Source: Scyliorhinus canicula (taxonomy: Eukaryota). From it: 64,000 nucleotides of DNA. Each line of letters begins with the position of its first letter. Within the stretch, counting starts at the first letter, position 1. Location of the stretch: NCBI RefSeq assembly GCF_902713615.1, contig NC_052164.1:40225091-40289090 (forward strand), given 5' to 3'. A model generated the notes under the pieces. That model was not told the DNA's origin. It did no database searches and saw nothing but the letters and a program-made list of their open reading frames with translations. This document shows positions 1 to 64,000 of the stretch, piece by piece. The position numbers were made by a program, and so were the translations under genes.

Positions 1-59
1 CTATTCCCTTATAACCCAATAATATTTATAGGAATTGGCTGCATAATGGTGATGCCACA

Positions 60-405
60 TGACTAATAATCCCGACGCTGAGTGTAATGGTGTGGGAACA
101 TGTCTTCAAATCCCACCATGGCAGCTGGTACCATTCATGCTCAGTTCATCAATCTGGAATGGGCAACTAGTCCCAGTGATGGGACTATCATTGATTGTTT
201 TAAAGATACATCTGATTCATTAACGTCCTTTTAGGAATGTAAACCTGCTGCCCTTAAGCAGTCTGGCCTACAGCTAACCCCTGATCCACAGCCATGTGGT
301 TGTCTCTTCAACCTCCTCTGAAATATTCACTTTAAAGGCAATTAAGGATGAGCAACACATTTAGATTGGCCAGTGATGCCCACATCCTATGAAAGAAGAA
401 AAAAT
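60..405 (+). mobile_element. Old DeuSINE-like element in A1 intron 2
   Basis: Tail GGCAATTAAGGATGAGCAAC...GGCCAGTGATGCCCACATCCTATGAA; related tails at about 3835, 4937, 19262 and 20588. Family name from memory. Confidence 0.45.
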
Positions 406-568
406 AATATTAAATTCAACACACATGATCCAGATCCCCTTTAAAGTCACTAAATTAAGCATCTCCCAAATTAACATTTTTGGTTTGATTTATTTTTGTT
501 CTTTGGCAGAATTGATTCTAATGCTAAAGGTAACACGTCTCCCTAATGTCATTTTGTATTTTATTCAG

Positions 569-1015
569 ACACAGGATCGGATCCAGATTCTCCACCAGAC
601 CCTGCGTCACATCAGCAAGATCTACAGCATGAACCTGGGCTCTGTCACCTGGGCCCAGGACACAGTGGAAAACCTCCGCCTTCTCCTGGACCGACAGCTC
701 AGTGAGATGGAAGAATGTGTCAGGAATCAGGGATCAGAGCACAAGATGAGGAGAAACTCCACCATTCATAATTACTTTCGGAAACTGGAGAAGTTTCTCA
801 ATCAGGAGGTGGGACAATTGACAATTGACTGTGTGATTACTGGCTGGTCGATCATTTCACCCGATCAACATTAATTTATTTTCTAATACACTTTCCTGAA
901 TAATTTTCTTTTTCAGAAATTCAGTGACTGTGCCTGGGAAATAATCCGCACTGAGACCAGGGCCCGATTACAACAGATGCTTTTCATAATGCTACAAATC
1001 AGCAGAAGAAACTGA
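569..1015 (+). CDS. Type I interferon A1, partial: exons 3-4 only (5' exons lie upstream of the window)
   Basis: Exon 3 569-808 (AG|ACA...GAG|GT, 240 nt, TQDRIQILHQTLRHISKIYSMN...LEKFLNQE). Exon 4 917-1015 (KFSDCAWEIIRTETRARLQQMLFIMLQISRRN*). CAWE motif, phase-0 intron, ATTTA-rich 3' UTR. Confidence 0.9.
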
Positions 1016-1510
1016 TAAATACATTGGTCCAGAATGGGAACAAAGAATGTTTATTTTGAAGACTTTTCATGTGCAGCTATATTTTTATATGGATATTTGA
1101 AATTCATTTTATACTTTATTGTAATGATGAGAGAATAATGAGTGACTTGATGAAATTGTTCACTGTCTTTATTTATTTTAATTTATTGATACCTACAGCC
1201 GCGTTATTGTGGGTGGTGAGTCTGGTTTGAGAATTGTATGTCAGGCTTTCAGGATATGGGTTTCCAGACCTTTCCTAAATGGACAACATTTCAAACTATA
1301 TCAGGCTCTTTAATTGATTGATATTTATTTTCATGATGTTTTTGTAGAATGAAATGTTAGAATTTTATTTAATGTGTAAAATGAGTTAAAAATGTTAATT
1401 TATTGATATTTATTAAGAATTGGGTTGTATAAAATGTTTATCTAAACTGGAAAATTTTATACTGAATGAGAGCATGTATTTATATATTTAATATTTATAA
1501 TAAATCGTTT
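1016..1510 (+). promoter_or_regulatory. A-type 3' UTR with AU-rich elements and poly(A) signal (copies after 24330 and 47793)
   Basis: Overlapping ATTTA pentamers (about 1170-1187, 1366, 1398-1412, 1477-1498) and AATAAA at 1499-1504. Confidence 0.7.
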
Positions 1511-1749
1511 TTAATATTACACATTTCTAAAGTTATGTTCATTTTTGATTTCTGTCGGTTTGATTTCCACATTACAAATGGTCTGAATTCTCCTATCTGC
1601 TGCCTGTTGCTGTTGCTCATTCTCTGCTCCATTTTCCATTCTCTCCATCCTCTGATTTTCCCTCACCTGGCGGAATTGTAAATTCATTTTGAACTCAACT
1701 TACCCAGGTTCTCATATTTTCTAAACTTCTGCACCTCAACAATATAGTA

Positions 1750-2085
1750 TCATGGAATCCCTACAGTGCAGGAGGAGGCCATTCAACCTATCGGGTCTGT
1801 CCCGAACCTCTGAAAGAGCATCTTAACGAGGTTCACTGCCCTCACCTATCCCTGTATCCCCGTAACCCTACTTAACCTGCACATCTTTGGACATTAAGGG
1901 AAAATTTTAACAGAGCCAATCTACCTAACCTGCATGTTTTTGGACTGTGGGAGGAAACCAGAGGAAACCGAGGCAGACACGGAGAGAACATGCAAACTCC
2001 ACACAGACGGTCACCCAAGGCTGAAATTGAAGCAGTGTCATGTGTGCCGCGATACAGTAACATTAACCACTGTGCCACCATGCCA
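1750..2085 (-). mobile_element. tRNA-derived HE1-like SINE (copies about 25063-25398 and 48527-48862)
   Basis: Minus strand begins GGCATGGTGGCACAGTGGTTAATG (A box), has the TGTGTGGAGTTTGCATGTTCTCTCC core and a CTCCTGCACTGTAGGGATTCCATG tail. Confidence 0.8.
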
Positions 2086-2152
2086 TCCTTTGATGATATT
2101 CTGGCACTGAGGCTGAGAGGACTTGGTATAACATCCAGAATAAGAAAGTGAA

Positions 2153-3480
2153 CTGGGCGGCTAACATAGCCATGATAAGGAAGTGGATGGTGGGTACGGG
2201 GTCTATCTGGGAGTGGGTGGAGGCAGCTTTGTGCAGGGGCACCAGTTTGGCAGTCCTGGTCATGGCTCCACCAGCACGGTAGTGGGGGCGGCCCTGCGGA
2301 TATGGGGCCAGTGGAGGAGGCATGTAGGGGAGGTAGGTGTGTCGGTCTGGGCTCCTATATGTGATATTGATTTGCCCCGGGAACATGGATGGAGGTTTTC
2401 GAACATGGGGTTGGGCGGGTGGAGGAGTGTGGGCGATATGTTCCTGGAGGGGAGCTTTGCGAGTTTGAGGGGCTTGGAAGAGAAATTTGAGCTGGCAAGG
2501 GTAAATGACTTTAGGTACTTACAGATGCAGGACTTTGTCCGCAGACAGGTCCCATCCTTCCCACGCCTCCCGCCAACGGGGATTCAGGACAGAATAGTCT
2601 TTGGGGGAGAAGGAGGAGATGGTAGAGTCTCGGATATTTACACAGTGCTCATGAAGGGGGAAGAGTCCCAGACGGAGGAACTGAAACTCAAATGGGAGGC
2701 GGAGCTGGGTGGGGAGATGGAGGACAGGCTGTGGGCTGAAGCACTGAGTAGGGTAAACTCAACCGCAACATGTGCCAGGCTCGGCCTGATTCAATTTAAG
2801 GTCGCTCACCGTCCCACATGATGATATCTCGGATGAGCAAATTATTTCAGGTAGAGGACAAGTGCGCTAGATGCGCGGGAGGACCAGCGAACCATGTTCA
2901 CATGTTTTGGGCATGTCCTAAGCTTAGGGGGTACTGGGAGGAGTTTGCGGGGATCATGTCCCGGGTGCTTAAAACAAGGGTGGTGATGAGTCCAGTGGTG
3001 GCAATGTTTGGGGTTTCGGAAGACCTGGGAGTGCAGGGGAGGAAGGAAGCTGATGTTTTGGCCTTTGCTTCCCTCGTACCCCGGCGGCACATATTGCTGG
3101 CATGGAGGGACTCAAAACCCCCGAAGACCGAACTATGGCTTTCAGACATGGCTAGTTTTCTGGGTTTGTAAAAAATTAAGTTTGCCTTGAGGGTATCTGT
3201 ACTGGGGTCTGCCCGAAGGTGGCAACCATTCATCGACTTCTTGACGGGAGAGTGAACGTCAGCAGGGGGGTGGGGGGGGGGGGTGGATTAGAGTAGAGTA
3301 GGGGGGATAAATAGGCAGGCACTGTCTATGGGAGAGGAGCGGGCCTGTGCAGTATGGGTCGATTGAGGCGTTGATTTTACGTTGGTTTTTGCATATTTTT
3401 GTCTTTTTTTTACTGTTTGATATCTGTAACTTTTTACAATGCCGAAAAATACCTCAATAAAATTGTTTGTTTAAAAAAAA
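2153..3480 (+). mobile_element. 5'-truncated L1/Tx1-clade LINE (ORF2 C-terminus, 3' UTR, poly-A)
   Basis: Zinc-knuckle-like CARCAGGPANHVHMFWACP, G-rich 3' UTR, AATAAA plus A tail. 16-bp TSD AGAATAAGAAAGTGAA at 2137-2152 and 3481-3496. Confidence 0.88.
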
Positions 3481-4979
3481 AGAATAAGAAAGTGAAAGAT
3501 GAAGGCATTAATTCAGAAGGGACAGAGAGAAATGGGATTGAGTTTGGAGATGTTGCAGTGTTGAGGTGACAATTTTGCGATCTAATGATGCAGAAGTTCA
3601 GGCTTATGCTCAGAGGATGTTGGTGAAAATTACACAATTTGATGGGATTTGAATTTAGTTAATCAATCGCAGTAATAGTAAGCACGATATTGTACGAAAC
3701 ACTTTCCTGATGCACTCATGTCTGTTCGGGAAGGAAATTGATGCCCCATCCCCGCTCTGGCCTACATGTGGCTACAACAATGTGATTGCCTCTTCACAGC
3801 CCTCTGATGTGACCTAGGAGCCATGAACCTCAAGGGCAATTAGGCATGGGCAACAAATGCTGGCCTGACTAGTGATATGGAATTGATACGATAGAATTTT
3901 GAATACTGACTGTATGACATCAGAACACAAGGAGGAGCAGACCAATTCTGTTCCACCATTCAATTTTGTCTTAAGTGATCTGATTGTGGCCTTATCCCAT
4001 TTCCTACTTACCCCCATCACTTTACTCATTTGTTGACCAGACAACTGTCCAAATCGGGCTTGGATGTATTCAATGATCCTGCCTCTGTGCAGGTTGCAGA
4101 ATTTGAAAGATTAATGGCACTTGGAGCAATCAGAGTTTACAATCAGATCGGAGAGGATGTTATCGAATGGTGGGATAGGATGGTGAGGGCGAGTGGCCTA
4201 TGATGCTTCTAATTTATATGTTGGGGTGTTTTTCTGTTCATGATCACAACACTGGTTGTTGATAAGTGAAGCACAAATTGGCTAATGTGTTTCCTATATT
4301 ACGACAGTCACAATGCCTCAAATGTACTACATCAGCTGTTGAGTACTTTGTGATGTTCTGTTGTCAGGAAGGGCGCTACATAAATGTAATTCTGTTTTCA
4401 AATCAAACTCATATTGAAAACTGTCCCCACACAAAAAACCCACCTCAGCTCAGGATCAATGGATCATCGCTGAAATTGTTTACAGGCCTTCGATAGGCTC
4501 CAAAAACTAGTTTTGACAATTTGGGTCTGAGGACAGTTTTAGTTTCTGAAATTAACTTTTGAATTTGAAAACAGAAAGACAATTACACCCCAGTGTCACC
4601 AGACATTGAGCCTGTATTATTTTCAGTAATGTTGAATCAGGTTTCCAACAGAGGTGAAATCGATACTGGCATTAAAATGCTTCTGCGTTTAAATAAAATT
4701 GCACGTGGCAACAATCTTAAATATATGCATCAATATTCTCAGATATTTTCAAAAATTCAATGTTAATGTGCAGTCTGATTTTGCTGGTTCATGGCAGATG
4801 TGACGTTTGGTGATTGGCAATGAATTGGAGTGGAAAATCTTTCAGAGGGTCGGTGCAGATTGGATGGGCTGAATGGCTGCCTTCTGCACTGTAGGGATTG
4901 TATGATTTTATGAATTAGAGATGAGAAACACACAGTGGCCTTGCCAGCGAACCTCACATCCCATCAATGAGTAAAATAA

Positions 4980-6603
4980 GTCAAATTTGGCACAGATTTC
5001 AGTGAGTGGACCTGAGATTTTTATTTGGTGACGGTGGACATGCTGATTTCTATCCGAGTTCCAGCTGTGAGGGATTGGATGACATTCCCTGTGGAAGCTG
5101 GGATATCCCGAATATCCGGAACCCTTTCCCATTTCCCCCTCAGGCCTTTCAGTGACGAGCCGCTCGCTTCACAAACTCTCCTCCCTCTCGGAAATGACAA
5201 AACGCCCTCACTTTCCCTGAGGCACTTTCGCTTTTGGAACAAACTGACAACAAGGTTCATTTCCAGAGAGAAACTGAGGCGGCCGCTTTCCCGGGAGAGA
5301 GAGAGAGAGAGAGAAGAAAGAAACGGGGTGAAAGGAGAGGGAGCGGAATCACTTTCACCCTCGGAATCGGAGCAGATGAAATATACTTTCAGTCAAACTC
5401 TTGAAAACGGCTCCAGAAAAGATGCGGGAAATGAGCAAGTTGTGCCAGTGAAAGAGCAGATTGTGGTGCAGCTCAATGGGAACGGAGTCAGTGTCCATGG
5501 AGCGGGGAGCCTGGGCTCTGAGCCGGGCTCTCTGCAATGTTCAAGCTGTGAAGTGTGGAGAGGACAAGCGCGATGTGAACACACCGGGTCCCGGTGCTTT
5601 TCAGAGGCAATGGGGCCCCGGGTCAGCTCGAAAAGCCGCCGCACCGGATTCCCTCTCTCGGTGTCTCTATAATCCGGATGATCAAATCCAGCCCCCAATA
5701 CATGTTCCCCCTGCAACCCCACCCCCCCCCCCAATACTAAGCCTCCCTCTACACCACCTTATTGCCCCCCAATACTGAGCCTCCCTCTACACCAACTTAC
5801 TGCCCCCCAATACTGAGCCTCCCTCTACACCACCTTATTGCGCCCCCCAATACTGAGCCTCCCTCTACACCACCTTACTGCCCCCCAATACTGTGACTCC
5901 CTCTACACCACCTTACTGCCCCCCAATACTGTGCCTCCCTCTACACCACCTTACTGCCCCCCAATACTGAGCCTCCCTCTACACCCCCTTACTGCCCCCC
6001 AATACTGAGCCTCCCTCTACACCACCTTATTGCCCCCCAATACTGAGCTTCCCTCTACACCAACTTAATGCACACCAATACTGAGCCTCCCTCTACACCT
6101 TACTGCCCCCCCCCCCCAATACTGAGCCTCCCTCTACACCACCTTTCTGCCCCCAATACTGAGCCTCCCTCTAATCCACCTTACTGCCCCCGGGTGATGT
6201 GAAGCTTCACAACACTGAGCTGGAAGCCAGCGCTGTTTAGGATTTTCTCGCAGGGATTTCCCTCTCGCTGCTTCCGGAGTCTCCAGCTTTCAGCTTCCTG
6301 ACCTCAAAGAGAAGCCGCACAAACTATTGATCTCCTGCAGCTCGAGCACAAATCCTCCAGCCCATTTTCACTTTTCCAATGTCATGTCCACACATTAAAG
6401 GCGACACCAGTGCCAGCTCCCAGCAGAGTCCACACTCACACTCACTCCATTCGGCAACACAGGCGCTCGCTCCCGGATCACAAGCGGCTCCCATTCGACT
6501 TTCTCACTTTCATTCGCTTCACAAGAACCCTTCTCGCCGCTGAACCACGAAGCCGCCGCTTTCTCATCTTTCACATCGGTGTGTGACTCTGGCTCGGTTG
6601 CTC
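4980..6603 (+). promoter_or_regulatory. A-type promoter paralogue in front of the orphan exon 1 (copies about 28310-29897 and 51775-53363)
   Basis: Collinear with 20640-22195. GGGATATCCC 5100-5109, CACTTTCGCTTTT 5223-5235, GGGATTTCCC 6253-6262, TTTTCACTTTTCC 6365-6377, TTAAA 6395-6399. Confidence 0.7.
5733..6191. repeat. C-rich minisatellite, about 38-bp unit AATACTGAGCCTCCCTCTACACCACCTTACTGCCCCCC, 12 copies
   Basis: Units counted directly. Confidence 0.95.
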
Positions 6604-6735
6604 ATGGCTCTGGCGAGTATTTGGAGGTTTGGGACGGTGTTGCTCCTCTTGTCCGGGACCCTCAGTCTGGGCTGAGTGAGGCTGCAGTTACAGCAAGTTC
6701 TCAACACAGAGACACTCAGCAAACTGAATGAAATG
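6604..6735 (+). pseudogene. Orphan IFN exon 1 (unit 1) with premature stop
   Basis: ATGGCTCTGGCG... 132 nt to ATG|GTGAG. The mature Cys1 codon TGT is TGA (6673-6675). No exon 2 seen before the B1 gene. Confidence 0.85.
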
Positions 6736-7585
6736 GTGAGTTGAACCTACAGACAGAGCCGGATTCGAATCAAACAGCGCCTGTATGTTTTACAAAGTCA
6801 TATCAGGAGAGGAAGATTTACAGAAAGGAGGGATTGTTATCTGGGGGAGGATGTGAAAGAGGATTCAGAAACAAGCCATTAACATCAATAATCTGTGTTT
6901 AATATAACCAAACAATCACAGTGTTATCAGGAACACAGTAAAGTAAATTTGACATCAAGTTACGTAAGAAGGTAAAAGAACAGATGGCTAAAAGCTGGTA
7001 AAAGAGGGAACTTTTCAGGAAGGTCTTACCGTAGGAAGGGGAGGTGGAGAAATGCGGAAGTTTACGGAGGGAATTCCTAATCTTAACGCTGAGATAGCTG
7101 AAGACTGCGCCCCAAAAATGAACATTGGAAACCAGGAGGCCCGATCTGGAGGTGGACAGATATGTCCGAGTGTTTTCGAGGCTGGAGATGATTACAGACA
7201 CAACAGGAGACTTAAAAACAAGTAGGAGAATTTAAAGATGAAGGCATTGCTAAACACGGAGTCAATATAAATCAACAAACTCAGGTACGATGAGAGAACA
7301 AGATTCATGATTTATGCCAAATCCATCTCAGACATAAATTACTTCAGGTTTCGATTGGGGAGAATGTGGAAAGTCGATCAGGCATGTGTAGGAGTGACCA
7401 AACCCGGAGGTACCAAAGCTATGGATGGAAATTTCAGCTTCAGAGTTGCTCAGCCAGAGAGGGGGACAAGTGTGTTTGGGAGAGGGGGGGGGGGGGGGGG
7501 GGGTAGTGGGCAGTCCCACTTGTGGCGTCGATGTGGTCAGAAACTCATTTCAGGTTCAAATATGACACCTGCACATCTTGGACTG

Positions 7586-7733
7586 TGATGTGGAGATGCC
7601 GGCGTTGGACTGGGGTGAGCACAGTAAGAAGTCTTACAACACCAGGTTAAAGTCCAACAGGTTTGTTTCAAACACGAGCTTTCGGAGCGCAGCTCATTCT
7701 TCAGGTGACCTGGTGTTGTAAGACTTCTTACTG
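7586..7733. mobile_element. Short Penelope-like terminal fragment with inverted repeat, nested in a minus-strand SINE (copies about 30938-31083 and 54403-54548)
   Basis: GTAAGAAGTCTTACAACACCAGG ... CCTGGTGTTGTAAGACTTCTTAC inverted pair, flanked by duplicated CATCTT(G)GGACTGTGA. Contains a minus-strand hammerhead core. Confidence 0.72.
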
Positions 7734-7931
7734 TACATCTTGGGACTGTGAGAGGAAACCGGAGCACCGGGATGAAAACCCAAGCAGACACGGGGAGAAC
7801 GTGCAGACTCCGGACAATCACCAGAGGCTGGAATTGAACCTGGGTGTGAGGCAGCAGTGTTAATTACTGTGCCAGGTGCTGCCTCTAAAAACTGCTGGTA
7901 ACTTTAACCTCACTTTTCCTCTCTGTCCAAA

Positions 7932-8148
7932 GTAGCACAGTGGTGCAAAGGTTAGCACTGCTGCCTCAGGGCACCGAGGACTCGGGTTCGATCCCGGCTC
8001 TGGGTCTGTGTGGAGTTTGCACATTCTCCCCGTGTCTGCATGGCTCTCATCTCCACAACCAAAAGATGTGCTGGTTAGTTGGATTGGTCACACTAAATTG
8101 CCCCTTAATTGGAAAAAAGTAATTGGTACTATATAGTTCTAAAAAAAA
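7932..8148 (+). mobile_element. tRNA-derived SINE
   Basis: A-box-like GCACAGTGGTGCAAAGGTTAGC, B box GGTTCGATCCC, A-rich tail. Repeated in units 2 and 3. Confidence 0.75.
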
Positions 8149-8698
8149 CTTTTCCTGTCTGTCCCTCTCCCCCGGGACACACTTGTAGATTCCCCTTGAA
8201 TATCTGCAATGACCGAGGGGATTGCTTTACTGAGGAAGCGAATTCTAAAGACTAATGAGCCACTGAGACAAACAAATTCGTCCTTACTTCCATCATAAAT
8301 GGGAGAGTCTTTATTTTTAAACTGTGCACCTTAGTTCTAGAATCCTCTGGAAGAGGGTGCCCTCCTGTCAGCTTGTATCCAGCCAAACCCCCTCAGATTC
8401 TGAGACGTTTCAATATTCGAATTAGTTTGATCAGCACACTGGGTGTTTTGAGATGATGTCATTGAGAGGTAGCATGCAGCTGAGAAATGGGAGAGGTCAA
8501 GGATTGATTCTTAGGGGACACCAGAGGTAATGCAGCCGTCCTTCAGCAGGAAGAGAAGCCACTGCAGGAAATTCTCTGCCTACGTTGAGATAGATGATAA
8601 AAGCAAACGAGGACAGCCCCCCTTCCAGCCCCATCCACCCAGCCTAAAACTTGACCATTGTGCAGAGGCCTGACCGACCCGTGTCAAGGTGCAGACAT

Positions 8699-8828
8699 GA
8701 TATGGAGATGCTGGCGTTGGACTGGGCTGAGCACAGTGAAAAGTCTCAACTGAGGAAGGAGCAGTGCTCCGAAAGCTAGTGTTTGAAGCAAACATGTTGG
8801 ACTTTATCCTGGTGTTGTAAGACTTCTT
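8699..8828. mobile_element. Short Penelope-like terminal fragment (copies about 32052-32181 and 55517-55647)
   Basis: Same family as 7586-7733. 13-bp direct repeat AAGGTGCAGACAT on both sides. Degenerate + strand hammerhead core. Confidence 0.72.
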
Positions 8829-8850
8829 AAGGTGCAGACATATAGAGAAG

Positions 8851-9027
8851 GGGCTGGTTTAGCTCACAAGGCTAAATCGCTGGCTTATAAAGCAGACCAA
8901 GCAGGCCAGCAGCACGGTTCAATTCCCGTACCAGCCTCCCCGGACAGTCGCCGGAATGTGGCGACTAGGGGCTTTTCACAGTAACTTCATTGAAGCCTAC
9001 TCGTGACAATAAGCGATTTTCATTTCA
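8851..9027 (+). mobile_element. Young tRNA-derived SINE, present only in unit 1
   Basis: GGGCTGGTTTAGCTCAC...GGTTCAATTCCC...TTTTCATTTCA. Empty site AGAGAAGGATCTGAA at about 32197 and 55663. Confidence 0.85.
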
Positions 9028-9174
9028 TCTGAAGGGGAGGTTAACCTTTGTTACAGCCAAACCGTTCTAACCAACTGCCCCTTTATTGTGCCCTTGATGT
9101 GAATCCGTTCAACTTGAAGGAAATCATCTGCTTTTCCAAAATTGATATTAATAATATTGATCCATATTCTTGGA

Positions 9175-9340
9175 GCTTTGAGTTAGAACTGGCCGCTGTT
9201 TGTGTTTTTCTATTTGGGATCTTCCCGGCCCTGGTTGAGGAATTTCCAGCTTTCAGATTCCTTCCCTCACACAGGGAGCAGACTAACTATTCGCCTTCTG
9301 AAGGAAACAGCCGAAAGCAGATTCCACTTTCCCAACGTAA
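9175..9340 (+). promoter_or_regulatory. B-type proximal promoter, a diverged paralogue of the A-type promoter (copies about 32353-32518 and 55819-55984)
   Basis: GGGATCTTCC 9216-9225, GAGGAATTTCCAGCTTTCA 9237-9255 and TTCCACTTTCCC about 9322 occur in the same order as the motifs at 6253-6377. Confidence 0.6.
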
Positions 9341-9448
9341 CACCGCTGATCGCCAGACCCTCCTCTTAACACGGAGAGCATGGCAGAGAGAGATCCTCCC
9401 AACACAGTCCAGATACACACACAGACACACAGAGGGACAGAGACACAC

Positions 9449-9630
9449 NNNNNNNNNNNNNNNNNNNNNNNNNNNNNNNNNNNNNNNNNNNNNNNNNNNN
9501 NNNNNNNNNNNNNNNNNNNNNNNNNNNNNNNNNNNNNNNNNNNNNNNNNNNNNNNNNNNNNNNNNNNNNNNNNNNNNNNNNNNNNNNNNNNNNNNNNNNN
9601 NNNNNNNNNNNNNNNNNNNNNNNNNNNNNN
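9449..9630. other. N run (182 nt) within an AC/AG simple repeat upstream of the B ATG; also 32586-32847 and 56052-56313 (262 nt each)
   Basis: Flanked by ACACACAGAGGGACAGAGACACAC. Equal length in units 2 and 3 suggests masked low-complexity sequence. Confidence 0.7.
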
Positions 9631-11162
9631 AGACGCGCAGGAGAGTTTAGGCGGCTGCTCCTGCTGCAAGAGGTTGCATTTTCACTCCCGGTGATTCTTT
9701 CGGTGAAAATACATTTGTTCGGAGAGGAACCCGGTTACGGTCAGTGTGTGATCCTCAGCTCCGTGCCTCACTCTGGCTCGGTTGCTCATGGCTCTGGCCA
9801 GTATTTGGAGGTTTGGGACGGTGCTGTTCCTCTTGTCCGGTACCCTCCCGGGACCCTCAGTCTGGGCTGTGAGAGGCTGCAGTTACAGCAAGTTCTCAAC
9901 ACAGAGACACTCAGCAAACTGAATGAAATGGTGAGTTGAAGCTGGAGCCAGAAACAATTCCCCATCGCACTGGGTCCATTTGTTTTGAAACAGTCTCTCA
10001 GGAAAATGGTTTTGGGGTTTGCAGCGCTGCACAGTTTATGGTCAGCGAATCTGCAGCATTACTGTTTCTGATCTGGGTTGACACAGTGTTTGTCTTTGCT
10101 CTCAGGGCGGTCGCTTCCCTCGGCAATGTGTCAGGGAGAGGTTTGCGCTGACAACCAAGCCCTTGAATCTGGTGAAACTGTCTGAGGGTTTGCAGGTGAG
10201 TGAACACTGGGGCTTATTATCATTTATTCCATCAGAAATGTGCGAAAAACACGATAAAGATCAACCACCGTAATCCAGGATGGACAGAGCAGGTCGCTCA
10301 TTGAAGTTGTCAGTGGAAATGAGGGAGCTCCTGCTTTGAACTCAAACCCCCGGGTAAAGACTCTCTTCCTCGTTCCCTCAGACTGATGTAGGGAATGGAA
10401 CCTCATTGAGCTGTGATACACCCTGTTCGGGGAGCCTGCCAAGTCTGCAGCACCATTCAAAGGTTACTTGTGCCTGCTAATCATCTCAATTCCTTTCATC
10501 ACCTCACTACCCATTAGCATCTCTGTCTTCTCCCTCTTACTCCCTCACTGTCTATCCACTTCTTACCATCAATCGTCCTATACAGTTCAGGCAGGGCCCT
10601 TTCATCTGTGGATTCCACACAACATACCTGTCCACTCTCCATTGCATTCATTCGATGGTCACTGTGTTGATATTGGTGGGATGGTCTTTGGCTAGTCCAG
10701 GATGCTGCCACCAGCGCTGGTCCAATTCCTGTCTGACTGAGGAGGTGTGAGACCTGCCTCTGCGCCCTTCCCTGAGAGTCGAAGACAATGACAGACTCCC
10801 TCTACAAATAAACAAAAACAAACTGCCTAGAAAGCAACTCAGGGTGAAGCATCAGATGCCACAGCGTCAGAGGCCCAGGGTGACCGTGAGGAGTTTTCAC
10901 GTTCGCTGCGTGTGCGTGGGATTCCTCCGGGTGCTCTGGTTTCCTCTCACAGTCCAAAGATGTGCAGATGAGGTGGATTGGCCATGATAAATTGTCCGTT
11001 AGTGCCCAAAGGTTTGGTGGGGTTATGGGGATGTGGCAGCGGAGTGGAAGGGGAGCTCCATTATTCTAATACTGTCCAGGGTGGCCTCTCAATTTATGTC
11101 CTCTATAAACTGGAACAGAATCCAATAACTACTGTAATATAACATAACTCAATTATCTCTGG

Positions 11163-11385
11163 TGCAGCACGGTGGCACAGTGGTTAGCATTGCCTCAGGG
11201 TGCCGAGGTCCCAGGCTTGACCCCGGCTCTGGGTCATTGTCAGTGTGGAGTTTGCGCATTCTTTCCATGTTTGCGTGGATTTCGCTCCCACAATCCAAAG
11301 ATATGCAGGGTAGGTGATTTGCCGTGCTAAATTGCCACTTAATTCGAAAAAATGAATTGAGTACTCTAAATTTATTTTTTTTAAA
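11163..11385 (+). mobile_element. tRNA-derived SINE in B intron 2
   Basis: GCAGCACGGTGGCACAGTGGTTAGCATTG head and SINE core. A second fragment lies at about 10850-11050. Confidence 0.75.
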
Positions 11386-11449
11386 CTCATCATCTCTAAA
11401 TATTCCAACAACACAAACTCCCAGTCAGCCATCACCTCTGCATTCTCAG

Positions 11450-12381
11450 ATTAGATTCATTCAGATATCACCAAGTTCACAACTTTGCAAAATGGATTTT
11501 TCCGATATTCCCCGAGGTGCCACCAAAATCTCGAATGGAGAGAGTTCTCTCACTCACAGGGTCCGAGGAAGGAGATATTGATGGATAGGTCTTGTCAGGA
11601 GATTTGGTGTCAGTGGAGGGGGTTAAGTCGATGTGCGAGGAGGAGTTGGGGCCCAAATTGAATGACGAGGTGTGAGGCACTTCGCAGGGTGAACTCCACA
11701 TCCACCTGGGCCAGGTTTGGTTTCATCCAGCCTCGGGTAGTTTTGAGGGCGCATTTGACCAATTTCAGAATGAGTCACTTATTTTTAGGGGGGGGGGGGG
11801 GGGGCTACAGGTTTACAGTGCTGTTTACATGGTCCGGGTAACGACGTGCATATGTTCTGGTTTTGTCCCGAGGTCATGGGTTTTGGGGCCTCCTTCTTTA
11901 GCACCATGTTGGCGATCCTGAAGATTGAGCTGGAGCCCTAACCTTTAGCGGCCATACTTTGGGTGTCAGACTTATCAGAGCTGCAAACGGGCGCAGGGGC
12001 CAATGGCGTCGCCTTCTCCTTCCTCATTGCTCGGAAGTGAGTTCTGCTGGGATGGAGTTCTCCGCCTCCATCCAATGCCTCGGTTTGGCTTGGGGACCTG
12101 ATTGTGTTCCTATTCCTTGAAAAAGTCAAAGAAAAGTTGAGGGGAGCAATCGACGGGATTCTATGGGAGATGAAGGCTTTTACTGTCTTTTTCAACGAAA
12201 TTGTCACCTTTTGTTACTCGGGGTGGGGGGGGGGGGTGTTGACGGGAGGGGAGTGGCAGGTTTCATGAGAGGTTGTTTTATGTTTCTGTTTTTCATATCT
12301 GTAGATGTGTTGATTTTTCTTGTTATTTTGAATTTCATAAATGAAATATATTAATGAAAATATTTATTAAAAAAACAAAAA
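11450..12381 (+). mobile_element. Decayed L1-like 3' fragment in B intron 2
   Basis: Degenerate HMFWFCP knuckle about 11848, G-run, and an A-rich tail ending about 40 nt before the exon 3 acceptor. Confidence 0.65.
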
Positions 12382-12869
12382 TGCATCATCTTTAATCTGA
12401 TTGTGTATATATTCCCTAGACACAGGACAGGATCCAGATTGTCCATCAGACCCTGCGTCACATCAGCAAGATCTACAGCATGAACCTGGGCTCAGTCACC
12501 AAGGACCGGAACAAGGTGGAAAACCTCCGCCTTCTCCTAGACCGACAGCTCAATGAGCTGGAAGAATGTGTCAGGAAACAGGGCTCAGAGGCCAGACTGA
12601 GGAAAAACTCCACAATTCAAAAATACTTCAGGAAACTGAGGAAGTTTCTCAAACAGAAGGTGGGACAATTGATAATTGACTGTGTGATTGTTGGATTGTA
12701 GTTTATTTGACCGTATTTAGATCTGTTCATTTCCAATTGGGTTTCCTTAAAATATATTCTGTTTTTCCAGACATTCAGCAACTGTGCTTGGGAAATAATC
12801 CGCGCTGAGACCAGGGCCCGTTTACAACAGCTCCTTTACTTAATGGCACAAATCCGCAGAAGAAATTGA

Positions 12870-14375
12870 AAAAAAATCCAATCGCATGTTCAGCAGAGAC
12901 TGGAATAATTTATTTAAATTGGCTGTTATTTATATAATAACAGAATTCTGTGGTGACTGACAAAGAGCAAAGAATATCTTGATGTAATTTTCTATTTGAT
13001 TTTTTATTCTAATTTATTAATATTTTTCGCTGCAATATTTTTATGTTGTGAAATCTTCATCATATGTGTGCTAAGCTAAATGGATGACATTTCATACAGA
13101 CTGAAACAAGAAATAGTTCTTTCAAAGGCTTCACGTTTTTGAGAAGTATTATATTTTATGTCGACAGTACGTCTGGATTACAATTCTGACAGCTTGGCTC
13201 GATGATAACACTGATTGGTGGGTCAAACCCCACTTAATTCTCACTGAGCTCCTTATTGTAGCTGCAGAACCTCCAATCACAATTCTGCACTGGGAATGGT
13301 CCAGCCAATCCTCAGCTCTGCTTTCCCGGTTTCCTCAGTCTCAAGGGTCGGTTGCAGACAAACGACCCCTGACCTCATTCCTGTTACAGACTCATCTTTA
13401 CTTTCTGTTCACCACAAGGTCAACATTTCAATTAATTCCTCCTCATTTTAATTTATTGATATTTATCATTGTGTTGGCTTTGTGTCATGGATTGCTTAAG
13501 TTTTGTACAATTTATGAAAAATAAATGTTAATTTATTGATTTTTATTAAATTTTGGGAAATAAATAATATTTTTTTATAAACCTGGCAACTTTTTATACT
13601 GAATGAAAGCATATTTGTTCAAATCAATTGTTTTTGATATCACGCATTTGCTGGAGTAATATTTATTTTTCATGGGTCTTCTCAGGGTTTCCTCAGTCTC
13701 AAGGGTGGGTTGCAGACAAACGACCCCTGACCCCATTCCTGTTTCAGATTCACCTTTACTTTCTGTTCACCACAAGGTCAACATTTCAATTAATTCCTCC
13801 TTTTCATAGAATTTACAGGGCAGAAGGAGGCCATTCAGCCCATTGAGTCTGCACCGGCTCTTGGAAAGAGCACCCTACCCAAGGTCAACAACGCCACCCT
13901 ATCCCCATAATCCAGTAACCCCACCCAACACTAAGGGCAATTTTTGGACACGAAGGACAATTTATCATGGCCAATCCACCTAACCTGTACATCTTTGGAC
14001 AGTGGGAGGAACCCGGAGCACCCGGAGGAAACCCACGCACACACGGGAGGATGTGCAGACTCCGCACAGACAGTGACCCAAGCCGGAATCGAACCTGGGA
14101 CACTGGAGCGGTGAAGCGATTGTGCTATCCACAATCCTCATTTTAATTTATTGATATTTATCATTGTGTTGGCTTTGTGTCATGGATTGCTAAAGTTTTG
14201 TACAATTTATGAGAAATAAATGTTAATTTATTGATTTTTATTAAATTTTGGGAAATAAATAATATTTTTTTATAAACCTGGCAACGTTTTATACTGAATG
14301 AAAGCATATTTGTTCAAATAAATTGTTTTTGATATCACGCACTTACTGGAGTAATATTTATTTTTCATGGGTCTT
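12870..14375 (+). promoter_or_regulatory. B-type 3' UTR region with AREs and a tandemly duplicated terminal block
   Basis: Many ATTTA. Block 13330-13680 is repeated at 13688-14373 with a SINE inside the second copy. AATAAA occurs in both copies. Confidence 0.65.
13806..14133 (-). mobile_element. HE1-like SINE
   Basis: Full tRNA head (GGTTCGATTCC on minus), core, and CTGTAAATTCTATG tail. Copies about 37090-37416 and 60563-60893. Confidence 0.8.
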
Positions 14376-14739
14376 CTTCACTATATATGTGTTATAATTG
14401 AACAAGTTAGCATTAGGATGGAAAAGGTATTAATGATTTTAGTGCACTGAAGAGTGGTGATTATCTGCTTTCACAGCTATCAAAGGAAGGAGAGGGTCTT
14501 GGAGTAGGTGAATATTGACTAGGATGGGCACACGGTGTGGATATATTGTTTACCTGGTGTGATTGTGGGTCACAATGGACTCGAAAGATTATTTTTTCAA
14601 CATGCTGGAGCTGGCAGAGGCCTTCACCAGAGAGAAGAAGCTGGGACTGGTCTGAGGAGCATGATTTGGGATTCTGCGATTGAAGGTGGATGATTTTACA
14701 GTGTATTTATGCCTTATTTTAGTATATTTCTTTCTCTTG

Positions 14740-15735
14740 GGGTTTGGGCTGTAAGAACGTGGGATTGACACATTTCTTGGCTCAGAGACAAGCTTGCTAA
14801 TAATGTTGGGTTTTGGGTTTTGGGAGTGCGTCAGAAGGGAGTGCGTGGTTGTTGCTTTTAGGGAAGTAATGCAGGGTGACGCTGGGAGGGGGTCACCTTG
14901 CTAGCGGAAGGAGACGGTGTGGCTAGTGAATGAGAGAGGAGTGGAGGAAGAGGCTGTTGGGCTAGATCATGTGAGGCACAATCAGTCGAGCTGTTTTACT
15001 GTTTGTCTGGTAGGGGCATGGGGCCTGGTATGGTGTTCCTACAAGAAACTCACCTGTGGGTGCCGGACCATCCAGGTTGGGGAAGCCCTGGGTGAGCCAG
15101 GTTTTCCACTCAGGGTTTGACGGATGGGTCGGGGGGAGAGTGGATTTCGGTCAGCAAAATGATTCGCTTTCAGTCGGGAACTCTGGCTGATCAGGGGATG
15201 GTTCTGTGATGGTTACAGGTATGCTGGGGGGGGGGGGGTCGCCATGGGCTGGTTTAGATCACTCGGCTAAATCGCTGGCTTTTAAAGCAGACCAAGCAGG
15301 CCAGCAGCACTGTTCGATTCCCATACCAGCCTCCCCGGACAGGCACTGGAATGTGGTGACTAGGGGCTTTTCACAGTAACGTCATTGAAGCCTACTCGTG
15401 GCAATAAGTGATTTTCATTTCATTTCATGGTGTGAGTGAATGTGTATGCCCCAAATTGGAGCAATGTCAAGTCTATGGGGTGCTTGCTGGCTGCAATACC
15501 GGGTGTTGGCTGCATTCATGGAGGAGACAACAGACAAACCCTTAGCATGGTTTAGTGACTTGATTGAGCTTTAGTATCTCAAGAAGTTCAAGCTTACAGT
15601 GAGGGGGTTGTTAGATGGGTTCCACCGTAGATGACGACTCTTCATATTGTTCTTTAAGGAATGGGTCACTGCTGGCTGTTATTGAGTTTAGGGGTGTGTG
15701 TTATTTGGGTTGTATTTCTGTTACTGGGGTTATTG
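14740..15735 (+). mobile_element. Internally deleted L1-like element (endonuclease remnants plus 3' end)
   Basis: FLQETH (TTCCTACAAGAAACTCAC, about 15036) and VNVYAPNW (about 15436). GDFN is retained in unit 3 (about 62365). Confidence 0.65.
15246..15427 (+). mobile_element. Same SINE family as 8851-9027, inserted in an L1 fragment and shared by all units (about 38600 and 62078)
   Basis: GGGCTGGTTTAGATCACTCGG...TTTTCATTTCATTTCA. Confidence 0.8.
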
Positions 15736-15736
15736 T

Positions 15737-15930
15737 TATGTGAAGGATGTGATTGCAGTAGAAAGAGTGCAGAGGAGATTCACCAGCATGTTGCCTGGAC
15801 AGGAGTTATGAAGCGAAGCTGGCCAGACTGGGGTTAGTTTCCTTCGAGCAGAGGAGGCAGAGTGGAACCTGATTGAGCTGTGTAAAATTATGTGGGACAC
15901 AGACAGGACAAATAGGAAGAAACGTTCCAA
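15737..15930 (+). mobile_element. CR1/HER1-like LINE fragment
   Basis: Encodes ERVQRRFTSMLPG, a typical CR1 ORF2 C-terminal motif. Confidence 0.6.
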
Positions 15931-16744
15931 AATATTATTGAAAGTATTGGTTTATTTCTTCTCTCTCTTCCGCCTCTGCTCGCTGAACTTGGATTCAAAC
16001 CATCTGGGCCCACTGCATTTTCTACTTCTAGACACATGCAAAATGTAATCCTTCACTTCCTCTATTCCATTGTTTCTCACTTCAGCCTTTCATTTGGTCG
16101 TTCTATTCTACAACTCGATGGCTCACCTTTCACTTTGCTCTGCAAAGCACTGAGCTATGAGTCTGATTGTTGCCGTTTGATCACACTCGAGTATAATTTG
16201 TCTTCATTCATCTACAAATGGTGCTAGTATTTTAGAGGATTATGTTTTACTTATTATTATCAAATATCCCCTGTCTTTGTCCTCATCCAATTAATAAATT
16301 ACCTTTGTTTTACATACAAGATGGAGAGACTTCAAAACTTTTTCTAAAGAATTTTTCTCCATATTCAAAATGTTTTTTTGGAATTATAGAGTAAGTAGTC
16401 CTGTCTTGGATTCAGAGGTTGGAGGGTTCAAATGCACTTGAGAGTCATGGTTCAGACATGACCCCTGGCTCTGAATTATGGGTTGTCATCCAACCACACA
16501 TTTGTGCCCAATGATCAAGATTCTCAGCTCCCCATTGTATTATCTGGACGATTGCATAAAATCTCACTGATTTACAGGATCCTTTCAAATCAGCCTCTCA
16601 ACTCAGATAAAGATGGTCATGGCCAAGAAAATAATGTACAAGTATGAATGGTTAATTTGCTTGTGACTCCTTCCTTTACTCCGCAGGGGGAGAATATGAG
16701 GTTTTGTGTCAACTAGATTAATGTCAGGTTGTCCTTCTGTTTTT

Positions 16745-17256
16745 TAAAATAAATTTAGAGCACACAATTCATTTTTCCAATTGAGGGGCAATTTTGCGTG
16801 GCCAATCCACCTACCCTGCACATCTTTTGGGTTGTGGGTGCAACCCACGCAAACACGGGGAGAACGAGCAAACACCACATGGACAGTGACCCAGAGCTGG
16901 GACCACGGTGGCGTGCGCCCGCAGTACTAACCACTGCGCCACCATGCTATGCTATCCATCTGTTTTTTTAATTAACAATCTTTATTGTCACAAGTAGGCT
17001 TACATTAATATTGCAATCAAGTCGCTGTGCAGATCCCCTCGTCTCCACTTACCGGCGCCTTTTCAGGTACACGGAGGGAAAATTCAGAACGTCCAAATTA
17101 CCTAACAGCACGTCTTTCGGAACTTGTGGAAGGAAGCCGGAGCACGCAGAGGGAACCCACGCAGACACTGGGAGAACAGACTGTGCACAGACAGTGATCC
17201 AAGCTGGGAATCGAACGTGGGACCTGTCGCTGTGAAAGGAGAGTGCTAACCACTGT
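16745..17256 (-). mobile_element. Two adjacent minus-strand SINEs (about 16745-16946 and 16978-17256)
   Basis: Each ends on + with TAACCACTG (reverse of the A-box region) and has the shared SINE core. Confidence 0.7.
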
Positions 17257-17554
17257 TGGTTTTATATTGTTGTCTGTACATTTACATACTTCAAACAGAA
17301 TACTAATGAAACGTTTAACCCAGGTGCCCTTATATTTGAGATGAACAAAGGACAAACACAAGTGCACACTTAAATCCAAGTTTATTTTCAATCATAATAA
17401 AACAGTTATCCCTTAAATTACCCCAGCTATAGTATGGCTTAATACAACATGAGCCGGGGGCAGCAGAGTCTTGCAGTGTTTGGCAATGCTGCCTCAGGGC
17501 CCCGGGTCACTGCCCTTGTGGAGTTTACACATTCTCCCCATGTCTGTGTGGGTT

Positions 17555-18660
17555 AGAAATGGATAGAACCCAGAGATCCTTGTGAAGCTAGATTTGGCGC
17601 TCTTGGTGGACAAGGCATTTTGCAAGAAGGTGCGCATGGTGAGAGAGAACTGTGTGGAGTCCAAACAAAAGGGGAGGTCTCGCTCTGCATGTTTCGGGAG
17701 GCATTGAAGGAAGTGGTCTGGCAGCAGTAATACCCTATATGGTCCACAGGGACAAGGTTAAGAGCGCAGAGAGACAGAGGTTGGTGGGTGACATTGTGGA
17801 TGTGGACTGACTGCATTCAGTGGCTCTGACAAGAGAGTTGTTAGCAGAGAGGAAGAACTACAAGTAGCGTTTGATCTATTAATGTCATTCATCGCTCAAC
17901 AGGGTTATTTTATGAGTATGGGGAGTAGGCCAGCAACCTGCTAACCCATCAGTTGAGGTCATAGGCGGCCATGTGGGACATAATGCAGGTGATGGATGAG
18001 GAAGGAGGTTTAGCGACGACACCGGAGAAAACTAATGAAGCATTCAAGGTCTTTTACCCGGGGCTGTATTTGTCCGGGCCCCGAGGGGAGGACGCAGAGC
18101 TGCTGCACTTTTATATTCCCGGAGGTGGAAAGGGGGAAGGGACAGGGTTTGGAGGCATCACTGGGACTGCCGGAGATAATGGAGTCCGTTGGGTTGATGC
18201 CGTCGGTGAAGGCACCAGGGCTGGATGGCTTTCCGGTTGAGTTTTATAAAACAGTTTTGGCTGCGTTGGCACCCATCTCTAGCGAAAGTATAAAGATTCG
18301 CTGGCACGGGGGCAAGCTGCCCACTAGGCTGGCTCAGGCATCAATCTCACTGATCCCAATGAAGAAAAGGGACAAAGTGGAGTGTGGGTCTTACAGGGCC
18401 ATCTCCCTGCTAAACACTGGTGTGACATTGTCGGCTGTGGTTCTCTTCTCAAGCATTTGCTTGTCACCAGTGGATGGGGCGGGTGGCGGGGGGTTTCTGG
18501 AATGGGAGCAGTGGGAGGGGTGATGCAAGGGGGGTTGATTTGGGGAAATGGCTGTGTTAGTCAAGGGGAAAATGGACAAATGACAACCTGTTTGTAATTT
18601 GGTTGTATCTTCGGCTGACTCTGTGATTTGTTGATGGTAGAAATAAAATATATATATTTT
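17555..18660 (+). mobile_element. Decayed L1-like ORF2 internal fragment
   Basis: KAPGLDGFPVEFYK and SYRAISLLNT motifs in ORF 18035-18523. Copy at about 41025-42130. Confidence 0.75.
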
Positions 18661-18721
18661 AAAATACTCACTAACACTTCTTCAACAGCAGCAGCCAAAC
18701 CCACCACCTCTGTGACTAGTG

Positions 18722-19057
18722 TGGCATGGTGGCACAATGGTTAGCACTGCTGCCTCATAGCTCCAGGGTCCCAGGTTCAATTCCAGCCTCGGATGACTGT
18801 CTATGTGGATTTTCTACTTTCTCCCTGTGTCTGTGTGGGTTTCCTCTGCGTGCTAGGGTTTCCTCCCACAGTCCAAAGATGTGTGGGTTAGGTGGATTGG
18901 ACCTGCTAAATTGCCCCGAGTGTCTAAAAGGTTAGGTGGGGTTCCTGGGTTACGAGGATGGGGTGGAGTCATTGGCTTAATTAGGGTGCTCTTTCCAAGG
19001 GCCGGTACAGACTCAGTGGGCCAAATGGCTTCCTTCTGCACTGTAAATTCTATGATT
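18722..19057 (+). mobile_element. HE1-like SINE, full length
   Basis: GGCATGGTGGCACAATGGTTAGCACTGCTG head, GGTTCAATTCC B box, CTTCTGCACTGTAAATTCTATGA tail. Confidence 0.8.
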
Positions 19058-20031
19058 TTATTGTTCTCGAAGATGAAGGGTAGTAGATATATGTGAACCT
19101 GAACTTGCCCTTCAATCTCACATTCAGACTTGGAAATATATCAACTTCCCCTGACTGTCACTGGATAGAAATTCTGGAAATCCCTTCCCAACACGTCTGT
19201 CAGTTTAGCGAGACCACATGGACTGCAGGGGTTCAAGAAAGTGGCTCAGACCTGCTTCTGAAGGGCAATTCGAGGGGAGAAACATACCTTGGCCTTGCCA
19301 GCAATGTTCACATATCAGCTACAATGTTCTCGAATGGTGGGGTAGAATTGCGAGGCCGTGTGGCTGATCATGCTCCTGATTTATTTGTTGTGGTGTTTGT
19401 CTGTTCATGATCACAATGCTGGTTGTTGGTGAGTGAAGCTCAAATTGGCTAACATGTTACCTACATTACTACAGTGACAATACCTCAAAGGTACTTGATC
19501 AGCTGTCAACTACTTTGTGATATTCTGTGGTCAAGAAGGTCGCTACATGAATGTAAGTCTGTTTTCAAATCAAAGACATATTGAAAACAGGCTCCACACA
19601 CAAAACTGACCTCAGCTCAGGATCAATGGATCATCACTGACATTTTTTACAGGCCTTTCAGGAGGCTTCAAAAACTACATTTGACAATTTGGGTGTGGGG
19701 ACAGTAATACTTTCACAAATTAACTTTTTAATTTGGAAACATAAAGAATATTAAACCCCAGTGTCACCAGAGATTGAGCCAGTATTATTTTCAGTGATGT
19801 TCAATTGGGTTTCTAACAGAGGATAAATCGATACTGTAAACATGCTTAAATATATGCATCAATATTTTGAGATCTTTTCAAAAATTCAATTTTACAATTC
19901 AGTCTGATTGTGCTGGTTCATGGCAGATGTGACGTTTGGTGATTGGCAATGAATTGCAGTGGCAAATCTTTCAGACGGTTGGTGCAGATTCGATGGGCCG
20001 AATGGCTGCCTTCTGCACTCTCAGGATTCTA

Positions 20032-20566
20032 TGATGTGGAGATGCTGGCGTTGGACTGGGTGGGCACAGTAAGAAGTCCAACAAGTTTGTTTCAAATCAC
20101 TAGCTTTCATACCTCTTAATTCACCGGATGAAGGAGCAGTGCTCCGAAAGCTAGTGTTTGAAACAAACATGTTGGACTTTAACCTGGTGTTTTAAGACTT
20201 CTTACTGTGCTCACCGCAGTCCAACGCACGGCATCTCCACATCATGACTAGCTTTTGGTGCATTCCTCCTTCCTCAGGTGAATGGAGAGGTAGGTTCCAG
20301 AAACATTTATACAGAAAAAGTCAAAGATGCAAGATGATACTTTGAATGCGGGTAAATAAGTCTTCACAGAGCCAGAGAGAGGGGTAACCCCAGGTAAAAG
20401 AGGTGTGAATTGTCTCAAGCCAGGACAGTTGGTAGGATTTCGCAAGCCCAGGCCAGATGGTGGTGGTGGGGGGGGGGGGGGGTTGAATGTAATGCGACAT
20501 GAATCCCAGGTCCCGGAACTTGGCTATATGTTTCTGCTCTGCAATTCCGCGTTGTTGCGCGTCCTG
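20032..20566 (-). mobile_element. Truncated Penelope-like element with inverted terminal segment (copy about 43500-44030)
   Basis: Minus strand encodes QDAQQRGIAEQKHIAKFRDLGFMSHYI, resembling a GIY-YIG C-terminus. 20032-20080 is inverted against 20196-20245. Absent at the paralogous site about 4905. Confidence 0.75.
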
Positions 20567-20639
20567 TGAATTAGAGATGAGAAACCTTGGCCTTGCCCGC
20601 GACCCTCACATCCCATCAATGAATTAAAAAAGTCAAATT

Positions 20640-22195
20640 TTGCAGAGAAATGTGTGAATGAGCATGCGATTTTTATTTGGTGAAGGTGGAAAAGCTGATT
20701 TCAATCCGAGTTCCAGCTGAGAGGGATTGGGTGACATTCCCTGTGGAAGCTGGGATATCCCGAATATCCGGAACCCTTTCCCATTTCCCCCTCAGGCCTC
20801 TCAGTGGCGAGCGGCTCGCTTCACAAACTCTCCTCCCTCTCGGAAATGACAAAACGCCTTCTCTTTCCCTGAGGCACTTTCGCTTTTGGAACAAACTGAC
20901 AACAAGGTTCATTTCCAGAGAGAAAGTGAGGCAGCCGCTTTCCCGGGAGACAGAGAGAGAGACAAGAAAGAAACGGGGTGAAAGGAGAGGGAGCGGAATC
21001 ACTTTCACCCTCGGAATCGGAGCAGATGAAATATTCTTTCAGTCAAACTCTTGAAAACGGCTCCAGAAAGCAGCGGGAAATGAGCAAGTTGTGCCAGTGA
21101 AAGAGCAGATTGTGGGACAGCTCAATGGGAGCGGAGTCAGTGTCCATGAAGCGGGGAGCCTGGGCTCTGAGCCGGGCTCTCTGCAATGTTCAAGCTGTGA
21201 AGGGTGGAGAGAACAAGCGCGATGTGAACACACCGGGTCCCGGTGCATTTCAGAGGCAATGGGGCCCCGGGTCAGCTCGAGAAGCCGCCGCACCGGATTC
21301 CCGCTCTCGGTGTCGCTGTAATCCGGATGATCAAATCCAGCCCCCAATACATGTTCCCCCTGCACCCCCCCCCAGCAATACTGAGCCTCCCTCTACACCA
21401 CCAAACTGCCCCCCCCCCAAAAACTGACCCTCCCTCTGCACCTCCTTACTGCCCCCCAATACTGAGCCACCCTCTACACCACCATACTGCCCCCCGAATA
21501 CTCTGCCCCCCTCTACACCAAATTACTGCCCCCACAATACTGAGTCCTACTCTGCACCACCGTACTGCCCCCCCCCCAATACTGAGCCTCCCTCTACACC
21601 ACCCTACTGCCGCCCCCAAATACAGAGTCCCCCTCTACACCACCTTACTGCCCCACAATACTGAGCCTCCCTCTACACCACCTTACTGCCGCCCCCCAAT
21701 ACTGAGCCTCCCTCTACACCACCTTACTGCCCCCAATATTGACCCTCCCTCTAATCCACCATACTGCCCCCCGGGTGATGAGAAGCTTCACAACACTGAG
21801 CTGGAAGCCAGCGCTGCTTGGGATTTTCTCGCAGGGATTCCCCACTCACTGCTTCCGGAGTCTCCAGCTTTCAGCTTCCTGACCTCAAAGAGAAACCGCA
21901 CAAACTATTGATCTCCTGCAGCTCGAACACAAATCCTCCAGCCCATTTTCACTTTACCAATGTCATGTCCACACCTTAAAGGCGACAGCATGTCAGAGCC
22001 AGTGCCAGCTCCCAACAGAGTCCACACTCACACTCACTCCATTCGCTAACAGAGGCGTTCGCTCCCGGATCAGAATCGGCTCCCATTCGACTTTCCCACT
22101 TTCATTCGCTTCACAAGAACCTTTCTCGCCGCTGAACCACGAAGCCGCCGCTTACTCATCTTTTACATCGGTGTGTGACTCTGGCTCGGTTGCTC
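20640..22195 (+). promoter_or_regulatory. A2 IFN upstream region with NF-kB and IRF/ISRE-like motifs (copy upstream of A3 at about 44100-45658)
   Basis: kB-type GGGATATCCC 20752-20761 and GGGATTCCCC 21834-21843. IRF-type CACTTTCGCTTTT about 20875, GCTTTCAGCTTCC 21867-21879, TTTTCACTTT 21946-21955 and ACTTTCCCACTTTCATT 22090-22106. TATA-like TTAAA 21976-21980. Confidence 0.7.
21377..21772. repeat. Same minisatellite, 10 more degenerate copies
   Basis: Units counted directly. Confidence 0.92.
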
Positions 22196-24330
22196 ATGGC
22201 TCTGGCGAGTATTTGGAGGATTGGGGCGGTGTTGTTCCTCTTGTCCGGGACCCTCAGTCTGGGCTGTGAGAGGCTGCAGTTACAGCAAGTTCTTAACACA
22301 GAGACACTCAGCAAACTGAATGAAATGGTGAGTTGAAGCTGGTTTCTGAGCAGCCTGTGAATCACATTGGGTCTAATTGCTGTGAAATGTTATTTCTGGA
22401 GAAATAGTTTGGGGTTTTTAATGAGATTTTAATTTACTCCTCTCAGGGTGGTTCCTTTCCCAGACACTGTATAAAACACAGGCACGCGCTGAAAACCAAG
22501 CCCTTGAACCTGGTGAAACTTTCGAAGGGATTAGAGGTGAGTGTGACAATGGTAGCAGCTTCTGTCGTTACATTTCACTCTGTAGTTAGAGCAACAACCT
22601 GATCGGAACCGGGAACATCAGGAATTTTCAATTGAGAGATTTGCACCCATTGTGATAATGATAGCAGCTTCTGTCGTTATATTTCATTCTGTATCTCACC
22701 CATGAACTGTGTCACTCTCTCTTCCCGCATTCACTATCTCACTATCTCTAACCCCAGAAAATATGCCCCTGTCTCTCATCAACTCTTCATTGCAAATTAC
22801 TTTCTTGTTGCAACTATCGGATTGCTTGAACTATCTTAATCTCCCAATGTCACTGTTTCTGAGCCTGTCATTCCTCTGATCAACAATTTCCTCCCGCAAA
22901 ATATAATTATACTTAAAATCTGTGGACATATTTTCCAGAGTATTTCCACTTCAGATTGACATTAAGTGCAATCTTACGTGTACAATGCAATTATAATATT
23001 CCTAATGTTAACGGAGCACATCTCGTGTCAGATATATAGCTTCAGTGCAAAACCATTCATGATTATTGCTGATAGATAAGATAGACAAGGAAAAACTTCC
23101 CATTAGTTCATGGTACAAGGTCCAGGAGACACATATTTAATATCCACTTAAGGACATCATCCCCAAAGCCACTTTTACCAAACCAGTTGGAGTCAGGGAA
23201 TTCAGAAATTGGACATCCACAAAACAATCTTGTCAGGTTTGTTTCCTGGTTGTTATTATTCGCGCGCGATCTCTGACGTTTCTTGCGGTCTTGGGCCGAG
23301 CAGTTGCCATACCAGGCTGTGATGCAGCCAGATATGATGCTTTCTATGGTGCACCTGTAAAAGTTGGTAAGTCATTGTGGACATTCCGAATTTAGGTTCC
23401 TGAGGAAGTATAGGCTTCGGTGGGTGGGTTAAAGTGGGTGGACCTGGACAGATTTTTGGTGATGTGCACACCTAGGAATTTGAAGCTGTCAACCATCTCC
23501 ACCTCAGCTCCGTTGATGCAAACAGGGGTCTGTATAAGACTTTGCTTCCTAAAGTCAATGACCGGCTCTTTTATTTTGCTGGCATTGCGGCAGAGATTGT
23601 TGTTGTTACAGCACTCCACTGGATTTTCTATCTCCCTTCTGTATTCTGACTCACTGTTGTTCCAGATCCGACCCACTGTAGTCGTGTCGTCAGCAACACT
23701 GTAGATGGCGGTGGAGCCGCATTTTGCCACAATCCTATGTGTATAGGGAATATAGTAGGGGGCAAAGTACGGAGTATTGCGTATTTGAGCATTTTAAGTT
23801 TGATTTATTTTTGTTCTTCGAAATAATTTATTCGAATTCTAAAGGTAACAGGTCTCTCTAATATCGTTTTGTATTCTGTACAGAAAGAGGATCAGATCCA
23901 GATTCTCCATCAGACCCTGCGTCACATCAGCAAGATCTACAGCATGAACCTGGGCTCAGTCACCTGGGACCGGGACACGGTGGAAAACCTCCGCCTTCTC
24001 CTGGACCGACAGCTCAGTGAGCTGGAAGAATGTGTCAGGAATCAGGGATCAGAGCACAAGATGAGGAGAAACTCCACCATTCATAATTACTTTAGGAAAC
24101 TGGAGAAGTTTCTCAATCAGGAGGTGGGACAATTGACAATTGACTGTGTGATTACTGGCTGGTCGATCATTTCACCCGATCAACATTAATTTATTTTCTA
24201 ATACACTTTCCTGAATAATTTTCTTTTTCAGAAATTCAGTGACTGTGCCTGGGAAATAATCCGCACTGACACCAGGGCCCGATTACAACAGATGCTTTTC
24301 ATAATGCTGCAAATCAGCAGAAGAAACTGA
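22196..24330 (+). CDS. Type I interferon A2, intact 4-exon gene, 186 aa
   Basis: Exons 22196-22327, 22447-22536, 23884-24123, 24232-24330, all GT-AG phase 0. Signal peptide MALASIWRIGAVLFLLSGTLSLG, then CERLQ...FPRHC...LEECV...CAWEIIR...SRRN*. Four Cys, one per exon. Confidence 0.93.
23258..23780 (-). mobile_element. Rex1/Babar-like LINE reverse transcriptase fragment in A2 intron 2 (copy about 46720-47243)
   Basis: ADDTTTVG...ESEYRREI...NNNL...KIKEPVIDFRK...VDSFKFLGVHI in ORF 23392-23730. Confidence 0.75.
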
Positions 24331-25465
24331 TAAATACATTGGTCCAGAATGGGAACAAAGAATGTTTATTTTGAAGACTTTTCATGTGCAGCTATATTTT
24401 ATATGGATATTTGAAATTCATTTTATACTTTATTGTAATGATGAGAGAATAATGAGTGACTTGATGAAATTGTTCACTGTCTTTATTTATTTAATTTATT
24501 GATACCTACAGCCGCGTTATTGTGGGTGGTGAGTCTGGTTTGAGAATTGTCTGTCAGGCTTTCAGGATATGGGTTTCCAGACCTTTCCTAAATGGACAAC
24601 ATTTCAAACTATATCAGGCTCTTTAATTGATTGATATTTATTTTCATGATGTTTTTGTAGAATGAAATGTTAGAATTTTATTTAATGTGTAAAATGAGTT
24701 AAAAATGTTAATTTATTGATATTTATTAAGAATTGGGTTGTAGAAAATGTTTATCTAAACTGGAAAATTTTATACTGAATGAGAGCATGTATTTATATAT
24801 TTAATATTTATAATAAATCGTTTTTAATATTACACATTTCTAAAGTTATGTTCATTTTTGATTTCTGTCGGTTTGATTTCCACATTACAAATGGTCTGAA
24901 TTCTCCTATCTGCTGCCTGTTACTGTTGCTCATTCTCTGCTCCATTTTCCATTCTCTCCATCCTCTGATTTTCCCTCACCTGGCGGAATTGTAAATTCAT
25001 TTTGAACTCAACTTGCCCAGGTTCTTATATTTTCTAAACTTCTGCACCTCAACAATATAGTATCATGGAATCCCTACAGTGCAGGAGGAGGCCATTCAAC
25101 CTATCGGGTCTGTCCCGACCCTCTGAAAGAGCATCTTGACGAGGCTCACTGCCCTCACCTATCCCTGTATCCCCGTAACCCTACTTAACCTGCACATCTT
25201 TGGACATTGAGGGAAAATTTTAACAGAGCCAATCTACCCAACTTGCATGTTTTTTGACTGTGGGAGGAAACCAGAGGAAACCGAGGCAGACAGGGAGAGA
25301 ACATGCAAACTCCACACAGACAGTCACCCAAGGCTGAAATTGAAGCAGTGTCATGTGTGCCGCGATACAGTAGCATTAACCACTGTGCCACCATGCCATC
25401 CTTTGATGAAATTCTGGCACTGAGGCTGAGAGGACTTGGTATGACATCCAGAATAAGAAAGTGAA

Positions 25466-26807
25466 CTGGGCGGCTAACATAGCCATGATAAGGAAGTTGA
25501 TGGTGGGCACGGGGTCTATCTGGGAGCGGGTGGAGGCAGCTTTGTGCAGGGGCACCAGTTTGGCAGTCCTGGTCATGGCTCCTCTACCGCTGTCGCCGGC
25601 CAAGTACTCCACCAGCATGGTAGTGGGGGCGGCCCTGCGGATATGGGGCCAGTGGACGAGGCATGTAGGGGAGGTAGGTGCGTCGGTCTGGGCTCCTATA
25701 TGTGATATTGATTTGCCCCGGGAACATGGATGGAGGTTTTCGAACATGGGGTTGGGCGTTGGGAGGAGTGTGGGCGATATGTTCCTGGAGGGGAGCTTTG
25801 CGAGTTTGAGGGGCTTGGAAGAGAAATTTGAGCTGGCAAGGGTAAATGACTTTAGGTACTTACAGATGCAGGACTTTGTCCGCAGACAGGTCCCATCCTT
25901 CCCACGCCTCCCGCCAACGGGGATTCAGGACAGAATAATCTTTTGGGGAGAAGGAGTCTCGGATATTTACACGGTGCTCATGAAGGGGGAAGAGTCCCAG
26001 ACGGAGGAACTGAAACTCAAATGGGAGGCGGAGCTGGGTGGGGAGATGGAGGACAGGCTGTGGGCTGAAGCACTGAGTAGGGTAAACTCAACCGCAACAT
26101 GTGCCAGGCTCGGCCTGATTCAATTTAAGGTCGCACACCGTCCCACATGATGATATCTCAGATGAGCAAATTATTTGGGGTAGAGGACAAGTGCGCTAGA
26201 TGCGCGGGAGGACCAGCGAACCATGTTCACATGTTTTGGGCATGTCCTAAGCTTAGGGGGTACTGGGAGGAGTTTGCGGGGATCATGTCCCGGGTGCTTA
26301 AAACAAGGGTGGTGATGAGTCCAGTGGTGGCAATGTTTGGGGTTTCGGAAGACCTGGGAGTGCAGGGGAGGAAGGAAGCTGATGTTTTGGCCTTTGCTTC
26401 CCTCGTACCCCGGCGGCACATACTGCTGGCATGGAGGGTCTCAAAACCCCCGAAGACTGAACTATGGCTTTCAGACATGGCTAGTTTTCTGGGTATGGAA
26501 AAAATTAAGTTTGCCTTGAGGGTATCTGTACTGGGGTCTGCCCGAAGTTGGCAACCATTCATCGACTTCTTGACGGGAGAGTGAATGTCAGCAGGGGGTG
26601 GGTGGGGGGGGGGGATTAGAGTAGAGTAGTGGCGATAAATAGGCAGGCACTGTCTATGGGAGAGGAGCGGGCCTGTGCAGTATGGGTCGATTGAGGCGTT
26701 GATTTTACGTTGGTTTTTGCATATTTTTGTTTTTTTTTACTGTTTGATATCTGTAACTTTTTACAATGCCGAAAAGTACCTCAATAAAATTGTTTGTTTA
26801 AAAGAAA
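25466..26807 (+). mobile_element. Same L1/Tx1-clade insertion, unit 2
   Basis: ORFs 25461-26150 and 26147-26584; same TSD. Confidence 0.88.
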
Positions 26808-29054
26808 AGAATAAGAAAGCGAAAGATGAAGGCATTAATTCAGAAGGGACAGGGAGAAATGGGATTGAGTTTGGAGATGTTGCAGTGTTGAGGTGACAAT
26901 TTTGCGATCTAATGATGCAGAAGTTCAGGCTTATGCTCAGAGGATGTTGGTGAAAATTACACACTTTGATGGGATTTGAATTTAGTTAATCAATCGCAGT
27001 AATAGTAAGCACGATATTGTACAAAACACTTTCCTGATGCACTCATGTCTGTTCGGGAAGGAAATTGATGCCCCATCCCCGCTCTGGCCTACATGTGGCT
27101 ACAACAATGTTATTGCCTCTTCACAGCCCTCTGATGTGGCCTAGGAGCCATGAACCTCAAGGGCAATTAGGCATGGGCAACAAATGCTGGCCTGACTGGT
27201 GATATGGAATTGATACGATAGAATTTTGAATACTGACTGTATGACATCAGAACACAAGGAGGAGCAGACCAATTCTGTTCCACCATTCAATTTTGTCTTA
27301 AGTGATCTGATTGTGGCCTTATCCCATTTCCTACTTACCCCCATCACTTTTACTCATTTGTTGATCAGACAACTGTCCAAATCGGGCTTGGATGTATTCA
27401 ATGATCCTGGCTCTGTGCAGGTTGCAGAATGTGAAAGATTAATGGCACTTGGAGCAATCAGAGTTTACAATCAGATCGGAGAGGATGTTATCGAATGGTG
27501 GGATAGGATGGTGAGGACGAGTGGCCTATGATGCTCCTAATTTATATGTTGGGGTGTTTTTCTGTTCATGATCACAACACTGGTTGTTGATAGGTGAAGC
27601 ACAAATTGGCAAACGTGTTTCATATATTACGACAGTCACAATGCCTCAAATGTACTACATCAGCAGTCGTGTACTTTGTGATGTTCTGTTGTCAGGAAGG
27701 GCGCTACATAAATGTAATTCTGTTTTCAAATCAAACACATATTGAAAACTGTCCCCACACAAAAAACCCACCTCAGCTCAGGATCAATGGATCATCGCTG
27801 AAATTGTTTACAGGCCTTCGATAGGCTCCAAAAACTAGTTTTGACAATTTGGGTCTGAGGACAGATTTAGTTTCTGAAATTAACTTTTGAATTTGAAAAC
27901 AGAAAGACAATTACACCCCAGTGTCACCAGACATTGAGCCTGTATTATTTTCAGTAATGTTGAATCAGGTTTCCAACAGAGGTAAAATCGATACTGGCAT
28001 TAAAGTGCTTCTGCGTTTAAATAAAATTGCGCGTGGCAACAACCTTAAATACATGCATCAATATTCTCAGATATTTTCAAAAATTCAATGTTAATATGCA
28101 GTCTGATTTTGCTGGTTCATGGCAGATGTGGCGTTTGGTGATTGGCAATTATTTGGAGTGGAAAATCTTTCAGAGGGTCGGTGCAGATTGGATGGGCTGA
28201 ATGGCTGCCTTCTGCACTGTAGGGATTGTATGATTTTATGAATTAGAGATGAGAAGCACACAGTGACCTTGCCAGCGAACCTCACATCCCATCAATGAGT
28301 AAAATAAGTCAAATTTGGCACAGATTTCAGTGAGTGGACCTGAGATTTTATTTGGTAACGGTGGACATGGTGATTTCTATCCGAGTTCCAGCTGTGAGGG
28401 ATTGGGTGACATTCCCTGTGGAAGCTGGGATATCCCGAATATCCGGAACCCTTTCCCATTTCCCCCTCAGGCCTTTCAGTGACGAGCCGCTCGCTTCACA
28501 AACTCTCCTCCCTCTCGGAAATGACAAAACGCCCTCACTTTCCCTGAGGCACTTTCGCTTTTGGAACAAACTGACAACAAGGTTCATTTCCAGAGAGAAA
28601 CTGAGGCGGCCGCTTTCCCGGGAGAGAGAGAGAGAGAGAGAAGAAAGAAACGGGGTGAAAGGAGAGGGAAAGGAATCACTTTCACCCTCGGAATCGGAGC
28701 AGATGAAATATTCTTTCAGTCAAACTATTGAAAACGGCTCCAGAAAAGCAGCGGGAAATGAGCAAGTTGTGCCAGTGAAAGAGCAGATTGTGGGACAGCT
28801 CAATGGGAGCGGAGTCAGTGTCCATGAAGCGGGGAGCCTGGGCTCTGAGCCGGGCTCTCTGCAATGTTCAAGCTGTGAAGTGTGGAGAGGACAAGCGCGA
28901 TGTGAACACACCGGGTCCCGGTGCATTTCAGAGGCAATGGGGCCCCGGGTCAGCTCGGAAAGCCGCCGCACCGGATTCCCGCTCTCGGTGTCTCTATAAT
29001 CCGGATGATCAAATCCAGACCCCAATACATGTTCCCCCTGCAAACCCACCCCCC

Positions 29055-29485
29055 AATACTGAGCCTCCCTCTACACCACCTTATTGCCCCCCCCCAATAA
29101 TAAGCCTCCCTCTACACCACCTAACTGCCCCCCCAACACTGAGCCTCCCTCTACACCACCTTATTGCCCCCCCCCCAATACTAAGCCTCCCTCTACACCA
29201 CCTAACTGCCCCCCCAACACTGAGCCTCCCTCTACACCCCCTTACTGCCCCCCAATACAGAGCCTCCCTCTACACCACCTTACTGCCCCCAATACTGAGC
29301 CTACCTCTACACCACCTTACTGCCCCCCCCCACCAATACTGAGCCTCCCTCTACACCTTACTGCCCCCCCCCAATACTGAGCCTCCCCCTTCACCACCTT
29401 TCTGCCGCAAATACTGAGCCTCCCTCTACACCCCCTTACTGCCCCCCCAATACAGAGCCTCCCTCTCCACCACCTTACTGCCCCC
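29055..29485. repeat. Same minisatellite, 11 copies
   Basis: Units counted directly. Confidence 0.92.
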
Positions 29486-29897
29486 GGGTGATGTGAAGCT
29501 TCACAACACTGAGCTGGAAGCCAGCGCTGTTTAGTATTTTCTCGCAGGGATTTCCCTCTCGCTGCTTCCGGAGTCTCCAGTTTTCAGCTTCCTGACCTCA
29601 GAGAGAAACCGCACAAACTATTGATCTCCTGCAGCTCGAGCACAAATCCTCCAGCCCATTTTCACTTTTCCAATGTCATGTCCACACGTTAAAGGCGACA
29701 CCAGTGCCAGCTCCCAGCAGAGTCCACACTCACACTCACTCCATTCGGCAACACAGGCGCTCGCTCCCGGATCACAAGCGGTTCCCATTCGACTTTCCCA
29801 CTTTCATTCGCTTCACAAGAACCCTTCTCGCCGCTGAACCACGAAGCCGCCGCTTTCTCATCTTTCACATCGGTGTGTGACTCTGGCTCGGTTGCTC

Positions 29898-30029
29898 ATG
29901 GCTCTGGCGAGTATTTGGAGGTTTGGGACGGTGTTGCTCCTCTTGTCCGCGACCCTCAGTCTGGGCTGTGAGAGGCTGCAGTTACAGCAAGTTCTCAACA
30001 CAGAGACACTCAGCAAACTGAATGAAATG
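29898..30029 (+). other. Orphan IFN exon 1 (unit 2), open frame and intact donor; candidate alternative first exon of B2
   Basis: MALASIWRFGTVLLLLSATLSLGCERLQLQQVLNTETLSKLNEM|GTGAGT. No exons 2-4 of its own seen. Confidence 0.8.
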
Positions 30030-31024
30030 GTGAGTTGAACCTACAGCCAGAGCCGGAGTCGAATCAAACAGCGTCTGTATGTTTACAAAGTCATATCAGG
30101 AGAGGAAGAGAAATGTGTGAAAAAACACATCAGGTCTGAGCGGTGAATAGAAGCTGGACACTGAGGCGAGGAGGATTTACAGAAAGGAGGGATTGTTATC
30201 TGGGGGCGGGGGTGAAAGAGGATTCAGAAACAAGCCATTCACATCAAGAATCTGTGTTTAATGTAACCAAACAATCACAGTGTTATCAGGAACACAGTAA
30301 AGTAAATTTGACATCAAGTTACGTAAGAAGGTAAAAGAACAGATGGCTAAAAGCTGGTAAAAGAGGGAACTTTTCAGGAAGGTCTTGCCGTAGGAAGGGG
30401 AGGTGGAGAAATGCGGAAGTTTACGGAGGGAATTCCTAATTTTAACGCTGAGATAGCTGAAGACTGCGCCTCAAAAATGAACATTGGAATCCAGGAGGCC
30501 AGATCTGGAGGTGGACAGATATGTCAGAGTGTTTTCGAGACTGGAGATGATTACACACACAACAGAAGACTTAAAAACAAGTAGGAGAATTTAAAGATGA
30601 AGGCATTGCTTAACTCGGCGTCATAAATCAGCAAATTCAGGTACGATGAGAGAACAAGATTCATGATTTATGCCAAAATCCATCTCAGACATAAATTACT
30701 ACAGGTTTTGATTGGGGAGAATGTGGAAAGTCGATCAGGCAGGTGTAGGAGTGACCAAACGCGGAGGTAACAAAGCTATGGATGGAAATTTCAGCTTCAG
30801 AGTTGCTCAGCCAGAGAGGGGGACAAGTGTGATTGGGGGGGGGGGGGGGGGGGGGGGTGGGCAGTCTTACTTGTGGCGTCGATGTGGTCAGAAACTAATT
30901 TCAGGGTCAAATATCACACCTGCACATCTTGGGACTGTGATGTGGAGATTTCGGCGTTGGACTGGGGTGAGCACAGTAAGAAGTCTTACAACACCAGGTT
31001 AAAGTCCAACAGGTTTGTTTCAAA

Positions 31025-31059
31025 CACGAGCTTTCGGAGCGCAGCTCCTTCTTCAGGTG
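31025..31059 (-). ncRNA. Minimal type I hammerhead ribozyme motif, Penelope-associated (copies 54490-54524 and, with a stem II mismatch, 7673-7707)
   Basis: Minus strand: CAC-CUGAAGA-A-GGAGC(UGC)GCUCC-GAA-AGCU-C^GUG. Conserved core, stem II hairpin, palindromic AGCU stem III, stem I CAC:GUG. Confidence 0.6.
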
Positions 31060-33005
31060 ACCTGGTGTTGTAAGACGTCTTACTGTGCATCGTGGGACTG
31101 TGAGAGGAAACCGGAGCACCGGGAGGAAACCCAAGCAGACACGGGGAGAACGTGCAGACTCCGCACAATCACCAGAGGCTGGAATTGAACCTGGGTGTGA
31201 GGCAGCAGTGTTAATTACTGTGCCAGGTGCTGCCTCTATGATCTGCTGGTAACTTTAACCTCACTTTTCCTCTCTGTCCAAAGTAGCACAGTGGTGCAAA
31301 GGTCAGCACTGCTGCCTCAGGGCACCGAGGACCCGGGTTCGATACCGGCTCTGGGTCACTGTCTGTGTGGAGTTTGCATATTCTCCCCGTGTCTGCATGG
31401 GTCTCATCTCCACAACCAAAAGATGTGCTGGTTAGTTGGATTGGTCACACTAAATTGCCCCTTAATTGAAAAAAAGTAATTGGTACTCTATAGTTCTAAA
31501 AAAAACTTTTCCTGTCTGTCCCTCTCCCCCGGGACACACTTTTAGATTCCCCTTGAATATCTGCAATGACCGAGGGGATTGCTTTACTGAGGAAGCGAAT
31601 TCTAAAGATTAATGAGCCACTGAGACAAACAAATTCCTCCTTACTTCCATCATAAATGGGGAGTCTTTATTTTTAAACTGTGCACCTTAGTTCTAGAATC
31701 CTCTGGAAGAGGATGCCCTCCTGTCAGCTTGTATCCAGCCAACCCCCCTCAGATTCTGAGACGTTTCAATATTCGAATTAGTTTGATCAGCACACCGGTG
31801 TTTTGAGATGATGTCATTGAGAGGTAGCATGCAGCTGAGAAATGGGAGAGGTCAAGGATTGATTCTTAGGGGACACCAGAGGTAATGCAGCCGTCCTTCA
31901 GCAGGAAGAGAAGCCACTGCAGGAAATTCTCTGCCTACGTTGAGATAGATGATAAAAGCAAACGAGGACAGCCCCCTTCCAGCCCCATCCACCCAGCCTA
32001 AAACTTGACCATTGTGCAGAGGCCTGACCGACCCGTGTCAAGGTGCAGACATGATATGGAGATGCTGGCGTTGGACTGGGCTGAGCACAGTGAAAAGTCT
32101 CAACTGAGGAAGGAGCAGTGCTCCGAAAACTAGTGTTTGAAGCAAACATGTTGGACTTATCCTGGTGTTGTAAGACTTCTTAAGGTGCAGACATATAGAG
32201 AAGGATCTGAAGGGGAGGTTAACCTTTGTTACAGCCAAACCGTTCTAACCAACTGCCCCCTTATTGTGCCCTTGATGTGAATCCGTTCAACTTGAAGGAA
32301 ATCATCTGCTTTTCCAAAATTGATATTAATAATATTGATCCATATTCTTGGAGCTTTGAGTTAGAACCGGCCGCTGTTTGTGTTTTTCTATTTGGGCTCT
32401 TCCCGGCCCTGGTTGAGGAATTTCCAGCTTTCAGATTCCTTCCCTCACACTGGGAGCAGACTAACTATTCGCCTTGTAAAAGAAACAACCGAAAGCAGAT
32501 TTCACTTTCCCAACGTAACACCGCTGATCGCCAGACCCTCCTCTTAACACGGAGAGGATGCTAGAGAGAGATCCTCCCAACACAGNNNNNNNNNNNNNNN
32601 NNNNNNNNNNNNNNNNNNNNNNNNNNNNNNNNNNNNNNNNNNNNNNNNNNNNNNNNNNNNNNNNNNNNNNNNNNNNNNNNNNNNNNNNNNNNNNNNNNNN
32701 NNNNNNNNNNNNNNNNNNNNNNNNNNNNNNNNNNNNNNNNNNNNNNNNNNNNNNNNNNNNNNNNNNNNNNNNNNNNNNNNNNNNNNNNNNNNNNNNNNNN
32801 NNNNNNNNNNNNNNNNNNNNNNNNNNNNNNNNNNNNNNNNNNNNNNNGACTCGCAGGAGAGTTTAGGCGGTTACTCCTGCTGCAAGCGGTTGCATTTTCA
32901 CTCCCGGTGATTCTTTCGGTGAAAATACAACATTTGTCGGAGTTGAACCCGGTTACGGTCAGTGTGTGATCCTCAGCTCCGTGTCTCACTCTGGCTCGGT
33001 TGCTC

Positions 33006-36000
33006 ATGCTCTGGCCAGTATTTGGAGCTTTGTGACGGTGTTGTTCCTCTTGTCCGGGACCCTCAGTCTGGGCTGTGAGAGGCTGCAGTTACAGCAAGTT
33101 CTCAACACAGAGACACTCAGCAAACTGAATGAAATGGTGAGTTGAAGCTGGAGCCAGAAACAATTCCCCATCGGCACTGGGTCCATTTGTTTTGAAGCAT
33201 TCTCTCAGGAAATGGTTCTGGGGTTTGCAGCGCTGCACAGTTTATGGTCAGCGAATCTGCAGCATTACTGTTTCTGATCTGGGTTGACACAGTGTTTGTC
33301 TTGCTCTCAGGCGGGTCGCTTCCCTCGGCAATGTGTCAGGGAGAGGTTTGCGCTGACAACCAAGACCTTGAATCTGGTGAAACTGTCTGAGGGTTTGCAG
33401 GTGAGTGAACACTGGGCTTATTATCATTTATTCCATCAGAAATGTGCGAAAAACACGATAAAGATCAACCACCGTAATCCAGGATGGGACAGAGCAGGTC
33501 GTTCATTGAAGTTGTCAGTGGAAATGAGGAGCTCCTGCTTTGAACCTCAAACCCCCGGGTAAAGACTCTCTTCCTCGTTCCCTCAGACTGATGTAGGGAA
33601 TGGAACCTCATTGAGCTGTGATGCACCCTGTTGGGGAGCCTGCCAAGTCTGCAGCATCATTCAAAGGTTACTTGTGCCTGCTAATCATCTCAATTCCTTC
33701 ATCACCTCACTACCCATTAGCATCTCTGTCTTCTCCCTCTTACTCCCTCACTGTCTATCCACTTCTTACCATCAATCGTCCTATACAGTTCAGGCAGGGC
33801 CCTTTCATCTGTGGATTCCACACACATACCTGTCCACTCTCCATTGCATTCACTCGATGGTCACTGTGTTGATATTGGTGGGCTGGTTAGCTCATTGGCT
33901 AGTCCAGGATGCTGCCACCAGCGCTGGTCCAATTCCTGTCTGACTGAGGAGGTGTGAGACCTGCCTCTGCGCCCTTCCCTGAGAGTCGAAGGACAATGAC
34001 AGACTCCCTCTACAAATAAACAAAAACCAAACTGCCCAGAAAGCAACTCAGGTGAAGCATCAGATTGCCACAGCGGCAGAGGCCCAGGGTGACCGTGTGG
34101 AGTTTTCACGTTCGCTCCGTGTGCGTGGGATTCCTCCGGGTGCCCTGGTTTCCTCTCACAGTCCAAAGATGTGCAGGTGAGGTGGATTGGCCATGATAAA
34201 TTGTCCCTTAGTGCCCAAAGGTTTGGTGGGGTTAGGGGGATGTGGCAGCGGAGTGGAAGGGGAGCTCCATTATTCTAATACTTTCCAGGTGTTCTCATCA
34301 ATTTATGTCCTCTATAAACTGGAACAGAATCCAATAACTACTGTAATATAACATAACTCAATTATCTCTGGTGCAGGCACGGTGGCACAGTGGTTAGCAT
34401 TGCTGCCTCAGTGGTGCCGATGGTCCCAACCTTGATCCCGGCTCTGGGTCATTGTCAGTGTGGAGTTTGCGCATTCTTTCCATGTTTGCGTGGATTTCGC
34501 TCCCACAATCCAAAGATGTGCACGGCAGGTGATTTGCCGTGCTAAATTGCCACTTAATTCGAAAAAATGAATTGAGTACTCTAAATTTATTTTTTTAAAC
34601 TCATCATCTCTAAATATTCCAACAACACAAACTCCCAGTCAGCCATCACCTCTGCATTCTCAGATTAGATTCATTCAGATATCACCAAGTTCACAATTTT
34701 GCAAAATGGATTTTTCCGATATTCCCCGAGGTGCCACCAAAATCTCGAATGGAGAGAGTTATTTCACTCACAGGGTCCGAGGAAGGAGATATTGATGGAT
34801 GGGTCTTGTCAGGAGATTGGTGTCAGTGGAGGGGGTTAAGTCGATGTGCGAGGAGGAGATGGGGCCCATATTGAATGACGAGGTGTGAGGCACTTCGCAG
34901 GGTGAACTCCACATCCACCTGGGCCAGGTTTGGTTTCATCCAGCCTCGGGTAGTTTTGAGGGCCACTTGACCAATTTCAGAATGAGTCACTTCTTTTTAG
35001 GGGGGGGGGGGACGACAGGTTTACAGTGCTGTTTACAGGGTCCGGGTAACAGACGTGCATATGTTCTGGTTTTGTCCCGAGGTCATGGGTTTTGGGGTCT
35101 CCTTCTTTAGCACCATGTTGGCGATCCTGAAGATTGAGCTGGAGCCCTAACCTTAGCGGCCATACTTTGGGTGTCAGACTTATCAGAGCTGCAAACGGGC
35201 GCAGGGGCCAATGGCGTCGCCTTCTCCTTCCTCATTGCTCGGAAGTGAGTTCTGCTGGGATGGAGTTCTCCGCCTCCATCCAGTGCCTCGGTTTGGCTTG
35301 GGGACCTGATTGAGTTCCTATTCCTTGAAAAAGTCAAAGAAAAGTTGAGGGGAGCAACGACGGGATTCTATGGGAGATGAAGCCTTTTACTGTATTTTTC
35401 AAGGAAATTGTCACCTTTTGTTACTCGGGGTGGGGGGGGGGGGGAGTTGACGGGAGGGGAGTGGCAGGTTTCATGAGAGGTTGTTTTATGATTCTGTTTT
35501 CATATCTGTAGATGTGTTGATTTTTCTTGTTATTTTGAATTTCATAAATGAAATATATTAATGAAATATTTATTAAAAAAAACAAAAATGCATCATCTTA
35601 ATCTGATTGTGTATATATTCCCCAGACACAGGACAGGATCCAGATTGTCCATCAGACCCTGCGTCACATCAGCAAGATCTACAGCATGAACTGGGTTCAG
35701 TCACCTGGGACCGGAACAAGGTGGAAAACCCTCCGCCTTCTCCTAGACCGACAGCTCAGTGAGCTGGAAGAATGTGCCAGGAAACAGGGCTCAGAGGCCA
35801 GACTGAGGAAAAACTCCACCATTCAAAAATACTTCAGGAAACTGAGGAAGTTTCTCAAACAGAAGGTGGGACAATTGATAATGACTCTGTGATTAGTTGG
35901 ATTGTAGTTTATTTGACCGTAATTAGATCTGTTCATTTTCCATTGGGTTTTCCTTAAAATATATTCTGTTTTTCCAGACATTCAGCAACTGTGCTTGGGA

Positions 36001-36076
36001 AATAATCCGCGCTGAGACCAGGGCCCGTTTACAACAGCTCCTTTACTTAATGGCACAAGTCCGCAGAAGAAATTGA
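33006..36076 (+). CDS. Type I interferon B2; frameshifts probably assembly errors (otherwise a pseudogene)
   Basis: Exons 33006-33136 (131 nt, ATGCT instead of ATGGCT), 33311-33400, 35626-35865 (compensating -1/+1 indels), 35978-36076. Otherwise matches B3 and lies in an indel-dense stretch. Confidence 0.7.
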
Positions 36077-39000
36077 AATAAAAATCAATCGCATGTTCAG
36101 CAGAGACTGGAATAATTTATTTAAATTGACTGTTATTTATAGAATAACAGAATTCTGTGGTGACTGACAAAGAGCAAAGAATATCTTGATGTAATTTTCT
36201 ATTTGATTATTTATTCTAATTTATTAATATTTATCGCTGCAATATTTTTATGTTGTGAAATCTTCATCATATGTGTGCTAAGCTAAATGGATGGCCATGA
36301 TGTCTTTTGTACAACAGATGTTAGATTTTACGGTTGTGAACTCACAAATGTAAAGAAGGTATATTCGATAACACATTTCATACAGACTGAAACAAGAAAT
36401 AGTTCTTCAAAGCTTGCCGTTTTTTGAGAAGTATTATATTTTATGTCTACAGTACGTCTGGAATTACAATTCTGACAGGCTTGGCTCGATGATAACACTG
36501 ATTGGTGGGTCAAACCCCACTTAATTCTCACTGGGCTCCTTATTGTAGCTGCTGAACCTCCAATCACAATTCTGCACTGGGAATGGTCCAGGCCAATCCT
36601 CAGCTCTGCTTTCCCGGTTCCTCAGTCTCAAGGGTCGGTTGCAGACAAACGACCCCTGACCTCATTCCTGTTTCAGACTCACCTTTACTTTCTGTTCACC
36701 ACAAGGTCAACATTTCAATTAATTCCTCCTCATTTTAATTTATTGATATTTATCATTGTGTTGGCTTTATGTCATGGATTTGCTTATGTTTTGTACAATT
36801 TATGAAAAATAAATGTTAATTTATTGATTTTTATTAAATTTGGGAAATAAATAATATTTTTTATAAACCTGGCAACTTTTTATACTGAATGAAAGCATAT
36901 TTGTTCAAATAAATTGTTTTTGATATCACGCATTTGCTGGAGTAATATTTATTTTTCATGGGTCTTCTCAGGGTTTCCTCAGTCTCAAGGGTGGTTGCAG
37001 ACAACGACCCCTGACCCCATTCCTGTTTCAGATTCACCTTTACTTTTCTGTTCACCACAAGGTCAACATTTCAATTAATTCCTCCTTTTCATAGAATTAC
37101 AGGGCAGAAGGAGGCCATTCAGCCCATTGAGTCTGCACCGGCTCTTGGAAAGAGCACCCTACCCAAGGTCAACAATGCCACCCTATCCCCATAACCAGTA
37201 ACCCCACCCAACACTAAGGGCAATTTTGGACACTAAGGACCAATTTATCATGGCCAACCACCTAACCTGTACATCTTTGGACTGTGGGAGGAACCCGGAA
37301 GCACCCGGAGGAAACCCACGCACACACGGGAGGATGTGCAGACTCCGCACAGACAGTGACCCAAAGCCGGAATCGAACCTGGGACACTGGAGCGGTGAAG
37401 CGATGGTGCTATCCAAAATCCTCATTTTCATTTATTGATATTTATCATTGTGTTGGCTTTGTGTCATGGATTGCTAAAGTTTTGTACAATTTATGAGAAA
37501 TAAATGTTAATTTATTGATTTTTATTAAATTTTGGGAATAAATAATATTTTTTATAAACCTGGCAACGTTTATACTGAATGAAAGCATATTTGTTCAAAT
37601 AAATTGTTTTTGATATCACGCACTTACTGGAGTAATATTTATTTTTCATGGGTCTTCTCACTATAATGTGTTATAATTGAACAAGTTAGCATTAGGATGG
37701 AAAAGGTATTAATGATTTTAGTGCACTGAAGAGTGGTGATTATCTGCTTTCACAGCTATCAAAGGAAGGAGAGGGTCTTGGAGTAGGTGAATATTGACTA
37801 GGATGGGCACCACGGTGTGGAATATATCAGAACATTAGGATTGAGCTGGCGCAGAGCTGTGAGGACTTCAACAAGGTGAAGGTGATGCAATTTGCCATGG
37901 TTTACCTGGTGTGATTGTGGTCACAATGGACTCGAAAGATTATTTTTTTCAACATGCTGGAGCTGGCAGAGGCCTTCACCAGAGAGAAGAAGCTGGGACT
38001 GGTCTGAGGAGCATGATTTGGGATTCTGCGTTTGAAGGTGGATGATTTTACAGTGTATTTATGCCTCTTTTAGTATATTTCTTTCTCTTGGGTTTGGGCT
38101 GTAAGAACGTGGGATTGACACATTTCCTTGGCTCACGAGACAAGCTTGGCTAATAATGTTGGGTTTTGGGTTTTGGGAGTTGCGTCAGAAGGGAGTGGGG
38201 TGGTTGTTGCTTTTAGGGAAGTTAATGCAGGGTGACGCTGGGAGGGGGTCACCTTGCTAGCGGGAAGGGACGGTGTGGCTAGTGAATGAGAGAGGAGTGG
38301 AGGAAGAGGCTGTTGGGCTAGATCATGTGAGGCACAATCAGTCGAGCTGTTTTACTGTTTGTTGGTAGGGGCATGGGGCCCTGGTATGGTGTTCCTACAA
38401 GAAACTCACCTGTGGGTGCCGGGACCATCCAGGTTGGGAAGCCCTGGGGAGCAGGTTTTCCACTCAGGGTTTGACGGATGGGTCGGGGGGGAGAGGGATT
38501 TCGGTCAGCAAAATGATTCGCTTTCAGTCGGGGAACTCTGGCTGATCAGGGGATGGTTATGTGATGGTTACAGGTATGCTGGGGGGGGGGGGTGCGCCTG
38601 GGCTGGTTTAGATCACTCGGCTAAATCGCTGGCTTTAAAGCAGACCAAGCAGGCCAGCAGCACTGTTCGATTCCCATACCAGCCTCCCCGGACAGGCGCT
38701 GGAATGTGTGGAATAGGGGCTTTTCACAGTAACGTCATTGAAGCTACTCGTGCCAATAAGTGATTTTCATTTCATTCATGGTGTGAGTGAATGTGTATGC
38801 CCCAATTGGAGCAATGTCAAGTCTATGGGGTGCTTGCTGGCTGCAATACCGGAGATGGACACCCACCAATTGATTTTAGGGGCGTAGATTTTAATTTCGT
38901 CTTAGATCCGAAGCTGAACTGTTCCCGATTGAGGTCACTAACCCAATCAGGAATTACAAGGGTGTTGGCTGCATTCATGGAGGAGACAACAGACAAACCC

Positions 39001-42000
39001 TTAGCATGGTTTAGTGACTTGATTGAGCTTTAGTATCTCAAGAAGTTCAAGTTTACAGTGAGGGGGTTGTTAAATGGGTTCCACCGTAGATGACGACTCT
39101 TCATATAGTTTCTTTAAGGAATGGGTCACTGCTGGCTGTTAGTGAGGTTAGGGGTGTGTGTTATTTGGGTTATATTTCTGTTACTGGGGTTATTGTTATA
39201 GAAAGGATGTGATTGCAGTAGAAAGAGTGCAGAGGAGATTCACCAGCATGTTGCATGGACAGGAGTTATGAAGCGAAGCTGGCCAGGCTGGGGTTAGTTT
39301 CCTTCGAGCAGAGGAAGGCTGAGTGGAACCTGATGAGCTGTGTAAAATTATGTGGGACATAGACAGGACAAATAGGAAGAAACGTTCCAAAATATTATTG
39401 AAAGTAGTGGTTTATTTCTTCTCTCTCTTGCGCCTCTGCTCGCTGAACTTGGATTCAAACCATCTGGGCCCACTGCATTTTCTACTTCTAGACACATGCA
39501 AAATGTAATCCTTCACTTCCTCTATTCCATTGTTTCTCACTTCAGCCTTTCATTTGGTCGTTTCCATTCTACAAACTCGATGGCTCACCTTTCACTTTGC
39601 TCTGCAAAGCACTGAGCTATGATGTCTGATTGTTGCCGTTTGATCACATTCGAGTATAAGTTGTCTTCATTCATCTAAAATGGTGCTAGTATTTTAGAGG
39701 ATTATGTTTTACTTATTATTATCAAATATCCCCTGTCTTTGTCCTCATTCCAATTAATAAATTACCCTTTGTTTTACATACAAGATGGAGAGACTTTCAA
39801 AAACTTTTTCTAAAGAATTTTTCTCCATATTCAAAATGTTTTTTTGGAATTATAGAGTAAGTAAGTCCTGTCTTGGATTCAGAGGTTGGAGGGTTCAAAT
39901 TGCACTTGAGAGTCATGGTTCAGACATGACCCCTGGCTCTTGAATTATGGGTTGGTCATCCAACCACACATTTGTGCCCAATGATCAAGATTCTCAGCTC
40001 CCCATTGTATTATCTGGACGGATTGCATAAAATCTCACTGATTTACAGGATCCTTTCAAATCGGCCTCTCAACTCAGATAAAGATGGTCATGGCCAAGAA
40101 ATAATGTACAAGTATGAATGGTTAATTTGCTTGTGACTCCTTCCTTTACTCCGCAGGGGAGAATATGAGGTTTGTGTCAACTAGATTAATGTCAGGTGTC
40201 CTTCTGGTTTTTAAAAATAAATTAGAGCACACAATTCATTTTTTCCAATTGAGGGGCAATTTTGCGTGGCCAATCCACCTACCCTGCACATCTTTTGGTT
40301 GTGGGTGAAACCCACGCAAACACGGGGAGAAGTGCAAAACACCACAGGACAGTGACCCAGAGCTGGGACCACTGGTGGCGTGCGCCGCAGTACTAACCAC
40401 TGCGCCACCATGCTATGCTATCCATCTGTTTTTTTAATTAACTAATCTTTATTGTCACAAGTAGGCTTACATTAATATTGCAATCAAGTCGCTGTGCAGA
40501 TCCCCTCGTCTCCACTTACCGGCGCCTTTTCAGGTACACGGAGGGAAAATTCAGAACTGTCCAAATTACCTAACAGCACGTCTTTCGGAACTTGTGGAAG
40601 GAAACCGGAGCACGCAGACGGGAACACCACGCAGACACTGGGAGGACATCTGTGCACAGACAGTGTCCAAGCTGGGAATCGAACGTGGGACCTGTCGCTG
40701 TGAAAGGAGAGTGCTAACCACTGTTGGTTTTAGATTGTTGTCTGTACATTTACATTACTTCAACAGAATACTAATGAAACGTTTAACCCAGGTGCCCTTA
40801 TATTTGAGATGAACAAAGGACAAACACAAGTGCACACTTACATCCAAGTTTATTTTCAAATCATAATAAAACAGTTATCCCTTAAATTACCCCAGCTATA
40901 GTATGGCTTAATACAACATGAGCCGGGGGCAGCAGAGTCTTGCAGTGTTTGGCAATGCTGCCCTCAGGGCCCCGGGTCACTGTCCCTTGTGGAGTTTACA
41001 CATTCTCCCCATGTCTGTGTGGGTTAGAAATGGATAGAACCCAGAGATCCTTGTGAAGCTAGATTTGGCGCTCTTGGTGGACAAGGCATTTTGCAAGAAG
41101 GTGGCATGGTGACAGAGAACTGTGTGGAGTCCGAAACAAAAGGGGAGGTCTCGCTCTTCATGTTTCGGGAGGGCATTGAAGGAAGTGGTCTGGCAGCAGT
41201 AATACCCTATATGGTCCACAGGGACAAGGTTAAGAGCGCAGAGAGACAGAGGTTGGTGGCTGACATTGTGGAATGTGGACTGACTGCATTCAGTGGCTCT
41301 GACTAGAGAGTTGTTAGCAGAGAGGAAGAACTACAAGTAGCGTTTGAGTCTATTAATGTCATTCATCGCTCAACAGGGTTATTTTATGAGTATGGGGGAT
41401 AGGCCAGCAACCTGCTAACCCATCAGTTGAGGTCATAGGCGGCCATGTGGGACATAATGCAGGTGATGGATGAGGAAGGAGGTTTAGCGACGACACGGAG
41501 AAAACTAATGAAGCATTCAAGGTCTTTTACCGGGCTGTATTTGTCCGGGCCCCGAGGGAGGACGCAGAGCTGCTGCACTTTTATATTCCCGGAGGTGGAA
41601 AGGGGGAAGGACAGGGTTTGGAGGCATCACTGGGACTGCCGGAGATAATGGAGTCCGTGGGTGATGGCCGTCGGTGAAGGCACCAGGGCTGGATGGCTTT
41701 CCGGTTGAGTTTATTAAACACAGTTTTGGCTGCGTTGGCACCCATCTCTAGCGAAAGTATAAAGATTCAGCTGGCACGGGGGGCAAGCTGCCACTAGGCT
41801 GGCTCCGGCATCAATCTCACTGATCCCAATGAAGAAAAGGGACAAGTGGAGTGTGGGTCTTACAGGGCCATCTCCCTGCTAAACACTGGTGTGACATTGT
41901 CGGCTGTTGTTCTCTTCTCAAGCATTTGCTTTTCACCAGTGGATGGGGCGGGGTGGCGGGGGGTTTCTGGAATGGGAGCAGTGGGAGGGGTTGATGCAAG

Positions 42001-44840
42001 GGGGTTGATTTGGGGAATGGCTGTGTTAGTCAAGGGGAAAATGGACAAATGACAACCTGTTTGTAATTTGGTTGTATCTTCGGCTGACTCTGTGATTTGT
42101 TGATGGTAGAAATAAAATATATATATTTTAAAATACTCACTAACACTTCTTCAACAGCAGCAGCCAAACCCACCACCTCTGTGACTAGTGTGGCATGGTG
42201 GCACAATGGTTAGCACTGCTGCCTAATAGCTTCCAGGGTCCAGGTTCAATTCCAGCCCGGATGACTGTCTATGTGGATTTTCTACTTTCTCCCTGTGTCT
42301 GTGTGGGTTTCCTCTGCGTGCTAGGGTTTCCTCCCACAGTCCAAAGATGTGTGGGTTAGGTGGATTGGACCTGCTAAGTTGCCCCGAGTGTCTAAAGGTT
42401 AGGTGGGGTTCCTGGGTTACGAGGATGGGGTGGAGTCATTGGCTTAATTAGGGTGCTCTTTCCAAGGGCCGGTACAGACTCAGTGGGCCAAATGGCTTCC
42501 TTCTGCACTGTAAATTCTATGATTTTATTGTTCTCGAAGATTGAAGGGTAGTAGTATATGTGAACCTGAACTTGCCCTTCAATCTCACATTCAGACTTGG
42601 AAATATATCAACTTCCCCTGACTGTCACTGGATAGAATTCTGGAAATCCCTTCCCAACACGTCTGTCAGTTTAGCGAGACCACATGGACTGCAGGGGTTC
42701 AAGAAAGTGGCTCAGACCTGCTTCTGAAGGGCAATTAGAGGGGAGAAACATACCTTGGCCTTGCCAGCAATGTTCCCATATCAGCTACAATGTTCTCGAA
42801 TGGTGGGGTAGAATTGCGAGGCCGAGTGGCTGATCATGCTCCTGATTTATTTGTTGTGGTGTTTGTCTGTTCATGATCACAATGCTGGTTGTTGGTGAGT
42901 GAAGCTCAATTGGCTAACATGTTACCTACATTACTACAGTGACAATACCTCAAAGGTACTTGATCAGCTGTCAACTACTTTGTGATATTCTGTGGTCAAG
43001 AAGGTCGCTACATGAATGTAAGTCTGTTTTCAAATCAAAGACATATTGAAAACAGGGCTCCACACACAAAACTGACCTCAGCTCAGGATCAATGGATCAT
43101 CACTGACATTTTTTACAGGCCTTTCAGGAGGCTTCAAAAACTACATTTGGACAATTTGGGTGTGGGGACAGTAATACTTTCACAATTAACTTTTTAATTT
43201 GGAAACATAAAGAATATTAAACCCCAGTGTCACCAGAGATTGAGCCAGTATATTTTCAGTGATGTTCAATTGGGTTTCTAACAGAGGATAAATCGATACT
43301 GTAAACATGCTTAAATATATGCATCTAATATTTTGAGATCTTTTCAAAAATTCAATTTTACTAATTCAGTCTGATTGTGCTGGTTCATGGCAGATGTGAC
43401 GTTTGGTGATTGGCAATGAATTGCAGTGGCAAATCTTTCAGACGGTTGGTGCAGACTTCGATGGGCCGAATGGCTGCCTTCTGCACTCTCAGGATTCTAT
43501 GATGTGGAGATGCCTGGCGTTGGACTGGGTGGGCACAGTAAGAAGTCCAACAAGTTTGTTTCAAATCACTAGCTTTCATACCTCTTAATTCACGGATGAA
43601 GGAGCAGTGCTCCGAAAGCTAGTGTTTGAAACAAACATGTTGGACTTTAACCTGGTGTTTTAAGACTTCTTACTGTGCTCACCGCAGTCCAACGCACGGC
43701 ATCTCACATCATGACTAGCTTTTGGTGCATTCCTCCTTCCTCAGGTGAATGGAGAGGTAGGTTCCAGAAACATTTATACAGACAAAGTCAAAGATGCAAG
43801 ATGATACTTTGAATGCGGGTAAATAAGTCTTCACAGAGCCAGAGAGAGGGTAACCCCAGGTAAAAGAGGTGTGAATTGTCTCAAGCCAGGACAGTTGGTA
43901 GGATTTCGCAAGCCCAGGCCAGATGGTGGTGGTGGGGGGGGGGGGGGGTTGAATGTAATGCGACATGAATCCCAGGTCCCGGAACTTGGCTATATGTTTC
44001 TGCTCTGCAATTCCGCGTTGTTGCGCGTCCTGTGAATTAGAGATGAGAAACCTTGGCCTTGCCCGCGACCCTCACATCCCATCAATGAATTAAAAAAGTC
44101 AATTTTGCAGAGAAATGTGTGAATGAGCATGCGATTTTTATTTGGTGAAGGTGGAAAAGCTGATTTCAATCCGAGTTCCAGCTGAGAGGGATTGGGTGAC
44201 ATTCCCTGTGGAAGCTGGGATATCCCGAATATCCGGACCCTTTCCCATTTCCCCCTCAGGCCTCTCAGTGGCGAGCGGCTCGCTTCACAAACTCTCCTCC
44301 CTCTCGGAAATGACAAAACGCCTTCTCTTTCCCTGAGGCACTTTCGCTTTTGGAACAAACTGACAACAAGGTTCATTTCCAGAGAGAAAGTGAGGCAGCC
44401 GCTTTCCCGGGAGACAGAGAGAGAGACAAGAAAGAAACGGGGTGAAAGGAGAGGGAGCGGAATCACTTTCACCCTCGGAATCGGAGCAGATGAAATATTC
44501 TTTCAGTCAAACTCTTGAAAACGGCTCCAGAAAGCAGCGGGAAATGAGCAAGTTGTGCCAGTGAAAGAGCAGATTGTGGGACAGCTCAATGGGAGCGGAG
44601 TCAGTGTCCATGAAGCGGGGAGCCTGGGCTCTGAGCCGGGCTCTCTGCAATGTTCAAGCTGTGAAGGGTGGAGAGAACAAGCGCGATGTGAACACACCGG
44701 GTCCCGGTGCATTTCAGAGGCAATGGGGCCCCGGGTCAGCTCGAGAAGCCGCCGCACCGGATTCCCGCTCTCGGTGTCGCTGTAATCCGGATGATCAAAT
44801 CCAGCCCCCAATACATGTTCCCCCTGCACCCCCCCCCAGC

Positions 44841-45236
44841 AATACTGAGCCTCCCTCTACACCACCAAACTGCCCCCCCCCCAAAAACTGACCCTCCCTC
44901 TGCACCTCCTTACTGCCCCCCAATACTGAGCCACCCTCTACACCACCATACTGCCCCCCGAATACTCTGCCCCCCTCTACACCAAATTACTGCCCCCACA
45001 ATACTGAGTCCTACTCTGCACCACCGTACTGCCCCCCCCCCAATACTGAGCCTCCCTCTACACCACCCTACTGCCGCCCCCAAATACAGAGTCCCCCTCT
45101 ACACCACCTTACTGCCCCACAATACTGAGCCTCCCTCTACACCACCTTACTGCCGCCCCCCAATACTGAGCCTCCCTCTACACCACCTTACTGCCCCCAA
45201 TATTGACCCTCCCTCTAATCCACCATACTGCCCCCC
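44841..45236. repeat. Same minisatellite, 10 copies
   Basis: Same variant order as 21377-21772. Confidence 0.92.
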
Positions 45237-45658
45237 GGGTGATGAGAAGCTTCACAACACTGAGCTGGAAGCCAGCGCTGCTTGGGATTTTCTCGCAGGG
45301 ATTCCCCACTCACTGCTTCCGGAGTCTCCAGCTTTCAGCTTCCTGACCTCAAAGAGAACCGCACAAACTATTGATCTCCTGCAGCTCGAACACAAATCCT
45401 CCAGCCCATTTTCACTTTACCAATGTCATGTCCACACCTTAAAGGCGACAGCATGTCAGAGCCAGTGCCAGCTCCCAACAGAGTCCACACTCACACTCAC
45501 TCCATTCGCTAACAGAGGCGTTCGCTCCCGGATCAGAATCGGCTCCCATTCGACTTTCCCACTTTCATTCGCTTCACAAGAACCTTTCTCGCCGCTGAAC
45601 CACGAAGCCGCCGCTTACTCATCTTTTACATCGGTGTGTGACTCTGGCTCGGTTGCTC

Positions 45659-47793
45659 ATGGCTCTGGCGAGTATTTGGAGGATTGGGGCGGTGTTGTTC
45701 CTCTTGTCCGGGACCCTCAGTCTGGGCTGTGAGAGGCTGCAGTTACAGCAAGTTCTTAACACAGAGACACTCAGCAAACTGAATGAAATGGTGAGTTGAA
45801 GCTGGTTTCTGAGCAGCCTGTGAATCACATTGGGTCTAATTGCTGTGAAATGTTATTTCTGGAGAAATAGTTTGGGGTTTTAATGAGATTTTAATTTACT
45901 CCTCTCAGGGTGGTTCCTTTCCCAGACACTGTATAAAACACAGGCACGCGCTGAAAACCAAGCCCTTGAACCTGGTGAAACTTTCGAAGGGATTAGAGGT
46001 GAGTGTGACAATGGTAGCAGCTTCTGTCGTTACATTTCACTCTGTAGTTAGAGCAACAACCTGATCGGAACCGGGAACATCAGGAATTTTCAATTGAGAG
46101 ATTTGCACCCATTGTGATAATGATAGCAGCTTCTGTCGTTATATTTCATTCTGTATCTCACCCATGAACTGTGTCACTCTCTCTTCCCGCATTCACTATC
46201 TCACTATCTCTAACCCCAGAAAATATGCCCCTGTCTCTCATCAACTCTTCATTGCAAATTACTTTCTTGTTGCAACTATCGGATTGCTTGAACTATCTTA
46301 ATCTCCCAATGTCACTGTTTCTGAGCCTGTCATTCCTCTGATCAACAATTTCCTCCCGCAAAATATAATTATACTTAAAATCTGTGGACATATTTTCCAG
46401 AGTATTTCCACTTCAGATTGACATTAAGTGCAATCTTACGTGTACAATGCAATTATAATATTCCTAATGTTAACGGAGCACATCTCGTGTCAGATATATA
46501 GCTTCAGTGCAAAACCATTCATGATTATTGCTGATAGATAAGATAGACCAAGGAAAAACTTCCCATTAGTTCATGGTACAAGGTCCAGGAGACACATATT
46601 TAATATCCACTTAAGGACATCATCCCCAAAGCCACTTTTACCAAACCAGTTGGAGTCAGGGAATTCAGAAATTGGACATCCACAAAACAATCTTGTCAGG
46701 TTTGTTTCCTGGTTGTTATTATTCGCGCGCGATCTCTGACGTTTCTTGCGGTCTTGGGCCGAGCAGTTGCCATACCAGGCTGTGATGCAGCCAGATATGA
46801 TGCTTTCTATGGTGCACCTGTAAAAGTTGGTAAGTCATTGTGGACATTCCGAATTTAGGTTCCTGAGGAAGTATAGGCTTCGGTGGGTGGGTTAAAGTGG
46901 GTGGACCTGGACAGATTTTTGGTGATGTGCACACCTAGGAATTTGAAGCTGTCAACCATCTCCACCTCAGCTCCGTTGATGCAAACAGGGGTCTGTATAA
47001 GACTTTGCTTCCTAAAGTCAATGACCGGCTCTTTTATTTTGCTGGCATTGCGGCAGAGATTGTTGTTGTTACAGCACTCCACTGGATTTTCTATCTCCCT
47101 TCTGTATTCTGACTCACTGTTGTTCCAGATCCGACCCACTGTAGTCGTGTCGTCAGCAACACTGTAGATGGCGGTGGAGCCGCATTTTGCCACAATCCTA
47201 TGTGTATAGGGAATATAGTAGGGGGCAAAGTACGGAGTATTGCGTATTTGAGCATTTTAAGTTTGATTTATTTTTGTTCTTCGAAATAATTTATTCGAAT
47301 TCTAAAGGTAACAGGTCTCTCTAATATCGTTTTGTATTCTGTACAGAAAGAGGATCAGATCCAGATTCTCCATCAGACCCTGCGTCACATCAGCAAGATC
47401 TACAGCATGAACCTGGGCTCAGTCACCTGGGACCGGGACACGGTGGAAAACCTCCGCCTTCTCCTGGACCGACAGCTCAGTGAGCTGGAAGAATGTGTCA
47501 GGAATCAGGGATCAGAGCACAAGATGAGGAGAAACTCCACCATTCATAATTACTTTAGGAAACTGGAGAAGTTTCTCAATCAGGAGGTGGGACAATTGAC
47601 AATTGACTGTGTGATTACTGGCTGGTCGATCATTTCACCCGATCAACATTAATTTATTTTCTAATACACTTTCCTGAATAATTTTCTTTTTCAGAAATTC
47701 AGTGACTGTGCCTGGGAAATAATCCGCACTGACACCAGGGCCCGATTACAACAGATGCTTTTCATAATGCTGCAAATCAGCAGAAGAAACTGA
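45659..47793 (+). CDS. Type I interferon A3, intact 4-exon gene, apparently identical protein to A2
   Basis: Exons 45659-45790, 45909-45998, 47347-47586, 47695-47793. Offset 23463 nt from the A2 ATG. Confidence 0.92.
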
Positions 47794-48929
47794 TAAATAC
47801 ATTGGTCCAGAATGGGAACAAAGAATGTTTATTTTGAAGACTTTTCATGTGCAGCTATATTTTTATATGGATATTTGAAATTCATTTTATACTTTATTGT
47901 AATGATGAGAGAATAATGAGTGACTTGATGAAATTGTTCACTGTCTTTATTTATTTAATTTATTGATACCTACAGCCGCGTTATTGTGGGTGGTGAGTCT
48001 GGTTTGAGAATTGTCTGTCAGGCTTTCAGGATATGGGTTTCCAGACCTTTCCTAAATGGACAACATTTCAAACTATATCAGGCTCTTTAATTGATTGATA
48101 TTTATTTTCATGATGTTTTTGTAGAATGAAATGTTAGAATTTTATTTAATGTGTAAAATGAGTTAAAAATGTTAATTTATTGATATTTATTAAGAATTGG
48201 GTTGTAGAAAATGTTTATCTAAACTGGAAAATTTTATACTGAATGAGAGCATGTATTTATATATTTAATATTTATAATAAATCGTTTTTAATATTACACA
48301 TTTCTAAAGTTATGTTCATTTTTGATTTCTGTCGGTTTGATTTCCACATTACAAATGGTCTGAATTCTCCTATCTGCTGCCTGTTACTGTTGCTCATTCT
48401 CTGCTCCATTTTCCATTCTCTCCATCCTCTGATTTTCCCTCACCTGGCGGAATTGTAAATTCATTTTGAACTCAACTTGCCCAGGTTCTTATATTTTCTA
48501 AACTTCTGCACCTCAACAATATAGTATCATGGAATCCCTACAGTGCAGGAGGAGGCCATTCAACCTATCGGGTCTGTCCCGACCCTCTGAAAGAGCATCT
48601 TGACGAGGCTCACTGCCCTCACCTATCCCTGTATCCCCGTAACCCTACTTAACCTGCACATCTTTGGACATTGAGGGAAAATTTTAACAGAGCCAATCTA
48701 CCCAACTTGCATGTTTTTTGACTGTGGGAGGAAACCAGAGGAAACCGAGGCAGACAGGGAGAGAACATGCAAACTCCACACAGACAGTCACCCAAGGCTG
48801 AAATTGAAGCAGTGTCATGTGTGCCGCGATACAGTAGCATTAACCACTGTGCCACCATGCCATCCTTTGATGAAATTCTGGCACTGAGGCTGAGAGGACT
48901 TGGTATGACATCCAGAATAAGAAAGTGAA

Positions 48930-50272
48930 CTGGGCGGCTAACATAGCCATGATAAGGAAGTTGATGGTGGGCACGGGGTCTATCTGGGAGCGGGTGGAGG
49001 CAGCTTTGTGCAGGGGCACCAGTTTGGCAGTCCTGGTCATGGCTCCTCTACCGCTGTCGCCGGCCAAGTACTCCACCAGCATGGTAGTGGGGGCGGCCCT
49101 GCGGATATGGGGCCAGTGGACGAGGCATGTAGGGGAGGTAGGTGCGTCGGTCTGGGCTCCTATATGTGATATTGATTTGCCCCGGGAACATGGATGGAGG
49201 TTTTCGAACATGGGGTTGGGCGTTGGGAGGAGTGTGGGCGATATGTTCCTGGAGGGGAGCTTTGCGAGTTTGAGGGGCTTGGAAGAGAAATTTGAGCTGG
49301 CAAGGGTAAATGACTTTAGGTACTTACAGATGCAGGACTTTGTCCGCAGACAGGTCCCATCCTTCCCACGCCTCCCGCCAACGGGGATTCAGGACAGAAT
49401 AATCTTTTGGGGAGAAGGAGTCTCGGATATTTACACGGTGCTCATGAAGGGGGAAGAGTCCCAGACGGAGGAACTGAAACTCAAATGGGAGGCGGAGCTG
49501 GGTGGGGAGATGGAGGACAGGCTGTGGGCTGAAGCACTGAGTAGGGGTAAACTCAACCGCAACATGTGCCAGGCTCGGCCTGATTCAATTTAAGGTCGCA
49601 CACCGTCCCACATGATGATATCTCAGATGAGCAAATTATTTGGGGTAGAGGACAAGTGCGCTAGATGCGCGGGAGGACCAGCGAACCATGTTCACATGTT
49701 TTGGGCATGTCCTAAGCTTAGGGGGTACTGGGAGGAGTTTGCGGGGATCATGTCCCGGGTGCTTAAAACAAGGGTGGTGATGAGTCCAGTGGTGGCAATG
49801 TTTGGGGTTTCGGAAGACCTGGGAGTGCAGGGGAGGAAGGAAGCTGATGTTTTGGCCTTTGCTTCCCTCGTACCCCGGCGGCACATACTGCTGGCATGGA
49901 GGGTCTCAAAACCCCCGAAGACTGAACTATGGCTTTCAGACATGGCTAGTTTTCTGGGTATGGAAAAAATTAAGTTTGCCTTGAGGGTATCTGTACTGGG
50001 GTCTGCCCGAAGTTGGCAACCATTCATCGACTTCTTGACGGGAGAGTGAATGTCAGCAGGGGGGGGGGGGGGGGGGGGGGATTAGAGTAGAGTAGTGGCG
50101 ATAAATAGGCAGGCACTGTCTATGGGAGAGGAGCGGGCCTGTGCAGTATGGGTCGATTGAGGCGTTGATTTTACGTTGGTTTTTGCATATTTTTGTTTTT
50201 TTTACTGTTTGATATCTGTAACTTTTTACAATGCCGAAAAGTACCTCAATAAAATTGTTTGTTTAAAAGAAA
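48930..50272 (+). mobile_element. Same L1/Tx1-clade insertion, unit 3
   Basis: ORFs 48925-49593 and 49612-50049; same TSD. Confidence 0.88.
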
Positions 50273-52520
50273 AGAATAAGAAAGCGAAAGATGAAGGCAT
50301 TAATTCAGAAGGGACAGGGAGAAATGGGATTGAGTTTGGAGATGTTGCAGTGTTGAGGTGACAATTTTGCGATCTAATGATGCAGAAGTTCAGGCTTATG
50401 CTCAGAGGATGTTGGTGAAAATTACACACTTTGATGGGATTTGAATTTAGTTAATCAATCGCAGTAATAGTAAGCACGATATTGTACAAAACACTTTCCT
50501 GATGCACTCATGTCTGTTCGGGAAGGAAATTGATGCCCCATCCCCGCTCTGGCCTACATGTGGCTACAACAATGTTATTGCCTCTTCACAGCCCTCTGAT
50601 GTGGCCTAGGAGCCATGAACCTCAAGGGCAATTAGGCATGGGCAACAAATGCTGGCCTGACTGGTGATATGGAATTGATACGATAGAATTTTGAATACTG
50701 ACTGTATGACATCAGAACACAAGGAGGAGCAGACCAATTCTGTTCCACCATTCAATTTTGTCTTAAGTGATCTGATTGTGGCCTTATCCCATTTCCTACT
50801 TACCCCCATCACTTTTACTCATTTGTTGATCAGACAACTGTCCAAATCGGGCTTGGATGTATTCAATGATCCTGGCTCTGTGCAGGTTGCAGAATGTGAA
50901 AGATTAATGGCACTTGGAGCAATCAGAGTTTACAATCAGATCGGAGAGGATGTTATCGAATGGTGGGATAGGATGGTGAGGACGAGTGGCCTATGATGCT
51001 CCTAATTTATATGTTGGGGTGTTTTTCTGTTCATGATCACAACACTGGTTGTTGATAGGTGAAGCACAAATTGGCAAACGTGTTTCATATATTACGACAG
51101 TCACAATGCCTCAAATGTACTACATCAGCAGTCGTGTACTTTGTGATGTTCTGTTGTCAGGAAGGGCGCTACATAAATGTAATTCTGTTTTCAAATCAAA
51201 CACATATTGAAAACTGTCCCCACACAAAAAACCCACCTCAGCTCAGGATCAATGGATCATCGCTGAAATTGTTTACAGGCCTTCGATAGGCTCCAAAAAC
51301 TAGTTTTGACAATTTGGGTCTGAGGACAGATTTAGTTTCTGAAATTAACTTTTGAATTTGAAAACAGAAAGACAATTACACCCCAGTGTCACCAGACATT
51401 GAGCCTGTATTATTTTCAGTAATGTTGAATCAGGTTTCCAACAGAGGTAAAATCGATACTGGCATTAAAGTGCTTCTGCGTTTAAATAAAATTGCGCGTG
51501 GCAACAACCTTAAATACATGCATCAATATTCTCAGATATTTTCAAAAATTCAATGTTAATATGCAGTCTGATTTTGCTGGTTCATGGCAGATGTGGCGTT
51601 TGGTGATTGGCAATTATTTGGAGTGGAAAATCTTTCAGAGGGTCGGTGCAGATTGGATGGGCTGAATGGCTGCCTTCTGCACTGTAGGGATTGTATGATT
51701 TTATGAATTAGAGATGAGAAGCACACAGTGACCTTGCCAGCGAACCTCACATCCCATCAATGAGTAAAATAAGTCAAATTTGGCACAGATTTCAGTGAGT
51801 GGACCTGAGATTTTTATTTGGTAACGGTGGACATGGTGATTTCTATCCGAGTTCCAGCTGTGAGGGATTGGGTGACATTCCCTGTGGAAGCTGGGATATC
51901 CCGAATATCCGGAACCCTTTCCCATTTCCCCCTCAGGCCTTTCAGTGACGAGCCGCTCGCTTCACAAACTCTCCTCCCTCTCGGAAATGACAAAACGCCC
52001 TCACTTTCCCTGAGGCACTTTCGCTTTTGGAACAAACTGACAACAAGGTTCATTTCCAGAGAGAAACTGAGGCGGCCGCTTTCCCGGGAGAGAGAGAGAG
52101 AGAGAGAAGAAAGAAACGGGGTGAAAGGAGAGGGAAAGGAATCACTTTCACCCTCGGAATCGGAGCAGATGAAATATTCTTTCAGTCAAACTATTGAAAA
52201 CGGCTCCAGAAAAGCAGCGGGAAATGAGCAAGTTGTGCCAGTGAAAGAGCAGATTGTGGGACAGCTCAATGGGAGCGGAGTCAGTGTCCATGAAGCGGGG
52301 AGCCTGGGCTCTGAGCCGGGCTCTCTGCAATGTTCAAGCTGTGAAGTGTGGAGAGGACAAGCGCGATGTGAACACACCGGGTCCCGGTGCATTTCAGAGG
52401 CAATGGGGCCCCGGGTCAGCTCGGAAAGCCGCCGCACCGGATTCCCGCTCTCGGTGTCTCTATAATCCGGATGATCAAATCCAGACCCCAATACATGTTC
52501 CCCCTGCAAACCCACCCCCC

Positions 52521-52951
52521 AATACTGAGCCTCCCTCTACACCACCTTATTGCCCCCCCCCAATAATAAGCCTCCCTCTACACCACCTAACTGCCCCCCC
52601 AACACTGAGCCTCCCTCTACACCACCTTATTGCCCCCCCCCCAATACTAAGCCTCCCTCTACACCACCTAACTGCCCTCCCAACACTGAGCCTCCCTCTA
52701 CACCCCCTTACTGCCCCCCAATACAGAGCCTCCCTCTACACCACCTTACTGCCCCCAATACTGAGCCTACCTCTACACCACCTTACTGCCCCCCCCCACC
52801 AATACTGAGCCTCCCTCTACACCTTACTGCCCCCCCCCAATACTGAGCCTCCCCCTTCACCACCTTTCTGCCGCAAATACTGAGCCTCCCTCTACACCCC
52901 CTTACTGCCCCCCCAATACAGAGCCTCCCTCTCCACCACCTTACTGCCCCC
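52521..52951. repeat. Same minisatellite, 11 copies
   Basis: Same variant order as 29055-29485. Confidence 0.92.
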
Positions 52952-53363
52952 GGGTGATGTGAAGCTTCACAACACTGAGCTGGAAGCCAGCGCTGTTTAG
53001 TATTTTCTCGCAGGGATTTCCCTCTCGCTGCTTCCGGAGTCTCCAGTTTTCAGCTTCCTGACCTCAGAGAGAAACCGCACAAACTATTGATCTCCTGCAG
53101 CTCGAGCACAAATCCTCCAGCCCATTTTCACTTTTCCAATGTCATGTCCACACGTTAAAGGCGACACCAGTGCCAGCTCCCAGCAGAGTCCACACTCACA
53201 CTCACTCCATTCGGCAACACAGGCGCTCGCTCCCGGATCACAAGCGGTTCCCATTCGACTTTCCCACTTTCATTCGCTTCACAAGAACCCTTCTCGCCGC
53301 TGAACCACGAAGCCGCCGCTTTCTCATCTTTCACATCGGTGTGTGACTCTGGCTCGGTTGCTC

Positions 53364-53495
53364 ATGGCTCTGGCGAGTATTTGGAGGTTTGGGACGGTGT
53401 TGCTCCTCTTGTCCGCGACCCTCAGTCTGGGCTGTGAGAGGCTGCAGTTACAGCAAGTTCTCAACACAGAGACACTCAGCAAACTGAATGAAATG
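53364..53495 (+). other. Orphan IFN exon 1 (unit 3), open frame and intact donor; candidate alternative first exon of B3
   Basis: Same sequence as 29898-30029. Phase-0 donor compatible with the B3 exon 2 acceptor at 56780. Confidence 0.8.
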
Positions 53496-56472
53496 GTGAG
53501 TTGAACCTACAGCCAGAGCCGGAGTCGAATCAAACAGCGTCTGTATGTTTTACAAAGTCATATCAGGAGAGGAAGAGAAATGTGTGAAAAAACACATCAG
53601 GTCTGAGCGGTGAATAGAAGCTGGACACTGAGGCGAGGAGGATTTACAGAAAGGAGGGATTGTTATCTGGGGGCGGGGGTGAAAGAGGATTCAGAAACAA
53701 GCCATTCACATCAAGAATCTGTGTTTAATGTAACCAAACAATCACAGTGTTATCAGGAACACAGTAAAGTAAATTTGACATCAAGTTACGTAAGAAGGTA
53801 AAAGAACAGATGGCTAAAAGCTGGTAAAAGAGGGAACTTTTCAGGAAGGTCTTGCCGTAGGAAGGGGAGGTGGAGAAATGCGGAAGTTTACGGAGGGAAT
53901 TCCTAATTTTAACGCTGAGATAGCTGAAGACTGCGCCTCAAAAATGAACATTGGAATCCAGGAGGCCAGATCTGGAGGTGGACAGATATGTCAGAGTGTT
54001 TTCGAGACTGGAGATGATTACACACACAACAGAAGACTTAAAAACAAGTAGGAGAATTTAAAGATGAAGGCATTGCTTAACTCGGCGTCATAAATCAGCA
54101 AATTCAGGTACGATGAGAGAACAAGATTCATGATTTATGCCAAATCCATCTCAGACATAAATTACTACAGGTTTTGATTGGGGAGAATGTGGAAAGTCGA
54201 TCAGGCAGGTGTAGGAGTGACCAAACGCGGAGGTAACAAAGCTATGGATGGAAATTTCAGCTTCAGAGTTGCTCAGCCAGAGAGGGGGACAAGTGTGATT
54301 GGGGGGGGGGGGGGGGGGGGAGTGGGCAGTCTTACTTGTGGCGTCGATGTGGTCAGAAACTAATTTCAGGGTCAAATATCACACCTGCACATCTTGGGAC
54401 TGTGATGTGGAGATTTCGGCGTTGGACTGGGGTGAGCACAGTAAGAAGTCTTACAACACCAGGTTAAAGTCCAACAGGTTTGTTTCAAACACGAGCTTTC
54501 GGAGCGCAGCTCCTTCTTCAGGTGACCTGGTGTTGTAAGACGTCTTACTGTGCATCTTGGGACTGTGAGAGGAAACCGGAGCACCGGGAGGAAACCCAAG
54601 CAGACACGGGGAGAACGTGCAGACTCCGCACAATCACCAGAGGCTGGAATTGAACCTGGGTGTGAGGCAGCAGTGTTAATTACTGTGCCAGGTGCTGCCT
54701 CTATGATCTGCTGGTAACTTTCACCTCACTTTTCCTCTCTGTCCAAAGTAGCACAGTGGTGCAAAGGTCAGCACTGCTGCCTCAGGGCACCGAGGACCCG
54801 GGTTCGATACCGGCTCTGGGTCACTGTCTGTGTGGAGTTTGCATATTCTCCCCGTGTCTGCATGGGTCTCATCTCCACAACCAAAAGATGTGCTGGTTAG
54901 TTGGATTGGTCACACTAAATTGCCCCTTAATTGAAAAAAAGTAATTGGTACTCTATAGTTCTAAAAAAAACTTTTCCTGTCTGTCCCTCTCCCCCGGGAC
55001 ACACTTTTAGATTCCCCTTGAATATCTGCAATGACCGAGGGGATTGCTTTACTGAGGAAGCGAATTCTAAAGATTAATGAGCCACTGAGACAAACAAATT
55101 CCTCCTTACTTCCATCATAAATGGGGAGTCTTTATTTTTAAACTGTGCACCTTAGTTCTAGAATCCTCTGGAAGAGGATGCCCTCCTGTCAGCTTGTATC
55201 CAGCCAACCCCCCTCAGATTCTGAGACGTTTCAATATTCGAATTAGTTTGATCAGCACACCGGTGTTTTGAGATGATGTCATTGAGAGGTAGCATGCAGC
55301 TGAGAAATGGGAGAGGTCAAGGATTGATTCTTAGGGGACACCAGAGGTAATGCAGCCGTCCTTCAGCAGGAAGAGAAGCCACTGCAGGAAATTCTCTGCC
55401 TACGTTGAGATAGATGATAAAAGCAAACGAGGACAGCCCCCTTCCAGCCCCATCCACCCAGCCTAAAACTTGACCATTGTGCAGAGGCCTGACCGACCCG
55501 TGTCAAGGTGCAGACATGATATGGAGATGCTGGCGTTGGACTGGGCTGAGCACAGTGAAAAGTCTCAACTGAGGAAGGAGCAGTGCTCCGAAAACTAGTG
55601 TTTGAAGCAAACATGTTGGACTTTATCCTGGTGTTGTAAGACTTCTTAAGGTGCAGACATATAGAGAAGGATCTGAAGGGGAGGTTAACCTTTGTTACAG
55701 CCAAACCGTTCTAACCAACTGCCCCCTTATTGTGCCCTTGATGTGAATCCGTTCAACTTGAAGGAAATCATCTGCTTTTCCAAAATTGATATTAATAATA
55801 TTGATCCATATTCTTGGAGCTTTGAGTTAGAACCGGCCGCTGTTTGTGTTTTTCTATTTGGGCTCTTCCCGGCCCTGGTTGAGGAATTTCCAGCTTTCAG
55901 ATTCCTTCCCTCACACTGGGAGCAGACTAACTATTCGCCTTGTAAAAGAAACAACCGAAAGCAGATTTCACTTTCCCAACGTAACACCGCTGATCGCCAG
56001 ACCCTCCTCTTAACACGGAGAGGATGCTAGAGAGAGATCCTCCCAACACAGNNNNNNNNNNNNNNNNNNNNNNNNNNNNNNNNNNNNNNNNNNNNNNNNN
56101 NNNNNNNNNNNNNNNNNNNNNNNNNNNNNNNNNNNNNNNNNNNNNNNNNNNNNNNNNNNNNNNNNNNNNNNNNNNNNNNNNNNNNNNNNNNNNNNNNNNN
56201 NNNNNNNNNNNNNNNNNNNNNNNNNNNNNNNNNNNNNNNNNNNNNNNNNNNNNNNNNNNNNNNNNNNNNNNNNNNNNNNNNNNNNNNNNNNNNNNNNNNN
56301 NNNNNNNNNNNNNGACTCGCAGGAGAGTTTAGGCGGTTACTCCTGCTGCAAGCGGTTGCATTTTCACTCCCGGTGATTCTTTCGGTGAAAATACAACATT
56401 TGTTCGGAGTTGAACCCGGTTACGGTCAGTGTGTGATCCTCAGCTCCGTGTCTCACTCTGGCTCGGTTGCTC

Positions 56473-59400
56473 ATGGCTCTGGCCAGTATTTGGAGCTTTG
56501 TGACGGTGTTGTTCCTCTTGTCCGGGACCCTCAGTCTGGGCTGTGAGAGGCTGCAGTTACAGCAAGTTCTCAACACAGAGACACTCAGCAAACTGAATGA
56601 AATGGTGAGTTGAAGCTGGAGCCAGAAACAATTCCCCATCGCACTGGGTCCATTTGTTTTGAAGCATTCTCTCAGGAAAATGGTTCTGGGGTTTGCAGCG
56701 CTGCACAGTTTATGGTCAGCGAATCTGCAGCATTACTGTTTCTGATCTGGGTTGACACAGTGTTTGTCTTTGCTCTCAGGGCGGTCGCTTCCCTCGGCAA
56801 TGTGTCAGGGAGAGGTTTGCGCTGACAACCAAGACCTTGAATCTGGTGAAACTGTCTGAGGGTTTGCAGGTGAGTGAACACTGGGGCTTATTATCATTTA
56901 TTCCATCAGAAATGTGCGAAAAACACGATAAAGATCAACCACCGTAATCCAGGATGGACAGAGCAGGTCGTTCATTGAAGTTGTCAGTGGAAATGAGGGA
57001 GCTCCTGCTTTGAACTCAAACCCCCGGGTAAAGACTCTCTTCCTCGTTCCCTCAGACTGATGTAGGGAATGGAACCTCATTGAGCTGTGATGCACCCTGT
57101 TGGGGGAGCCTGCCAAGTCTGCAGCATCATTCAAAGGTTACTTGTGCCTGCTAATCATCTCAATTCCTTTCATCACCTCACTACCCATTAGCATCTCTGT
57201 CTTCTCCCTCTTACTCCCTCACTGTCTATCCACTTCTTACCATCAATCGTCCTATACAGTTCAGGCAGGGCCCTTTCATCTGTGGATTCCACACAACATA
57301 CCTGTCCACTCTCCATTGCATTCACTCGATGGTCACTGTGTTGATATTGGTGGGCTGGTTAGCTCATTGGCTAGTCCAGGATGCTGCCACCAGCGCTGGT
57401 CCAATTCCTGTCTGACTGAGGAGGTGTGAGACCTGCCTCTGCGCCCTTCCCTGAGAGTCGAAGACAATGACAGACTCCCTCTACAAATAAACAAAAACAA
57501 ACTGCCCAGAAAGCAACTCAGGGTGAAGCATCAGATGCCACAGCGGCAGAGGCCCAGGGTGACCGTGTGGAGTTTTCACGTTCGCTCCGTGTGCGTGGGA
57601 TTCCTCCGGGTGCCCTGGTTTCCTCTCACAGTCCAAAGATGTGCAGGTGAGGTGGATTGGCCATGATAAATTGTCCCTTAGTGCCCAAAGGTTTGGTGGG
57701 GTTAGGGGGATGTGGCAGCGGAGTGGAAGGGGAGCTCCATTATTCTAATACTGTCCAGGGTGTTCTCTCAATTTATGTCCTCTATAAACTGGAACAGAAT
57801 CCAATAACTACTGTAATATAACATAACTCAATTATCTCTGGTGCAGCACGGTGGCACAGTGGTTAGCATTGCTGCCTCAGGGTGCCGAGGTCCCAACCTT
57901 GATCCCGGCTCTGGGTCATTGTCAGTGTGGAGTTTGCGCATTCTTTCCATGTTTGCGTGGATTTCGCTCCCACAATCCAAAGATGTGCACGGCAGGTGAT
58001 TTGCCGTGCTAAATTGCCACTTAATTCGAAAAAATGAATTGAGTACTCTAAATTTATTTTTTTTAAACTCATCATCTCTAAATATTCCAACAACACAAAC
58101 TCCCAGTCAGCCATCACCTCTGCATTCTCAGATTAGATTCATTCAGATATCACCAAGTTCACAATTTTGCAAAATGGATTTTTCCGATATTCCCCGAGGT
58201 GCCACCAAAATCTCGAATGGAGAGAGTTATTTCACTCACAGGGTCCGAGGAAGGAGATATTGATGGATGGGTCTTGTCAGGAGATTTGGTGTCAGTGGAG
58301 GGGGTTAAGTCGATGTGCGAGGAGGAGATGGGGCCCATATTGAATGACGAGGTGTGAGGCACTTCGCAGGGTGAACTCCACATCCACCTGGGCCAGGTTT
58401 GGTTTCATCCAGCCTCGGGTAGTTTTGAGGGCACACTTGACCAATTTCAGAATGAGTCACTTCTTTTTAAGGGGGGGGGGGGACGACAGGTTTACAGTGC
58501 TGTTTACATGGTCCGGGTAACAACGTGCATATGTTCTGGTTTTGTCCCGAGGTCATGGGTTTTGGGGTCTCCTTCTTTAGCACCATGTTGGCGATCCTGA
58601 AGATTGAGCTGGAGCCCTAACCTTTAGCGGCCATACTTTGGGTGTCAGACTTATCAGAGCTGCAAACGGGCGCAGGGGCCAATGGCGTCGCCTTCTCCTT
58701 CCTCATTGCTCGGAAGTGAGTTCTGCTGGGATGGAGTTCTCCGCCTCCATCCAGTGCCTCGGTTTGGCTTGGGGACCTGATTGAGTTCCTATTCCTTGAA
58801 AAAGTCAAAGAAAAGTTGAGGGGAGCAAACGACGGGATTCTATGGGAGATGAAGCCTTTTACTGTATTTTTCAAGGAAATTGTCACCTTTTGTTACTCGG
58901 GGTGGGGGGGGGGGGAGTTGACGGGAGGGGAGTGGCAGGTTTCATGAGAGGTTGTTTTATGATTCTGTTTTTCATATCTGTAGATGTGTTGATTTTTCTT
59001 GTTATTTTGAATTTCATAAATGAAATATATTAATGAAAATATTTATTAAAAAAACAAAAATGCATCATCTTTAATCTGATTGTGTATATATTCCCCAGAC
59101 ACAGGACAGGATCCAGATTGTCCATCAGACCCTGCGTCACATCAGCAAGATCTACAGCATGAACCTGGGTTCAGTCACCTGGGACCGGAACAAGGTGGAA
59201 AACCTCCGCCTTCTCCTAGACCGACAGCTCAGTGAGCTGGAAGAATGTGCCAGGAAACAGGGCTCAGAGGCCAGACTGAGGAAAAACTCCACCATTCAAA
59301 AATACTTCAGGAAACTGAGGAAGTTTCTCAAACAGAAGGTGGGACAATTGATAATTGACTCTGTGATTATTGGATTGTAGTTTATTTGACCGTAATTAGA

Positions 59401-59549
59401 TCTGTTCATTTTCCAATTGGGTTTCCTTAAAATATATTCTGTTTTTCCAGACATTCAGCAACTGTGCTTGGGAAATAATCCGCGCTGAGACCAGGGCCCG
59501 TTTACAACAGCTCCTTTACTTAATGGCACAAGTCCGCAGAAGAAATTGA
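56473..59549 (+). CDS. Type I interferon B3, intact 4-exon gene, 186 aa
   Basis: Exons 56473-56604, 56780-56869, 59099-59338, 59451-59549. MALASIWSFVTVLFLLSGTLSLG/CERLQ...GGRFPRQC...LEECARKQ...TFSNCAWEIIRAETRARLQQLLYLMAQVRRRN*. Confidence 0.93.
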
Positions 59550-62500
59550 AATAAAATCCAACCGCATGTTCAGCAGAGACTGGAATAATTTATTTAAATT
59601 GACTGTTATTTATAGAATAACAGAATTCTGTGGTGACTGACAAAGAGCAAAGAATATCTTGATGTAATTTTCTATTTGATTATTTATTCTAATTTATTAA
59701 TATTTATCGCTGCAATATTTTTATGTTGTGAAATCTTCATCATATGTGTGCTAAGCTAAATGGATGGCCATGATGTCTTTGTACAACAGATGTTAGATTT
59801 TTACGGTTGTGAACTCACAAATGTAAAGAAGGTATTTCGATAACACATTTCATACAGACTGAAACAAGAAATAGTTCTTTCAAAGCTTGACGTTTTTGAG
59901 AAGTATTATATTTTATGTCTACAGTACGTCTGGAATTACAATTCTGACAGCTTGGCTCGATGATAACACTGATTGGTGGGTCAAACCCCACTTAATTCTC
60001 ACTGGGCTCCTTATTGTAGCTGCTGAACCTCCAATCACAATTCTGCACTGGGAATGGTCCAGCCAATCCTCAGCTCTGCTTTCCCGGTTTCCTCAGTCTC
60101 AAGGGTCGGTTGCAGACAAACGACCCCTGACCTCATTCCTGTTTCAGACTCACCTTTACTTTCTGTTCACCACAAGGTCAACATTTCAATTAATTCCTCC
60201 TCATTTTAATTTATTGATATTTATCATTGTGTTGGCTTTATGTCATGGATTGCTTATGTTTTGTACAATTTATGAAAAATAAATGTTAATTTATTGATTT
60301 TTATTAAATTTTGGGAAATAAATAATATTTTTTTATAAACCTGGCAACTTTTTATACTGAATGAAAGCATATTTGTTCAAATAAATTGTTTTTGATATCA
60401 CGCATTTGCTGGAGTAATATTTATTTTTCATGGGTCTTCTCAGGGTTTCCTCAGTCTCAAGGGTGTGTTGCAGACAACCGACCCCTGACCCCATTCCTGT
60501 TTCAGATTCACCTTTACTTTCTGTTCACCACAAGGTCAACATTTCAATTAATTCCTCCTTTTCATAGAATTTACAGGGCAGAAGGAGGCCATTCAGCCCA
60601 TTGAGTCTGCACCGGCTCTTGGAAAGAGCACCCTACCCAAGGTCAACAATGCCACCCTATCCCCATAACCCAGTAACCCCACCCAACACTAAGGGCAATT
60701 TTTGGACACTAAGGACAATTTATCATGGCCAATCCACCTAACCTGTACATCTTTGGACTGTGGGAGGAACCCGAAGCACCCGGCGGAAACCCACGCACAC
60801 ACGGGGAGGATGTGCAGACTCCGCACAGACAGTGACCCAAGCCGGAATCGAACCTGGGACACTGGAGCGGTGAAGCGATGGTGCTATCCACAATCCTCAT
60901 TTTCATTTATTGATATTTATCATTGTGTTGGCTTTGTGTCATGGATTGCTAAAGTTTTGTACAATTTATGAGAAATAAATGTTAATTTATTGATTTTTAT
61001 TAAATTTTGGGAAATAAATAATATTTTTTTATAAACCTGGCAACGTTTTATACTGAATGAAAGCATATTTGTTCAAATAAATTGTTTTTGATATCACGCA
61101 CTTACTGGAGTAATATTTATTTTTCATGGGTCTTCTTCACTATAAATGTGTTATAATTGAACAAGTTAGCATTAGGATGGAAAAGGTATTAATGATTTTA
61201 GTGCACTGAAGAGTGGTGATTATCTGCTTTCACAGCTATCAAAGGAAGGAGAGGGTCTTGGAGTAGGTGAATATTGACTAGGATGGGCACACGGTGTGGA
61301 TATATCAGAACATTAGGATTGAGCTGGCGCAGAGCTGTGAGGACTTCAACAAGGTGAAGGTGATGCAATTTGCCATGGTTTACCTGGTGTGATTGTGGGT
61401 CACAATGGACTCGAAAGATTATTTTTTCAACATGCTGGAGCTGGCAGAGGCCTTCACCAGAGAGAAGAAGCTGGGACTGGTCTGAGGAGCATGATTTGGG
61501 ATTCTGCGTTTGAAGGTGGATGATTTTACAGTGTATTTATGCCTCATTTTAGTATATTTCTTTCTCTTGGGGTTTGGGCTGTAAGAACGTGGGATTGACA
61601 CATTTCTTGGCTCAGAGACAAGCTTGCTAATAATGTTGGGTTTTGGGTTTTGGGAGTGCGTCAGAAGGGAGTGGGTGGTTGTTGCTTTTAGGGAAGTAAT
61701 GCAGGGTGACGCTGGGAGGGGGTCACCTTGCTAGCGGAAGGAGACGGTGTGGCTAGTGAATGAGAGAGGAGTGGAGGAAGAGGCTGTTGGGCTAGATCAT
61801 GTGAGGCACAATCAGTCGAGCTGTTTTACTGTTTGTTTGGTAGGGGCATGGGGCCCGGTATGGTGTTCCTACAAGAAACTCACCTGTGAGTGCCGGACCA
61901 TCCAGGTTGGGGAAGCCCTGGGTGAGCCAGGTTTTCCACTCAGGGTTTGACGGATGGGTCGGGGGGGGAGTGGATTTCGGTCAGCAAAATGATTCGCTTT
62001 CAGTCGGGGACTCTGGCTGATCAGGGGATGGTTATGTGATGGTTACAGGTATGCTGGGGGGGGGGGGGGGGTCGCCATGGGCTGGTTTAGATCACTCGGC
62101 TAAATCGCTGGCTTTTAAAGCAGACCAAGCAGGCCAGCAGCACTGTTCGATTCCCATACCAGCCTCCCCGGACAGGCGCTGGAATGTGGCGACTAGGGGC
62201 TTTTCACAGTAACTTCATTGAAGCCTACTCGTGCCAATAAGTGATTTTCATTTCATTCCATGGTGTGAGTGAATGTGTATGCCCCAAATTGGAGCAATGT
62301 CAAGTCTATGGGGTGCTTGCTGGCTGCAATACCGGAGATGGACACCCACCAATTGATTTTAGGGGCGAGATTTTAATTTCGTCTTAGATCCGAAGCTGGA
62401 CTGTTCCCGATTGAGGTCACTAACCCAATCAGGAATTACAAGGGTGTTGGCTGCATTCATGGAGGAGACAACAGACAAACCCTTAGCATGGTTTAGTGAC

Positions 62501-64000
62501 TTGATTGAGCTTTAGTATCTCAAGAAGTTCAAGTTTACAGTGAGGGGGTTGTTAAATGGGTTCCACCGTAGATGACGACTCTTCATATAGTTCTTTAAGG
62601 AATGGGTCACTGCTGGCTGTTAGTGAGGTTAGGGGTGTGTGTTATTTGGGTTATATTTCTGTTACTGGGGTTATTGTTATAGAAAGGATGTGATTGCAGT
62701 AGAAAGAGTGCAGAGGAGATTCACCAGCATGTTGCATGGACAGGAGTTATGAAGCGAAGCTGGCCAGGCTGGGGTTAGTTTCCTTCGAGCAGAGAAGGCT
62801 GAGTGGAACCTGATTGAGCTGTGTAAAATTATGTGGGACATAGACAGGACAAATAGGAAGAAACGTTCCAAAATATTATTGAAAGTAGTGGTTTATTTCT
62901 TCTCTCTCTTGCGCCTCTGCTCGCTGAACTTGGATTCAAACCATCTGGGCCCACTGCATTTTCTACTTCTAGACACATGCAAAATGTAATCCTTCACTTC
63001 CTCTATTCCATTGTTTCTCACTTCAGCCTTTCATTTGGTCGTTCCATTCTACAACTCGATGGCTCATCTTTCACTTTGCTCTGCAAAGCACTGAGCTATG
63101 AGTCTGATTGTTGCCGTTTGATCACATTCGAGTATAATTTGTCTTCATTCATCTAAAAATGGTGCTAGTATTTTAGAGGATTATGTTTTACTTATTATTA
63201 TCAAATATCCCCTGTCTTTGTCCTCATTCAATTAATAAATTACCTTTGTTTTACATACAAGATGGAGAGACTTCAAAACTTTTTCTAAAGAATTTTTCTC
63301 CATATTCAAAATGTTTTTTTGGAATTATAGAGTAAGTAATCCTGTCTTGGATTCAGAGGGTGGAGGGTTCAAATGCACTTGAGAGTCATGGTTCAGACAT
63401 GACCCCTGGCTCTGAATTATGGGTTGTCATCCAACCACACATTTGTGCCCAATGATCAAGATTCTCAGCTCCCCATTGTATTATCTGGACGATTGCATAA
63501 AATCTCACTGATTTACAGGATCCTTTCAAATGTGCCTCTCAACTCAGATAAAGATGGTCATGGCCAAGAAAATAATGTACAAGTATGAATGGTTAATTTG
63601 CTTGTGACTCCTTCCTTTACTCCGCAGTGGGAGAATATGAGGTTTTGTGTCAACTAGATTAATGTCAGGTTGTCCTTCTGTTTTTTAAAATAAATTTAGA
63701 GCACACAATTCATTTTTCCAATTGAGGGGCAATTTTGCGTGGCCAATCCACCTACCCTGCACATCTTTTGGGTTGTGGGTGAAACCCACGCAAACACGGG
63801 GAGAATGTGCAAACACCACACGGACAGTGACCCAGAGCTGGGACCATGGTGGCGTGCGCCCGCAGTACTAACCACTGCGCCACCATGCTATGCTATCCAT
63901 CTGTTTTTTTAATTAATAATCTTTATTGTCACAAGTAGGCTTACATTAATATTGCAATCAAGTCGCTGTGCAGATCCCCTCGTCTCCACTTACCGGCGCC

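What the first reader, a model, noticed from the sequence alone, without database searches (positions are those of the whole stretch)
23884..24030. Duplication breakpoint inside exon 3 implies A2/A3 (or A1) are hybrid interferon genes
Seen: from mid exon 3 onward A1 and A2 are nearly identical through intron 3, exon 4, the UTR and flank. The exon 3 5' half differs (TQDR vs KEDQ, WAQD vs WDRD, SEME vs SELE). The intron 2 3' end is only loosely similar, and further upstream A1 has an old SINE where A2 has a Rex1-like fragment. Inference: unequal crossing-over between two paralogues within exon 3 created the 23-kb duplication and a chimeric IFN.
Basis: partly seen in the sequence, partly recalled or inferred. 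Interest (0 to 1): 0.7.

Follow-up and report, generated by a model that had tools for sequence, protein, structure and literature searches.

The report
Chimeric interferon genes at duplication junction
In the small-spotted catshark, a 23-kb block carrying two interferon genes was copied in tandem by a crossover between two older interferon genes inside their third exon, so every internal copy is an intact hybrid gene; this is a clean new example of a well-known mechanism.

Summary
The window (Scyliorhinus canicula) has about 2.7 tandem units of 23.3-23.5 kb, each with an A-type and a B-type type I interferon gene.

A1 and A2/A3 compare as follows:
- Upstream of 475/23790 they share no homology.
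- They differ at 16/93 bases in the last 93 bases of intron 2.
- They differ at 9/139 bases in the first 139 bases of exon 3.
- They differ at only 3/309 bases from there to the stop codon, and stay about 98% alike through the rest of the unit.

By public gene models the array runs A0, A1-B1, A2-B2 ... A7-B7, A8. A8 (XP_038634705) has the A2-type 5' part (1/121 residues differ) but another 3' part (5/65). A1 is the mirror image (12/121 and 1/65). Both switches fall between codons 121 and 127, which is 24022-24042 in A2.

The sister species S. torazame has the order X, B (three copies), Y, with no hybrid A genes annotated near the B copies. So A2-A7 are most likely Y-5'/X-3' chimeras of the "anti-Lepore" kind, made by unequal crossing-over and then amplified.

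Caveats:
- DNA outside the window could not be fetched.
- A5 carries an A1-like exon 2, which points to further exchange.
- Expression of the hybrids is not shown.

The scan did not find this before on other DNA.

The parts
1..474 (+). A1 intron 2, X-type. It has no detectable homology to A2/A3 intron 2 or to anything else in the window. A1 exons 1-2 lie about 3.1 kb upstream of the window start.
   Evidence: A1 gene span 4116 bp
475..568 (+). Tail of A1 intron 2. This is old-paralogue-level similarity (about 83%) to A2 23790-23883.
   Evidence: Contigs of two DNA samples carry 400-609.
569..707 (+). A1 exon 3, 5' part (X-specific: TQDR, AQ, M). It differs from A2 at 9/139 bases.
708..727 (+). 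Interval in A1 that corresponds to the junction (after the M121 codon's first base, up to the N127 codon). From here on A1 is unit sequence.
708..1015 (+). A1 exon 3 3' part (to 808), intron 3 (809-916), exon 4 and stop (917-1015). It differs from A2 at 3/309 bases.
22196..24330 (+). A2, an intact hybrid interferon gene (186 aa, equal to P0029 / XP_038634691). Exons 22196-22327, 22447-22536, 23884-24123, 24232-24330. All introns are GT-AG.
23250..23789 (-). LINE-like fragment in A2 intron 2 (ORF 23392-23730 on the minus strand). Homology to A1 begins right after its edge at 23790. The lower edge at about 23250 was set by eye, not measured.
   Evidence: no Pfam hit
23884..24022 (+). A2 exon 3, 5' part, of Y origin (KEDQ, DR, L).
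24023..24042 (+). Best estimate of the duplication junction in A2. It lies between the last site where A1 differs (24022, L/M codon 121) and the first site where A8 differs (N/K codon 127, 24040-24042).
45659..47793 (+). A3, the second hybrid gene, with exons identical to A2 (45659-45790, 45909-45998, 47347-47586, 47695-47793). Its junction interval is 47486-47505.
12420..12872 (+). B1 exon 3, intron 3 and exon 4. This is the B-type paralogue inside unit 1, used as outgroup. B2 is at 35626-36079 and B3 at 59099-59552.
708..64000 (+). Tandem array of junction-to-junction units: about 708-24022, 24023-47485, and 47486 to beyond the window end. The period is 23315 and then 23463 bases.

Best explanation
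The stretch marks the junction of a tandem duplication made by unequal (non-allelic homologous) crossing-over between two older A-type interferon paralogues. These lay about 23 kb apart in the same orientation with a B-type gene between them. The ancestral order was X - B - Y.

The exchange fell in exon 3, between codons 121 and 127. It produced X - B - (Y5'/X3') - B - Y. Later in-register exchanges between the 23-kb units raised the number of units to seven.

In today's assembly A1 is X, A8 is Y, and A2-A7 are the chimeras. A2 and A3 are in this window. The chimeras are intact four-exon genes of 186 codons.

Shown:
- The step in identity at the DNA level.
- The unit structure in the window.
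- The reciprocal protein mosaic.
- The gene order.

Inferred:
- That one crossover, not several events, made the pattern.
- That the sister species keeps the ancestral layout.
- That the chimeras are functional.
For: 1. DNA step between A1 and A2: no homology, then 17%, then 6.5%, then at most 1-2% divergence. After that, identity runs the length of the unit at about 97-98%.

2. A1 exons 1-2 (from XP_038634689) differ from A2 at 9/74 residues. The A1 gene spans 4116 bp against 2135 bp for A2. So the whole 5' part differs, not just a patch.

3. Reciprocal mosaic. A1 against the internal genes: 12/121 residues 5' and 1/65 residues 3'. A8 against the internal genes: 1/121 and 5/65. Fisher p = 0.003. 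No site conflicts with this partition.

4. The internal genes combine two derived states. KEDQ is otherwise only in A8. N127 is otherwise only in A1. All four combinations exist, so recombination is required.

5. Ends of the array:
- A8 is preceded by a B gene at 9.1 kb, like every internal A gene.
- No B gene is called within 10 kb downstream of A8; instead an inverted partial gene lies 6.9 kb downstream.
- A1 is preceded by A0 at 7.5 kb with no B gene between them.

6. S. torazame. P0004 is followed by a B-type gene. There are three B copies. Then come P0026 and the inverted P0028. No A gene is called within 10 kb of two of the B copies. P0004 shares P47/S138/T139 with A1. P0026 shares S47/K127/A138/A139 with A8.

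7. Segment trees are incongruent in the expected direction.

8. The A1-specific intron tail plus exon 3 start occurs in contigs of two different DNA samples.
Against: - DNA of A8, A4-A7 and A1 exons 1-2 could not be fetched, so the far side of the argument is protein-level only. It rests on few sites, and tree supports are 81-92%.
- On DNA alone a two-rate model places the step at 579 rather than about 707.
- A5 (XP_038634698) has an A1-like exon 2 (P47, Y57, S58, A67) and an A1-like gene length (4097 bp). X-type sequence therefore also sits inside the array, and at least one further exchange is needed.
- Gene order beyond the window comes from accession numbering. It was checked only through the product lengths of neighbouring genes.
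- No contig bridges 622-658 in either DNA sample.
Confidence: 0.7

Rival explanations
1. Gene-conversion mosaic. The array arose with its unit borders in intergenic DNA. The exon 3 switches in A1 and A8 are ends of conversion tracts from other paralogues, not the duplication junction.
For: - The family clearly exchanges patches. A5 carries an A1-type exon 2 inside an otherwise internal-type gene.
- The 5' half of exon 3 is unusually alike even between A and B (7-11% divergence, against 16-17% in the 3' half).
Against: - No donor exists for A1's 5' part. A0 lacks V48, Y57, A67, A103, Q104 and M121.
- The difference between A1 and A2 is not a patch. It runs from exon 3 upstream through a non-homologous intron to exons 1-2, and the gene lengths differ.
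- The X-derived side continues for the whole 23 kb.
- A8's 3' half matches its syntenic S. torazame counterpart, so it looks original rather than converted.
Confidence: 0.17
2. Two independent deletion-type (Lepore-like) crossovers at the two ends of a pre-existing array made A1 and A8 the hybrids. On this reading the internal genes are the original type.
For: Exon 3 is the best-conserved block between paralogues. Separate crossovers could therefore fall in the same exon by preference.
Against: - It needs two events where one suffices.
- Both halves of A1 agree with one S. torazame gene (P0004). Both halves of A8 agree with another (P0026).
- The internal combination KEDQ + N127 is absent from S. 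torazame.
Confidence: 0.07
3. Assembly artefact. Near-identical 23-kb units were mis-joined or over-copied, and A1 is a false join of two loci.
For: - A2 and A3 with about 14 kb around them differ almost only by one-base indels.
- N runs sit at the same place in every unit.
- No Logan contig covers 622-658.
Against: - The A1-specific sequence 400-609 is present in contigs of two different samples.
- Unit 1 differs from units 2 and 3 by 2-3% throughout, so it is a separate copy.
- Distinct protein variants exist for A4, A5, A6/7 and A8.
Confidence: 0.04

Closest known systems
Haemoglobin anti-Lepore type fusion genes, and likewise hybrids in opsin, GYPA/GYPB, CYP2D6/2D7 and RCCX arrays (from general knowledge)
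   Same: - Unequal crossing-over between two tandem paralogues in direct orientation.
- The duplication product carries an in-frame chimeric gene: the 5' part from the distal parent and the 3' part from the proximal one.
- The chimera is flanked by both intact parents.
- The junction is seamless, inside shared coding sequence.
   Different: - Here the chimera was afterwards amplified to six copies, and it is fixed in the reference assembly rather than being a rare variant.
- The unit also carries a second gene (B).
- The parents are interferon genes of a shark.
Type I interferon gene clusters of vertebrates (Pfam PF00143), which grow by tandem duplication and gene conversion
   Same: - A multigene, same-strand cluster of alpha/beta-type interferon genes with lineage-specific expansion.
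- There are signs of exchange between paralogues.
   Different: - These are intron-bearing genes (four coding exons).
- The expansion unit and its junction can be pinned to about 20 bases inside an exon.
- The only catshark interferon paper found (PMC6640115) does not mention exons, and its one mention of gene conversion was not read; I took it to be transcriptome-based and saw no description of this array.

Membership tests
Type I interferon (Pfam PF00143) | Significant match to the Interferon alpha/beta domain | tested here: met
   A2 exon 3 alone scores E = 1.4e-12, 48.5 bits, against a cut-off of 26.8. All gene models carry PF00143.
Type I interferon (Pfam PF00143) | Intact secreted protein: start codon, hydrophobic leader, open frame, conserved cysteines | tested here: met
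   The spliced A2 translation equals the 186-aa model P0029 and all introns are GT-AG. C24, C124 and C159 are invariant and C52 nearly so in 30 shark sequences. Cleavage of the leader was not tested.
Type I interferon (Pfam PF00143) | Five-helix cytokine fold | tested here: inconclusive
   The AlphaFold2 model has mean pLDDT 47. It is helical throughout but too uncertain to use.
Tandem duplication by unequal crossing-over with a chimeric junction gene | Internal genes share their 3' part and downstream flank with the proximal parent | tested here: met
   At the DNA level in the window, A1 against A2 is 98-99% identical from about 708 onward, and about 97-98% through the whole unit.
Tandem duplication by unequal crossing-over with a chimeric junction gene | Internal genes share their 5' part and upstream flank with the distal parent | tested here: met
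   Protein level only. A8 against A6/7 differs at 1/121 residues 5' and 5/65 residues 3'. A B gene ends 9.1 kb upstream of A8, as in the units.
Tandem duplication by unequal crossing-over with a chimeric junction gene | Both switches fall at the same position | tested here: met
   The last A1-specific site is codon 121. The first A8-specific 3' site is codon 127. Resolution is limited by the few informative sites.
Tandem duplication by unequal crossing-over with a chimeric junction gene | A related genome keeps the layout without hybrid genes | tested here: inconclusive
   S. torazame has P0004, then three B copies, then P0026 and the inverted P0028. No A gene is called within 10 kb of two of the B copies. 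The order rests on accession numbers and neighbour data, with no DNA. B is itself triplicated there.
Short-tract gene conversion | A bounded patch flanked on both sides by the recipient's own sequence | tested here: not met
   For A1 against A2 the divergence does not end upstream. The intron is non-homologous to the window start, and exons 1-2 differ at 9/74 residues. A conversion-like patch is seen for A5 exon 2.

The most novel reading that the evidence does not exclude
The chimera is not a neutral by-product. Joining the Y-type front (helices A-C, with the derived KEDQ patch) to the X-type back (helices D-E, with derived N127) may have made an interferon with new receptor-binding or signalling properties. 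Its rise to six copies in S. canicula alone would then reflect selection for dose of this new subtype. The helix assignment comes from a poor model (pLDDT 47).
Probability: 0.15. Interest if true: 0.6.

Novelty: new member of a known kind. Interest (0 to 1): 0.42.

Why it matters
This is a dated, base-level example of how an antiviral cytokine family grows in a cartilaginous fish. One exchange inside an exon both started a 23-kb array and created a new in-frame interferon subtype. That subtype then became the most numerous A-type gene of the species.

It also has a practical consequence. Gene trees of catshark interferons built on whole coding sequences will be misleading, because the two halves of A2-A7 have different histories. 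Paralogue-specific expression work must use markers on both sides of codons 121-127.

The mechanism itself is textbook, so the surprise is modest.

Tried and rejected
- **Fetching DNA outside the window.** Ten encoding-contig look-ups gave gene positions but no DNA ('file too large'). The DNA of A8, A5 and A1 exons 1-2, and all S. torazame DNA, was therefore never compared.
- **Two-rate change-point on DNA.** It is significant, but it places the step at 579. Intron and exon evolve at different rates, so it does not fix the mid-exon position.
- **Read laying.** Only fragmentary contigs were laid. None bridges 622-658.
- **RNA evidence.** One contig of a run guessed to be RNA (X18) joins exon 3 to exon 4. 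It carries G at 955 and other differences, so it comes from a non-hybrid paralogue. Run X13 (kind unknown) holds 77% of the sampled words of A2 exon 3, and its contigs stop at exon ends. This hints at expression of the hybrid type but does not show it.
- **AlphaFold2 with 30 sequences.** Mean pLDDT was 47. The model was not used for any structural claim and no fold search was run.
- **TE labels.** Rfam and ARAGORN on 1-600/2600 found nothing. Pfam on the LINE-like ORF found nothing. The labels stay unverified.
- **A local burst of protein change in A1.** Rejected, because the intron tail is even more diverged (17%) and exons 1-2 and the gene length also differ.
- **B as donor of the A2 5' half of exon 3.** Rejected, because KEDQ is absent from B, and B differs from A2 at 10-12 of 139 sites.

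Full report
**What is in the window**

Protein searches name the genome as Scyliorhinus canicula, on a 106.7-Mb chromosome. Self-BLAST and a three-way alignment show about 2.7 tandem units of 23.3-23.5 kb. Each unit carries an A-type and a B-type type I interferon gene on the plus strand.

A2 has four coding exons: 22196-22327, 22447-22536, 23884-24123 and 24232-24330. All its introns are GT-AG. Its translation equals the public model P0029 (XP_038634691/693). A3 has identical exons. Of A1 only the end of intron 2, exon 3 (569-808), intron 3 and exon 4 (917-1015) lie in the window. Its model P0001 (XP_038634689) spans 4116 bp, so its start codon lies about 3.1 kb before the window.

**The observation**

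A1 and A2 do not align upstream of 475/23790. A sensitive BLAST of 1-474 finds nothing else in the window. From there on:

| Segment (A1 coordinates) | A1 vs A2 |
|---|---|
| Intron 2 tail, 475-568 | 16 mismatches (about 17%) |
| Exon 3, 569-707 | 9/139 |
| Exon 3, 708-808 | 1/101 |
| Intron 3 | 0/108 |
| Exon 4 | 2/99 |
| 1016-2000 | 98.5% identical |

The step is significant. The maximum chi-square permutation test gives p = 0.0002, and the exon-only Fisher test gives p = 0.002. On DNA alone the best single change-point is 579 (support 572-675), because the intron tail is the most diverged segment. So the mid-exon position needs other evidence.

With B as outgroup, six of the nine exon differences are derived in A1 (595, 643, 654, 657, 664, 707). 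Three are derived in A2 (570, 572, 579, which together give KEDQ).

**The rest of the array**

Public models and their neighbours give this order:

| Gene | Accession (XP_038634...) | Gene span |
|---|---|---|
| A0 | 687 | 3416 bp |
| A1 | 689 | 4116 bp |
| B1 | 690 | |
| A2 | 691 | 2135 bp |
| B2 | 692 | |
| A3 | 693 | |
| B3 | 694 | |
| A4 | 695 | 1909 bp |
| B4 | 697 | |
| A5 | 698 | 4097 bp |
| B5 | 699 | |
| A6 | 700 | 1910 bp |
| B6 | 701 | |
| A7 | 702 | 2133 bp |
| B7 | 703 | |
| A8 | 705 | 2734 bp |

The order follows accession numbers. I checked it against the product lengths of the neighbouring genes in every look-up.

A0 ends 7.5 kb before A1, with no B gene between them. Every internal A gene, and A8 too, has a B gene ending 9.1-9.6 kb upstream. 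A8 is followed by no B gene within 10 kb. Instead an inverted partial A-type gene (P0008) lies 6.9 kb downstream. An earlier scan note places interferon-cluster sequence 81 kb beyond the window end, which fits this extent.

**The reciprocal mosaic**

All A proteins are 186 residues long and align without gaps. I split them after residue 121.

- A1 differs from the common internal type (A6/7) at 12/121 residues 5' and 1/65 residues 3'.
- A8 differs at 1/121 residues 5' and 5/65 residues 3' (K127, A138, A139, R149, E167).
- The 2x2 test of these counts gives p = 0.003.
- No variable site contradicts the partition.

KEDQ is a derived state found only in A2-A8. N127 is a derived state found only in A1-A7. 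The internal genes carry both, and all four combinations occur in the family, so recombination is required.

The last A1-specific site is the first base of codon 121 (24022 in A2). The first A8-specific 3' site is codon 127 (24040-24042).

Trees of the two segments are incongruent as expected, with moderate support from very few sites. In the 5' segment A8 groups with A2-A7 (81/92). In the 3' segment A1 groups with A2-A7 (86/83).

**The sister species**

In S. torazame, P0004 (XP_072342347) is followed 7.0 kb downstream by the B-type P0012. P0012 exists in three identical-protein copies (344-346). No other gene is called within 10 kb of two of them. P0028 (342) faces a convergent 186-aa gene 6.4 kb downstream, taken from the accession order to be P0026 (343).

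Read in gene orientation, this gives X - B, B, B - Y - inverted gene. That is the layout predicted for the ancestor, with its own separate B triplication. P0004 shares P47, S138 and T139 with A1. P0026 shares S47, K127, A138 and A139 with A8. No S. torazame model retrieved here has KEDQ or N127. This makes A1 and A8 the parental types and A2-A7 the hybrids.

**Mechanism**

The simplest account is one unequal crossover between Y on one chromatid and X on the other, inside the conserved exon 3. It gave X - B - (Y5'/X3') - B - Y. In-register exchanges between the now 23-kb repeats followed.

The units differ in age. Unit 1 is 2-3% from units 2 and 3. About 14 kb around A2 and A3 (19360 to about 33300, against 42826 to about 56780) differs almost only by single-base indels. 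The exchange is inferred, not observed. Conversion-only and two-deletion scenarios remain possible, but each needs more events or a donor that is missing.

**Complications**

- A5 equals the internal type except for exon 2, which is A1-like (P47, Y57, S58, A67). Its gene length is also like A1's. An X-type patch has therefore been copied into the array at least once.
- The far side of the argument is protein-level, because no DNA outside the window could be fetched.
- Independent contigs confirm the A1-specific 400-609 in two samples, but nothing bridges 622-658.
- Expression of the hybrids is only hinted at.
- The structure model was too poor to say which receptor-contact surfaces were recombined.

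**Comparison with what is known, and novelty**

The pattern matches the classic anti-Lepore type of chimeric gene at a duplication junction. It also matches the way interferon clusters are known to grow. The catshark interferon paper found is transcriptome-based as far as I read it. Its passages shown do not describe the locus, and a second search found nothing on it. I rate this a new member of a known kind, of moderate interest.

Noticed in passing
window 565: The window reads T here. Contigs from both DNA samples laid (X1 and X5) read A, which is also the A2/A3 letter. This is either an assembly base error or a polymorphism. If it is an error, the intron-tail mismatch count drops from 16 to 15.
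   Followed up: no
window 35690 and 35729 (B2 exon 3): Relative to B3, B2 lacks one base near 35690 and has one extra C at 35729. This shifts 13 codons (WVQSPGTGTRWKT), and the shifted frame is kept in the public model XP_038634692. It is either a pair of long-read indel errors or a damaged gene.
   Followed up: partly
window 9449-9630, 32586-32847, 56052-56313: N runs sit at the same relative place in all three units. They are 182, 262 and 262 letters long.
   Followed up: no
window 19360-33300 against 42826-56780: A block of about 14 kb centred on A2/A3 is identical between neighbouring units apart from a few substitutions and many one-base indels. This points to a very recent duplication or homogenisation, offset from the junction phase. 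The indels look like long-read errors.
   Followed up: partly
window 5722-6191, 21367-21772, 29049-29485 (and the copies in later units): A C-rich minisatellite of 38-39 bases (10-12 copies) occurs twice per unit, each time inside a 1.2-kb block that is about 90% alike (4911-6111 against 20567-21772). The A2-side array ends about 420 bases before the A2 start codon. The other block probably precedes the spare first exon upstream of B noted earlier by the scan; I did not locate that exon.
   Followed up: no
outside the window: A5 = XP_038634698 (P0024): This is an internal array gene with an A1-type exon 2 and an A1-like gene length (4097 against 4116 bp). It has internal-type exons 3-4, and its exon 1 matches the internal type (F14) where A1 has a private L14. 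It looks like a conversion patch of 2 kb or more from A1.
   Followed up: partly
S. torazame, XP_072342344-346 (P0012): There are three B-type genes with identical proteins and nearly identical spans (6141-6147 bp). No other gene is called within 10 kb of two of them. This is an independent recent triplication of B in the sister species.
   Followed up: no
window 569-707 against 12420-12558 and 59099-59237: The 5' half of exon 3 is much closer between A and B (7-11% divergence) than the 3' half (16-17%), intron 3 (27%) or exon 4 (14-17%). The cause is either strong constraint or old A/B homogenisation of this half-exon.
   Followed up: partly

Follow-up and report, generated by a model that had tools for sequence, protein, structure and literature searches.

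In the type I interferon cluster of the catshark Scyliorhinus canicula, a solitary A-type promoter and first exon lies approximately 3.1 kb 5′ of the complete B gene in each tandem repeat unit. With a probability of roughly 0.55, this distal module provides the B gene with an alternative promoter and leader exon. We infer that transcription would start approximately 130–180 nt upstream of position 53364, and that splicing would link the cap-proximal GTGAGT donor at 53496 with the acceptor of B exon 2 (56780). Such an mRNA would encode the same mature IFN-B with a signal peptide differing at four residues.

The cluster was analyzed in a single stretch of 64,000 nt (hereafter, the window), which holds approximately 2.7 tandem units of 23.4 kb each. 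Coordinates refer to the plus strand of the window, assembly gaps being unstranded. The 3′ end of exon 1 followed by GTGAGT was found in eight copies, with none expected by chance, and three exon 1 copies were assigned to each 23.4-kb unit by using self-BLAST: a distal or “orphan” copy (starting at 6604, 29898, and 53364), a B copy (9788, 33006, and 56473), and an A copy (22196 and 45659). The second exon 1 that the first-pass annotation had placed about 3.1 kb upstream of B exon 1 was present in all three units. Four proteins were scored against the Interferon alpha/beta domain PF00143 (P0025, 90.6 bits; P0027, 93.7 bits; P0036, 103.6 bits; P0012, 102.4 bits), and all were above the curated cut-off of 26.8 bits. 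The B gene consists of four coding exons of 132, 90, 240, and 99 nt separated by three phase-0 introns, one intron fewer than the four phase-0 introns of intron-containing IFN genes in teleosts and amphibians (PMC6640115).

The distal module is a partial copy of an A-type 5′ end, added later before a complete B gene and lacking the downstream exons of its parent. Its upstream segment (50950..53363) duplicates the upstream region of the A gene (42790–45658 for A2) and includes a 38–41-nt minisatellite at 52511–52950. Identity to the A counterpart is 83.5–89.6% over the distal parts of this segment and 93–94% over the last 400 nt 5′ of distal exon 1, in agreement with the full A-type upstream region that had been claimed. 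The duplicate is fairly old and extends from approximately 2.4 kb of upstream sequence through the promoter and exon 1 into the first 13–22 nt of intron 1; the B gene's own promoter and exon 1 are older and more diverged than this copy.

Within the distal promoter, a perfect palindromic NF-kB consensus (GGGATTTCCC) is located at 53013..53022 (−351), and the A genes carry GGGATTCCCC at the homologous place. An IRF half-site or PRDI-like element (TTTCACTT, −238) and then a TATA-like TTAAAG (−209) follow at 53126..53160, a region conserved in every distal and A copy. Each of the three distal promoter copies retains the kB, IRF-like, and TTAAAG elements. The proximal B promoter (55823..56472) is old and has diverged from the homologous A-type promoter (approximately 64–68% identity); it has a GAAAGTGAAA-type IRF element and lacks both a strict kB site and, at the homologous place, TTAAAG. 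It is on these motif differences that the suggestion of two regulatory programs for IFN-B is based.

Distal exon 1 of unit 3 (53364..53495) contains 44 codons in an open frame that encodes a typical signal peptide, with cleavage at SLG/C, and the first 21 mature residues, and it ends in phase 0 at a GTGAGT donor, as had been described. The donor context is identical to that of the working exons, and the translation equals residues 1–44 of RefSeq XP_038634692.1. The unit 2 copy (29898..30029) is identical to that of unit 3 and forms the first coding exon of the same RefSeq model. The unit 1 copy (6604..6735) is disabled by an in-frame TGA at 6673–6675 (TGTGAG to TGAGTG), so the earlier statement that the exon is complete and open holds for two of the three copies. 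Distal-specific letters are TCCGCGACC at 53413–53421 (75–83 nt before the donor) and GGAGGTTTGGGAC. As read from the sequence, in both versions of exon 1 the n-region is basic or polar, the core is rich in Leu, and the cleavage site reads SLG/CERLQ; four residues differ between the distal and proximal signal peptides.

The proposed long intron (53496..56779) starts with GTGAGT and measures 3,284 nt when the N run is counted as written. Its likeness to IFN introns stops 13–22 nt past the distal donor, and the remainder consists of unique sequence and SINE fragments (54385–54970 and 55512–55655). In order to detect remnants of exons 2–4, including a missed exon 2, positions 53496–56400 were searched with the B3 protein (tblastn, E up to 10, word size 2); none were found, the single match (53511–53570, E 8.5) being a chance one. 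Neither AATAAA nor ATTAAA occurs in the readable letters before B exon 2, where two weak acceptor-like sites and no strong acceptor are present. Open reading frames of at least 60 aa in this interval are short frames from alternative start codons, several of them overlapping SINE fragments, and one further frame that starts with ATG and runs into the N run.

The first compatible acceptor is, as the first-pass annotation had it, that of B exon 2 (56780..56869, beginning GGCGGTCGC; 33311 in unit 2), which is followed by B exon 3 (59099..59338) and by B exon 4 with the stop codon (59451..59549). The splice 53495>56780 yields an open frame of 186 aa in which the altered signal peptide precedes an unchanged mature IFN-B, and the anatomy permits exactly this splice. 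Two promoter and first-exon modules, each in frame, stand upstream of one acceptor, which is the structure of alternative first exons.

An assembly gap of 262 letters (N run, 56052..56313) lies inside the proximal promoter, 160 nt upstream of the proximal ATG. Because this part of the promoter is non-coding and falls inside the proposed intron, the reading frame is independent of the gap. Both flanks align collinearly to the A-type promoter, and self-BLAST showed an N run at the homologous position of every unit. The unit 2 run (32586–32847) also has 262 letters, and since 29898–36076 with this run counted amounts to 6179 nt, the span of the RefSeq CDS, the run has the same length in the public assembly. 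An N run 2.6 kb downstream of the extra exon 1 in every unit, together with homopolymer indels in the unit 2 assembly, would fit a mis-join in a tandem array beside gaps. Such an artefact is nonetheless very improbable, given that the copy recurs in three units with unit-specific substitutions and that DNA contigs from another species (organism A, below) independently join a distal-type exon 1 to distal-type downstream sequence over 0.9–1.1 kb.

Proximal exon 1 is intact in unit 3 (56473..56604), and its donor context matches that of the distal exon. An 11-nt tandem insertion shifts the frame of the B1 copy (9788..9930), and the B2 copy (33006..33136) has a 1-nt deletion directly after the ATG, in a homopolymer and possibly an assembly error. 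The idea that B2 is a true pseudogene was set aside, as all three of its indels are 1-nt homopolymer changes that may be assembly errors. The two leaders look redundant in S. canicula, where individual repeat units have one or the other broken.

Public gene models were then compared with this anatomy. XP_038634692.1 runs from the distal ATG at 29898 to the B2 stop at 36076 and continues with B2 exon 2 at 33311; a junction of the 53495>56780 type is already modelled by RefSeq in unit 2. Another S. canicula gene using the distal first exon, XP_038634701.1, spans 6725 nt. Altogether, the distal first exon is used in RefSeq models of two of seven S. canicula and three of three S. torazame B-type genes. 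The S. torazame models (XP_072342344–46) have a distal-type signal peptide and span 6141–6147 nt (approximately 6.14 kb); the distance from distal ATG to stop in the window is 6179–6186 nt. Gene span was rejected as proof of distal use, because introns vary in length and one A-type gene of S. torazame extends over 4174 nt. All of these distal-using models are automatic predictions named “interferon alpha-F-like”, and Gnomon models can derive from protein homology alone, would choose any intact exon 1, and are not RNA proof. In unit 3, the RefSeq B3 protein starts at Met44 (56602).

Exon 1 was also compared among copies. The tract from −22 to +13 is 95–100% identical among all copy types, vs 52–63% in the next 100 nt of intron, and the final 90 nt of exon 1 is near-identical in all eight copies, synonymous sites included, with one change, in the two A copies. 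Exon 1 and approximately 20 nt on each side therefore look as if homogenised by gene conversion among A, B, and distal copies. An intact frame thus need not mean selection, and selection on the distal module is inseparable from gene conversion. The earlier claim that a truncated paralogue has been kept as an alternative promoter accordingly stands in part: the module is a partial A-type duplicate and is used in gene models, while “kept” cannot be told apart from gene conversion and one of three copies is disabled.

Both identity patterns would be expected of an inert relic, either the stump of a partial duplication or a third gene minus exons 2–4, amplified within the 23.4-kb unit. Its intactness would then come from gene conversion, and the distal-using models would be computational rescues of a damaged exon 1. 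The in-frame stop in unit 1 points the same way, as do RNA contigs that lack the distal junction and the RefSeq models, which take the distal exon for unit 2, whose proximal exon is frameshifted, and proximal exon 1 for three other genes. We consider this reading rather unlikely. The 400-nt promoter has stayed at 93–94% identity vs 83–90% for the more distal duplicated sequence, and although one of three copies carries a stop, the module is found in DNA of the sister species and is open in all three of its models.

The sister-species DNA (X27 and X28) came as contigs of organism A, in which the translation of exon 2 exactly equals the S. torazame B protein; judging from this exact match of 30 residues, organism A is probably S. 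torazame. Its proximal exon 1 has a 9-nt deletion and a G>A change at the first intron base, and its distal-type exon 1 has approximately the same depth as the B gene. Contigs drop variants, and S. torazame may also hold intact proximal copies. Judging from contigs and gene models, the donor of proximal exon 1 appears to be lost in S. torazame, which would leave the distal exon as the sole usable leader, and a secreted B-type protein would then need the distal exon. These observations weigh against an inert relic. The arrangement of promoter and exon 1 is older than the split of S. canicula and S. torazame.

As a tentative extension of the alternative-promoter reading, the two species may show a promoter take-over midway. 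An A-type NF-kB/IRF module would have been grafted onto the B gene before the split; S. torazame would have replaced the IRF-rich proximal promoter, and both would still be working in S. canicula. On the same tentative footing, S. canicula would have one mature cytokine under two regulatory modules, with individual units losing either.

The distal donor is not the only one available to a distal transcript. An equally strong proximal donor, nearer the acceptor, lies inside it and could win. The distal promoter might accordingly be active and give other mRNA, with read-through transcripts that use the proximal donor or stay unspliced and that exert transcriptional interference or form a long leader whose 46-codon upstream frame damps IFN-B translation. 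The two donors are identical and share one acceptor, the proximal one being 175 nt away vs 3,284 nt for the distal one. If the proximal donor were used, the mRNA would retain a 3.3-kb leader containing 36 upstream ATGs, all of them 3′ of the distal donor and 5′ of the proximal ATG, and the readable letters contain no poly(A) signal. First-exon definition, however, normally favours the cap-proximal donor, and the apparent destruction of the proximal donor in the sister species would remove this route there. Read-through is therefore improbable, even though in teleosts an upstream start of IFN genes yields a long transcript that responds poorly to induction (PMC5127012).

Transcript evidence was sought in RNA contigs, sequencing runs, and protein collections. 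X25, the sole B-type RNA contig, begins at exon 2 and is spliced to exon 3. X26 has at least 133 nt of A/distal-type leader 5′ of the ATG and is not assignable to one copy. Neither the 53495>56780 junction nor a start at the distal promoter was seen in these two contigs, the reads having been matched to 56314–56950. Matching of runs to the 3-kb interval gave 0.02–0.05 of words, which is TE noise, and among the runs matched to B exons 3–4 a single RNA run contained a B transcript (X25). A search with exon 1 for transcript-derived proteins carrying the distal signal peptide returned 0 candidates, and the exon 3 protein search matched NCBI genome annotation proteins only. No paper on catshark IFN gene structure or the distal-exon arrangement was found, and the supplements of Redmond et al. 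2019 contain only a partial A-type catshark sequence starting in intron 1.

Type I IFN genes with two promoters or alternative starts are known from teleosts, namely Atlantic salmon IFNa1, zebrafish ifnphi1, and rainbow trout IFN1, where one of the two starts is believed to respond more strongly to induction (PMC5127012, PMC3828176). As in the catshark, the gene contains introns, a pair of regulatory regions lies upstream of it, and its coding exons are shared by alternative 5′ ends. In the teleost systems, however, the IFN made from the long transcript is intracellular, since that transcript has no signal peptide, whereas each of the two catshark leaders carries a complete signal peptide ahead of an identical mature protein. 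The second catshark promoter and exon, 3.1 kb distant, can also be recognised as copied in part from the 5′ end of a paralogue. Finally, the teleost cases rest on cDNA, whereas the catshark case is known from genome sequence and gene models.

Partial gene duplication creating alternative first exons is a general origin of vertebrate alternative promoters. The catshark locus resembles such cases in its tandem promoter and exon 1, each exon with its own donor and a common acceptor, and in copies that can decay or specialise. It differs in that the source is subtype A and the recipient is gene B, so that an A-type regulatory module has been moved onto a B-type cytokine.

The regulation of interferon subtypes has been studied mostly in mammals, where the genes are intronless, and in teleosts. 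Public annotation of this cluster is inconsistent, with three different 5′ ends given for three near-identical B genes in the window. If the distal exon is used, sharks would have a third way of diversifying interferon control, in which promoter and leader modules are shuffled between subtypes via partial duplication and the secreted protein is left unchanged, and the two catshark species would offer a natural before-and-after pair for the contribution of each promoter.

The window holds approximately 2.7 tandem units of 23.4 kb each, 96–99% identical to one another by self-BLAST. The 3′ end of interferon exon 1 with its GTGAGT donor occurs eight times (none expected by chance), each unit having three exon 1 copies: a distal, solitary one (ATG at 6604, 29898 and 53364), the B gene's own, or proximal, one (9788, 33006 and 56473) and that of the A gene (22196 and 45659). 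B3, the B gene of unit 3, consists of four exons (56473–56604, 56780–56869, 59099–59338 and 59451–59549) separated by introns that are all phase 0; it encodes 186 amino acids, and its products match Pfam PF00143 with scores far over the cut-off.

The distal exon of unit 3 (53364–53495) was found to be open, encoding a normal signal peptide and the first 21 mature residues, and it ends in a donor (AATG/GTGAGT) identical to that of the working exons. A tblastn search with the B3 protein under very permissive settings detected no remnant of exons 2–4 between 53496 and 56400. If 53495 is joined to 56780, the frame stays open for 186 residues and departs from B3 at four positions, all in the signal peptide. 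The first-pass annotation was thus right about a second exon 1 upstream of the B gene, about its having no exons 2–4 of its own, and about a possible in-frame splice to B exon 2 with an altered signal peptide. It had also placed such a copy upstream of each B gene, which holds for all units, the open frame being kept in two of the three copies and lost in unit 1. There, the distal exon contains an in-frame TGA (TGTGAG to TGAGTG) and the proximal B exon 1 an 11-nt tandem insertion; both normal first exons of this unit are broken. Unit 1 additionally has about 175 more letters 5′ of the B1 promoter (8851–9027) than units 2 and 3. Both exons are intact in unit 3. Unit 2 has an intact distal exon, a 1-nt deletion directly after the ATG of the proximal exon and, in exon 3, a −1 and a +1 indel separated by 38 nt; all three B2 changes (33006–33136; 35626–35865) alter the length of a homopolymer by 1 nt and are possibly assembly errors.

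The distal copy is homologous to the 5′ region of the A gene from 50950 to about 53505 (42790–45800 in A2, the A gene of unit 2), with identities of 83.5–89.6% in the distal parts and 93–94% in the last 400 nt. Homology to any interferon intron ends 13–22 nt past the distal donor, beyond which lies unique sequence with SINE fragments at 54385–54970 and 55512–55655. Copies of a tRNA-derived SINE with a conserved core were observed at 54740–54970 and 57840–58030. The B gene's own promoter begins at 55823 and is collinear with the A-type promoter at ~64–68% identity, a divergence resembling that of the B introns. The proximal promoter together with its exon 1 therefore represents B's original 5′ end. 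On sequence comparison, the distal module arose later, through partial duplication of an A-type 5′ end. By motif matching, the distal promoter has a perfect kB site (GGGATTTCCC, 53013–53022), an IRF half-site (TTTCACTT) and a TATA-like TTAAAG at −209, and the proximal promoter has no strict kB site, an IRF element of the GAAAGTGAAA type with additional GAAA half-sites and no TATA-like element at the homologous place. A minisatellite of 38–41-nt units (containing caatactgagcctccctctacacc) lies immediately 5′ of every A-type promoter, distal copies included (e.g., 52511–52950 and 44830–45236), and its copy number varies among them.

Within the readable letters of 53496–56779, neither AATAAA nor ATTAAA is present and the two acceptor-like sites are both weak; the first good acceptor after the distal donor is that of B exon 2. 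An unspliced distal leader would be burdened by 36 ATGs, counted from the distal donor to the proximal ATG. A distal transcript would carry two identical donors, one cap-proximal and one adjacent to the acceptor. Use of the former would yield the proposed distal-exon mRNA, and use of the latter would retain a 3.3-kb leader. The acceptor-adjacent donor therefore speaks for a distal copy that is transcribed and fails to give the proposed mRNA, an outcome we consider improbable.

An N run at 56052–56313, 160 nt 5′ of the proximal ATG, falls within the proximal promoter and the proposed intron and therefore interrupts no reading frame. On its left, the flank can be aligned to the A-type promoter as far as the counterpart of 53168, and on its right from 53221 onward, making the flanks collinear with that promoter; the ~52 A-type letters between the flank ends are already accounted for by readable B letters. 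An insertion may be hidden in the run, or hardly any sequence at all, and an exon, acceptor or poly(A) signal may sit within it. All three units have N runs at this homologous point (9449–9630, 182 letters; 32586–32847, 262; 56052–56313, 262), a recurrence more suggestive of an assembly difficulty tied to the sequence itself than of random gaps.

Exon 1 with ~20 nt on either side is 95–100% identical across A, B and distal copies (e.g., 53342–53508, 45637–45803 and 56451–56617), versus 52–63% among copy types in the following 100 nt of intron; exon 2 is far more divergent than exon 1 (~65% protein identity). This pattern points to gene conversion limited to a tract of ~170 nt, which could preserve the intact look of a useless distal exon. 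The identity contrast speaks for a distal exon that is an inert relic, homogenized by conversion, a possible reading that we regard as less likely than its use.

Public gene models were also compared. A protein search seeded with the exon 3 frame returned XP_038634692.1 (S. canicula, GCA_902713615.2), an exact match to the window at B2. Its 6179-nt CDS span corresponds to 29898–36076 with the 262-letter N run of unit 2 counted, its first coding exon is the distal exon 1, and it reads through the exon 3 indel pair, giving 13 scrambled residues. XP_038634701.1 (6725 nt) likewise begins in a distal exon 1, and XP_038634697.1, XP_038634699.1 and XP_038634703.1 (3073, 3080 and 3063 nt) begin in the proximal one. 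The B1 model, XP_038634690.1 (7494 nt), splices B1 exon 2 to another, putative upstream exon (5376–5486), which lies 1.1 kb 5′ of that unit's disabled distal exon. The B3 model, XP_038634694.1 (2948 nt, 56602–59549), starts at Met44 (56602), the last exon 1 codon, and so has no signal peptide, although the window frame is open from 56473. In S. torazame, XP_072342344–46 have a distal-type signal peptide and CDS spans of 6141–6147 nt, near the 6179–6186 nt from distal ATG to stop in the window; CDS span alone carries little weight, an A-type gene of S. torazame having a span of 4174 nt. These models are automatic predictions that protein homology alone may underlie.

The first-pass annotation had proposed that a truncated paralogue was kept as an alternative IFN-B promoter. 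The partial A-type duplicate, the in-frame splice and the gene models with the distal exon partly support this proposal, against which gene conversion could explain the intactness. We put the probability that B-type genes use the distal exon as a first exon at slightly better than even, roughly 0.55.

In RNA run X25 (S. canicula), a 403-nt contig joins B exons 2 and 3 by splicing and starts one letter before exon 2, so the exon 1 that was used lies outside it. At 56834, in exon 2, it has C (the TTKPLNL type, shared by B1 and several genes beyond the window) where B2 and B3 have A; as the only B-type RNA contig seen, it indicates that the copy expressed in this sample is not B3. A 151-nt contig from run X26 reads through 133 nt or more of A/distal-type leader into the ATG; it matches no window copy exactly, and its extent is compatible with transcription beginning close to the TTAAAG element. 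Short contigs are unable to link diagnostic letters to exon 2, since all copies share almost the same final 90 nt of exon 1, with a single change in the two A copies. A protein search returned no transcript-derived protein fragments.

Teleost IFNa/ifnphi1 has two promoter regions with alternative starts, the long form being without a signal peptide (PMC5127012, PMC3828176). In contrast, both catshark leaders encode signal peptides with the same mature protein, and the extra module is a recognizable copy of a paralogue's 5′ end. No paper on such an arrangement in sharks was found in the literature.

Contigs from runs X27 and X28 (organism A) continue through introns, the longest reaching 17–82 kb, and thus derive from DNA. 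With ~94% identity, a 1,058-nt contig covers the 3′ half of proximal exon 1, intron 1, exon 2 and intron 2. The five changes in its exon 2 give, on translation, exactly residues 45–74 of the S. torazame B protein, by which organism A is probably S. torazame. This contig has a 9-nt deletion (three codons) in exon 1 and a G>A change in the first base of the intron, so its proximal donor is dead; the last exon 1 base is also altered in one of the two runs. No contig 90% alike was found over 56314–56445 in either run. Both runs carry a distal-type exon 1 (G, G, G and C at four diagnostic places), and 0.9–1.1-kb contigs join exon 1 to distal-type downstream sequence at about the depth of the B intron contig. 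That the distal exon is an assembly artefact is very unlikely. Intact proximal copies may exist in the sister species, since contigs drop variants. Its presence in organism A DNA makes the distal module older than the species split, and, judging from these contigs, the sister-species B genes seem to have no other usable leader exon.

Follow-up and report, generated by a model that had tools for sequence, protein, structure and literature searches.

An inverted NF-kB/IRF-like block in elasmobranch type I interferon promoters and its likeness to the human IFN-beta enhancer

Comparison of 25 catshark promoters with those of five other elasmobranch genera suggests that a 19-mer lying upstream of an interferon gene, GAGGAATTTCCAGCTTTCA (55881-55899), is probably the core element in the upstream half of a bipartite promoter that makes elasmobranch type I interferon genes inducible by pathogens. 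The promoter as a whole is likely to be of a bipartite, inverted NF-kB/IRF/bZIP virus-response type rather than a contiguous enhanceosome. The window, i.e. the whole 64,000-nucleotide stretch of DNA that was analysed, is a tandem array of type I interferon genes (23.4 kb repeat unit, 97-100% identity between units). The promoter carrying the 19-mer serves gene B3 (56473-59549, plus strand; exons 56473-56604, 56780-56869, 59099-59338 and 59451-59549), and this gene is a type I interferon: its 186 amino-acid product matches the Pfam Interferon family (PF00143, E 1.3e-28), possesses a signal peptide and a CAWE motif, and has annotated shark interferons as its closest proteins (90-92% identity). 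For rigid regulatory grammar the IFN-beta enhanceosome serves as the textbook example, and we know of no account of its evolutionary origin. No dissected cartilaginous-fish interferon promoter, nor any study of an elasmobranch one, was found in the searchable literature, and promoters are not analysed in Redmond et al. 2019 (PMC6640115). The promoter considered here can be aligned across sharks, skates and sawfish, and both junctions of the human enhancer recur in it with their spacing kept, but split and inverted.

The conserved block and the rest of the promoter

The sequence-only reading had described the 19-mer, at three positions, as an inverted match to the junction between PRDI and PRDII of the human IFNB enhancer. 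It is present exactly at all three on the plus strand, in the promoters of B1 (9237-9255), B2 (32415-32433) and B3, and a search of the whole window at up to two mismatches found no further match. Since they result from one tandem duplication, the three copies count as one observation. The reverse complement, TGAAAGCTGGAAATTCCTC, agrees with the human TGAAAGTGGGAAATTCCTC, which lies in the published IFNB enhancer sequence (PMC4743414), at 17 of 19 positions, a figure that owes something to chance in the catshark B lineage: the kB core has a T in B-type promoters and a C in every other species and paralogue, identity at the level of the consensus is about 14-16/19, and this T, through which the core in catshark B comes to equal the human one, is a derived change. 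The two other elements of the claim, an orientation opposite to that of the gene (the gene is on the plus strand, the enhancer match on the minus strand) and an IRF-to-kB spacing as in human (GAAAG at equal distance from the kB core), held as well.

The human enhancer (57 nt) was cut into its 39 19-mers, each of which was scanned against both strands of one 23.4 kb repeat unit, with 100 dinucleotide-preserving shuffles as the null. This check against a shuffled background, which had been proposed together with the original match, put the enhancer matches far over expectation, promoter-confined and on the minus strand: three reached at least 17/19, in the B and O promoters, versus none in the 100 shuffles, and 15 reached at least 16/19 versus 0.56 expected, 14 of these falling inside the three promoters of interferon genes, with the minus strand in every case. 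Outside the array, five exact 17-mer matches exist elsewhere in the 4.2 Gb genome; they were set aside as unrelated, a shared repeat containing two of them. Near matches to the 19-mer show a genome-wide excess.

The kB site, AGGAATTTCC (55882-55891; 9-mer core GGAATTTCC at 55883-55891), has no mismatch to HGGARNYYCC and one to GGGRNWYYCC and is a putative NF-kB site of RelA-type consensus; one array copy reads GGGAATTTCC, with no mismatch to GGGRNWYYCC. The corresponding site in other genera is GGGAATCTCC, AGGAATCTCC or GGGACTCTCC. When the 25 catshark promoters and the five other genera are taken together, 11 of the 12 kB variants fit one or the other consensus exactly, the zebra shark being the exception, and the changes are confined to the degenerate R, N, W or Y positions. 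This fit and the conservation across genera bear out the kB part of the composite element that had been proposed. A remnant of a distal kB site lies at 55860-55869 (GGGCTCTTCC); its counterpart in other sharks and the A/O promoters is GGGATTTTCC or GGGATTTCCC. Turnover between the distal and the proximal kB site was considered and had to be softened, since the distal B sequence GGGATCTTCC is also found in the zebra shark; it amounts to a departure of 1-2 bases from the consensus, not a loss.

Homologous promoters were compared from Rhincodon (whale shark), Stegostoma (zebra shark), Heptranchias (sevengill shark), Amblyraja (thorny skate) and Pristis (sawfish). The block stands at the same place in these five genera and in all 25 catshark promoters (8 B-type and 17 A/O-type), and in the five genera the kB site adjoins an opposite-strand stretch of the GGAAT-NN-GAAAG type, whose GAAA is shifted by 1 nt in the whale shark and has lost its G in the sevengill shark. 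The catshark B register of GAAAG-NN-kB is kept in catshark A/O and in zebra shark, skate and sawfish; that of the whale shark departs from it by one. Column identity, averaged over pairs, is 0.44 for the promoter as a whole, 0.77 for the 19-mer and 0.84 for 55887-55906, the best-conserved 19-nt window. The comparison with other shark and ray interferon promoters, suggested at the outset as a check, thus revealed a block that is conserved in five genera and forms the top phylogenetic footprint, where an absence of the motif from orthologous promoters would have spoken against the element. It dates the module to the shark-ray split or earlier; such conservation is evidence of constraint, and is silent on which factors bind. 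The elasmobranch promoters align with one another and not with the promoter of the Conger eel IFN a3-like gene, in which no alignable cassette was found, this being one teleost promoter and not decisive. A profile protein search beyond elasmobranchs covered one teleost, one mammal and no chimaera.

Both blocks read against the direction of the gene, so that the order along it is kB, IRF, gap, IRF, bZIP, TATA, the mirror image of human IFNB. The second block, 61 bp downstream in catshark B, consists of a proximal, PRDI/PRDIII-like IRF element (55966-55977, minus strand; reverse complement GGGAAAGTGAAA, of which TTCACTTT is invariant across species) and a bZIP-like half-site, AACGTAAC (55978-55985, minus strand; reverse complement GTTACGTT), whose homologues read TGACAT in A/O, zebra shark and sawfish and TGACGT in C-type promoters. 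The gap between the two blocks differs between species, from 27 to 70 bp. The forward GAAACAACCGAAAGC (55948-55962, plus strand) contains GAAA motifs at non-canonical spacing and is poorly conserved. A TATA-like TTAACA (56010-56015, plus strand), replaced by TTAAAG in A/O promoters and other species, lies about 120 bp downstream of the 19-mer, and transcription is predicted to start some 25-30 bp past it. The 19-mer is 592 bp upstream of the B3 ATG (56473), 262 of which are a masked N run (56052-56313) flanked by AG/CA simple repeats, between the promoter and exon 1; sequence under the N runs of the window was left unused, and extraction was limited to the visible flanks.

The homologous block of the A3 promoter, GGAGTCTCCAGCTTTCAGCTTCC (45321-45343, minus strand), recurs at 6276, 21857, 29570 and 53036, and a canonical kB site, GGGATT(T/C)CCC, lies 23 bp upstream of each. 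The IRF-plus-bZIP block of the O3 promoter (53125-53145, minus strand; also at 6365, 21946, 29659 and 45409) has the reverse complement ATGACATTGGAAAAGTGAAA, which matches the human PRDIV/PRDIII junction at 18/20 positions; this identity is 17/20 in A-type and zebra shark promoters, 16/20 in sawfish and 14/20 in B-type promoters.

The following sequence of events would be consistent with this layout. Upon viral sensing, the kB site would be occupied by Rel/NF-kB dimers and its neighbour by dimers of the IRF3/7 type; their tight overlap would let both factors share one short stretch, and this distal pair and the proximal IRF/bZIP block would jointly switch the gene on. Profile searches of the genome gave Rel-homology proteins (PF00554) above cut-off at two loci and IRF proteins (PF00605) above cut-off at at least six.

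State of the catshark B promoter

The catshark B promoter may be weakened, given its degenerate TATA-like TTAACA, an insert of about 300 bp (a simple-repeat or masked stretch between promoter and exon 1), and broken exons in B1 (exon 1 frame-broken) and B2 (1-bp deletion just past the ATG), the NCBI model of B2 resting on an upstream orphan exon 1. One could go further and regard the block as a relic, once functional, in a B proximal promoter that is now crippled, with transcription starting 3.1 kb upstream, at an orphan A-like promoter and its exon 1. The decay of TTAAAG to TTAACA, the insertion and the two broken exons would all fit, as would the NCBI protein P0002, an exact match to O2 exon 1 joined to B2 exons 2-4. 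However, P0002 could have been modelled from homology and need not reflect an observed transcript, and an open exon 1 is retained in B3 and in five other B copies. Moreover, the 19-mer block is invariant in 8/8 B-type promoters, despite up to 16% difference elsewhere, and the change in the B kB core brought it closer to a strong kB sequence, so that we regard the relic explanation as rather unlikely.

Four RNA runs were mapped over the region 55700-59900. Run X1 provided a spliced B-type contig with exon 2-3-4 joins, which shows that B-type genes are transcribed; run X3 provided unspliced contigs of about 95% identity. Coverage of the promoter, the 5'UTR and the 19-mer was zero in the four runs over this region. 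Read depth in intron 2 is due to a high-copy repeat.

Likeness to the human enhancer: convergence or inheritance

In the human and mouse IFNB1 enhanceosome (PRDIV-PRDIII-PRDI-PRDII, -102 to -47), the kB core GGAAATTCC is the same as in catshark B, and the human PRDI-PRDII arrangement GAGAA-GT-GAAAG-TG-GGAAATTCC and the catshark GGAAT-CT-GAAAG followed by the kB site share the same 5-2-5-2-9 spacing. The second block resembles PRDIV/PRDIII in that a bZIP half-site (TGACAT) adjoins an IRF element at equal spacing. Other features differ. The IFNB1 domains are contiguous and overlap within about 55 bp at fixed spacing, whereas the elasmobranch halves are 27-70 bp apart; PRDII is nearest the TATA box in IFNB1, whereas the shark module is inverted, with kB distal and bZIP beside the TATA-like box; and the distance of the module from the predicted start is about 120-150 bp, as against -55 to -102 in IFNB1. 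An AT-rich kB centre, of which HMGA1 makes use, occurs in catshark B only. Of the 'enhanceosome geometry' that the sequence-only reading had put forward, the spacing within the PRDI-PRDII half therefore stands, but contiguity does not, the IRF and bZIP half being at a variable distance.

Convergence is tentatively favoured over inheritance. The human likeness would reflect the same binding grammar, most likely through convergence or through parallel retention of a constrained junction, and would not come from a preserved contiguous enhanceosome. It can be argued instead that the two blocks are the PRDI-PRDII and PRDIV-PRDIII halves of an ancestral jawed-vertebrate interferon enhancer, inherited as such, the mammalian enhanceosome having arisen after inversion and spacer loss. 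Two separate junctions match the human sequence (17/19 and 18/20); they share the minus strand and keep the relative order of the human enhancer; the skate junction GTGAAAGTGGGA equals the human one over 12 bases; and to the age of the module can be added that intron-containing cartilaginous-fish orthologues of the tetrapod intronless IFN1 genes have been reported by Redmond et al. 2019 (PMC6640115). Nevertheless, the best catshark match depends on the derived C-to-T change, identity at the consensus level is near the extreme of the null, and the consensus motifs for kB, IRF and bZIP by themselves account for most of the positions that match. The inverted orientation is a further argument against simple inheritance, as is the variable spacer. 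In addition, the tetrapod IFN1 genes are thought to be derived by retroposition, a process that would have left the promoter behind (background in PMC6640115), and the cassette is missing from Conger, the sole bony-fish promoter compared. Altogether, inheritance from such an ancestral enhancer seems unlikely to us. As to the more specific proposal that the last common jawed-vertebrate ancestor already had the enhanceosome halves (bZIP+IRF and IRF+kB, at today's spacing) as separate inverted blocks, which survive in elasmobranchs while the compact form is a later fusion, we find it improbable.

The bipartite arrangement favoured here would amount to a natural experiment, being the pattern expected if joint NF-kB/IRF occupancy depends on the spacing at the junctions and is indifferent to how far apart the halves lie and which way they face. 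Inheritance and convergence can now be set against each other in a direct test, and so can interferon induction be addressed in the oldest living lineage with interferons.

Teleost type I interferon promoters, for instance that of Atlantic salmon IFNa1, likewise belong to intron-containing fish interferon genes. In the salmon promoter, Bergan et al. (2006) reportedly distinguished two regions: the proximal one has IRF motifs and a putative NF-kB motif besides a TATA box, and the distal one has IRF motifs together with an ATF-2/c-Jun-like element. At the sequence level, the elasmobranch cassette is missing from the one teleost promoter compared (Conger IFN a3-like). These teleost promoters respond to IRF3/7 and MAVS, and for a fish interferon promoter in salmonid cells IRF3-dependent activation is established (PMC10425769).

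The site beside the kB motif

The element adjoining the kB site is a putative, imperfect tandem IRF site (55894-55905, minus strand) with the reverse complement GGAATCTGAAAG, which reads GAAT-CT-GAAA and is one mismatch from GAAANNGAAA. It could be held that only the kB site is functional, the conserved CTTTC...ATTCC being bound by a factor of the ETS, TEAD or NFAT type, or tuning kB affinity, without any IRF/NF-kB composite. ETS, TEAD and NFAT-type factors recognise GGAA or GGAAT cores, and GGAAT shows no variation in any species, the catshark A/O type excepted. The core AANNGAAA is absent from catshark B, which has ATCTGAAA instead (catshark B, skate and sawfish read AT-NN-GAAA); the whale shark has AATCGAAA, shifted by 1 nt, and in the sevengill shark the G of GAAA is lost, giving TAAAAG. 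The skate moreover reads CATTCC, which is presumably an M-CAT/TEAD core, and B-type promoters read TGGAAA, the core of NFAT5 (PMC7062515). On the other hand, TGGAAA is limited to the B type and CATTCC to the skate, and NFAT5 binding was rejected as the conserved function because of that limit to the B type; the O-type change of GAAAGC to GAAAAC leaves GAAA intact. The GAAT-NN-GAAA stretch is within one mismatch of the ISRE core GAAANNGAAA in 11 of 12 variants, the sevengill shark excepted, and so does better than human PRDI, which has two by the same measure. A kB site acting alone appears to us quite unlikely.

A known counterpart of the catshark kB motif is the site of CXCL8 (IL-8), which we take to be GGAATTTCC, of the RelA/c-Rel-type 9-bp class. 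The 9-mer is identical and the catshark 10-mer fits HGGARNYYCC, but the gene context differs, and we know of no IRF site abutting the kB site of CXCL8.

That the resemblance arose by chance and has no regulatory meaning is extremely unlikely in view of the cross-species conservation: although the three copies reduce to a single duplication and exact 17-mers occur elsewhere in the genome, 17/19 was never reached in the shuffles and the site falls on the top footprint across six genera. A minus-strand splice donor beside the block (GAG/GTAAGG) was also considered and rejected, as it is missing in catshark and zebra shark.

Likeness to the human IFNB enhancer

The 19-mer GAGGAATTTCCAGCTTTCA occurs in the window as three exact plus-strand copies, starting at 9237, 32415 and 55881 in the promoters of the interferon genes B1, B2 and B3, respectively; no additional copy was found in the window at up to two mismatches, and shuffled sequences predict none. 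The three copies amount to one observation, since the window repeats in tandem every 23.4 kb or so and its units are 97-100% identical. The sequence-only reading had likened the motif to a human IFNB enhancer junction. This was right, since the published enhancer sequence (PMC4743414) includes TGAAAGTGGGAAATTCCTC, to which the reverse complement of the site is identical at 17 of 19 positions. Every 19-mer of the 57-nt human enhancer was then scanned on both strands of one repeat unit, with 100 dinucleotide-preserving shuffles as background. At the level of at least 17/19, three matches were obtained against none in the 100 shuffles, and at the level of at least 16/19 there were 15 against 0.56 expected. 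Fourteen of these 15 fall inside the unit's three interferon promoters, on the minus strand throughout. The likeness of the promoter to the human enhancer is non-random.

Organization of the promoters

The B3 copy (55881-55899) lies 592 bp 5′ of the ATG, a distance that includes 262 bp of masked Ns with simple repeat on their flanks. A TATA-like sequence, TTAACA, follows the copy after about 120 bp; the predicted transcription start is placed solely from this conserved box, as reads from the runs gave no coverage of the promoter or the 5′UTR. On the minus strand the block reads GGAAT-CT-GAAAG-CT-GGAAATTCC-T, and its 5-2-5-2-9 spacing is that of the human GAGAA-GT-GAAAG-TG-GGAAATTCC. The NF-kB (kB) 10-mer, AGGAATTTCC, fits HGGARNYYCC exactly, and GAAT-CT-GAAA has one mismatch to the ISRE core GAAANNGAAA, compared with two for human PRDI by the same measure. 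The B promoter is homologous to those of the A genes and of the orphan exon 1 (O), where the equivalent block, GGAAG-CT-GAAAG-CT-GGAGACTCC, also fits HGGARNYYCC exactly and is preceded, 23 bp upstream, by a canonical GGGATT(T/C)CCC.

In B, TTTCACTTTCCCAACGTAAC, an inverted IRF element with a bZIP-like half-site, is found 61 bp downstream of the kB/IRF block. The O counterpart on the minus strand, ATGACATTGGAAAAGTGAAA, matches the human PRDIV/PRDIII junction at 18/20 positions; for A and O together the minus-strand sequence is ATGACATTGG(A/T)AAAGTGAAA, 17-18/20 to human PRDIV/PRDIII (ATF-2/c-Jun and IRF sites), located at 53125-53145, 45409-45429, 29659, 21946 and 6365, with a TTAAAGG box about 20 bp downstream along the gene. 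In the direction of the gene the elements thus run kB, IRF, gap, IRF, bZIP, TATA, the mirror image of the arrangement in human IFNB. IRF and NF-kB sites are textbook features of interferon promoters. The enhanceosome geometry put forward from sequence suits the individual junctions and not the promoter as a whole, which lacks the contiguity and the orientation that define it. In the C-type genes, a second interferon subfamily adjoining the array, the components recur in a different layout, with an IRF element in forward orientation, TGACGT as a CRE-like site and a kB-like GGAATATCC adjoining the TATA box.

Some further features were noted. A variable tandem repeat of about 39-bp units (CCTCCCTCTACACCACCTTACTGCCCCCCAATACTGAG) directly precedes every A/O promoter (52564-52960, 44859-45255, 5804-6200, 21396-21800 and 29098-29500). 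A second inverted match to the human PRDI/PRDII junction, TGAAAGTGGGAAAGTCGAA (15-16/19), is situated about 110 bp 5′ of the A/O ATG (45552-45572, 53257-53277, also 6497, 22089 and 29791); its position past the TATA-like box probably places it in the 5′UTR. About 3 kb downstream of B3, on the minus strand at 62960-63090, a cluster of IRF/ETS-like motifs (AAAGTGAAAG, AAATGAAAGGCTGAAGTGAGAAAC, GAGGAAGTGAAGG), one stretch of which is 16/19 to human PRDIII-I, could be a distal enhancer or a portion of a repeat.

Conservation and origin of the element

Promoters alignable with those of catshark were compared from five other genera: whale shark (Rhincodon), zebra shark (Stegostoma), sharpnose sevengill shark (Heptranchias), thorny skate (Amblyraja) and smalltooth sawfish (Pristis). 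The block is kept in all five, each having a distal kB site, a kB-plus-CTTTC-plus-ATTCC block and a TTCACTTTT block with a TGACAT-like half-site; the TTAAAG box is present in most. Column identity, as a pairwise mean, rises from 0.44 overall to 0.77 in the 19-mer and 0.84 in the best window (55887-55906), the IRF/bZIP block ranking second. The kB variants (GGGAATCTCC, AGGAATCTCC, GGGACTCTCC, CGGAGTCTCC, AGGAATTTCC) differ at degenerate consensus positions, and the consensus is broken in the zebra shark copy only. The skate junction, GTGAAAGTGGGA, agrees with human over 12 bases. GAAA is shifted one base away from kB in whale shark, its position is occupied by TAAAAG in sevengill shark, and the inter-block gap varies from 27 to 70 bp. 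The data show the sequence, position, spacing and consensus fit of the element and its constraint across species. On the best reading, it forms the upstream part of a bipartite virus-response promoter of NF-kB/IRF/bZIP type, at least as old as the shark-ray ancestor, whose binding factors and inducibility we infer. The catshark genome encodes Rel-homology and IRF proteins, and IRF3 activates fish interferon promoters (PMC10425769). Cartilaginous-fish interferons have been catalogued, with promoter analysis absent (Redmond et al. 2019, PMC6640115), and our literature search found no study of an elasmobranch interferon promoter.

As to origin, we consider convergence, or else the parallel retention of a junction under constraint, the more likely. 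Most of the matched bases are dictated by the consensus motifs, and the best match rests on a derived base: the T by which the catshark B core equals human GGAAATTCC is C in all others. In addition, the module is inverted, and the cassette was not found in the one promoter examined from a bony fish, the teleost Conger. The element may instead be shared with human by inheritance, for which two colinear junction matches and the antiquity of the module speak, but the same four observations count against it.

The gene array and its transcripts

Every unit holds an A gene, O with its A-like promoter and, 3.1 kb downstream of O, a B gene; over the whole chromosome the array extends about 210 kb, with 8 B-type and 17 A/O-type promoters. 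B3 is intact (exons 56473-56604, 56780-56869, 59099-59338 and 59451-59549) and encodes 186 aa matching the Pfam Interferon family (E 1e-28), the closest proteins being annotated Scyliorhinus interferons. Transcription of B-type genes is shown by a 403-nt contig from the public RNA run X1, 99% identical, in which exons 2, 3 and 4 of B are joined where predicted. The B3 coding region (56473-59549) has four exons, with the exon 2-3-4 joins backed by this contig, and three introns, one fewer than the four given for fish and amphibian IFN1 genes (PMC6640115). Within intron 2, the stretch 57533-58096 is read at very high depth in each of the four runs, including RNA, and so represents a high-copy interspersed repeat, probably SINE-like.

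Exon 1 is frame-broken in B1 (9788-9930, frameshifted or duplicated) and in B2, by a 1-bp deletion directly after the ATG (33005-33015); exon 3 of B2 carries a local double frameshift (MNWVQSPGTGTRWKT). The NCBI model for the S. canicula protein P0002 instead combines O2 exon 1 (29898-30029) with B2 exons 2-4, which encode it exactly; the window is therefore from S. canicula or a near-identical genome. In one array unit (C19:40301117-40302496), the next exon 1 follows the orphan exon 1 by only about 830 bp, without a B-type promoter in between. Apparently a deletion has fused the O and B parts, which accounts for a double-length gap in motif spacing along the array. In skate, a cDNA (Logan contig, SRR13269326) matched to positions 1193-5332 of the Amblyraja locus begins with the SMART template-switch oligo, which marks it as cap-proximal; its start lies 808 bp 5′ of the interferon ATG. 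Its upstream exon is spliced straight to exon 2, skipping exon 1, and the product would be devoid of a signal peptide. A parallel is offered by the intracellular interferon isoforms known from trout.
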